A stretch of 64,000 nucleotides of DNA from Hormiphora californensis (Eukaryota; Animalia; Ctenophora). Shown one piece after another: positions 1-64,000 of the stretch (its first letter is position 1; each line of letters opens with the position of its first letter). The translations under genes and the position numbers were made by a program. The notes under the pieces were generated by a model. That model saw only the letters and a program-made list of their open reading frames with translations, had not been told where the DNA came from and did not search any database. The stretch covers positions 2,914,001 to 2,978,000 of the forward strand of contig CM035350.1 of assembly GCA_020137815.1 (NCBI GenBank). Direction: 5' to 3'.

Positions 1-1550
1 GAGGGATCACACGGAGGAATGGCCAAGGTCGACAGCGCTACATTTCCTGGATCGTCTGAGGAATGCATCTTTCTTTCTCTGGAATTATGTGCAGAGGAAT
101 GGATCATTCTCTGAGGTAGTAGTAACCTAATTTACAGGAAATGCGCTCAATATTTTCAGAGATTTATTTGGGAACCTAGATGTGTTCTGATAGAAGTGTT
201 CAAAAGAAGGCGTTCTGACGGAGGCGTTCTGAAGGAGCTGGATTGTATGCTACAAGGATAAGGAAGATGTTCTGTAGGAGGTGCAAGGATGGAGGAGAGA
301 TAGCACGGTGATACGAGTTGGATGTGATCTCGGATACTGGAGGATAACAAGTGGGACTGTGGGAGTGGGAGGTGCATTGCTGTAATGTGTGGAACTGTTG
401 ATAAGCTGATAAGAGGGAGGGATATTCTTCAACTTGGAACAGAAATTTTACGCGGGTATGATGCGAAGTTCTCGGTAAGTAGACAGCATGCAGTATGACG
501 TACGTTTTAGGATCAATCGGCAGGTTTTGTAGGCTGTCTATTCACTCTATCATTCAGGGGGAGAATCATGTTTCAATAAATTGTATTACATTTTTGATTG
601 TGGTAGTCGGGACACTATTTGCACAGGGGCTCGAGAGATGGAGGCCGGGCAGGTGGGGATCTGCATGTGTATAGTAGTATACAATCGAAAATCTGTTGCA
701 TATTGAGGGCTTTATGGAAAGAGCCCGATTTAGAGAGTTTGTGAGCTCTAAATTACAGTATGGGTTATCAAATGACGAATATACGGAATTCGGGCGGTAG
801 GGGTTTACATAATTGAGCATAGAAGGGTGGATTCAGCTAGCTTGGGTTTAGGGCAAAAGTATTTTGTATTCATAGAGCTTGTAATTCGACGGTGCATGGG
901 GTCTTGTATGTTCACGTTTGGGGAATTGTGAAGAGCCGCATTAATACGAATGTTTTACATAGCCCTTAGCTCCAACCACACATTTATTTTCCTACTGTGA
1001 GTGCTAGTGCAACTGTCGAGGTTGAGTAATGAGTTATTTGCATATCATGTCTGAGAAAACAAGGTATTGGGTCATCAAGAGACGAGTTAGAGAATAGTAC
1101 ATGTGATTAGGGTGAAAACAATTTTGGACGGCTCAACATTCAGGCTATTTAGCCGGAGGCTAATCATACTCACAACTGACAAGTTGCAAAAGCCTAGTCT
1201 AGTGACTTCCCGAGCCTTCGAATACAAAAAGTGTTGGTTGGACAATAATGTTATTGTTATTGTATTGTCAGCAAGTTCAATCCCAAAACCTCACGTAAGG
1301 CAAACGTATAGAACTTCATAGAGCGCTAATTCTCTGTAAAAAAGTAACCTCATTGAGAAATGGCTGCCCCTGTTGGCGTGGCGTAACATTAGTCGAGTAA
1401 TTACTTGATAGTAGAGACTCATGAGTCATTCAATATTATATCTAAGTCCTTCCATTTTCCAATACATTTTTAGCTCCCATTCCATCACGTTGAGTTCTTA
1501 GTAAGAACTTCTTACCACTTTACTGCAGAAAACTGGCGGCGATGGGGAGA
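1..1550 (-). mobile_element. Possible heavily decayed non-LTR retrotransposon (L1/Tx1-like RT) remnant
   Basis: Stop-ridden minus-strand translation gives weak RT-like fragments (LNVMEW, RQQGQPF, SG/LNVEPSKI) in the expected order; no intact ORF. Confidence 0.25.
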
Positions 1551-4500
1551 AATATGGAGTACCTATAGTTATACTATCGATATTATTGAGTGTACGAGAT
1601 CATGAACACACACACTGCCAGACCAATACTCTGACCAGCCGGTTCTCGAGAGAATAGGGTCATGCAAATAGTTTTCACTGTTCTAGAAATTATACGTCGT
1701 GTCCATAAATTATGGCACGGTAAGATAAAGGATCAATTTAAAGCAACTCACGCTGTTAACAGTTAACTTCTTCTTGTCACGTTTTGCCATGTTCAATGAA
1801 CAGCTATTTTAAAAATTTCACAAGACGCTTTTCGAACAATTTGCTGGTCTATCGGCATGTCCTCTAGTATAGTTTCCGTTGTTAGAACCAGGGCTTGGCT
1901 GGCAGCTGTTGAATCGCATCTAACGGTCTGGTGACATTGTTCATGTCACAGTGAGGTATCAAATTCATCTGAGCGCGAACTCCGCACTGTTCAAAAGTAG
2001 AGTTGTGTGCGCGCAGTCAACATGTGAGGGATGCGCGTGGGAAATGTACTGTGTACTTTCTAGGAATACATTGTTTACACATACAATCCATTGTACTGCA
2101 TGTAAAGAAAAACCAACGGTGGACGAAAGATGATGGTTAAATGATGGGCAGGCTACCACTGCTGCAGCGACAGCAACCCTAACTCAGTAATTGTGAGATA
2201 CCCCCATTTGATTCGACAGTGCGCACAGATGGGGTCGCCGGCGCCAGACAGAGATGTAGTTGGTACTACCATTGCCACCTTTTCTCGCTTCCACAGAAAA
2301 ATTGTTAGGGTGAAGTGCTATTAGCATTTTCACTGAACTCAACTACTAAGAGTTCACACGTGAAACGCAGCTTTTAGGCGGTCATAATGGTGCTCACTAT
2401 AGTATTGCGAAACTTTAATTACAAGCATTTTACTTGCCCCACCCTCCATTTCTGTCCCTCTAAGAGGGTCTCCCTTTTAATAGTATAGAAACTGTGCAGG
2501 CTGAGAGGGAGAGTGCGAATCGATAGAGAGGTAAAAGTTAATCTATAGTGAACTATAGGGTCTGCAAATGTAGGGGCCGGGGGAAGGTAAGCTGTGCGGA
2601 TTACAGAATCATTCTCCATGATGCAACAAGTCTTTTTTTCTCTCTCTCCCTCTCTCTCCCTCTCTACTACAAGGTGTATGGGGCTATGAGGGATCCTCGC
2701 ACCTTGAAATCAACATCAAACGGGGTTTACAAGAAATGAACACATTTTATTTAGACAAAAAACCAATAATTAGATCATTCGAATAAACACACAAGCCTTA
2801 CACAGACATATTACATGTAGCACACTTTTCAAAATACCACATCACGTGACAATTCGTTAAAAACTAGCCCCCAATTTTTGATATACGAGTGCAATGAGGG
2901 CTATAACATTGCAATCCTATTAAAAACAAATACGAACTGTGGGCACTGGGTTAGGAAAGCCCGGCCACTAACAAAACACATATCAATATCGGATGAGTTT
3001 CGAACATATTGACTCCTTTGTATAGCCAATAGCCATACCCCATGGTAAGGATATGGACGGCTATTTTACGTGGGTCTATCTCTATTCAAATGAGAGTTAA
3101 AATAACACATAAAGCACATCAGCCCTGTCACAGCACAGTTTTAAGGAGAACCTGTACTCAGACAAAGTAGGTGGTACACAGTACACATAAATTATTTTTT
3201 GTTATCAACACCAATATTAATGCCGCAGCAACAGTCTTGTAAAAATACTTCACACGCTAGACATTTTATGAACGTGGGTGCGGGGCACGAAACCCTGCCA
3301 CTTGTGTGATCCAATTGTGTGTACCCATATCCAGTTCTTAGCGGCAATATGCTGGTCCTGGGTTATCAACGTTTCTCCCTGGAAGAAAAGTGGTTTAAAA
3401 TGGCAAAAGACACGTGGATTTAGTTTTAATGGGGCTTGCACAGGGACAGTCTGGCGCCGCTGACTCCATCAAATTGGGGTATGGGCGCCGCCATACAGCA
3501 CAGGGATGGAGTTTCAAAGAAAATCGTTTACCTTTTTGATTGTGAATTGTCGTGACCCAGCACCAACTGTATAATTATCTGTCACCAGAAGAGCCGTGTA
3601 ACTCGATAACTGCTTAGAAAACACCTGATAGGGGCAAGGGTTAGGAGGTTGTTTCGGTTACATATTTACCTGGTAACAACAATGTTTGATTAGCACATCT
3701 CTCAACTTCCTCACTTCCTTGTCACACTAAAACCACTTGTTGTTGTTGTTGTTGTATGCGCCTCCGCTTCCAATCCTCTACTTGTGATTTTATCCCGTCC
3801 TGCAGCCAGTTCCTCACGCCCGAGAAGGACGGAGCTCAGGTTCCAGAGTTTCCTCTTTCCCCCGGGAGAGTTTTCTTCCTCCGTTTTATGTCCATGGTTT
3901 TGGAGATAAGGGTGGAATCGTCTCCCATAACTATCTTAACAGGTCCCATGTAGAGGACCGCACCAGCACTGTTTTCACATTGTGCCAGTCTCGGATATCT
4001 CCAGCGACCCTTGGTGAGTGGCATCTCAGCATTGATCGCTCTAGATGTGGCCTTGGCTAGGACAATTCGGACGCTCCATTGACTATGGCACCTTTGTAGA
4101 TTTTGCACTGCCAACCTCTGATTTGTAATCAGTACTCCATGTGGGTTCATGGAACATCACTTTTTGTTCGTGATGCAGATGCAGCGTCCGGCCGTTCATG
4201 GGGTAGTTAGGGCAGGTTCCTTCCCAATTAACGGAACTCTGGCGTGTGAAATGTTTAGTGGGTTAGGTATCTATGTGCGTCACTCATAGAAATTTGTTTT
4301 GTAGCATGGGATAGTGGTTTGTTCTGTTTGTTGATCAGGTTTTTGTGGAGGCTTGTTTGTTGGTAGAGACTGATGATGTTGGTTTGTTACCTTCATCGTT
4401 TGGGGGGTAATCGCCATTTGGGAATCTCCTACGCTTCTCATGGACTTTTGAAGAAGCGTAGGTAGTAGCGAGGCTACTGGTTAGTGTAGTTTCTCCCTGT

Positions 4501-5207
4501 TGGGCTACGGAAACACCCCTTGAGTTTATCTCGACCTCGGCGTGGGAATTTTGCCGAGAGTCGGTGGTAGCTAACCAGTTATGACCTAGCTTGTTAGACC
4601 TTTTATACCTGTCCAGAGGCTAGGTGGACAGAAGGTAGAGGGTGGCCAGTTGAGATTAGACCTCCTCCAGCCTGGACTTTTGCTGGAGGACGGGTTTTGG
4701 CCGGTATTTAGCCATCTACTTTGGCCCAGTGCACAAGGCTGGGGAGATGGTGTAATACCGGCCGGGGGTATCTCTATTCAGAGAGAGATGAGTCATGAGC
4801 GGATTAGAGAAAGGAAGAGAGAAAAACACACCACCCAAGGAGGGCAGCTCTGTTTCCTTGGAGTGGTATGTGAGATGCTCCAGGCAGTTCAAGAGCTTCA
4901 TGGTTTACCCCGGGGTATGCCGGGTCACCCCTGAAGATTCCCTGCCTGGTCTGTAGGACACTATTGCTATCTAAAAAAATAGACATTAGCCGCGGCCTGC
5001 ATCTCAAGGGCGTGGGAAGGAATCTCACCCTCCACTAAAACCACTAATTAGTAATGAAATTACCCCACCGCGAAAGCTCATATAATGCAAAAAATAGGGG
5101 TGACTTCGAGTAACCAACTAACCACCCTGTATAAAATCTCTGAAAGTATCTCTAACATCAGGTTTCGTTATTCGATGGAGTCCCGTTTGGGCCACTTAGC
5201 AGTTACC

Positions 5208-12985
<7,778 letters not shown>

Positions 12986-13479
12986 ACTACTGGTGGCGAG
13001 ACAGTGTCTTGGAGAGGTTTTGCTTGGTTCAATGTTGAAATGTTCCCAGCAGTAATCTCGTGCGAAAGACAGACTGCGTAGCATGGCAAGTTCAGACAAT
13101 GTGCATTTACCATATTTTATTATTTAGTAGTGGTCATCATCTAAACCCAAGGAGGACTCTATAATACCTAACCCTAACCTTTACAGTTTACACTAACCCC
13201 AAGTAACCCCTAAACTCGAACCCAAATAACGGCCCTAACACTTCTAAATGAGTATAGAGGCACAGCAAACTCCGGCGTAATATACGTAGTAACCGAGAGC
13301 CGATTTAGTAAAAACACTGATAGGAAGAATGGAGAAAATGATAGTGGCCTTGAGAATGGGATAGCGTAGTCGAAGAGGAAGAGGTAGATAAAAGGATCGA
13401 TATATTAGCATGGAGAGCGTCTAATATAAACCATATATGTAGAATGAGTTTCTTAATTTCAGTTATCTCTTTCTCTTTC

Positions 13480-13811
13480 TAGTGCGGAAATATGACGACA
13501 ATTTTTCGGCATACTCGTTCTAAAGCTAATTCCACTTCTAGGGTACTCCATAATAGGGTACCTAGAAACACCCCTATGGTTCTGGCTTCAGGCTGAAAAC
13601 ACCCTGTAACCAATTAGACCCAATTAAGTCAAGTTCTTCATCGCCGATTTTGCGACAAACTCAGGGGTTATCAGGCACTGACTGTACAGTGTACATAGCA
13701 TTAGCGGGGGTGTTTCTAGGGACCCTATTATGGAGTACCCTAGAAGTGGAATTAGCTTTAGAACGATTATGCCGAAAACTTGCAGGATTTCGACGTCATA
13801 TTACCGTACTA
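13480..13811. mobile_element. MITE with ~95-bp TIRs, possible TA TSD
   Basis: tagtgcggaaatatgacg...ctagaaacacccc is mirrored by ggggtgtttctag...cgtcatattaccgtacta. Confidence 0.75.
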
Positions 13812-13858
13812 TTCTCTCTTTCTCTTTCTTTCTCTCTCTTTCTTTCTCTCTCTTTCTT

Positions 13859-13896
<38 letters not shown>

Positions 13897-14139
13897 CTCT
13901 CTCCCCTCTTTTCCCTCTCCTCTCTTCTCCCCCCTTCTCCCCCCCCCTATCTCCTCTTTTTCTTCCTCTCTCCTCCTTTCTCTTCCGGGTTCTCCGGATG
14001 CCCGGGGGCTCTCCTTCACCCCTCCTTCCCCCCACCACGTCCCGGGGTACCCCCCCCAAAACTTAAAAAAAACGGGCAATTTTTTTTTTTTTAAACTAAT
14101 TTTACAATTAACTTTTTAACGATCAAAAAGGTTTTACAT

Positions 14140-15645
14140 GCTGCTTGTATGGGAATACGGTTCTGAATTAGGGTATCACCATCACGGTTTCTAAAATACA
14201 TGATTTTGGTTAAAATTTCCCGTTTGTCAATCTGGCCAGTATATGACTTGATTTTCGCAAAAAAGGGAAAAATTGATCAAAAACGTTCCATTTCCAGGGC
14301 CCCCCAAAGGGGGTCTACAAACCACCAAAAAAATTACCCCGCGGGTACCGCGATGGAGAAATCGGGGCTTTCCGGGTTTTATTTTGCCCGCAAATATAGC
14401 TAGGCGAAGCGATATACGGGAAAAAACCCCGGGGAAAAAATTAAAAGAATAAGGGGCCAAATTTGTAGCGTCCTCGCTTAGTGGGGGGAGGTGCTGGAAA
14501 ATTAAAGTTCTATCTTATCAGGTTAATTAGATAATTTGGGTAATTAGATGCGCAATAGCCCTTTTTATGGTTTTTAACGGGAAAAACCAAACTTTTGGAA
14601 GGGTAAAAAAAAACCGGGGTATGGGGATACGTCCCCGAATTTGGGGGGGAGGGACCAAATAATTCCATCTCACGCGTTAAAATTTGATAAATTATAAAAG
14701 TATCGCATAAACCCTTTTTTTTGGTTACATGGCTAAGCCACAAGAATGGGTTTTGAGACTTTCTTGGTGCCATTTTTGTAGGCAAAACCAAGTTATTTGG
14801 GGGGTCGGGGCTGGCCCTTTAAATCAAATTCAAAACCCTTTTAAACCCTCATTTGGCTTTAAAGTGCTCAAAGTGAGCAAAATGCGGTAAAAAGACCGAT
14901 TGTGAGCACCTTTAAAGCCATATAAAACGGCTAAATGGTTGAATATAGAGCTTAAAAGTCCGACGTCGACCCCCCATAACTTGGCTATTGCCTACAAAAT
15001 GGCACCAATGAAAAGTCTCTAAACCATTCCTAAGTGGCTATAGCCATGTAACCTAAAAACGGTTATGCGCATACCTAATTATCCAATTATCTAATTAACG
15101 CGATGAGATAGGAACTTAATTTTGGTACCTACCCCCACTAATTCGAGGACGCTGATCACTCTAGTACCCTCGGTTTTTTCTCTACTCCATTCCAAAGATG
15201 GTTTTACCGTATAACCATAAAACGGCTATGTGCGCATCTAATTATCCAATTATCTAATTAACCTGATAAGATAGAGACTTAATTCCAGCACCTACCCCCA
15301 CTAATGCGAGGACGCTACACACTTTAGTGCCCTTGATTTCTTTTCTACTTGTTTCCAAAGACGGTTTTTACCGTATATCGCATTCGTCCTAGCCTATATT
15401 TATGCAGGTGCAAAATAAACCCGGAAATGACCGATTTCTCCATCGCGGTACCCGCGGTAAATTTTTTTGGTGGTTGTAGAGACCCATTGGAGGGCCCTGG
15501 AAGTGCAATCGCTTTTAGATCAATTAGTTCCATTTCACAACGTCATATGACTGGCCTAATCTGGCGCTCTGATTGGTCTCGTCATACCGTTTTTCACTGA
15601 TACCGTACGTGTTGAACCGATACCGTATTCTCACTTAGCAAGCAC
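14140..15645. mobile_element. ~1.5-kb foldback element centred near 14885; left arm is error-laden
   Basis: For example cgcgggtaccgcgatggagaaatcgg (~14340) is the reverse complement of ccgatttctccatcgcggtacccgcg (~15431); arms converge at ggctttaaagtgctca / tgagcacctttaaagcc. Confidence 0.7.
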
Positions 15646-16438
15646 CCCTGTCAGCACACACCTACGGCAAAATTAAAATTTGACGTTTTTGGTCAAAACT
15701 CTGCCATTTCTTTTGGCAAAATTGCTTAATTTTGGACTCGTTGGAAAGAGGGCATCAAGCTCGTTCTGAACAGCCCAGGAAACCTGAAATCGGCGCAAAA
15801 TAGGCGTTTTAAAAGTTTAAAGTGAGAGAGAACAGCCCCGATTTTGATGAAACTTGGTCAGAATAGTGTTTGGTGTCTAATTAGAAGTGAAAAAAATTTT
15901 TAGTGCTCAAATCCTAAAATTAGGATTTTTAGGATTTTTAGGGTTTTCAGCTTTTATGGGTTTCAGGAACGTCTTAGAACAAAATGAATAGAACCATCTT
16001 TCTCGGCGTGAAATTCTGCATCGATTATAGTGGTTGTAAACCTTTCTATGACGTAAGGTTCAGAAGTTATCGCGAAAAACCCCAAACGGGTACATGTGTT
16101 AGGGGCGGGTTCATGTTTTAGGCTAACGGGCGAACCTCTTGTCAGAACACCATCTTATAGGGTGTCAATCGACGCGTATTGATAAAGAGATCATTTTAGT
16201 GAAAACTATTTTGATCTGCGATGTCTGTGTAACGAATGAAACCTAAAAAACCTTACTGAATGAAGCATACCCGTTTGGCTAAAAGGTTTTTTAGGTTTCA
16301 TTCGTTACACAGACATCGCAGATCAAAATAGTTTTCACTAAAATGATCTCCTTATCAATACGCGTCGATTGACACCCTATAAGATGGTGTTCTGACAAGA
16401 GGTTCGCCCGTTAGCCTAAAACATGAACCCGCCCCTAA

Positions 16439-17532
16439 GGGGAAACTCTAACTGAATGGCATCCCATTAATGGGATCCCATCAACAGTAAAACTCTAACT
16501 GATAATGGACCACAGTGATGGTTCTTTCTCTGTATTCTCTCTGTGTGCTATTTTTTCAAATGCCTAATTTAATTCAAATTGCACTTGGTATCGGGTTAAA
16601 TGAGCTCCTACGATCATTCTAAAACATTTTATCACAAAGTTTTGGCTCTACCATGGCCCAATTACGTTGGCACGAGCTATGCCCATATATGGGCATATTC
16701 ATTTCAAAAAGTCTGTTTTAGGGCGTGATTTCGAACAAAACACACATATAAATCGTCTCGTGACAACTTATACAACTGTTACTTTCAGTTTGAGTCTTCA
16801 GATATCCACTTTATGAACAAAAATAAAAATTTTTCTCCCTTTTTTTCTTGCTAATTTTACCAACTTGCAGAATCGTGGGGACGAATTTTAATTTTTTTAA
16901 GTTTTTTCTTGGTGGAAAGCAAATTTCGGTTGTAATCGACTAATTTTGGCCTGCGGAACACGATCCCGTTCATGAAAAAGCTCTCAAAATTTAAGAACAT
17001 GTCCAAAATGAACATTTTTTGTCAAAAATGAACATTTTTAGGTCAAAAATAAACTTTAGCATCATTTAATGATGCATATCAATTCTTGTCAGTTTCGAGG
17101 TGCTGAACACGATCCTGAACATAAAAAGTTGATATCAAGAACATGTCAAAAACTGGTGAAAACCACACATATTTCCCTGTTTTTACCATTTTTCGGTTAA
17201 AAACTACACTTTTTAAATCGCGATGCCAACGTAATTGACAAACACTATCTCGATTCTGTTTTGCTGATGTGATAGAGAATTGTCCATAGTTTCACATTAG
17301 CTAGATACTGAATGGCCTAGTCGAAAAAATTTGAAATAGCACACCCTAGTGTGCGCCCGTGCCCGGGCATGCCCTATAGTTCTTTCTCTGTATTCTCTCT
17401 GTAGGCAGTACATAGATGTACTGCCTACAGAGAGAATACAGAGAAAGAACCATCACTGTGGTCCATTATCAGTTAGAGTTTTACTGTTGATGGGATCCCA
17501 TTAATGGGATGCCATTCAGTTAGAGTTTCCCC
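16439..17532. mobile_element. PIF/Harbinger-like (Tourist-type) palindromic MITE with TAA TSD
   Basis: TAA|ggggaaactctaactgaatgg ... ccattcagttagagtttcccc|TAA; it interrupts the right arm of the Kolobok-like element. Confidence 0.75.
16545..17378. mobile_element. Innermost insertion with a hAT-like right end, flanked by a 24-bp direct duplication
   Basis: gttctttctctgtattctctctgt at 16521-16544 and 17379-17402; short IR gtgtgctatt / aatagcacacccta. Confidence 0.6.
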
Positions 17533-18019
17533 TAACACATGTACCCGTTTGGGGGTTTTCGCGATAACTTCTGAACCTTACGTCATAGAAAGGTTTACAA
17601 CCACTATAATCGATGCAGAATTTCACGCCGAGAAAGATGGTTCTATTCATTTTGTTCTAGGACGTTCCTGAAACCCATAAAAGCTGAAAACCCTAAAAAA
17701 CCTAAAAATCCTAATTTTAGGATTTGAGCACTAAAAATTTTTTTCACTTCTAATTAGGTACCAAACACTATTCTGACCAAGTTTCATCAAAATCGGGGCT
17801 GTTCTCTCTCACTTTAAGATTTTAAAACGCACATTTTGTGCCATTACGCCGCACATTTTTTGCCGCGCAAGTTTCTTGGGCTTTTCAGAACGAGCTCGAT
17901 GCCTTCTTTCCAATTTTGCCAAGAAGTGGCAGAGTTATGACCAAAAACGTCAAATTTTAATTTCAATTTTGTCGTAGGTGTGTGCCGACCCAAACTCCTA
18001 ATGTACAAAATAAGCATGT

Positions 18020-18520
18020 AATGAGAGCCGAGTGTTAATTAACAATTCTTTGTACTCTGTCAACCAAGAACAGCTAATCAAATCAATTATGATTTATCAA
18101 GCCACGTCGTCATGGATAATAAAGCAATATCCGTAGAAGTCAGTTCTGTCACCTGACGGCTGTCTGTCACGACATTTTTTCACACACCAACATACACAAT
18201 GCAATTGCACTTTACGATGAAAACAAGTGTCCTATTAAATGTCCAATGTATCAACAAAGTATCCTCTATAGCATTATTTGGGATTATTGTAGGTAGTGGA
18301 GAAGATCTATAGAAGGATGGTGTTTTAGTTGGCAGTGGTGGGTTGGGTCACGTTAAACAAATCCGATAACTGACTGAAGAACGTATCCAATCCTTCTTCA
18401 ACTTCCTGAAACAGAGTGTAATTGAAATCTGAGATAGCGAAGGACTTGGTAGGGGTTTTTAATCATCTTGTTGTTACATTTCTTGTATCGATAGTAATCT
18501 ATTTTCAGCCGGATGATAGA
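18020..18520 (-). mobile_element. Decayed LINE APE-endonuclease fragment
   Basis: Minus frame reads FAISDFNY...LSDLFNVTQPTTAN*NTILL*IFST, matching GDFN and PT..N.LDLIF motifs with stops. Confidence 0.4.
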
Positions 18521-19939
18521 CGAGACAGCCTGAAAACGTCATGGTTCCTACTTAAAGTTTTGAGTCGTTTTGACTATAAAATGCATGCGAGCAGGACCCA
18601 GGAGAATCTGAACACATGAGCGCGCGAGAAATGTACCGCGCAGCATCCAAAAACTAGCAATACCCTCCCACACTGAGACTCAACAAAAGCGAGAGAGAGA
18701 CAATTATTCGAATTTCGATATCTATTATCTTTCTCTACTATACAGCCTGTTTCTCAAATCTCAATATCATTATATTCGTTCTTACTTGACACCATGGGCA
18801 ACCGAAGTTGGAGGAATGTTTATAAGCGATTTTTGAGAAAAGCAAGATGTTTATTGTGTGGAAAATTGAGAGTTATGTACAATGCTTTGAAAGCCTACAC
18901 TTTTCTATTCATAGAGAACAGATTTATACGTAGAGGCATATTTTACATTTTGCTCTTTATTCAGCCTCCACAGATGTAACTCATTTATTAGACTAAAATG
19001 GGTAGGAAACAAAGAGACGGAAAGTTGTGTTCCAGAATGAACGATTCCCGATAAGAAAATTAAAGGTAGGTGGACTTTCCAAAAACATGATGAACGAGCA
19101 TGACATGACATCATCGTCACATAAAGTTTGGTAACGAAGTTACCCCTCAGGCATCGCGGTAGTACCAAACATGAAGTCGGATTTTTTCTGAAAATTTTCA
19201 CCCCCTTTTAAACCCTGCGGCGTCGTATTTTTTATTTGGGAGCCCCCCTTTTCTCTCACTTTAAAAGGCAAAAAAAAAAACCGCATTACACACCGAAAAG
19301 GGCATATTTTGAGCCGGAAAAAATTTTTATTTACAAATTAGTCATACAACAAAAGAATTTTTGAGAGCCAAACCAAATTTTCCGTCGCACAAATAAAAAA
19401 TATTGCGCCCCCAGGGGGGGTGACAACTTCGAAAAATCCGACCCCTTTTTAAAAACCTTTTTTTGGGGGTGGAAAAGGAAAAAAAAGGGGTTTTTTTTTT
19501 TTTCCCTTTTTCGACGGTTTCGCTTTAGATCCTTTCCCCAATCAAACCCCCACCTGGGGTTTAAAAGAGAGAGAAGAGGAGGAGAAGAGGAGCGAGAGAG
19601 AGAGAGAAAAATAAAAAGGAAGATAGGCTAAGAGATAGAAATAAGGAAAATAAAGAAAAAAAGGGTCCCCATAAAGGCCCCCGAGCTAGGGGTCTCTCCT
19701 CATCTTTTCTTTTGCCCGACGTTGTCTCTTAAAGGAAGCCCAGAGAGAACCCAGAGCCCCCCGTGCGAAATTCCCCTTTGGTTACAACCCAAAAAACAGA
19801 ACTGTTCTCTTTTGCCTACTGACCTTTAAGGATGTTAAATTTCCCCCCCCCTTCCCCCCTTGTTTTTTTTGTTCAGGGGCAACCCCGAAAATGGTCTACT
19901 TTTTATGGTTTTTAGTCCCAAATTAAAAGGGGACGCTAA

Positions 19940-21295
19940 CCAAAAATTTTTTTTGGGCAGGGAAAACCCTCACCGTAGGGTTGGCCCTACCAGGAGAAAC
20001 CCCCAAAAAGGGAATTTTAGCCCCTTAAAGGGCGAAATTCATATTTTTTGCTACAAGGGTGTTTTTAAAAAATGTCCTGTAAAACGTTTTTTTTGGGATC
20101 TCAAAAAATTTTTTAAAAGATAGGGGGCATGAAAAATTTGGGGGGGTTTTTAAAAGACCTGAAGGGTTAATAAAAAACCACAAAATTTTTTTTTTTGCAA
20201 TCCAGCGTTTTTTCCGGCCCTTTTAATGGATTTCTTTTTTTCCACCTTTTTAAACCCCCTTTTTTGGCAATTTCCAAAAACATTGAAAGCGAAAATTTGG
20301 GGTGAAAATTTGCGTCAAAACGATTATCTAGGGGCCCAAAATTTTGGGCGGCCCTTTATTTGAGTAGCGTACAGAGTTTTTTTTTGAAAGCCATCATTCA
20401 GAAATAAAAATTTCCCCGTTTTCAAAACGACTGATCGTAGAACCAGACTTGCTTAACTTTTGAAGGGCCCCATTTTTTTTGGGGGGTCTTCGAGAGACAT
20501 TTTTGCCCCCCACTTTAACCGTTTTTGCGAATTGCGAAAAACAAAATTTTATTAAAGGGGAAAAACTAAACCAATATCCGTAATTAGGGAATTTTGGTAA
20601 GAAAGGGACCGAACCTTGGAAAATGTGAACAAAGCAATTCCTTCACTATTTGGTCCATATGGGGCCCTATAAACACCAAAAAAAAATCACAAAAAAAACC
20701 ACGATGGGGGAGATGGGTTTTTGTTTTTTTTCGCAATTTCAAAAAACGTTAAGTGGGGCAAAAAGTCTCTCCAAAAACCCCCCCCAAAACGGACCTTCTG
20801 ATCGTTTAAGCTAGTCCCCAGGGTTTTACATCAGTCGTTTTTTAATACGGGAATTTATTTATTTCTGAAATGATTGCTTTCCCCAAAAAAAAAACCGCAC
20901 TTATCTCAAAAAAACACGCCCCAAAATTTATGGCCATTTGAAATCTTTAGACCAAATTTTCCCCCATTTTCACTTCACTGTTTTCGGGAAATTTTGCCAA
21001 AAGGGGGTTAAAGTGGAAAAAAAAAAATCCTCCAGGCCCGGGAAAACAGCTCGGGTTGCAAAAAAAAATTTTGTGGTTTTCCCCTTCATGTCCCTTAAAC
21101 CCCCCAAATTTTCATGCTCCTTTTTTAAAAAAAATTTTTTTGAGATGCCAAAAACGTTTTACGGACATATTTTAAACAGCTGTACAAAAAATGAATTCGA
21201 TTAAGGCTCAAATTGCATTTTTGAGGCTCCTTGGGGCCCTAAACCAGGGTGAGAGATTTCCCGCATCAAAAAAATTTTGGTTGCGTACCCCAAAA
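19940..21295. mobile_element. Garbled, uninterrupted copy of the Kolobok-like family at 28418-30792
   Basis: Shares gggacgctaaccaaaa...ttttggttgcgtacccc ends and internal blocks with 28418-30792, with many homopolymer distortions. Confidence 0.7.
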
Positions 21296-22861
21296 ACCCC
21301 CAAAACGAACAGAAAAATATAAACGGAATCTACCAAAAAATAACTTACTTAAAAAGTTTTTTTTTTCCAAAGTTTTCAAAGTACCTTTGTTTTTCCTTTT
21401 CCCTTTTTTTCTTTTACGGCGATTTTTAAGGCACTTGCGACCCCCTAAAAAAAAATAAAAAAAAAAATGCCTAAACATGAGGGTTTTTTAAACGGGGGTG
21501 CCTCAATCTTTTTCTTCTATTATTATAATAGGAGGCAAAAAAGGTAGTTTATGATAAAGGACATCACACATTTGTAAAAAAAAAAGAAGAAAGAGAGAAG
21601 AGAGAGAGAGAGAGAGAAGAGAGAGAGGAGAGAAAGGGGAAGATAGAGAGAAAGAGAGAGAGAAGAGGGAGGAGTGAGTGAGAGGGGAAAAAAGAGGGGG
21701 AAACAGAGGGGAAAAAAAAGGGGGAAAAAGAGAGAAGAGAGGAGAACTAAAAAAAAAATTTTGGGGGAAATCAGGGGGGCTCAATCAAAACTAAGTGAAA
21801 AGGACAGAAGGGGTGAAAGGCGGGGAATAAACGAAAAGCAGAAAAAAGAAAGCCCTACTCCCTAAAAGAGAGGGGGGCAGCAACAAACCAAAAACCCGGG
21901 TTTTTCAAAATGAAAAAAATCACGTTTAAGGAAGGAAATAAACGAAAGAAAATGTAAAAAGGAGAGAAAAATTTTAATAGTAAAACTTGAGAACACCAAA
22001 ACAACTTTAAGGAAAGGAAAACTACTCTAAAAAACGGTTTTTCGTCGGGGAACCCCCCCGGTAGCTGGGGAAAGGTTTCTTGACATGGGGAATCCAAAGG
22101 AAGCGCCCTTTAAAGGGTCCAAAAACCCCCTGCCAGTGGGACAAGAGTCTGGGAAAAGGACAGGGACGTAAGAGTGGTTGTTAGAGGTTTGAGTTTTGAA
22201 AGAAAATGATTTTTAATTTAAAAAGGAGAAAAACCCCAAAAAAAGGAGGGAGGGGAAAAAGATCAGGGAAAATGGGGTGGCCAATCCCCTAAATTTTAAT
22301 CGGGGGTGGGTATTTGGGGGGGGGTTTGTAAATTTCCCATTATTATTAGGGAAGTTTATCCACTCAGTAAATATGCTTCCGGTAAATCGGGGTTCCGTTA
22401 AATGGGGAGCCGTTAAATGGGGAGCCGTTAAATCGGGGTCCCACTGTTAATATACTACTGTTCTTTATGGCAACACGAGACAGTATTTCCGGTTCATTTG
22501 ATAACCATGTCTTATGTGGATGCATCATGTGACCTGTCTAAGAGAATACTTCAACTGCTTTTTATATATCTCGAGCGATATATATTCAGAGTAATGAGAG
22601 AAGTTGAGCTGGGAACCCAACATCTGATTTCAGGATGGTTACATAATGCCAACATCATATGACTATACAAAATGAGAATATGAATTTATCAGCTGACAGG
22701 TAGCATGCTTTAGATAGTTAAGGAGTCTAGACCTAGCCCATCGCAATCACTGCAATCTCCCCTTATTGCTGGCAATATCGTTTTGCAGAGTGTAGTATAA
22801 GTAGTATCACCCCATTTAATAAAAGGTTGATTCCATATGTTTTGCTGTTGTGGATTTCAAA

Positions 22862-24690
22862 CTTCTTCTTCTTCTTCTTCTATTAGGCCGTCTCGACCGT
22901 AGGTGAGATAGAGGGGTGGTACCAAAGTGATTCCTTTCCCCGGCCTGGTTTGGGGGTTTGGATTTGTTAGTCCTCTTCCCCCCGGTTTAACTGTTTCAGG
23001 ATATCCATGAAGAATGAAACAGTCTTGGTGATCGGGAAGCCATTCTTGATGTCATCGAGGGTTAAACCAAGCCGATCAAACCTCTCTTGCCGCTGTTTCC
23101 AGAGAGCTGGACAGTCGGTGAGGAGGTGTTTGGCTGTTTCATTTTCTATGCCGCATAGGCGGCAGGTTGGAGTGTTTGCTAGTTTCATCTTGTGAAAATG
23201 GTATTTAAGTGTGTTGTGCCCAGTCAGAAGCTGGGTTGCCGCTCTCAAGTGGTTTCGGTCCAGTTTCTGGAGCTGTTTGACGTGGTTCGGGTTCCAGAAA
23301 AGATTCATGTGAGCCGTTGGAGCCGTTGTCATTTTTGTCTTCTCCCTGAGGGCCGCATAGGCGGCTTTCTTCGGGATTGGAGGGCGTATGATGTTTTCAA
23401 TCTCTTGTGCTCCCTTTTTGGCGAGGGAGTCTGCTAGTTCATTCCCTTCGTGGCCTTTGTGAGCAGGGATCCACCGTATTTTAACGGTGTTGAAAACTGC
23501 AAGGGCGTTCAGGTTGGAAATGGTGTTTTGGGTGGTTTTGGATCTGCATACGGTGCTATCCAGTGCTTTGATTGTTCCTTGGCTATCGCAATTGATGAGG
23601 ATTTTTTGATTGGCAGTTCCTGTGCCAAGGAGGTGTTTGGTGGTGTTTTGGATGGCTATCATTTCGGCCATAGGGACTGTTGTGGTATCACCCAGGTTGA
23701 AGGCGGCCGAGTGGACCTCTTGTCCATTTTCACGGATTAGGAGGCCCGCGCCGGCGTTGCCGTCAATTCTGGAACCGTCTGTGTAAGCTATTATTGTGTG
23801 ATCGTCCTCTTCCTCTTCTTTGTAGTCCTCTGCGTCCGGGATCTCCAGGGAGTATTCCCGGTCGAGGATGAGTTGAGGGATGGTGTGGTCATGTTCCCAC
23901 TCTGCTGGAAGGAGGCTTAGGCATTCGTCCACTGTGTTTGCGTGGGATGTGAATACTTTTGGTTGTGGTAGCTGTGACACTATACTCCCTTCCCACTGAT
24001 CGGCCGCTCTGAGCGTGTACGCTGTTTTGATGGCGCATTGTCTCAGGTGGTCTACTTTGGGCATGGTGTGGGTGATCATGTCGAGCGCCTTCCCTGGTGT
24101 GCTGGACATTGCTCCAGTTACCATTTGGAGGGTAAGTCTTTGTATTCTTGATGTGTTTATCTTGTTTTTCTGTGTCAGCATGGCATTGGCCCATACGAGC
24201 GCGCCATAGGAGAGCATGGGCCGTATGATGGATTTGTAGATCCACAGCATGGTCTTTGGCGAGAAGCCCCACGTTGGGCCCACCGCTCTCCTGCACTGGA
24301 ATAGGACTTGCTTACATTTCTTTATTTGGGTATCAATATGTTTCGACCAATTTAGCTTGGAGTCCAATGTGACACCCAGGAATTTGGTGTGGTTGGTTGC
24401 TTTGATCTCGTGACCCATTACCTTGATGGGTTCTCTGAGTTTTATGTTGTGACGGTGGGTGAATATAACTGTGTGGGATTTGAGAGCGCTGAGCTTGAGT
24501 CCCACTGATTTGCACCACTTGCTAATGGTGGATAGGCTTTTCTGGGTTGCTTCTCTGAGGGGGTAGATGTCTGCAGCCGCATTGCCTTTCGTTGGAGGCG
24601 ATATAGTCGCGGCTAGAAGGCAGAGGTCATCTGCGAACCCTTGGAGATCACCAGGAATTTTGCCCTTCTTCAGAATAGATGAATAATGAA
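22862..24690 (-). mobile_element. 5'-truncated non-LTR retrotransposon (R1/LOA/I-group): RT C-terminus, RNase H, Cys/His motif, (GAA)n tail
   Basis: Open frame from QGFADDLCLL through KFLGVTLDSKLNW, RNase H YTDGS...AEMIAI...DSQ...WIPAHKGHEGNELADSLAK, and CRLCG..ETAKHLLTDCP; stop at 22967; tail at 22862-22881. Confidence 0.92.
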
Positions 24691-24849
24691 TCCATAGTGC
24701 CGTGTATCCCTGCCTTCAACTTCAACTCCCGAAAAAATCGCTTACGGTGGTGCGCAATTAAATTGTTAAACATCATATTTCATGAAACCGGTTAATTGAT
24801 TTTTTGATGAAGGATCATTTACTATGCGCTAACGTGACGTTACGCGAAT

Positions 24850-27800
24850 TTGACCAGGCTCGAGCTGAGTTACTATTTCAAATCCGAGATTTCCAAACCT
24901 AAATCTGAATCTCAGACGAGAAATTCAATAGCACATATTGTCTACTTGATCATGTCCCTTGATATTCAACAATAAGGGCTCTGATCAGACATGTAGAAAT
25001 TACAACAATCACTAGAATCTCCTACTATCAGTAACTTGATGATTTGTTCAGCTACTTCTCTCAGTAGGGCCTCCTACTATCAGTAACTTGATGATTTGTT
25101 CAGCTACTTCTCTCAGTAGGGTCTCCTACTATCAGTAACTTGATGATTTGTTCAGCTACTTCTCTCAGTAGGGTCTCCTACTATCAGTAACTTGATGATT
25201 TGTTCAGCTACTTCTCTCAGTAGGGTCTCCTACTATCAGTAACTTGATGATTTGTTCAGCTACTTCTCTCAGTAGGGTCTCCTATTATCAGTAACTTGAT
25301 GATTTGTTCAGCTACTTCTCTCAGTAGGGTCTCCTACTATCAGTAACTTGATGATTTGTTCAGCTACTTCTCTCAGTAGGGTCTCCTACTATCAGTAACT
25401 TGATGATTTGTTCAGCTACTTCTCTCACTAAGGTCTCGTACTATCAGTAACTTGATGATTTGTTCAGCTACTTCTCTCAGTAGGGTCTCCTACTATCAGT
25501 AACTTGATGATTTGTTCAGCTACTTCTCTCAGTAGGGTCTCCTACTATCAGTAACTTGATGATTTGTTCAGCTACTTCTCTCAGTAGGGTCTCCTACTAT
25601 CAGTAACTTGATGATTTGTTCAGCTACTTCTCTCAGTAGGGTCTCCTACTATCAGTAACTTGATGATTTGTTCAGCTACTTCTCTCAGTAGGGTCTCCTA
25701 CTATCAGTAACTTGATGATTTGTTCAGCTACTTCTCTCAGTAGGGTCTCCTACTATCAGTAACTTGATGATTTGTTCAGCTACTTCTCTCAGTAGGGTCT
25801 CCTACTATCAGTAACTTGATGATTTGTTCAGCTACTTCTCTCAGTAGGGTCTCCTACTATCAGTAACTTGATGATTTGTTCAGCTACTTCTCTCAGTAGG
25901 GTCTCCTACTATCAGTAACTTGATGATTTGTTCAGCTACTTCTCTCAGTAGGGTCTCCTACTATCAGTAACTTGATGATTTGTTCAGCTACTTCTCTCAG
26001 TAGGGTCTCCTACTATCAGTAACTTGATGATTTGTTCAGCTACTTCTCTCAGTAGGGTCTCCTACTATCAGTAACTTGATGATTTGTTCAGCTACTTCTC
26101 TCAGTAGGGTCTCCTACTATCAGTAACTTGATGATTTGTTCAGCTACTTCTCTCAGTAGAATCTCCTACTATCAGTAACTTGATGATTTGTTCAGCTACT
26201 TCTCTCAGTAGGGTCTCCTACTATCAGTAACTTGATGATTTGTTCAGCTACTTCTCTCAGAATATGCTTGATGTTTATATTGAATATTGGAGCACTCACA
26301 GCTCATACAGGCACCCTACCCACTCACAGGGTAACACCCTAGATCTTTTATTTACTAACTGTCCTGAGATCGTCAGTGATCTAGCTGTGATGGAGAAGGA
26401 CGCACTGTGTGTATCTGATCACCATGGTGGTTCCTTCTCTATCTCAGATACTATATGGGATAGAGACCCAGCAAGGGCAAAGGGCGAACCTATTTTGATT
26501 TTAATAAAGCCGATTGATGTTGCTCTAGCCCGTCTTGACTGGGATAATATTGTTGTGAGTAATGCTAACATTGCTTGAAAGAAGTTGTGTGGTAGCCTTT
26601 TCGAATGTGTTGAGAAGTACATCCCCATGAGACGTCTCAGGGGTTCCTTTGAACCCATGCAGCATCCTACACCAATTATACTCAACAATGTTGAGTCAAC
26701 ATATTGAGTTTCATCTCAAGGAACTCTTTCTGTACAATGACATGCGGCTGTTTTCCTGCGTGAAGCCCTCAGACGCACGGCGTGTGATATGTATTTGATA
26801 TCTAAGAAATGCAAAAAAATTCCGTGCAGTTTGAAACTTCTTCCAATAAATTCCCCAAAATAAGGCTGCTGCAGCATGGTTCCTAAACATTCCTTTACCA
26901 GCTGCCCTGTTCAGCGAGAAGCTGGGGTCAGGCCAAGTGTACCGACTGTGACAGCAAAATTGTTTTACCAGAGTCCTTTTAGCAAAGATCTGGGCAGATC
27001 TCAGTGCTGCACACCACACACAATTCAAAAAGTAGCGCTGTAATTATCTGTTCAGACAGTGAAGTCGTTTGCCTATTAGCTATACTGCAGTCTAGACTCT
27101 GTCGAGTTTTTGATGCGGCAGATCAAGTGTCCGCACGTCTCATAGAAAGTATTTAAATATTACTTTGTGCGTGATCGACATCTGTTTCAGAGAGCTTTAC
27201 TTGGTGCTAGACGTCGGGAACGGATCGAAACTTGAATGGCATTTATGAAGAAAGGCATGAGAGGCACCTGAGTGAAATAGTTCGATAGAAACGAGAGAGC
27301 TCTTTGCAGTTCGATCTTGTACAGCCGCCCTATCGTATTAATTTTGAACAGCATATTTTTTCTAGAATGAAACCTAGGCCGCGCCCTAGCATAAGTCTAC
27401 GCTTATAGGATCACAGTCAATCAAGCTATTTCTATCAATTTCACATTGGCTGACTCTAAGAGAGAACATAGTGTTCTATTCTCACATGCAGTTTACTCTT
27501 GGCCTTTACCATGGATCCATCCTCGAGATGGACGGTATAATCAGAACCGAAACTCACTCCCTCAGAAGTTAGATGTGTCGACACTTGTCCTTGTTGCCCA
27601 GTATTTTCTACTTTATCGCATATTGTAATCGCCGGTTTCACTAAACAAATCGTTTTTTATCTTCTTAATACCCAATTCATCTTTCTCGTAAGAATCGTAC
27701 TACAAAACTCCACAAACTGTCCACGACTTGCAATATAATACACCGGCCCCAAAACCAAGATGAATGAGGTTGGAACTCGATATTAAGATCTGATATTATG

Positions 27801-28330
27801 TGGTGAAATAGTCTCATGTCGACGCAATATAAGAAATCCAATTAATTAACCTCTGCTATGGGGCAGTTGTATCTCGCCGGTAAACAATGCTAGGTCTATT
27901 ATATAGGTGTTATTATAGGCCACGCAGAGAAGAAAAGATTGGATATAATTTTAGTTTCACACGTCTTCTGGTACGTGTTCAGAACTCAATGTGGTACCTG
28001 CAGGGCTATTATTCTGTCTACCAGACAGTTTATATATTGTATTAGATAAGTCAGTTGTTCAAGCAGTTGTTGTGACAACCTATACCGATCCTCAAAATAC
28101 TCCCAACGAGTATTTCAAAAGAATCCAAGGTGTCCAACGAAACATATATCGTTTCATTCTCATATCACGAGAAGAAACACATTGGACTTCGTAGAGGTTT
28201 CAAGCAACGTGTACATTAGTGTGATGCTTTTCATATATCGTATTTCTACTATAGAAAACGTACTACGAAGTACTAACATATCACACGAGGTACCAATTTT
28301 TGTGTGATATTCCTGGCATATGGTGTTCTC
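24850..28330 (+). mobile_element. Decayed CR1-group LINE (endonuclease to RT C-terminus)
   Basis: HPTHSQGNTLDLLFTN...SDHH (APE C-terminal motifs, ~26310-26425); later MLGLLYRC and RIQGVQRNIYRFIL; many stops. Confidence 0.7.
25013..26260. repeat. 52-bp minisatellite, ~24 near-identical copies, inside the decayed LINE
   Basis: Unit tagggtctcctactatcagtaacttgatgatttgttcagctacttctctcag. Confidence 0.97.
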
Positions 28331-29256
28331 ATTAGTTTGTAGATAGCATGTTAAAAAGCATGCACATATTGTACTGACCGTGTAGTTTTGAAGACCATGC
28401 CATGGCGTCCCGTTTAAGGGTACGCTAACCAAATTTTTTTTTCGAGTGCAGGGAAATCTCTCACCGCAGGGTTGTAGGCCATGCCAAGGAGACCTCAAAT
28501 ATGTAATTTTAGCCCTCAAGTCGAATTCATATTTTTGCTACAGCCGTTTTAAAATCGTCTTGAAAATTTCCGAAAAGACGTTTTTGACACCCTAAAAATA
28601 CATTTTCAGGGCTAGAAGCTTAAAATTATGGGGATTTGAAGGGGATAGGAAGGTTTATCGACACAAAAATTTTTATTAAAATCGGTGATGATTTTCGGTC
28701 GTGAGATTGATTTACTTTTTTCCCTCTTAAGGGCCCTATTTAGCAAAGTTCCGAAAGTTTGTGAAGGCTGTAAATTGGTGAAAAGTTGCGTCTAACGATT
28801 ATCTAAGTGGCCACAAATTTTTGGCGTGTCCTTATTTGAGACAAGTTGTACAGAGCTTTTTTAGTGAAAGCCGTTTTTTTAGAAATAAAGAAATAGCCTG
28901 TATCTCAAAAACGACTGATTTTAGAGACCTGAGACCAAGCTTAAACGATTCAGAAGGTCCGATTTTGGGGGGGTCTTCTGAGAGACATTTTTCTCCTACT
29001 TCAACGGTTTTTGCTGTAATTGCGAAAAAGGATTTAGCAAGAAGGTGGAAAAGCAGCACAAAGCAGGCTGTCGGAACTCCTCTTTTGCCTCTTTTGCCTC
29101 TTCAAAGGATTTGTTTTTCGCAATTACAGCGAAAACCGTTGAAGTAGGAGAAAAATGTCTCTCAGAAGACCCCCCAAAATCGGACCTTCTGAATCGTTTA
29201 AGCTTGGTCTCAGATCTCTAAAATCAGTCGTTTTTGAGATACAGGCTATTTCATTA

Positions 29257-30324
29257 TCCATATAATAATTTCCAAAATGTTAGTCCGATAATTGTTTTCT
29301 CCCTACTCCTCCTACAGTTTTTGAGCTAGACCCCTGAAAATTTGTACACTGGTACTTTGGACCAAGGCGGGTGTAAGTACGGGCTCAGATTTTTGATCCG
29401 ATCTTTACAACAGTGACGTCACGGGGTGACGTCATTGCGACAAAAAGACTTACATTTTTCAAACGCTTCTAAGACCCTAAAAACGGCTCTAAATCAAAAA
29501 ACTAACGCAATAGTGGGGAAAGAGAATCGTTTGAACTTCATTTTACTTGATAGCGATTTCCCGTAACTCATTGTTTAAGGGTCGTAAATCGCGTCGGGAA
29601 AGTTAAAAATGCCAAAAATACGATATTTTTCACCGTAGCCACCCAAAATCTTATCCAATCGATATGAAACTTGGTCGTTATGTGAATTTTAATGTCCTTT
29701 GGCCAGGGGTTCCCGGAAAACGGATTGGCAAGATGAGAACTGACCGGAGTTCATATACTTCACGAATTTGGAATTTTTCGTAGACTTTTTTTTTGGCGAC
29801 ATAGGGATCCCTAAAAAAGTTCAGTATTTACACAGAGTTTACACAGTCTTTACTCAGTCGTTACACCCAGAGCGGCGCGTGCTGCGCACAGTGGCTTTTT
29901 CCAAGAAAATATTGGATTGTGTGCTGCACAATTGACAAAATTGAGCGCTGTGGCGAAAAAAGTTTCTGAAAACGCTGCAAATCGAGTGCGAAAGACGCAG
30001 TCGTTACACCCAGAGCGGCGCGGGCGCTCTGGGTGTAACGACTGAGTAAAGACTGTGTAAACTCTGTGTAAATACTGAACTTTTTTAGGGATCCCTATAA
30101 AACGCGAGGAAATTTTCAATGAATTTTAAAATTTTACACTGCGCGCGTAATTTTAGGTTCCGCGCGCGGCGTAAAAAAGCAGCGCTTTTTAGGAAAATTC
30201 GCGCGTTACAGTAAATGATTTACCCGCCTCGCCAAAATTAAAAATTAAACACAAATGTCACCGGTTATATGAGGATAACTTACCATTTACCAGGTCACGG
30301 GTTCCCAGCAAACGGGTACTCTAG
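29257..30324 (+). mobile_element. Non-autonomous Helitron
   Basis: A|TCCATATAATAA ... cccagcaaacgggtactCTAG|T. Removing it restores the host arm (ctatttcattA-Tttctaaaa) with no TSD. Confidence 0.8.
29802..30097. mobile_element. MITE with TAGGGATCCCTA termini and ~72-bp TIRs, inside the Helitron
   Basis: Near-perfect inverted arms; same termini as 48108-48332. Confidence 0.85.
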
Positions 30325-31685
30325 TTTCTAAAAAAACGGCTTTCACAAAAAAAGCTCTGTACAACTTGTCTCAAATAAGGACACGCCAAAAATTTGTGGC
30401 CACTTAGATAATCGTTAGACGCAACTTTTTACCAATTTACAGCCTTCACAAACTTTCGGAACTTTGCTAAATAGGGCCTTTAAGAGGGAAAAAAGTAAAT
30501 CAATCTCACGACCGAAAATCATCACCGATTTTAATAAAAAATTTTGTGTCGATAAACCTTCCTATCCCCTTCAAATCCCCATAATTTTAAGCTTCTAGCC
30601 CTGAAAATGTATTTTTAGGGTGTCAAAAACGTCTTTTCGGAAATTTTCAAGACGATTTTAAAACGGCTGTAGCAAAAATATGAATTCGACTTGAGGGCTA
30701 AAATTGCATATTTGAGGTCTCCTTGGCATGGCCTACAACCCTGCGGTGAGAGATTTCCCTGCACTCGAAAAAAATTTTTGGTTAGCGTACCCTTAATGAG
30801 TTTTTATATTTTCTTGAAGGACATTTTAACTCAATATATGCTCATGACTCATGGGTTGGGTTTTAATTGGTCTGGGTGACTTTTTGCCTTTGAAAGAGTC
30901 TTAACTCTTAGTTTTGCCTTTGAAAGAGTCTTAACTCTTAGTTTTGCCTTTGAAAGAGTATTTGGCAGCTATGCAAGAGGCTTCGTCTTTGGAGTAAGTA
31001 ACGTTTTGGCTTTGTGAGGGTACAAATGATTCTTTGCACTTTATTTGAATAGTGGTTTTTCTTACAGATCGAATTTCTATAGTAAAATGCATGTTACGTA
31101 ATTTATGCAAAATATATGCTATTCATGAAAGTTAAACCGTTTTGTTACCTTTCGCTAAATCCTTTTTCCGTCCACTCGACTTTTCTTCGTCCTGAGGGGG
31201 AGGAGGGGGTTACTAAACCAGTCATACCATTGTCATACCATCACACAGTGTCAACATTACTTAAAATAGACCAACGCATTACAGCAGATCACCCAAATTT
31301 TAAAATAGCAAGCTGGTTATTTGGTAATGAAATAACCCCTCAACGCGAGCGCCATACATACGGCGTAATAGGGGTTATTTCATAACCAACCTGGTTTTAT
31401 ACAGCTTGATCTATATATTTGTCAAAGATGTGTGATTTGGCTGGTGACGTATCCCCTGTTTAAACTTGAAAGGAAACATACGTCACGTTTCATCTCTTAT
31501 TATATTGAGATATTATGCTGAGAAGATGGCCTGCAGTGAGATGGAGGGAGAGATTAATCAGGAAATCATATAATGCGTGAAAGTGGACACAGTTCTGGTG
31601 TTATGTCCACACAGTTCCACATGTTGTAGAGAGTCACATATGCTGTCTAGGCCACGAGAGAGAGTCTGAATAAGATCCTTTTTTA

Positions 31686-31792
31686 TCACTTACTATCTCC
31701 CTCACTTCCTCCACTCACTCTCTCACTTCCCTCACTATCTCCCTCACTATCTCCCTCACTTCGCTCACTATCTCCCTCACTATCTCCCTCAC
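31686..31792. repeat. 12-bp tandem repeat (tcactatctccc)n
   Basis: Direct reading; degenerate copies. Confidence 0.8.
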
Positions 31793-33676
31793 TATGATTC
31801 CTCCCAGTAACACCTCCAGTCGCTATCATTGACCATGCTTTGTCTAAGCCCCCTCTATTGTTTACCAATTACCCCCATCTGCTCTCATCACGCCACAAAG
31901 AGAGCAACTCACTATCTATCATCGCTGGAAAACCCGCTAAGGTGGTGATGTGATAACGAGAGTTAACGCCTGTCACGTGACTGTCACGTGATACTCACCA
32001 TATAACTACCCCACCACAGCTGATGCTGCTGAACCCGCGATAATATACCACTTCTGTTAATGAGCGTCAGAAATAAGGGAACTATTTAGTTTATCTCTTA
32101 GCTTCCTTCCTATAGCCCTTCTGGAACAGTAGTTTGATGCATTGAATTTGGATGAATATGAGACTTCAGTAATATCATTTTGCATTTTTTCCCCGCCCGG
32201 GTGAAGGCTGAAGGCCTTCACCCGGATGCCTTTTGCAAAAAGGCATAGGGGTTTAGAAATCTAAACGGATATAGTGACTATGTGTAGCAAGTCAGCTCTC
32301 TTGTCCCGTTTCAGGTTGCGAGGGGCAACATATAGCAACTAGAGCCGCGCACACAACAACAACCTGCTCCTTCATAAACCACTTCTATGACATGTTTTCA
32401 GGAATTGTGTGCCGCACAATTCCGCAATGTGGCGCGCAATTTAGTGCTACTAAAACATAAGGATTTGTTCTATACTGTTTGCTTGATTTATAAATGATCC
32501 GAAATGCCTGTCCCGCCTTCGTGTTAGAAATGAAAGGTTGGCGGGGAAACATAGCATTATGAAACATAATGCATTTATTCTTGTTAATACTTACCCGCCC
32601 GACATACTTGGTTTAAATTGAAATATTCAGATATTTGTAGTTTATAGGGTGGCCGAAGTCGAGTAGGGTAGGGGTAATGAAGATTGATAGGGTAGGGGAA
32701 TGAAGATTGATGAAACTGTTTGTATTGTGCGACTCAATGCGTTGTTCGGTCTCGCCAAGGTTACTATTAATTATACCCTCCAGCCGCCACGACAGTTTGT
32801 TCTGATTAGAATCAGCAACCTCATATAAATAGAAGTGGAATGAGTTAGACACATATAATATGAAGGGGATGAGTTATTGAGCACCAGTTAGTGGACAGCG
32901 ATCTGTCAGACATGCTGACACATTGTCTCAAGAGGCCGGGGGGGGGGGGCAGCCAGGGGGTAATATCTATCTAAACCACACCTGGTGACACTAACCATAT
33001 TACACAATCCTTTCTTTTGTTATCTCCCTGCGTATTCTAATAGTTACCCACCGCCCCCACACACATGACTTGCCTTGTTCGACCCTCCCTCCCCGCGCCC
33101 CGGTTTGAACAAAACAACACATGACGTGCAGATATGGGGGGCACTTAGAGCTGCCGCCATACTTTAGTGGCAGCCCTCCCATTAACGAGTTTAACATGTT
33201 GTAATTGATTTGATGGAACAACACATCTATGTGTTTGTGTGTGTTTTTTGTTACAGCTCCCAGCTGTGCAGTCTCTCTAACAGCTCCCTTCAGGCCTTAC
33301 TTTAGCATGTTTAGATGAAGTCAATCAAATCGATATAGATATAACTTGGTGGCCCAAACTTGCTAATGCTCATTCTAATCTCTCAGAAAATTAATGGAGC
33401 GATGTGGTTCATAGGTGCGATATAGATCACATCCAGTGCTAATTAATTAATATTAGGCTGTCCAAGAAATAATGTCGCGGGCCGATTTCTCTATTGGAGA
33501 ATCTCCAATATGGCCCAACGATTTCAATAAAAACCTTTTCTAGCTTGTTAATTTAACTCTTGACTTCATAAAACGATGGTCTATTTTGAAAAATTTGGTA
33601 TTTGAGGCACCTAACACGCAATGTATATTATATCCAACGATTTGATTCAACCAGTCATTAATATTATCTAGAGATC

Positions 33677-37344
<3,668 letters not shown>

Positions 37345-38184
37345 AATACATATATTATGCAGAGCGTATTATAGAATTATAGTAGCTAAATGTTTTAGTC
37401 GTGAATTTTCCTGACATTCAGAGTTGTAGTTAATGGTAACATATATAACTTTCCCTTTTCCTGTCACCCAGAATTTAATATTTGCTTTCTTCCCTCATGG
37501 CGTACCTGCTGTATATGCAAAGACCGAGAAGGGGAGATAAAGAATAAGAAGAGATAAAGAGGGAGTGATTTAAGAGCAAGAAAAAGAAGGGAATGGAGAG
37601 AAAATATAAATCAGAAAGACACAAAGGAATGAGCAAGAAATTAAATAATGATGCACAGAGAAAAATATTATAGAGAAAAAGACAATATTATGTATGCAGA
37701 GTAAAATTTAATCATTTTTTCTTGATTTTCAGCAATAATTTCAGATCGTTTAAGAGTGGGGGACTTAGCTTTTATAATTAGTGATACGATTGTGAACAAA
37801 ACGATGAAACATGTAAATGAGCAGTTGAATTATTCCAAATAAGGTCAAATGACCTCACCATTTTGTTACTGAATCCCCTCTCTATGTTTGTCTTCCCTTT
37901 CTCTCTCTGTCCCCCTTTATTTTCTCTCCCTTCCTCTGTTAACAAAAAAGCGTTTGAACGCCATCGAAATTGTCCCGAGATTCGAGAACCCGAATTATAC
38001 ACAGACATTATTTGCTGTGGGTGTGGAGCTGGAGTGTGGTAGCGTTTTAACACTATAAAGGAGTAATAAACCCCTCATCCACCATTCACCATAAAAACCT
38101 ACTTCTTAAAATCTTAAAATATGTACTACTTTGTATTCATATCGTTGAATTGTTCATGCAGAGCACGGACACAGTTTCATGCGA

Positions 38185-39749
38185 CTAAACTATATCGGGT
38201 GAAGACTGAAGACCTACTTTTATTTCTGACAGTGTTTCCGTGGCAGTCGTTATTGATGATGGTTTGCTATCACCTGAAAAACATGTCGGTAATTAATTAA
38301 AACACTAAAGGAATAAAAGAACCCCTCCAAAATTATTCCTTTTCTACTAAACCCCAACTTCAGATCATTACCATATTGGTATGTTCTCCTCCACAACTTG
38401 GCGAGTACCCGATCTGTAACAGTGGTTCTGCAAAACAGTACCCTATAACAGGGCGACATTCCCCCAATCGCCTCAAATAGTGGGTGGGAGGTGTACGAGT
38501 TAATCCTGCTTCCCAGACGCTTCCGGACTGCTCGAGCTCGACAATACCGGTTAAAACTGACAATCTTCAACGTAGGTAGGTCTACAAGGGAGAGAGAGAG
38601 AATTAACTTTTGTGTACTGTTTTGTGTACTGTTTTGGGCCAAAACTTTTGGCACCATGTGATTTGAATTTGTGCAAATATAAATATTCATGACGGTCTGG
38701 TAGGTGTTAGCACATCATCGAGTACCTGCCGCTTCCTGTTCTGTTGCAATAATGTGAGTAAGGAACTCCCAACAAGACATGATCACCTCATCCTTCAAAC
38801 ATACCAACTCATCCTGACAGAGAGAGAGGATGGACATGTTAGAATACCCCACTAACAGTTAGAATATTCGATAAATCACACACACTGACGATGAGACATG
38901 ATGATGATGGGTAGTTCACCTGTCCGTAAGACTGATCCCGGCCCTTTTCTGTGTTCTCTGGATAGTAGTAGACTCTACAACTGAGAAACTTGACTCCGTT
39001 CGCTTCCCAAAACAACAGAATCTCAAAGAAGCTCATGCGCTCTCCGTCAGCTTTGTTCCTAATGTACAAACAGTCCCCCATGGTAAATGATCGGCTGAGA
39101 AAAGAACACCGCACAGCTCGGTAAAAAGCCTGGTTTTCATTCTGACCAAAGGCCTTCCCAATCCAAGCCAGACCCACATCACTAATTGAGTCTCTTTTGT
39201 TGAACCTGAAGTTAATGAGCTGTTGTTAGGGCAGATCTGCTGTTGATTAATGCATCAAGTTTTACAGAGCACAACCAGCAATACATGGTGGCACGTGGCG
39301 TCAAACTTGAGATGGTGAAAATAATATGTGTGTGAGTACAATTCACTGACAACCAACAATAATTCTATTGTCAATTATTGACAATAGAATATAAAACAGA
39401 CTAGAAAACAGAATTGACCTTTGACAGCAGACTAAAAAACAGACTAGAAAAAAGACTTGCCAAGGACACAAACAAACAAACACACGCACACATACACACA
39501 CCACATGTTTGGTATAATACCTATTCTGTTGCTGCCCATTGCACCCACCACTTCTATAACCATCTCCAGCTGCAGCGGTGCCATTGGGTAAATGACTCTT
39601 ATAGATGTGCCTGACTATCTAAATAATGTGAGGGCTTTTGTTACAAAAATAGCTCACAGTACACTTACTGAGACAGAGAGGGAGAGAGAGGGAGAGGGAG
39701 AGAGAGCGGGGGAGAGAGAGAGAGAGAGAGAGAGAGAGTGAGTGAGAGA

Positions 39750-39790
<41 letters not shown>

Positions 39791-39992
39791 GGAGGGAGAG
39801 AGAGAGAGAGAAAGAGCACTATTATATATCTAGCAGGGTCTAGAGGGGTGAGAAAGATTGGTTGAAATTGTCCTACTAACTACTTACAGCTGCTTCAGTT
39901 TTCCTTTTTAATGCGGCACACCCATAGGGGCAACTGAAAAAGTCTTTGTCCAGCCTCCTGCGTTTTCGAGGCAACACGGAGTTAAATTTCAT
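38185..39992 (-). CDS. C2H2 zinc finger plus ARID5B-type BAH-domain chromatin protein
   Basis: Exons ~39992-39888, 39618-39521, 39205-38921, 38813-38726, 38582-38372, 38273-38185. FSCPYGC...IVRHIYKSH; LAWIG...FYRAV...GDCLYIR...FWE...YYYPENTEKGR..YGQDELV; IVSFNRYCRARAVRKRL...AIGG...VLFCRTT matches the ARID5B N-terminal region as I recall it. Confidence 0.75.
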
Positions 39993-41399
39993 GCCGATAC
40001 GTCACCCTATAATTGTTACATAATGATTCCCAACGAAATATTTAGGACGCTATAGATAATGATTCAAAACTTTCTACTTTTGGAACATACGTATGGTATT
40101 GAATACTCAAGTACAAAATCCAAAAAAAAAGAGAAATATCGAAGAAAGCCGATAACTGCATGGGAAATGTGTGTGGTAGCCGGTAAAAAATGGGTGCTAT
40201 CACAACAAAGAGGGTAGTCGAGTGGGGAAAGAGGTGTTGATCGGTGAAATGTGACACTTTGGGAATAACGATGTCGTGAAAGAGAGTGAGATAAACAACT
40301 AAAATGTTAGGAACGCCATTTTTAACAGTAATATCAAAATTCAAATACGTGTTATTCTATAATCCTCCTTCACATTGGTTTCGCCATGCGGGGCCCGGTG
40401 AAACAGGGTCAGCAAGGCAATCAAATACAGGACCTACGTAATGATTTGTTGTTATGTTCTAACCCTCCCTTTACATTTGGGCGCCCGAAACACAGTCTAG
40501 CCAGGCAAATGATTTGACTAGAAAAATTAATTTTTACAAACTGTACATAAGAATAATAATTGGTGATGACATCCCCTTCGCGCGGCCCTAGTGGAGGGGT
40601 GACCGCGTCACCAAGAATAATAATAGTTAGTCGACTTTAAATTATGTCGCCCTTACCTAACATGACACCGAGAGGTGATATGAGCGGCTATTTCATCAAG
40701 ACGGGATTCTAAATCAAAGTTTGGCATACTTGGTTTTACATATTTACTATTTTATGCATGATAGGTGATAGGTACTGGGCTATTTTATCATTGTATTATT
40801 AAATCTAGTATCAATATAAATCAATACATATCGCTTCTTGCAGTGGCTAAATCCGATAATAACTTACTAGGCTAAATTGGCCAGTCGCCAAAACACAATC
40901 AGCAGTAAAATGTCTGTACCCGAATAAATATCAGCATGACACAGCACACCCAATTTCATATATCGTGCAGTTTTCATTTTCAATGTATGTTGAGTTTATT
41001 TTAATGTATACATTTTAGATTGAATAAATAAATAAAACCAGCAGATTCTTGCCAAGCTACACTACCGTTCGCGCGCAGTTGAACAAAACAACAGTTTTCA
41101 GTATCAAAATGTGTCATTTGGTAAGCACTCTGGTCTTCGATATATTGGTAGAAATATGTAGCATATTAAATAATGCTATGAACGTATTCGGCACCGCCCT
41201 CCCGATTTTATTTATTCAATCTAATTTGTATACCTACATTGAATCACAATCAACATACACATCGGGCAAAATCTGATGTTCAATAAATTCAGAACTCTCG
41301 ATAGATATCTGATATGGCTATTTAGATTAAGATGATTATAGTTATAACATAGTTGATATTTTAAGTATAAAAGTATAAAATGTATTAATTAGATCCCAA

Positions 41400-41900
41400 T
41401 TTGAATGTCAGATCCTGGTCACAATATCGGGACGACTCACGGCGGTCGGCGGAACTGAACTCTGAAGTACGCAAGACGCCCCTGAACGACAGTACTGTAT
41501 TATGGATCAATGCAGCCTAAATCGGATTTAATACCAGTACAATTTTTGGTGTATTTCCGGCTTCCGCCTTCCGGGTCGTGAATCGTGGGCGGGCAAAGGC
41601 CTAAAGTTGCAGTTTTTGAAGAAAAAAAAAGGTTAAAAAAGAGACAAAAACATGCACTTTTTTACCATGCGACGTAAAAACTGTTAGAAAACAGCGATGC
41701 ATATGTTTGTAGCGCGCGACATTTTCTAATTTAGCGTTGCAATTCAGTTTCGGATTGTGTGCGCGCACGTGCGTAGAGTCATCAAAAATACAAATCCGAC
41801 TTTGCGGTTTCGGACCCAGGTTCACTCTGTGACCGATCGTGGTGTGCGTTTATTATCTGAGACCCCGGTGTCGGATTGCTGTTTCTCTGGTTTTAAAAGA
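41400..41900. promoter_or_regulatory. CpG-rich candidate promoter between the divergent BAH and PAQR genes
   Basis: Local CpG enrichment, repeated TTCCG (ETS-like) motifs and GGGCGGGC near 41555-41595. Confidence 0.3.
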
Positions 41901-42242
41901 GGATAAGAAGAATTATCGAGACCATGAATTAATTTATTATATGTTTTATAGTTTCAAGTTTACCCTGGTTTTAAAACCAGTGTGCCGTTTCACGTTTGTT
42001 TTACCTCTAACTTCAAACTTGAAGCCTCGTTATCCGAATTCCGTAAAAGAATTCGATTGATTCATATTTCGTATGATCCTAACTTCAAGTTCAAAATAGA
42101 ACCCACTCGCTTCACTTCTGTTTTTGGTTGACGCTTGGCCATGCCCATGATCTAAAAGTCAGACAACGATTAGGTGTATTCTTTAGTACGTTATTTATCC
42201 CTCAATTTCACTGAACAGATCTGCACTCTGCTAGGTTGTTGT

Positions 42243-43281
42243 ATGGAAGAGGATATAGTTAAAGAGATATCATTTGGGGATTCCCCCATTTACAGAGATA
42301 TTTCCTTATCGTCATCAAGCTCACATGATCCATCGGCAGAGTCCTTACCAAACCGCCGCGATTCAGACTTTGCAGTTGACCTAACCTGGGGAGAATGGAT
42401 GCAGCAACTTCCTGGCTCTACAGGCAGGAAAATCAGAGAATTCCTTCTTATGCAATGGCGGTGGTCCAAAAACCTGTCGACCTACGCCCAACTCCCAGAA
42501 TGGTTAAAAGACAATAAGTTTATCTTGTCAGGTCACAGATTACCCATATACAGTTTCACGGGCTGTATGTTCAGCGTGTGCAGATGTCACTCTGAAACTG
42601 GGAATATTTGGACACATCTGCTAGGAAGTGTTGCTACCATCTGTCTTGCTATCTACTGCTTTGCAACACGTCTCCACAAATCTCACTGGTCCGAGCAGCT
42701 CGTTTACGCAGTTTTCTTTGCCACTGCTACACTTTGTATGGGCTTCAGCTGCATCTTCCATACCCTTATCAACCACTCACCCAAAATGTTCAAGTTGTTT
42801 TCCCGTCTCGATTACACCGGCATCGCCTTGCTAGTGGTTGGGAGTAACGCCCCTTGGCTGTACTATACTCACTTCTGCAGACCCCTCGCATTTATTATCT
42901 ACATATCGGGTAATGCCCTTGTGGGAACACTCGGGGTAATTGTTGCGCTCTGGGAAGAGTTTGATAAACCAAAATACCGGACATTTAGAGCTATCGTGTT
43001 TCTCACCATGGGTCTCACCGCTGTAATACCAGGTCTCCATTTCACCATCAAATGGGGCTGGAGTGCAGCTCTAGAGGAGGCCAGTGTGGGGATGGATGAT
43101 ACTGATGGGATTCTTTTACATATCCGGCACCCTTCTTTACATGGCACAAGTCCCAGAAAGATTCTTTCCGGGGAAGTGTGATATTTGGTTCCAGAGTCAT
43201 CAGATCATGCACGTGTGCGTCTTTATAGCGGTAGTGATTTGTTATCACGGTATCTCTCTCCTAGAGCATAGACACAGTTGA
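42243..43281 (+). CDS. ADIPOR: PAQR family / adiponectin receptor-like membrane protein (intronless CDS, one 1-nt frameshift at ~43088)
   Basis: LPEWLKDNKFILSGHR, HSETGNIWTHLLG, SCIFHTLINHS, RLDYTGIALL, then in the +1 frame PERFFPGKCDIWFQSHQIMHV. Confidence 0.92.
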
Positions 43282-44227
43282 AATAAAGAATAACGGCACG
43301 TTATGTTCCCATAATCTACTGAATATTACTGGCCCCCTCGTAATTTAATTGTAAATAATAATAATAATGCAAAATGTAATTTTAACTGTAATTCATTCAA
43401 TCAAACACTTTTCATGGCTTTGTTTTATTGTGAAACCTGACATCCCCTGACTAATGGTGTGTGTCCCCCGCTCCTGACCAACCTCTTCCACCCGGACACA
43501 GACCACAGTGACACGTTACATCTACAGACTACAGAGCAAACGTTACATCTACAGAGCAAACGTTACATCTATAACAGAGCTGACTGTACAGATATACATG
43601 GCTCCTACACAAGTGTGCAGAGCTCCACTGTCGTACCATGATAGTCGCCCTCCCGGCCCCCTTGCAGTAGTTTGGCCCCTGCAGTAGATTGATTTAGTTT
43701 GGCCCCTGTTGCAGCAGTAGTGTTATCACTGTCCTATAAATACCAACTGGCAACAATCACCTGACACTCGAGAGAGAGGCGGGGCTCAGGTTGAGAGATA
43801 AAGAAATGCTGGAAAAATGTTCTAGAGTTACATGTGATAACCCCCATCCTCCTTCTCTGTTACAGTCAGTTTCGTGCTTTATCAGAGTCGCGTGACATCA
43901 ACATAGGGAAGTTGTCGTTGGTAATTTGCTATGGGTAGCTGGATATATTCAATCCGGAAAGCAAGAAGAAAAGTGATATTGATATGGGACAACAGCATCA
44001 ATTTCTTACGAAGGAATCACACAGTACAGTCAAGATACGTCCCTAAATATAAATGAATCACATCGACTTCATACCACTACACAGATGCAACAAATAATAA
44101 ACAGATACAAAGAACAGAGAACAGAACAAACAGAGATACAAACAGAGATACAAACAGAGATACAAACAGAGAACAGATATATACAAAATCCTGTTGAAAA
44201 TCAGAGACACTTCTATTTTCTAACCAG

Positions 44228-46407
44228 ATCCCTCCCTATCTCTGCCTATCAGAAGGTATGACATGGCAACAGAACCCGATCGAGTTGGTCGCCTTCGCTG
44301 GCCTTTACCTCAGCGGATTCGCCCTCATTAAATATGCTCGCCGGTAAGTTTAACTCTACACTCTAGTAGACAATGCTGTAGTTTAAAGCAGGTACATTCC
44401 AGAGGCAGACCATGCATGTTGAAACTGTGTGTTATTTATTACACTGAGATCTGATCAGAATTAAAACTGTGTGTGTTTAACATACTTGACCACATCATCA
44501 GGGGCTGTAAACCGATGAAACTGCGTAACGTTAAGTTGGTCTACAACGCCATCATGAGTTTCTTCTCCCTCTACATCTTCTGGGGGGTTGCCGTGGTTCT
44601 GGCGAAGAACGTGGATGATTCTGGGGCTAGGGCTGTGTTTGTGTGTGATGACAAGCAGAAGGGGTATAACGGTTTGGAATGGTACTTCCAACTCTTTTAC
44701 TACAGCAAGGTATAATAGAAAGTGAATTGTATTACAAACCAAACAATGTACTTTATAGATTGTTCATCTTTTCTCATTTTGTTCCAATCCTTCTCTGGTC
44801 CATTTTTAAAGTGTATTACATGCAACCAAGTCACATGATTGGCTACCTTCTAACTCTTCATATTTGATAGTTCTAGATAGTTCTAGAAAGTTCTAGATCC
44901 CACACACGAGAGATAGATTTTAAACAACAATTATTTCAGTTCGTTGAGTTCGCGGACACGTTCTTCCTGGTTATGGCTGGGTCTGCGGAACCAAGCCTGA
45001 AGATGGGCCTCCACCTTATACCACCACTTCATTACCCCCTCCATCGTGTATGCCACCTGGTTCTACCCATGTACCGGGGGCTGGGTCGGTCCCCTCACCA
45101 ACTCTATCGTTCACGTCATCATGTAAGTGTAGAGTTTGGTTACGAAGTCACCCTGCATTAACTCTCACAGGGGCCTTTGCGTTTCATTACCAAGTGTAGA
45201 GTGCAGATCTATGACGTATCTAATGTACTCTTTCTATCGGCCTCTCTTTCTCTGTCGTTCATTGGATCTGAGCTGCAATTCTATCTATCTTTCTACCTTG
45301 CTCTCCCTCTATCTCTCTCTACCCCTCTCTTCTACCCATCTCTACCTAATTTATCTATCCCTATTCCCTCTTTCCCTCACTGACCTTTATTGGTTCTTTG
45401 TATGAGGCACATATTGTGAAGTACAGAAGTATTTCCTAGAAACACACAATAAGTTCTGGAACCTCCCTTTTGTGTTCTCTATTGGCTGAATACCATGCTA
45501 CCCCCACATTTCCTAACTCTTTTCAACCAACTCCACCACCAGTCCACCACCCCCAGGTACGCTTACTATGGACTGTCCGTGATCTTCCCGTGTATTAAAA
45601 AGTACGGCAACCTGGTCACCTACGTGCAACTGACACAATTCATGAGTGTCATGATCTACCATATTGTGAGTAGGGGATGTGAGTAGCTGAGACATTGTAG
45701 GAAGAAGAAATGGGATGGGAGGTTGAAATAGTGGGAAGAGAAGGGCATGAAAACTGAAAAGGGAAGGTGAAGATGTACACGCTCTGTCTGGCAGGCGAAT
45801 ACACACTGTGTAACAGCTGGGGTTGATTGGTCAATTAATCAGTTCAGAGGTAGTGAATGTGAAGATAGTGAATGTGAGGATAGAGAGAGAGAGAGAGAGA
45901 GAAGGGGAGAAAAAAAGAGGAGGGATGGTCTAATTTGACGGGACGACAGATGGTGCAAAATTGGGGACAGATATAATGTAAAAGTTCATTATCCCCCCCC
46001 CCCTTTCTAACAGGTGTTAGTGATTCCCAATTCCTTCTCATGTAACTGCAATATGGCTCAGTTGTACTTTCAACTTCTCTCAGTACATCATCTTCTTTAT
46101 GCTCTTCATGTTCTTTCCTCACCAAGTAAGTGATTCTTAAATAAAAAATAAACATCATTTGTTCCAGTCTTTTCAATATCTTTTACCTTACTTTCTTTAA
46201 TTAAGCTCATATATTTCAAGAAACTTTTGATTAAGAATCTTATTTATAATGATTTAGTTGGTAATATCCAGTTGTTTTTTGACACTGATTAGACAAGCAA
46301 TGACATCCGCCTTACAATCCCTGCTTCACACTTCCGATATTTTAATATCCAATTATCCCTTTTGCAGAAAGAACGCTGCGGTAAATGGAGCCAAGAAGAA
46401 AGAATAA
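44228..46407 (+). CDS. ELOVL: ELO/ELOVL fatty-acid elongase (first exon uncertain; apparent 1-nt frameshifts)
   Basis: Exons ~44228-44343, 44502-44709, 44940-45122, 45557-45666, 46014-46125, 46368-46407. Motifs VYNAIMS, FYYSKFVEFADTFFLV, LHLYHH (across an indel), NSIVHVIMYAYY, TYVQLTQF and a C-terminal KKKE ER signal. Confidence 0.92.
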
Positions 46408-46933
46408 GGTTACCGACATGCGGTCCCTTCTGCAAACCCTTCCTCATACACACATTTAGCACAGGAAAGGACCGCTTAGTTCTACCCAGTTGAACACCGT
46501 TTATACTTTATCATTATAATACAGGGAACATTCAGTTTGTATACGCATATTATAGAACACATGATGGGGGATTTATTAACTGTAAAGTGGGTTTCTGATA
46601 TTGATGTTGTTGTCGTTTTTACATTATTGTGTTGTTGTTGAATATAGATTACCAAACAAACAAAAACCAGCGTGTTTTCTATTTAATAACCGGACCCGCA
46701 ATATTATAGTTGAACTTTTTCTATTTTTGAATACACATAGTTTTTGGCAGAATATTATGGTGTAATCACAGACGAGCTTACACAATTTTAGATATAGAAT
46801 TGGCCCATCACTCATCAGCTTAGCTTACCCAATCAATGTCTGCTTACACCGAGCTATTGGCGTTTATCAACTTAGCCAAAACTACACGGGGCAATTCCAT
46901 AATGCTTGCACTTTCTCTCTCTCTCTCTCTCTC

Positions 46934-47013
<80 letters not shown>

Positions 47014-47018
47014 TCATA

Positions 47019-47094
<76 letters not shown>

Positions 47095-48107
47095 CTACCC
47101 TCCAGTCCCTGCACCCTACATTTCCTTCTTGCAATGATAACACTGTGAAGGTACACAGTGCTGTGATACAGCAGCTCCATTCAACTGGCAGAACGTTTCT
47201 CTCTCCTCAACAAACAGTTGACCGCAATAGTGTGTTGCGGCCCTGTTGCGGAGACCGTGGATCTAAAAGGGTGGGGTAGAGTTACAATTTTAATACTCGT
47301 CAAACTGGCACGCGAGGTAGTTACTTTTAGAATGGGGAGAGAAATTTTAACGGCCGCTGGTGTGTGCGGCGTCAAAATATAAATTTTGATTTTGACGTTG
47401 GTGTGTGCTGACCCTTATTTAAATTGCCAAGTTAGACTGCCTTTCGCGAGCTCCGCTTACAAATGTAAAGTGAGGGTTAGAACATAACAACATTTAAATT
47501 GGTTAGGCCAAGGTGATTGTGAACTCGAATGCTCTGTCGGTTTGTTATTCTAAGAAATGTTAGGTAAAATGTCCTATCGTCCCGCTAATATTGCCTATCT
47601 TTCCGTGGTGGTCTCCCCCAGCGCCCCAGCAGAAGAACTTCAAGGGCCATTTTCGAGCTTCTTCCAAGAACTACTTGATGTAACGCGCGGTGTCACAGCG
47701 GTGAGAGGCTTTGCGCAGAACGCGCGGTAAACAGGTGTGCATATGTTTCTTCAGCCAGGATTACGTAACGCGCCATCTTTTGTAAAGTAACGTACTTGTA
47801 GCCGCCGCGCTATTTAATTTACTCAAGTTGCACATAAAAAATAATAAAATAAAATGCGTGACGACCGGCGTGCAGATATAGTCCATTTTTTTTCAACTGT
47901 TCACCCCCCAAAGTCGTGCGCGGAATTGTTTTGCGCGTCTATCACATGTTAACGTGTAGCGCGCGCAGCGTAAATTAAAATATCGCACGCGCACGAGTTG
48001 AGGGGTGAACAGTTGAATAAAAATGGACTTTATCTTGATTGGCATGCGCTGCAGACCCCAAGTGCGCGCGTTTTCCACGGCTTCTAGGGCCTGTAGCATA
48101 GGCCAAA

Positions 48108-48332
48108 TAGGGATCCCTAATAAAGTTGTGACTTGTCACTGTAGTCTTGCGGAGGCGCGGTTGTGACTTGTCACCGCGTGTGCGCGTACCAAAACGCACG
48201 TGGTTCCCACTGCGCGTAGCTGCGGCGCGGCGTAAACCATGCGGTGACAAGTTACAATCGCGCATTTTGAAGCCGCGCCGCCACGGGAACCACATGTTTG
48301 GTGACAAGTCACAACTTTATTAGGGATCCCTA
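48108..48332. mobile_element. MITE with TAGGGATCCCTA termini (~32-bp TIRs)
   Basis: tagggatccctaataaagttgtgacttgtcac ... gtgacaagtcacaactttattagggatcccta. Confidence 0.85.
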
Positions 48333-48333
48333 T

Positions 48334-49144
48334 ATCTTGACAGGACTTGATATGAAGACGCAGCGGGCAATGGAGCTATGCTCCGAACCTGGTGCTTCTA
48401 GTTGGCTAACTGCTCGACCGCTACAGAAACTCGGTCATGAGCTCAACCAGCTTGAGTTTGTCGATGCCATTCGGCTCAGATACTGTTTCCACTTCCCGGA
48501 CCTGATCGGGAAATGCGGCTGTGGGGCACAAAACAGCAGTGACCACGCCTTGATCTGCAAGGTTGGAGGCTTTGACATGTGGAGACACGACCACCTTCGG
48601 GATACCCTGGCCGATATTCTCCGGTACGCGGGATTTAAACCCGTTAACACTGAACAGCCAATGTTGCCCTGTGATGGATTCAACTTGCCAATCAGTGCAA
48701 ATACCAAAGCTGAACTCTGAAGCACGAATGGACATTGTCTGTCGTGGCTTGTGGTCTGACATGCAGGCCAGTTTCATGGATGTACGGGTTTTCCATCCAA
48801 ACGCCCCATCCTATCTGAAGGTGCCCATCTCCAACCTGTATAAACAGCACCAAAATCAAAAGAAACTGGCATACATGCGAAGGGTACAAGAAGTGGAGCA
48901 GGGTTCATTCACCCCTCTTGTATTCTCCACATCGGGAGGTTTTGCTGCAGAGGTTGGGAAGGTTTTGGACAAAGCGGCCAGCAAGATTTGTCAGAAACAC
49001 AAGGAGTGTTACGCTGAAACAGTGTCCTTCATCCGAGAAAAGACACGATTCAGTTTGCTAAGATCAACACTTGTTGCGCTTCGGGGCACTAAGAGAAGGG
49101 TTGTCCGAGTCAGTGTGGAAGATGTAGATTTTCGAGATAAGTGA
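48334..49144 (+). mobile_element. 5'-truncated CRE-clade non-LTR retrotransposon (zinc knuckle plus restriction-like endonuclease), frameshift ~48715
   Basis: GASSWLTARP, DAIRLRY, CGCG..HALICKVGG..RHDHLRD, RMDI, DVRVFHPNAPSY, KKLAY, FTPLVFSTSGG. Confidence 0.85.
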
Positions 49145-49427
49145 GCAGAGAGAGGGAGAATGAGAGTATGTGTGCGTAATTTATTATAAGTTTCTGACTG
49201 TCATCTCGTCAAACCGGTTTTTAGTGGGTTGTGTAAGAAAAGTTTTTAAAAAACGAAGTTTAAAACGAATTTTATTTTTTAGTTTTTAAAAAGCGAAAAA
49301 ACTCCGGGTCGCGTAATGAAAAGCGCTGCCTTATCTCGCCAGTAGCGTTTGCTAAGGTCGCGTCGCGTATGCATTCTGAACCAGATTTCAGAGATCTGTA
49401 TTTCAGGATTCTAGAGATTTCAAACAT

Positions 49428-51823
49428 ATGACAGAGCCTCCCCCGAAACGGCCTTGTAGAGGCATCGAAAAAGCTTGTCAAGAACTTTCAGACCTACTTG
49501 ATAAAGATGAACCAAGAAACTCGATTGTCGTAGACAATCTGTTACAAGTGGTACTGGAGGAGTGCAAGAATGGTGAAATTAGTGCAGAGACTAGACAGAT
49601 ATTCATTTCTTGGGATTTAAAAGGCTCACTCTTTCTTGTGATCTACGATACTGTGAACAATATACCTCCCATCCTTGCCGAAACTGTTCTGTCCATCCTC
49701 AACACGAGTTGCGACAACGATGCACTTTTTCAAGCGGTTGTTGTGCCCTGAATTGTTCAGACAATTCGCTTTCATATTCTTGCAGGAACCTGAAGTATTT
49801 GTACAGATGTCTTCGAATCCTCAACAAAGCCACAGCGATGTCATACAGGGTTCCTGTAGAGGCAATAGACATTATTTTGGTCGTAGACTACCTTCAAAAA
49901 CAGGTGATATCAGACCCAGACAAGCCTTTGAACCGAGATGATGACAAGATCCTTGAAGCGCTCACCACTTTAATAACTAACAATAAGATTTTACTTCGCA
50001 GCCTCGGCAACAGTAGCCAGGTAGTTACAGAGGTGGTGAAACTGTTTATCGCTGTTTCTGTAGCTACTAAAGACGATTATTTGGTGTGCCGACTGACACA
50101 AGAGGTAGTCGATGTTGGGCTAGAGGATCCTTTCCGTTTGTCACCCGCCAGACTATCAGTTCTGTTGACGCAATTAATTGAACAGATCTGTATTCACTTT
50201 CCGGAGACACTGCCTCGATTATACCAATGCGTCCGCACCTGTGTGTATTTAGCTAGGATAGCAGAGAAGCCCAGGCATACATTTTTCTCCAGGGTACTTT
50301 TGATTGGATCACTTGAGGATTGTCACGAGGTATACAAAATGTTATTTCGGCTGACCTGGCAATATCCACCATATTTTCTTCCGTTTCACGTCGGCGATCT
50401 TCATCAAGGGATATGTCATTTTGTCTCTGCCGTTCGGTACCCTGTCCGTGACTGGATAAGTACCTCAGGGAATTTCTTTTCCCTTTTTTACCATTTTGGA
50501 GTGGTAAAAGACACTAAAGACAAAGTTCTCTTTGATGCTATCTTGAATTTTCTGAAAATCTTGCTGGGAATGGATCATGATAAATCATTGAAACCGACCA
50601 TAATGGGGGCATTTCATCGCATCTTCAATGTCGCTGCTTTGCTATATGAAGTGGACGTATCGGAGGAGAACATCGTCCTTGTTTTGGACCTTCATACCAA
50701 ATACGGTAACGTAAAAATGACCTCGTTCCTGGCCATGCTCGCTAGAAGGCCAAATGCATACATGATGCTCCTCCAAATATCCTTCCATTGGCTTATTTTA
50801 ACCTATCCCAAGTTCCGGAGTATAGGACATGAAGAACTCTTTACATATAACAACCGTCGCAAATACGCAAACATCATCCAAGCAGTGACAGAGAGCAAAA
50901 AATACTTTGAAGATCATGAGTCCTTGATAGGGTTACTGGCAGACCTTCGACAAACTTCTCCTGGGACCTACCTGATTACACTGTCGGACTTTTTCTTATC
51001 CCAGATAGGTGAAAATAGGTCAGATAAAATTATAAGGGATGTCTGTGAAAGTGTCGTGCTAGTGGAAGATGATCCAAAAGATTTGCTACTTCGCCTTTTC
51101 TTCTCTATTATTCGGTACTTTCAAGGTTGCGTCTCGGATTTTCAAGAACCATTATCTGGAAAACTTTCCTCTAAGGGACTGAGACTAAGCAAAGAAAGAG
51201 GCGCCAGCTGCAGGGTTTTACTAAAGACAGATCCAACTTCACAACACCGCTGGGCGCCATCAACGGGGTTTACAAAATGTAAAAACCAGCCAATCACCAT
51301 CCTAGGAGCTGAGAATTCAGAGGGAGTTATTGTCAATGATAAAGACTTGTCATCGCTAATTTTAAACGAAATGTTTGAATCAGATTTCAAGGAAAGCTTA
51401 ACTCGAACCATCAGGATTCCTTCAGCACCTCAACGTGTCCTCGATGCTCTTCAGCTGATTTTAACGAAAGGGAGCATCATAGGGTTGGATAACCACGTCA
51501 CCATGTATGATGTTTGGGAGTGGTTGTTGCCATGGGCGACCATGTTTAAAGTTGATGGAGTGTTCAGCTACCTTGTGGGTTTTATGAAGGGACCCCACCA
51601 ACACTCCATCCCAGATGAGTGGATGGTGGAGTTTGCAGTACGGAGCAAGCACCCTGCCTGGTTGCTATTGGTTACCCAGAGATTCCTGGTGGTGGAAAAT
51701 GTGGACCTCCACCCTCGAGAGTTGGTATTTGCCATACGTGAGTTGCTAAACCTGGTTACTGATGATGAGAACTATCTCGTTAACATTATCAGGCATTATT
51801 CTAACCCTCAATTAACCTGGTAA
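49428..51823 (+). CDS. Helical-repeat plus C-terminal BTB-like protein (ARMC5-like), paralog 1; two 1-nt frameshifts (~49743, ~49797)
   Basis: The N-terminus MTEPPPKRPCRGIEKACQEL matches paralog 2; alignment to paralog 2 passes through three frames; BTB-like SLILNEMFESDFKESLTRTIRIPS. Confidence 0.7.
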
Positions 51824-52087
51824 GTTACAATTCTGTAGTTTCCAGAATAAAACAGTTTTTTATTTATTAGTTTTGTTGAAGTTTTATACAATTTGCGTTA
51901 ATTTATTGTTTTTAATTGAATGGACAGCGTTTATAAAATCAAATTATTTATATTTCTTACTAACTTGTTTGTAAACTATATTTATTTGATACGTTTCAAG
52001 TTTCAACGAGTCTAGTCAGCACACAGTTTCTTAGTAACAACATGCTAACTCACCCTTCCCTCTATTTTCTAGGACAGCTATGAATTC

Positions 52088-54406
52088 ATGACAGAGCCAC
52101 CCTCGAAACGGCAGTGTCGGCGTATCGACAAAGCTTGTCGGGAGCTTGAAAATCTGCTTAGTAATAAGAATGAGTCTCGAAACTACTCGGCAATTACCAG
52201 CGTCTTACAGTTTGTCCTTAAAGACTATTGTGGCTCATTAGATGTGCTAAAGATACTTTATCAATCAGAATTCAAGGATGCATTTCTTATTCTGATTGCC
52301 GACAAGAACCTCCCCCATACACTCGCCAACACTGTCCTCTCGGTTCTTCATAACAGTTCCTATCACGAGGAATTATTTGCGGACCTCGTTCGCTCTGACA
52401 TTTTCAAGACTGTCATCAGTAACTTTTTACCCGTCCCAGAGTGCTATTACAGATCGTTGAGATTCCTCCACAAGGTGTGGCCGACCCACAACATTTCCAT
52501 GCGACTCACAGACCTCAATCCTATCATTTCATATCTAGAAAATCGCTTACCGTCCGAATCGGACCAACCATCTTACTCAGGAAAAACTGATATCCAGATC
52601 TATGCACAACTAGTCAGTTTCACGGTTTCAGTTTGCTCAAACGTGTCCCCTAGCCGATTCAACGCAGATACCCTCGTAGATTTGGCTACCTCTGTCGCTA
52701 AACTAAACGAGAAGAGTCACTGTTTAAAAGCGATACCGATTCTTGTCCAGAACCTGACAGAACGGATTGTCATACTTGCCATGGTGAACCCGCAACGCCC
52801 CGATCTCAGACTAAAGCTCGAATCAGTCCTCCCAGATCTGATTGAACAGATATGCGTTTTGTTTCCAGAGAAACTACCTGAACTCTATACCTCTGATTCC
52901 GTTCGATTCCTTTGCTACATATCCGAGGAAAAAAGAAATAAAACCTTTGCCCATACCCTTCAGGCAGGAGAGTCCTTGAAGGATTGTAAAGCGGTGATAG
53001 ATGTTTTGAAGATGATGATGGAGACAGGCAGTTACAAGGTGCAGTTAATGACTAAAGATCTTTGCAAGGGGATTTTTCACTTTGTTTCTATTCTCCGTGA
53101 ACCTGTTCGGAAATGGGTTGATTGCTCGCACCAGGCCCTTTGTCTTTTCTTCAACCTACGCTCCGATTGCGCTTCATTTATATTCGTACAGATGGAAGGG
53201 CTTTTTGAGGCCATCACTGCTTTCCTCAGGGTCCTGCAGAACCTGGACTTCAGTTCTCCGACAGCAATAAAAGTTAACAAAATCATTAAAGTGTGCCAAA
53301 ATGTCTTATCGCTGGCTTGGACTACTCTCACCTGGAACGAACGAGTGCAGGTATTCTTGGGACTTGTCGTGGACTTGTACGAAAAATATAGGTCGAATCG
53401 CATCTCCGCTTACCTCGTTATGGTTTTTAAAGATTATCGCGGCCGCTTGTGTAAACTTTTTGCCGAATCGTACTTTTGGATCACGATGTCTCATCCATGT
53501 CGCAGACACCAAGGGCATGAGGCGCTCTTTGCTTTGGAAAACCGGCCGGAAAATGGTGATTTCTGTCACGGTCTGCTAGAAAACTACATCGGATTAGAAA
53601 AGTTATTGACCGGGCTGGAGAACTTTCAAAGAGCCTACCAGCGGAGGGCTTACTTGAAGGCACTTTCAGATTACTTTATCTGTGGGTATTCTACGAGGTT
53701 CCAACCTCACATTGATGGAGTATGCGGTGTGATACAGATCTCCGAGAAGGATCCACCGGAACTATTGCTCCGACTTCTCCTCTGTCTCGTTAGGTATTTC
53801 CAGGGAGCACTCACCTCCGGATGGGAACCCTGGAAAGGAGGAAACGAGTTTACCATTAACGAGCAAGTCCGAGTTTTGGGAGAGGAAGGGGCTAAGGGAT
53901 TCTCGATCAGCCAGCGTTATCTTTCTTCCCCAATCCTGGACAAAATGTTCGCGTCGGATTTCAAAGAGGGTCGAACACGAACTATCACTATTCCCTCAGC
54001 CCCTAAAAACGTCCTCAGAGCACTATTCTTCATTTTGGTTAGCCACGGTTTAGACGTTGAGAAGCACGCGACTATGTATGATGTTTGGGAGTGGCTGTTG
54101 CCATGGGCGACCATCTATCAGGTTGATGGAGTGTTCAAATATCTGGTGAGTATCATGAAGGGAGAGCACCAACACTCCATCCCAGATGAGTGGATGGTGG
54201 AGTTTGCAGTACGGAGCAAGCACCCTGCCTGGTTGCTATTGGTTACCCAGAGGTTCCTGGTGGTGGAAAATGTGGACCTCCACCCTCGAGAGTTGGTATT
54301 TGCCATTCACGAGCTGATGAGGGCAGCCACTGACGAGGAGAACTATCTTGTAGATGTCATTAAGTATTACCACAAGTATGGCTATTATAAAAGTCCGTTG
54401 GATTAA
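52088..54406 (+). CDS. Helical-repeat plus C-terminal BTB-like protein (ARMC5-like), paralog 2, intronless 772 aa
   Basis: Intact ORF; NLS-like PPSKRQCRR; Leu-rich helical body; SPILDKMFASDFKEGRTRTITIPS resembles the BTB S.VF..MF...F.E...I.I signature. Confidence 0.8.
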   Translation: MTEPPSKRQCRRIDKACRELENLLSNKNESRNYSAITSVLQFVLKDYCGSLDVLKILYQSEFKDAFLILIADKNLPHTLANTVLSVLHNSSYHEELFADLVRSDIFKTVISNFLPVPECYYRSLRFLHKVWPTHNISMRLTDLNPIISYLENRLPSESDQPSYSGKTDIQIYAQLVSFTVSVCSNVSPSRFNADTLVDLATSVAKLNEKSHCLKAIPILVQNLTERIVILAMVNPQRPDLRLKLESVLPDLIEQICVLFPEKLPELYTSDSVRFLCYISEEKRNKTFAHTLQAGESLKDCKAVIDVLKMMMETGSYKVQLMTKDLCKGIFHFVSILREPVRKWVDCSHQALCLFFNLRSDCASFIFVQMEGLFEAITAFLRVLQNLDFSSPTAIKVNKIIKVCQNVLSLAWTTLTWNERVQVFLGLVVDLYEKYRSNRISAYLVMVFKDYRGRLCKLFAESYFWITMSHPCRRHQGHEALFALENRPENGDFCHGLLENYIGLEKLLTGLENFQRAYQRRAYLKALSDYFICGYSTRFQPHIDGVCGVIQISEKDPPELLLRLLLCLVRYFQGALTSGWEPWKGGNEFTINEQVRVLGEEGAKGFSISQRYLSSPILDKMFASDFKEGRTRTITIPSAPKNVLRALFFILVSHGLDVEKHATMYDVWEWLLPWATIYQVDGVFKYLVSIMKGEHQHSIPDEWMVEFAVRSKHPAWLLLVTQRFLVVENVDLHPRELVFAIHELMRAATDEENYLVDVIKYYHKYGYYKSPLD

Positions 54407-54519
54407 GGGTTGGTTTTGTTGATTTTAATTTGTTTTTAAACACGGGGACCGTTTATATAGAATTCATTTAAATGTTATTTTAATTTCATACGTTTAATAA
54501 GCCTCATCGTGTTTCATTC

Positions 54520-54745
54520 CCCCAACTCCACCGCCGTGCCCCCAACTCTTAGTATTTCCCCCTACTCCTACCCCACCGCCGTGCCCCCAACTCTTAGTAT
54601 TTCCCCCTACTCCTGCCCCAACGCCGTGCCCCCAATTCTTAGTATTTCCCCCTACTCCTACCCCACCGCCGTGCCCCCAACTCTTAGTTTTCCCCCTACT
54701 CCTACCCCACCGCCGTGCCCCCAACTCTTAGTATTTCCCCCTAAC
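54520..54745. repeat. 45-bp minisatellite, ~5 copies, directly upstream of the XRN2 5' acceptor
   Basis: Unit ccgccgtgcccccaactcttagtatttccccctactcctacccca. Confidence 0.92.
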
Positions 54746-54798
54746 AACAACTTCCCTTCCCACAGTAGTAGTGTTATAAAGATACCTGGTACTTCGCT

Positions 54799-57700
54799 AT
54801 GGGAGTTCCAGCCTTCTTCCGATGGCTCTCCCGCAAGTACAAAAGTTTGATTGTCTACGCCCACGAGGAGAAACCTAAGGAGGTCAACGGGGTAAAGATC
54901 CCAATCAATACCTCCCTGCCGAACCCAAACAACATGGAGTTCGATAACCTCTACCTGGATATGAACGGTATCATCCACCCGTGTTGCCACCCCGAGGACA
55001 GACCTGCCCCGAGGAACGAGGACGAGATGATGGTGTGTATCTTTGACATGCTGGATAAACTGTTCAACATTGTCCGACCCCGGAAAGTGATCTACATGGC
55101 GATTGATGGCGTTGCACCTCGAGCCAAGATGAATCAACAGAGGAGCAGGAGGTTCAGGGCGAGGAAGGAGGCAGCCGAGAAGGAGGAGATGTTATCCGAG
55201 ATGAGAAGTCGGTTAACCGCCCAGGGATGTGTCCTCCCACCGGTCAAGGAGAAGGGTGCGAGGTTTGATAGTAATTGTATCACACCAGGTACCGAGTTCA
55301 TGTTCAGGCTAGCCGAGTGTCTCCGGTATTATTGCATTGACCGGCTGAATAACGATCCAGGATGGGCCAATATCCAGGTTTACCTGTCGGATAGTAACGT
55401 TCCTGGGGAGGGAGAGCACAAGATAATGGACTTTATCCGGCGGCAGCGACAAGACCCCAACTACGAGCCCAATACCCATCATTGTCTGTGTGGAGCTGAT
55501 GCGGATCTGATAATGTTGGGTTTGGCAACACACGAGCCTCACTTCACCATCATCAGAGAGGAATTTAAACCCGGTCCACCTCCCTCAAAACCGTGCGAGT
55601 TGTGCGGACAGGAGGGTCACGATTTGGAGATGTGCAGGGGGTTAGCCTCCGATGAGGCTGTTGTGGAGGGGGTGGGGAAGAAGGTGGCCGTGGAGCAGAA
55701 GTACATCTTTGTGAGGCTGTGCGCCCTCCGAGAGTACCTGGAGGACGAGTTAGCTCCCCTTAAGAACATCCTCCACGGAAACTACGATTTGGAGAGAGCT
55801 ATTGATGATTGGGTGTTCCTTTGTTTCTTTGTAGGCAACGATTTCCTGGCCCATCTCCCGTCTCTAGAGATCAGGGAGGGTGCCATTGATAGGCTGGTGA
55901 GGTTGTACAAAGATACGGTGAACAAGACACGAGGTTACCTCTGTAAGGATGGATTTCCAGATCTCAAGAAGGTACATGTTGTTTACTGTTCTAACTCTCT
56001 GAGCAAGGAATCCCTTCATTCCTTGGCATGCAAGCCCAGACTCTCTGCAGTAGTAGTAATGTATACTTGATCCTAGATCTGTCCATCGAATAATGTTCCT
56101 TTCTTTTCCCCAGGTTCAAATCATAATGACAGAACTAGGGAAGGACGAGGATCAGATATTCAAGGACCGATACGAGAAGGAGCAGGATTTCAAAAGGAGA
56201 GATCGAGAAAAGAAGAAGCGAATGAAGAAGAGTGAGACGCCTCACTGGACACCTAACCGTCCCAAAACAGCAGTAAACGGTGCTGTGTCAGGTCTATACC
56301 AGCAGTTCAGTGAGCCAGTGGCGCTGGATGGGAACCAGAAGGCAGCTTGGGACAAACAGAAGAAGTTAGATGCCCCTCCTGGCACCACGGCCCCTGCTGG
56401 AGATTCTGCTGTGGCCGCTTACATCTCTCAGGTAACTGTGAATAGGGTTGCCATGTTGGTTACGAAGTCACCCCTGTTATTATATTGCATGAGCTATTAT
56501 AGTGCAGAGGGGTCGTAATTTCATTACCAATAATAACAAGTTGCCATACCGGTCGCGGGTCGTGGACATACATACTATAAATTATTACAGTCGGACCCCG
56601 ATTTAGTGGCCCCCGATTTAGTGGCACCCCGATTTAGTGGCAGGATTTTGTTCCCCCGATATAGGAAATTAACATTATTTGACCCCGATTTAGTGGCACC
56701 CCGATTTAGTGGCACCCCGATTTAGTGGCAGGATTTTTTTCCCGGGAGGATGCCACTAAATCGGGGTCCGACTGTATGTAATATATCAAAAAGTTCTAAT
56801 ACGCAATACCGCCCCCCCCCCCCTCAAATCCTTACCGCCGCTTCCCCTCTACAGGCCCGACAGGACACCCCTGCTATGAAGAGGGCTGCACCTGGTGACG
56901 ATGAGGAGGAAGAAGAGAAAGATAACGATGAGGTGCGACTACACGAGGATGGGTGGAGGGACAGGTACTACCTTCAAAAGTTCAAGGTATCACCTGAGGA
57001 TGGGACCTTTGTTCAGAAAGTTGTCGCTGCATATGTCACCGGTCTCTGCTGGGTTCTCAGGTAATACACAGAAGTTGGGTATGATACTATGATATCTCCC
57101 CCCTTCTTCTATCCTCCTGCACTGTCTCTCTCATGTTATCCTTCCCATAAAGAGAGGGGACACTGTACCCAACCACAGAAGGGGGCACAGAGTGTCTGTT
57201 TGTTGTCCTGTCCCCAAATGATAATTTGAGTTTATTGTGAAGTTTCTAACAGTCACCCACAACAATTTATAACAGCTATAGTCACCACTGTGTCTTCTAA
57301 CTTCAGTAATATTTCCAGGTACTACTACCAGGGATGTGCGAGTTGGAACTGGTACTTCCCCTTCCATTATGCTCCTTTTGCCTCGGATTTCAGGAACATT
57401 GCTCAACTGTTCAAAGACTTCCCTCTCGACACCAAACCATTCAACCCAATGGAGCAGCTGATGGGTGTCTTCCCTGCAGGTTGGTAGTAATGTGTGCAGA
57501 TGATGCATGTAGTATTAGTAGTAATGTGCAGTGATCGAGGGAGGGGGGATGGTGAACACTTGATGTAGGGCGGTGTATAATAGTTCCTAGCACTATCTCT
57601 AATCTCTATCTTATTTTCCTAAATCACTATCTCATTCCTAACTCCCCCTCTTTCTCTCGCCAGGAAGCAAGTCGTTCCTCCCAGACGCGTGGGCCGAGCT

Positions 57701-58484
57701 GATGTACCAGCCGGATTCACCCATCATTGACTTCTACCCCTCCAACTTCAAGATTGATCTAAACGGAAAGAAGTACGCTTGGCAGGGTGTGGCTCTCCTC
57801 CCATTCGTTGATGAACAGAGACTCCTCGCTGGTCTCAGTTCTGTCTATGATACACTTGACGAGAGGGAGATGCTGAGAAACAAACCTGGTGAAGACAGGA
57901 TATTTATATCCGCCAAACACCCTTGGTATGAGTCTTTCGTGGCGCTCTACGAGCAACCTGACAATAAAGAGTACATACAGCTGGACCCAACTAAAGGAAG
58001 GGGTACTACGGGCAACATTCGACCTGATGATGAGGCCATAGCACCCAAATCGATGGTCCCCTCACCCTCGCCCTCCCTTCCAGCATTTGAGAACACAGGC
58101 GCTGTGTCAGCAGGATATTTGAATCCCCAGTTTCCTAAAGGTTTCATATTCCCCGCCAAACTGCTACCCAACGTTGAGATGCCCCAGAAGACGGTGAAAC
58201 CTAAAAACTGGAGTGACAACCGACCGGGAGCGTACCGTCCCTATACCGGGTTCCAGAGGGCTCGTCCCATGCAGGGCCCAAACACCGTGGGAAACAGGAT
58301 GTTGGGTCACATGGTGAGGGGTATGGAACACAGACACCGCGGACCTCATCACCACCAACAACAACGATATCCGCCACCCTACCAGCATAGAGGGAATCAC
58401 AGTGGCGGTCACCATGGTGGGGGACATCGGGGTGATAGGTCAAATAGGGGGTCAAATCAACATTACAACCCGTATAGACGATAA
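54799..58484 (+). CDS. XRN2: 5'-3' exoribonuclease 2 (Rat1/XRN2), 5 exons
   Basis: MGVPAFFRWL, DNLYLDMNGIIHPCCHP, DGVAPRAKMNQQRSRRF, CELCGQEGH knuckle, YYYQGCASWNWYFPFHYAPFASDF, DLNGKKYAWQG. Exons 54799-55971, 56114-56431, 56855-57060, 57319-57479, 57664-58484. Confidence 0.97.
56588..56774. mobile_element. Tc1/mariner/pogo-like MITE in XRN2 intron 2
   Basis: TA|cagtcggaccccgatttagtggc ... gccactaaatcggggtccgactg|TA, with internal ccccgatttagtggc repeats; a related end lies at ~22425-22446. Confidence 0.85.
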
Positions 58485-59718
58485 GAGGAGAGGGACTTGA
58501 ATCGTTGGGGACGATAATGAAGAGTGAGTGAGAAAGAGAGCGAGAATTGATATTGAAGGATATTTTCTTAACTATGCCAGACAGAAAATAAGCGAATAAT
58601 GGTGTGGTTCGGGCTGGTTTAATTTATGTTTTACCTAATGTTATCTCTTATTCTGATGAAAATGTTTTACTAACACCTTTACCGCCAAACATGACTGTGT
58701 CTCATTTATTTGCCACAGAACGGAGGGAGACATCGGTGGAACGCGCGAGATACTTCTTGTGTAAAAAGTAAACCTTTCCGCGCGACAGCATTAGCGAGTG
58801 GGTGGCGCGCACTCACTATTTGTCCATTTGATGCACGATTGCTTTCGTTACGTGAGCTCTTTCCGTTCTGTTCCTCAGTTTGGAAATCCCCTACCGTGTT
58901 CCACATTTTTGTGTCACTAGCTGGCAGCGGACTGCAACTCGAGGGGACTAAGCAGTTGAACCTCAAGTGAGACGTGAGTCCTGAGTTCTTCTTGAGCCTT
59001 GACTGAGCTTGTTTCAAGTTCAAACCTTGCCTTGTTCCACCCTCTCCCCGCGTTTGAACAAAACAATTCGACCCTTTTAACCCTAGGAGCGGTAAGATAG
59101 GGTCGAGCAATGCAAGATGGGGTTGCATTCTTAGCTATCAACTCGTATTTTGAGTAGTTGCTATTATCTCTGTATCCATCAGGGGATGGGCGAAATATTG
59201 TGTCGTAACTATAGTTATATGATACCCTGCATGCCAGTATTTGCTTCCCTATGAGCTGTGCTGCTGTGCCCTCAACTAGGAAAATAAAGTTGTGATAGGC
59301 CTTGCCACTTTTCGCCCAAGGCATTCTATTGTATGCTCACTTGGTGTCATTGACCATTGTGTTTAAAAACTCAATAGGCTGTTCCGTGTGTGTACTGTGT
59401 AGTGTTGGTACTAGACACAATGACCAATGGCCAATGGAGAACCTGTGATCATATATAACTTGGTTGCTTATTATAGTCCCTTGCCTTGCTCGGCCCTCTC
59501 TCTCTCTCGACCCCACATAACAAGGTATCCTGTATGTGCCAAACTGCTAAATGGCCTGTTGAAGTACGTGAGCAAGATAACTGGTTAGCACTGTGTAATG
59601 TGAACCAAAACAAACAATCACTAAACCAGCGAGTATGTGCTACTGCTACTCTCTTATATCTCGTGCATTGTTGTTAATGTTTGTCCTACTGTTGTAGTGG
59701 GGGAGCTCAATATCAGCA

Positions 59719-59815
59719 ATGGCAGGCGACCATCCCTGCCTTGTTCAGGCGGGCATCTTCTTTGGATTTATCACCTTTATAATGTACCTAGGATATACAA
59801 AACCTCACCTAAAGG
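59719..59815 (+). CDS. Signal-anchor cassette exon A
   Basis: MAGDHPCLVQAGIFFGFITFIMYLGYTKPHLK-G|gtacgt. Confidence 0.6.
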
Positions 59816-60046
59816 GTACGTTCACCAAAATAAAACTCATCATACATGACAAGGCCATGTATCCTGATATGTCAGTATGTGCCAAACTGTTAAAATCATG
59901 GCCTGTTAAAGTACGTGAGCAAGATATCTAATAGATATTATCTATTAACTGGTTAGCACTCTGTAATGTGAACCAAAAACAAACAATTAAATCACTAAAC
60001 AAGCGAGTATGTTTCTCTCTCTCTCTCTCTTTCTCTCTATCTCTCT

Positions 60047-60139
<93 letters not shown>

Positions 60140-60147
60140 TCTCTCTC

Positions 60148-60178
<31 letters not shown>

Positions 60179-60281
60179 CCCTCTCTCAATCTTTATCTCT
60201 CTCTTTTTCTCAATCACACGTTCATTGTTGTAAATGTGTGCCCTACTGCAGCAGTTGTAGTTGAGGAGCTCAATATCAGCA

Positions 60282-60378
60282 ATGGCGGGTGACCCACCCC
60301 GTCTAGTCCAGGCGGCCTTCTTCTTTGGATTTCTCGCCCTTATAATGTACCTAGGATATACAAAACCTCATCTTAAGG
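60282..60378 (+). CDS. Signal-anchor cassette exon B
   Basis: MAGDPPRLVQAAFFFGFLALIMYLGYTKPHLK-G|gtacgt. Confidence 0.65.
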
Positions 60379-60832
60379 GTACGTTCACCAAAATAAAACT
60401 CGCGGGTATAAAGCTCACTTTTTCAGCTAGATCAGGCTGAACATGACATCAACATATTGTGTTTATTACCTGTACTCTACGTCTGTGCACGCTACGTCTG
60501 TGCACGCTACGTCTGTGCACGCTACGTCTGTGCACGCTACGTCTGTGCACGCTACGTCTGTGCCGTCACGGTAATGCCATTACAGTATCTCCACTACTTG
60601 AGCACCACTGTTATGTCTAACCCTCCTGTACTGAGATAGTTGATCAAGGGAAGGGTATTATAGCAGTCTGCAGTATGTAGTAGCTAACACCATTCCTCCC
60701 GCTTTAGGCTGAATGGCCAGAGGTTTAAGGTGAAGTGCTGAGTACTCTCTAGCTGTCAATAAACATCACAGCTAATAGCATGATTTGCCATACTTTCTAA
60801 AACATCTGTGATTTACCAAAACTTGATGGAAA

Positions 60833-60932
60833 ATGGGGTGCCCCCCGCCCCAATTGATGTTTACAATGGCCGTCTTTGCTGGTGTCCTTATCCCTGTAAT
60901 GTACTATACTTTCACTAAACCTTACATGCAGG
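60833..60932 (+). CDS. Signal-anchor cassette exon C
   Basis: MGCPPPQLMFTMAVFAGVLIPVMYYTFTKPYMQ-G|gtacgt. Confidence 0.65.
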
Positions 60933-61056
60933 GTACGTTATAGCTCTTCCAAGTTTAGTACTTTAGTTGTAAAATTCCAAAATTTAGCTGCCAATGCCAT
61001 ACGTATCGTTTGACATATAAAAGGTGTGATACGAGACTTCACTTGCTTTACACAGG

Positions 61057-61287
61057 GGATTACAGGGCCCCGGTTGAGACGCCCATACCCGGGCCCCGTA
61101 TATCTGGTTTGTGCATTGTAATTGTGTACTTTTGTGCGTGGCTGTCAGAGCATTGGCCTGACCCTATTCTCATTTCTCTCAACTGTGGTCAGAGCATTGG
61201 CCTGACAGGCGCGTGGCATGCACGTGTGTGTGGGGCCCGGGTATGGGCGTCTGGTATGGGCGTCTCATCCAGGGTCCCCCGTAATCC
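61057..61287. mobile_element. Small GC-rich inverted-repeat element
   Basis: ggattac...gagacgcccatacccgggcccc is mirrored by ggggcccgggtatgggcgtct...gtaatcc. Confidence 0.6.
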
Positions 61288-61566
61288 GCTGCCTTACGCT
61301 GCCACTTGTAGTGGCATTACCGTAATGGAATTACAGTAATGAGACGCAGACTTTGCATATCGCGCATTTGTCAGCACGTACTAGCGCACTGATTGGCCAC
61401 GATTTGGCGTCTTCTTACCGTATCTCCGTTTTCCATTACCGTTTTCCACTACAAGCGACCGGGTTAGCATCTGGCTACATGCTACTCCATGCTCAGTGAG
61501 CATTGCTCAGTGAGCATTGCTCAGTGAGCATTGCTCACTTCGTAGTCTGTGTGGCTAGTTTTCATG

Positions 61567-61807
61567 ATAAAGTCGGATTTTTTGAAGTTGTCACCCCCCT
61601 TTTCACGCGCGGCGTCGTATTTGCGCGTGACAGCCGCATATCATCGGAAAGAGCATAATTTTGTGAGTCCGTAAACGTTTTGTTTGACGAAATTGGTCAA
61701 GAAACAAAGGCGTGAGAGCCAAAACAAGCTTCCGACACGTTTCCGACGCGCAAATAAAAACTCGCACGCCACCCAGGGGGTGACAACTTCAAAAAATCCG
61801 ACTTTAT
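61567..61807. mobile_element. MITE with ~33-bp TIRs; garbled second copy at ~19173-19443
   Basis: ataaagtcggattttttgaagttgtcaccccc ... gggggtgacaacttcaaaaaatccgactttat. Confidence 0.85.
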
Positions 61808-62094
61808 ATGACTTGGTTAATTACTAGTACTATATCTACTCCCCCCTTTTCCCAGTGTTAACCAGGTACTACTAGTATAGTACTGTGTCATTGGTCTAAA
61901 CAAACAATCACAAACGTGTCACACTTGTTTCGTTGTTGGCTCTCTATAATAATCTGTCAGAGCATTGGCCTGACCCATTCTCGTTTCTCTCAAGAAGTGT
62001 GGTCAGAGCATTGGCCTGACAGATAATAATAAGCCTTGTTAAACTCTAAAACTTGGGGAATTTCTAGATTAGTGGAGGCCGGGCTGTCTATAAA

Positions 62095-62188
62095 ATGAGG
62101 AGTAAGGACATATTTGTAGTAGCAGCCTTCATCTTTGCTATCCTAACCGTTATATTGTACTATGCGGTGACTAAACCGCACTTTAACG
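62095..62188 (+). CDS. Signal-anchor cassette exon D
   Basis: MRSKDIFVVAAFIFAILTVILYYAVTKPHFN-G|gtatgt; upstream acceptor tttctag at ~62067. Confidence 0.7.
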
Positions 62189-62262
62189 GTATGTTATAAA
62201 GATCCTCTCTGTGTGCTGTGTAGTGAGTATGATCCTGATATGATTGTATTGTAGAATAATAA

Positions 62263-62465
62263 CCACCTAGTTACACTTAGTGACACCTAGTGACACCTAG
62301 TGATACCTAGTGACACCTTTTGACACCTAGTTACACTTAGTGACACCTAGTTACACCTAGTGATACCTAGTGACACCTAGTTACACCTAGTGATACCTAG
62401 TTACACTTAGTGACACCTAGTGACACCTAGTAACACGTTTAATGACACCTAGTGACACCCAGTGT
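62263..62465. repeat. 10-bp tandem repeat (tagtgacacc)n; other short arrays at 60477-60562 (15 bp) and 61490-61538 (14 bp)
   Basis: Direct reading. Confidence 0.9.
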
Positions 62466-62741
62466 AATATTAGTGGACGTGCCACCTGTCATTGTGGGTG
62501 CTACCTACCTAGGTATACCTATTCAACAACTAACAAGTCATTGGTTATGCTACGTTGGTAGAGCCCGTGGATATTTTACGATCCATTGGGGGGGACGACA
62601 TGTTAATTGTTAATAAATCACCTCTTTTTTTCGATTTTGTTAATTAACGTTAATTAACAAAATTAACAAAGTTAACAAATCAGCAAAGACTGTTCTTATT
62701 GGTTGATAATACGACTTTAACTGGTTTAATTTTATAGTTTA

Positions 62742-63867
62742 ATGACTTTTCTAACACTTGGAAAGCGCAGTTCTTTGAGTAAAATCTCTTTCGATCCAGT
62801 TATCAACTTTGGAGGAACGGAAATCTTCCCCAGTGAATGTAGTGGAGCAGATGGGAAAACCTTGGGAATACTCTTGGACCACAATCTTAATCTTGAACGA
62901 CAGGTTAACAATGTGAGGAAACAGTGTGGGCTGATACTACGGAATCTTTGGCAGTTACACAGATGTTTTGATATTCAAACGAAGATAATGTTGGTGAAAC
63001 AATTGATTATATCGAGGATTGATTACAGTAATATTCTGTACTGTGGACTTCCGGCCCGAGTTCTTGGTGGGCTCCAGAAAACACTAAACTCCTGTGTACG
63101 CTTTATATTCAACATCCATGGGCATCAAGAGGATTACTCGGAATACTTCAGGCAGTGTCATATTTTACCCATCTCCTACAGACTGGACTTCAAAGCCTGT
63201 CTAATCGCTTATAAGATAGTCTATGGAACGGCGCCAGGTTACCTCCAGGAAATGGTTCCTCTTGATAAAAGCTGGGGAGTCTCCAGGACAACAAGGATGA
63301 CTAGTGTTATTGATCCTTACAGATTAAAACACCCCAAGATGACCAGTATCAACGCCAATTCTAAATTGAGACGTAGGAGACTATCAGTATTTCTGCCTGC
63401 TATTTGGAATGAGCTACCCCTTGAGTTAAGGTCGATCCCCAACGTTGATACCTTTAAAGCTCGCCTGAAAACACATCTCTTCGTTGGTGCATTTGGAGTG
63501 GGTGATGGGGAACCCATGGCTGAGTTGTAATGTTTGTTGTAGTTGTGGGGCCTGCGGGCAATCAGTGTCATCCTCTCTCTAGTCATGTTATTAAATCACT
63601 ATCTGGTATCCTTTTTTGAGCAGGTGTGAGTATAGCGTGTTTAAAATTATATCTACAGGTTTATGGGACCAGTTATTCCCCCAGTTTGATAAGTCCAGTT
63701 AATTTGGTTTTCCATATATTGTCTTTTTCAACCAGAATTGTTCGTGTGCGATATTTTTACTCTAGGATATACCGCTCTGATGACTCGTCGGAACATCGCC
63801 AATATTTTGACATGTTTCCGTCGGGTATGGGCGGTATATAAGCGCGGAATATTATTATTATTATTAC
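62742..63867 (+). mobile_element. 5'-truncated L2/Crack-like LINE (ORF2 C-terminus 62742-63530, 3' UTR, (ATT)n tail)
   Basis: TLGILLDHNL, LIISRIDYSNILYCGLP, HILPI..RLDFK, APGYL, WNELP, FKARLKTHLF; attattattattatta at ~63851-63866. Confidence 0.88.
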
Positions 63868-64000
63868 ATATATACACAAACAAGGCCTCTTCCGATAACC
63901 AAAGTCCGACATACATGTTTTTTGGCTCAAAATCGATAAAAATCCAAAAGTTACAAATATTTCAATTTAGCGGATAAAATCTCACTTTAACGTGATTTTT

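Follow-up and report, generated by a model that had tools for sequence, protein, structure and literature searches.

A tandem array of four paralogous anchor-encoding cassettes downstream of XRN2 in the ctenophore Hormiphora californensis: candidate alternative first coding exons

Results

The locus and its neighbors

The window, meaning the whole stretch of DNA analyzed here, comprises 64,000 nucleotides of the Hormiphora californensis contig CM035350.1 (assembly GCA_020137815.1, positions 2,914,001 to 2,978,000 of the forward strand), and coordinates are counted from its first letter. Its 3' part holds a complete XRN2 gene and then four short paralogous cassettes, A to D, with the associated features collected in Table 1. 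The product of the first XRN2 exon is 89% identical to the cluster containing Bolinopsis microptera XP_063687845.1 and about 67–71% identical to the listed mollusc, fish, sponge, and cnidarian sequences. A sequencing run of a diverged relative yielded contigs on XRN2 (13 of 17 less than 90% alike, with one GT-AG joint) and no contig over 60210-62260 or cassette A, a blank that has no bearing on expression.

On the other side of XRN2 lie two tandem, apparently intronless paralogues of ~770 aa (49428-51823 and 52088-54406, plus strand, ~37–39% identical) that have no Pfam or PDB match and whose C-terminal part, by eye, resembles a BTB-type domain; the first copy shows a change of frame near 49770-49800, either a frameshift or a small intron. 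An intronless ORF of the HlyIII/PAQR family (adiponectin-receptor-like, 42174-43181, plus strand) adjoins exons of an ELO-family fatty-acid elongase starting from 44455, so that two membrane-lipid genes are neighbors. Pieces of a rhodopsin-type GPCR (33662-37021, plus strand) are broken by a (GA)n tract and by ~50 tandem copies of a 30-nt unit, and a 582-aa non-LTR retrotransposon ORF with the end of a reverse transcriptase, RNase H, and a zinc finger (22967-24715, minus strand) adjoins a 52-nt tandem array (25018-26260). Matches to a BAH-domain exon (38839-39225, minus strand) and an SH3-domain exon (10463-10759, minus strand) are weak and below the Pfam cut-offs.

Table 1. Features of the cassette array and its surroundings (window coordinates)
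Feature	Coordinates	Strand	Remarks
XRN2	54799..58484	+	complete; upstream neighbor, ends 1.2 kb before A
CpG-rich patch	58600-58900		directly 3' of XRN2; donor-like GTGAGT at 58974
A/B tandem duplication	59515..60401	+	upstream DNA, exon, and 23 nt past donor; junction near 59840
Upstream non-coding block of A	59586..59621	+	14-mer at 59608 identical in D
Predicted 5'-UTR intron before A (GTATGT...TAG)	59633..59697	+	acceptor 21 nt before ATG
Cassette A	59719..59815	+	97 nt; 32 codons + 1 nt from ATG to donor; hydrophobic segment then TKPHLK
Predicted phase-1 splice donor of A	59816..59821	+	equivalents at 60379 (B), 60933 (C), 62189 (D); sequence basis
Upstream block before B	59977..60000	+	carries 5-nt insertion
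Homologous predicted 5'-UTR intron before B	60007..60260	+	contains (TC)n expansion; ends 21 nt before ATG
Cassette B	60282..60378	+	97 nt; 32 codons + 1 nt; paralogue of A
Degenerate 9-nt block remnant before C	60761..60769	+	not significant alone
Cassette C	60833..60932	+	100 nt; 33 codons + 1 nt; context more diverged than for the others
Upstream block before D	61878..61911	+	14-mer at 61898; 197 nt before ATG
69-nt inverted-repeat element upstream of D	61954..62022	+	inserted; 8-nt target-site duplication
Cassette D	62095..62188	+	94 nt; 31 codons + 1 nt; N terminus basic; segment more hydrophobic than in A to C
LINE-type reverse transcriptase fragment, C-terminal part	62730..63530	+	in presumed intron; not partner exon

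Four paralogous cassettes with donors in the same phase

The four ATG-initiated cassettes described in an earlier note on this DNA are all present, and each ends, as had been proposed, in a single G followed by a GTA[CT]GT donor in phase 1; the length modulo 3 is 1 in all four, and the bases directly 3' are GTACGTT for A, B, and C and GTATGTT for D. The array is a series of tandem paralogous ATG-bearing exons with a predicted phase-1 donor in every member. The string GGTA[CT]GT, with the exon boundary after the first G, occurs eight times on both strands of the 64 kb (128 kb in total), and four of these occurrences are at the cassettes. Of the conserved motif that the note had reported, the Tyr, Thr, Lys, and Pro residues are invariant, as is Met-1, and the spacing needed correction, three residues rather than two separating Tyr from Thr (Y-x-x-x-T-K-P). 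A cassette pattern matches four times in the window and in none of 100 shuffles; as it was fitted to these same four copies, this result speaks for their relatedness and not for function. A profile search of the window found no fifth copy, the next score being 6.8 bits beside self-matches of 64–74 bits for A to D.

None of the four cassettes has acquired a stop or a frameshift or lost its donor, despite synonymous differences of 32–66%. Furthermore, the T at +2 and the G at +5 of the donor, which would be third codon positions if the donor were coding, are kept in all four. An out-of-frame ATG lies 7 nt upstream of the start of C. Judged by sequence, A to D are paralogues with intact reading frames, each predicted to encode a membrane anchor.

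Growth of the array and selection

The proposal that A and B arose by a recent tandem duplication including upstream DNA is confirmed, ~59515-59838 aligning with ~59844-60401. The copied unit, arranged head-to-tail, takes in ~200 nt upstream of the exon, the exon itself, and 23 intron-side nucleotides, so that the B unit starts ~30 nt past the donor of A. No second exon is found within the duplicate, and what the spacers share is limited to the upstream block, simple repeats, and small elements with inverted repeats. Unless every exon is a whole gene, the array is the product of exon duplication and not of gene duplication.

Comparison of A with B over 31 codons (pS 0.32, pN 0.11, dN/dS 0.28, Fisher p 0.025) shows purifying selection between them. 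Over 26 right-anchored codons, dN/dS is 0.26 for B and D (p 0.017), 0.40 for A and D (p 0.07), 0.42 for B and C, 0.80 for A and C, and 1.75 for C and D, the last three values not being significant; of the selection that the note had suggested looking for with dN/dS, there is thus a significant trace in two of the six pairs (A–B and B–D) and in no pair with C. Cassette C looks weakened. When D was evolved neutrally in 200,000 runs, all of the features considered (ATG, frame, hydrophobicity, Y/TKP, and donor, a set chosen after the fact) were kept in 2.1%, 0.3%, and 0.003% of cases at branch lengths of 0.2, 0.3, and 0.5. Across 204 aligned sites, the non-coding flanks of A and B show 11 differences, a level far below that of synonymous sites, which reflects constraint, conversion, or alignment bias; gene conversion may therefore confound the divergence figures.

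Sequences upstream of the cassettes

An exact 14-mer is common to the regions upstream of A and D and occurs nowhere else in the window. The A–D block alignment outscores 299 of 300 resampled stretches and all 300 real control stretches, and the block stands 111 nt before the start codon of A and 120 nt before that of D when the 69-nt inserted element is discounted. The block before C (77 of 300 real controls equally good) and the B–D pair taken alone (46 of 300) are not significant. Only one other 14-mer on the plus strand is shared with the upstream 300 nt of A, and it is a microsatellite. No such block was found within 400 nt of the four other gene starts examined, and we regard it as a candidate promoter or 5' leader element.

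The GTATGT...TAG intervals before A and B, which contain the upstream ATGs of both, and the YAG sites 22 and 27 nt before the ATG of D may represent introns of the 5' UTR or acceptors for a leader, and the acceptor before A could also accept a spliced leader; no acceptor lies close to cassette C. Ctenophores commonly use spliced leaders, which stand on 56% of Hormiphora Iso-Seq reads (PMC8527503). A second copy of the inserted element is found at 61142-61208, nested in a larger inverted-repeat element (61065-61277); both copies, of 67–69 nt, have CTGTCAG ends and 8-nt target-site duplications. From the length of these duplications, we take the elements to be hAT-like.

Predicted properties of the peptides

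The apolar stretch of the cassettes measures 19–21 residues, inside the range of type II anchors, whose apolar segment spans ~17–28 residues near the N terminus (PMC2139883). Mean Kyte-Doolittle values over 21 residues are 1.62 (A), 1.44 (B), 1.70 (C), and 2.57 (D). The hydrophobic stretch that the earlier note had described is thus present, and the name "cytosolic" that it gave to the short tail is an interpretation rather than an observation. The charge of the C-terminal flank minus that of the N-terminal flank is +3 for A, +2 for B, +1 for C, and 0 for D when the side chains of Lys, Arg, Asp, and Glu are counted, figures that cover the 6 known residues of the 15 that charge rules consider in the C-flank; with His and the amino terminus included, the differences shrink to about +2, +1.5, 0, and −0.5. 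The more positive flank is usually cytosolic, and type II anchors are expected to have the more positive N-flank (PMC2139883). By this rule A and B lean, as a lead, toward an N-out/C-cytosolic topology, opposite to type II, and with the amino terminus and His included C would be neutral and D slightly type II. The suggestion of type II anchors for Golgi glycosyl- or sulfotransferases gained no support, as the search for a downstream domain was blank and, by the charges known, the N-flank is not the more positive one.

Signal anchors of the mitochondrial outer membrane, for example that encoded by plectin exon 1b, combine moderate hydrophobicity with a positive C-flank (PMC2426950). With hand-delimited segments and a permissive rule, this combination fits A, B, and C and not D, and the resemblance of A and B to mitochondrial outer-membrane anchors is a lead. 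A cleavable signal peptide instead of an anchor is possible: counted back from the conserved Lys, positions −3 and −1 hold small residues in all four cassettes, but the apolar stretch is longer than usual in cleaved signals (PMC2139883).

Partner exon, read-through ends, and homology searches

The absence of partner coding exons between the cassettes, reported by the note, was borne out: blastn within the window found no coding sequence shared between the spacers, none of ~70 candidate phase-1 acceptors in the window recurs after each cassette, and four phase-1 candidate frames matched no Pfam family. The acceptor-like sites of B and D, when joined to an upstream donor, lead to a stop after 10, 1, or 8 codons, so that upstream transcripts would need to skip them. 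The window ends 1.8 kb past cassette D. In this last part, the 62730-63530 fragment, presumably of the LINE class, weakly matches the RT/RNase H ORF of the window (E 0.003), a 10-mer tandem repeat also lies 3' of D, and a frame at 62512 has a loose likeness by eye to a Tom7 tail that we judged to be chance.

Read without splicing, A and B run into unrelated tails (70 and 52 aa in total, non-homologous beyond 8 codons) with AATAAA inside the frame, and an intron fits this better than a protein end does. If left unspliced, C and D terminate at the same position, with products of 36 and 34 aa, and are identical at 9 of the 10 bases directly past the exon end; no AATAAA or ATTAAA follows C within 500 nt.

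Cassette alignments gave no match among 1.84 billion protein representatives at E 0.001 and none among 510 longer candidates or the single near-length one at E 10. None of the four read-through peptides was found exactly in a protein search; at 31–43 residues, all of these blanks are weak. The ESM Atlas returned for D just small-membrane-protein clusters at 0.80–0.82, which is chance level. In metagenomes, none of 36 pattern matches was confirmed, the pattern having contained a residue encoded past the donor, and a second scan had nothing orthologue-like among the at least 120 matches listed (best listed 21.6 bits). The best PDB profile match of the cassettes had E 0.065, and Rfam gave no match in 58500-64000. 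A likeness to the CISD2 membrane helix was dropped as it had no Pfam support.

Discussion

The anatomy of the array suggests, with a probability of about 0.65, that the cassettes serve a single gene as alternative first coding exons, each spliced in phase 1 to one shared downstream exon, predicted to lie beyond position 64000. This layout is supported by duplication of the exon only, by donors that agree in phase, by the purifying selection that acts between A and B, by the shared block upstream, and by the lack of a local partner exon, so that the variable-first-exon part of the earlier reading has support from anatomy and its type II Golgi part has none. The array would have grown by tandem copying of upstream DNA, exon, and intron start, as seen for A and B and presumed for C and D. 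Separate start sites, marked by the upstream block for A, B, and D, would choose among the cassettes and set where and when each form appears. Since the anchors differ in hydrophobicity and flank charge, the shared domain might be placed in different membranes or orientations, by sequence rules N-out/C-cytosolic or in the mitochondrial outer membrane with A and B and along the ER route with D. Transcription, donor use, the common acceptor, separate promoters, and different targeting are the steps that we infer.

How a cassette is chosen could also be explained by one promoter 3' of XRN2 feeding all cassettes, with cis-splicing or spliced-leader trans-splicing onto the acceptors of A, B, and D making the choice, the CpG-rich patch and its donor-like site being a possible non-coding first exon. 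We consider this unlikely, and its probability lies within that of the main reading, with which it shares the step to a common downstream exon. The YAG acceptors of A, B, and D (21, 21, and 22/27 nt upstream of the respective ATG), the frequency of leaders in Hormiphora, and a CpG observed/expected ratio of 1.21 in the patch against 0.13–0.40 just upstream of A, C, and D agree with it, but a ratio of 1.2 is reached by 8% of 300-nt windows, GT[AG]AGT occurs 0.375 times per kb, C has no near acceptor, and the block conserved before the cassettes is left unexplained. That the cassettes are instead four single-exon micropeptide genes, descended from a single-pass peptide of 34–36 aa ending in G-T/M-L-stop, with extended tails in A and B and a coding "donor," is a quite unlikely alternative. 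It is common to find small membrane peptides encoded in tandem, the window lacks a partner exon, and C and D share their stop position and 9 of the first 10 bases past the exon end; yet A and B lack that stop and have non-homologous tails with in-frame AATAAA while under purifying selection, the donor bases are kept at synonymous positions, and C has no nearby polyadenylation signal.

A single working first exon, D or B, with the other cassettes decaying as spares would agree with the vestigial block and out-of-frame ATG (at −7) of C and with a dN/dS of C that is never significant. It appears improbable given the four intact frames and donors at the observed synonymous differences and the purifying selection in A–B and B–D. 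Descent of the cassettes from Tom7, the small TOM-complex subunit of mitochondria, in which case they would share a short tail exon, is more doubtful still. In Pfam, A and B match Tom7 alone (E 0.0057 and 0.0045, respectively), the top three PDB matches of A are Tom7-type chains (E 0.04–0.33), and 35 pattern-matched hydrophobic control peptides, which include mutual relatives, yield no match to Tom7 at E 0.1 and none to any family at E 0.01. But the scores of A and B (16.8 and 17.1 bits) compare with a gathering score of 27 for Pfam PF08038, C and D have no match, the fungal chains exceed the cassettes in their N-terminal part by at least 10 residues, and cytochrome oxidase subunit 3 scores nearly as high. 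Moreover, the proline of the Tom7 membrane helix, universally conserved according to PMC7522991, is replaced by Thr in A, Ala in B, and Thr in D and lies one residue off in C. No publication on Tom7 in Mnemiopsis was found in the mostly non-subscription literature covered. Our own reading is that the likeness of A and B reflects similar anchor chemistry.

Returning to alternative first exons, a more far-reaching version can be put forward tentatively: the cassettes may be four paralogous address labels, one of which is picked by promoter or spliced-leader choice so as to place the same domain differently. Equally tentative, and taken jointly with such a label array, is the assignment of A and B to the mitochondrial outer membrane or a cytosol-facing position and of D to the secretory route. 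If true, this would be a protocadherin-like variable/constant layout shrunk to targeting signals, of independent origin in early-branching animals, and a ctenophore with such an anchor-only array would provide a case of the design emerging on its own via promoter-plus-exon duplication. A natural series of four members with one cargo would let small changes of anchor be tested for their effect on organelle and topology. Gene finders are likely to miss three of the four exons. No anchor-only paralogous first-exon array in ctenophores was found in the mostly non-subscription literature searched, and genome annotations may already hold the isoforms. The layout itself is of a known kind; variable-first-exon arrays are known mainly from vertebrates, with large variable exons.

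Among known systems, Tom7 is weakly similar to the hydrophobic segment of A and B. The alternative anchors TA1 and TA2 of SLMAP, which differ in hydrophobicity, route the protein to the ER or also to mitochondria and differ from the cassettes in being C-terminal, two in number, and experimentally demonstrated (PMC2712456). In plectin isoform 1b, a short first exon (38 aa) gives an N-terminal signal anchor with a moderate hydrophobicity of 1.49 and a positive C-flank (PMC2426950). Cassettes A, B, and C, at 1.27, 1.18, and 1.33 over 23 residues with a positive C-flank, resemble it. Unlike in plectin, all four alternatives here are related anchors with predicted targeting, and we know of no array of anchor paralogues among the plectin first exons. 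The vertebrate protocadherin alpha and gamma, UGT1, GCNT2, and UGT2A clusters share with the cassettes tandem paralogous first exons, same-phase donors, and growth by exon duplication (PMC1885805). According to the same source, the variable exons of Pcdh, UGT1, and GCNT2 are large and encode recognition domains, whereas the cassettes encode an anchor of 31–33 aa only. The vertebrate clusters have constant exons, and here the constant exon is predicted and the host is a ctenophore. Finally, the variable exons of UGT1 are preceded by a conserved motif at an approximately fixed distance (PMC1885805), a spacing that the A/D block resembles.
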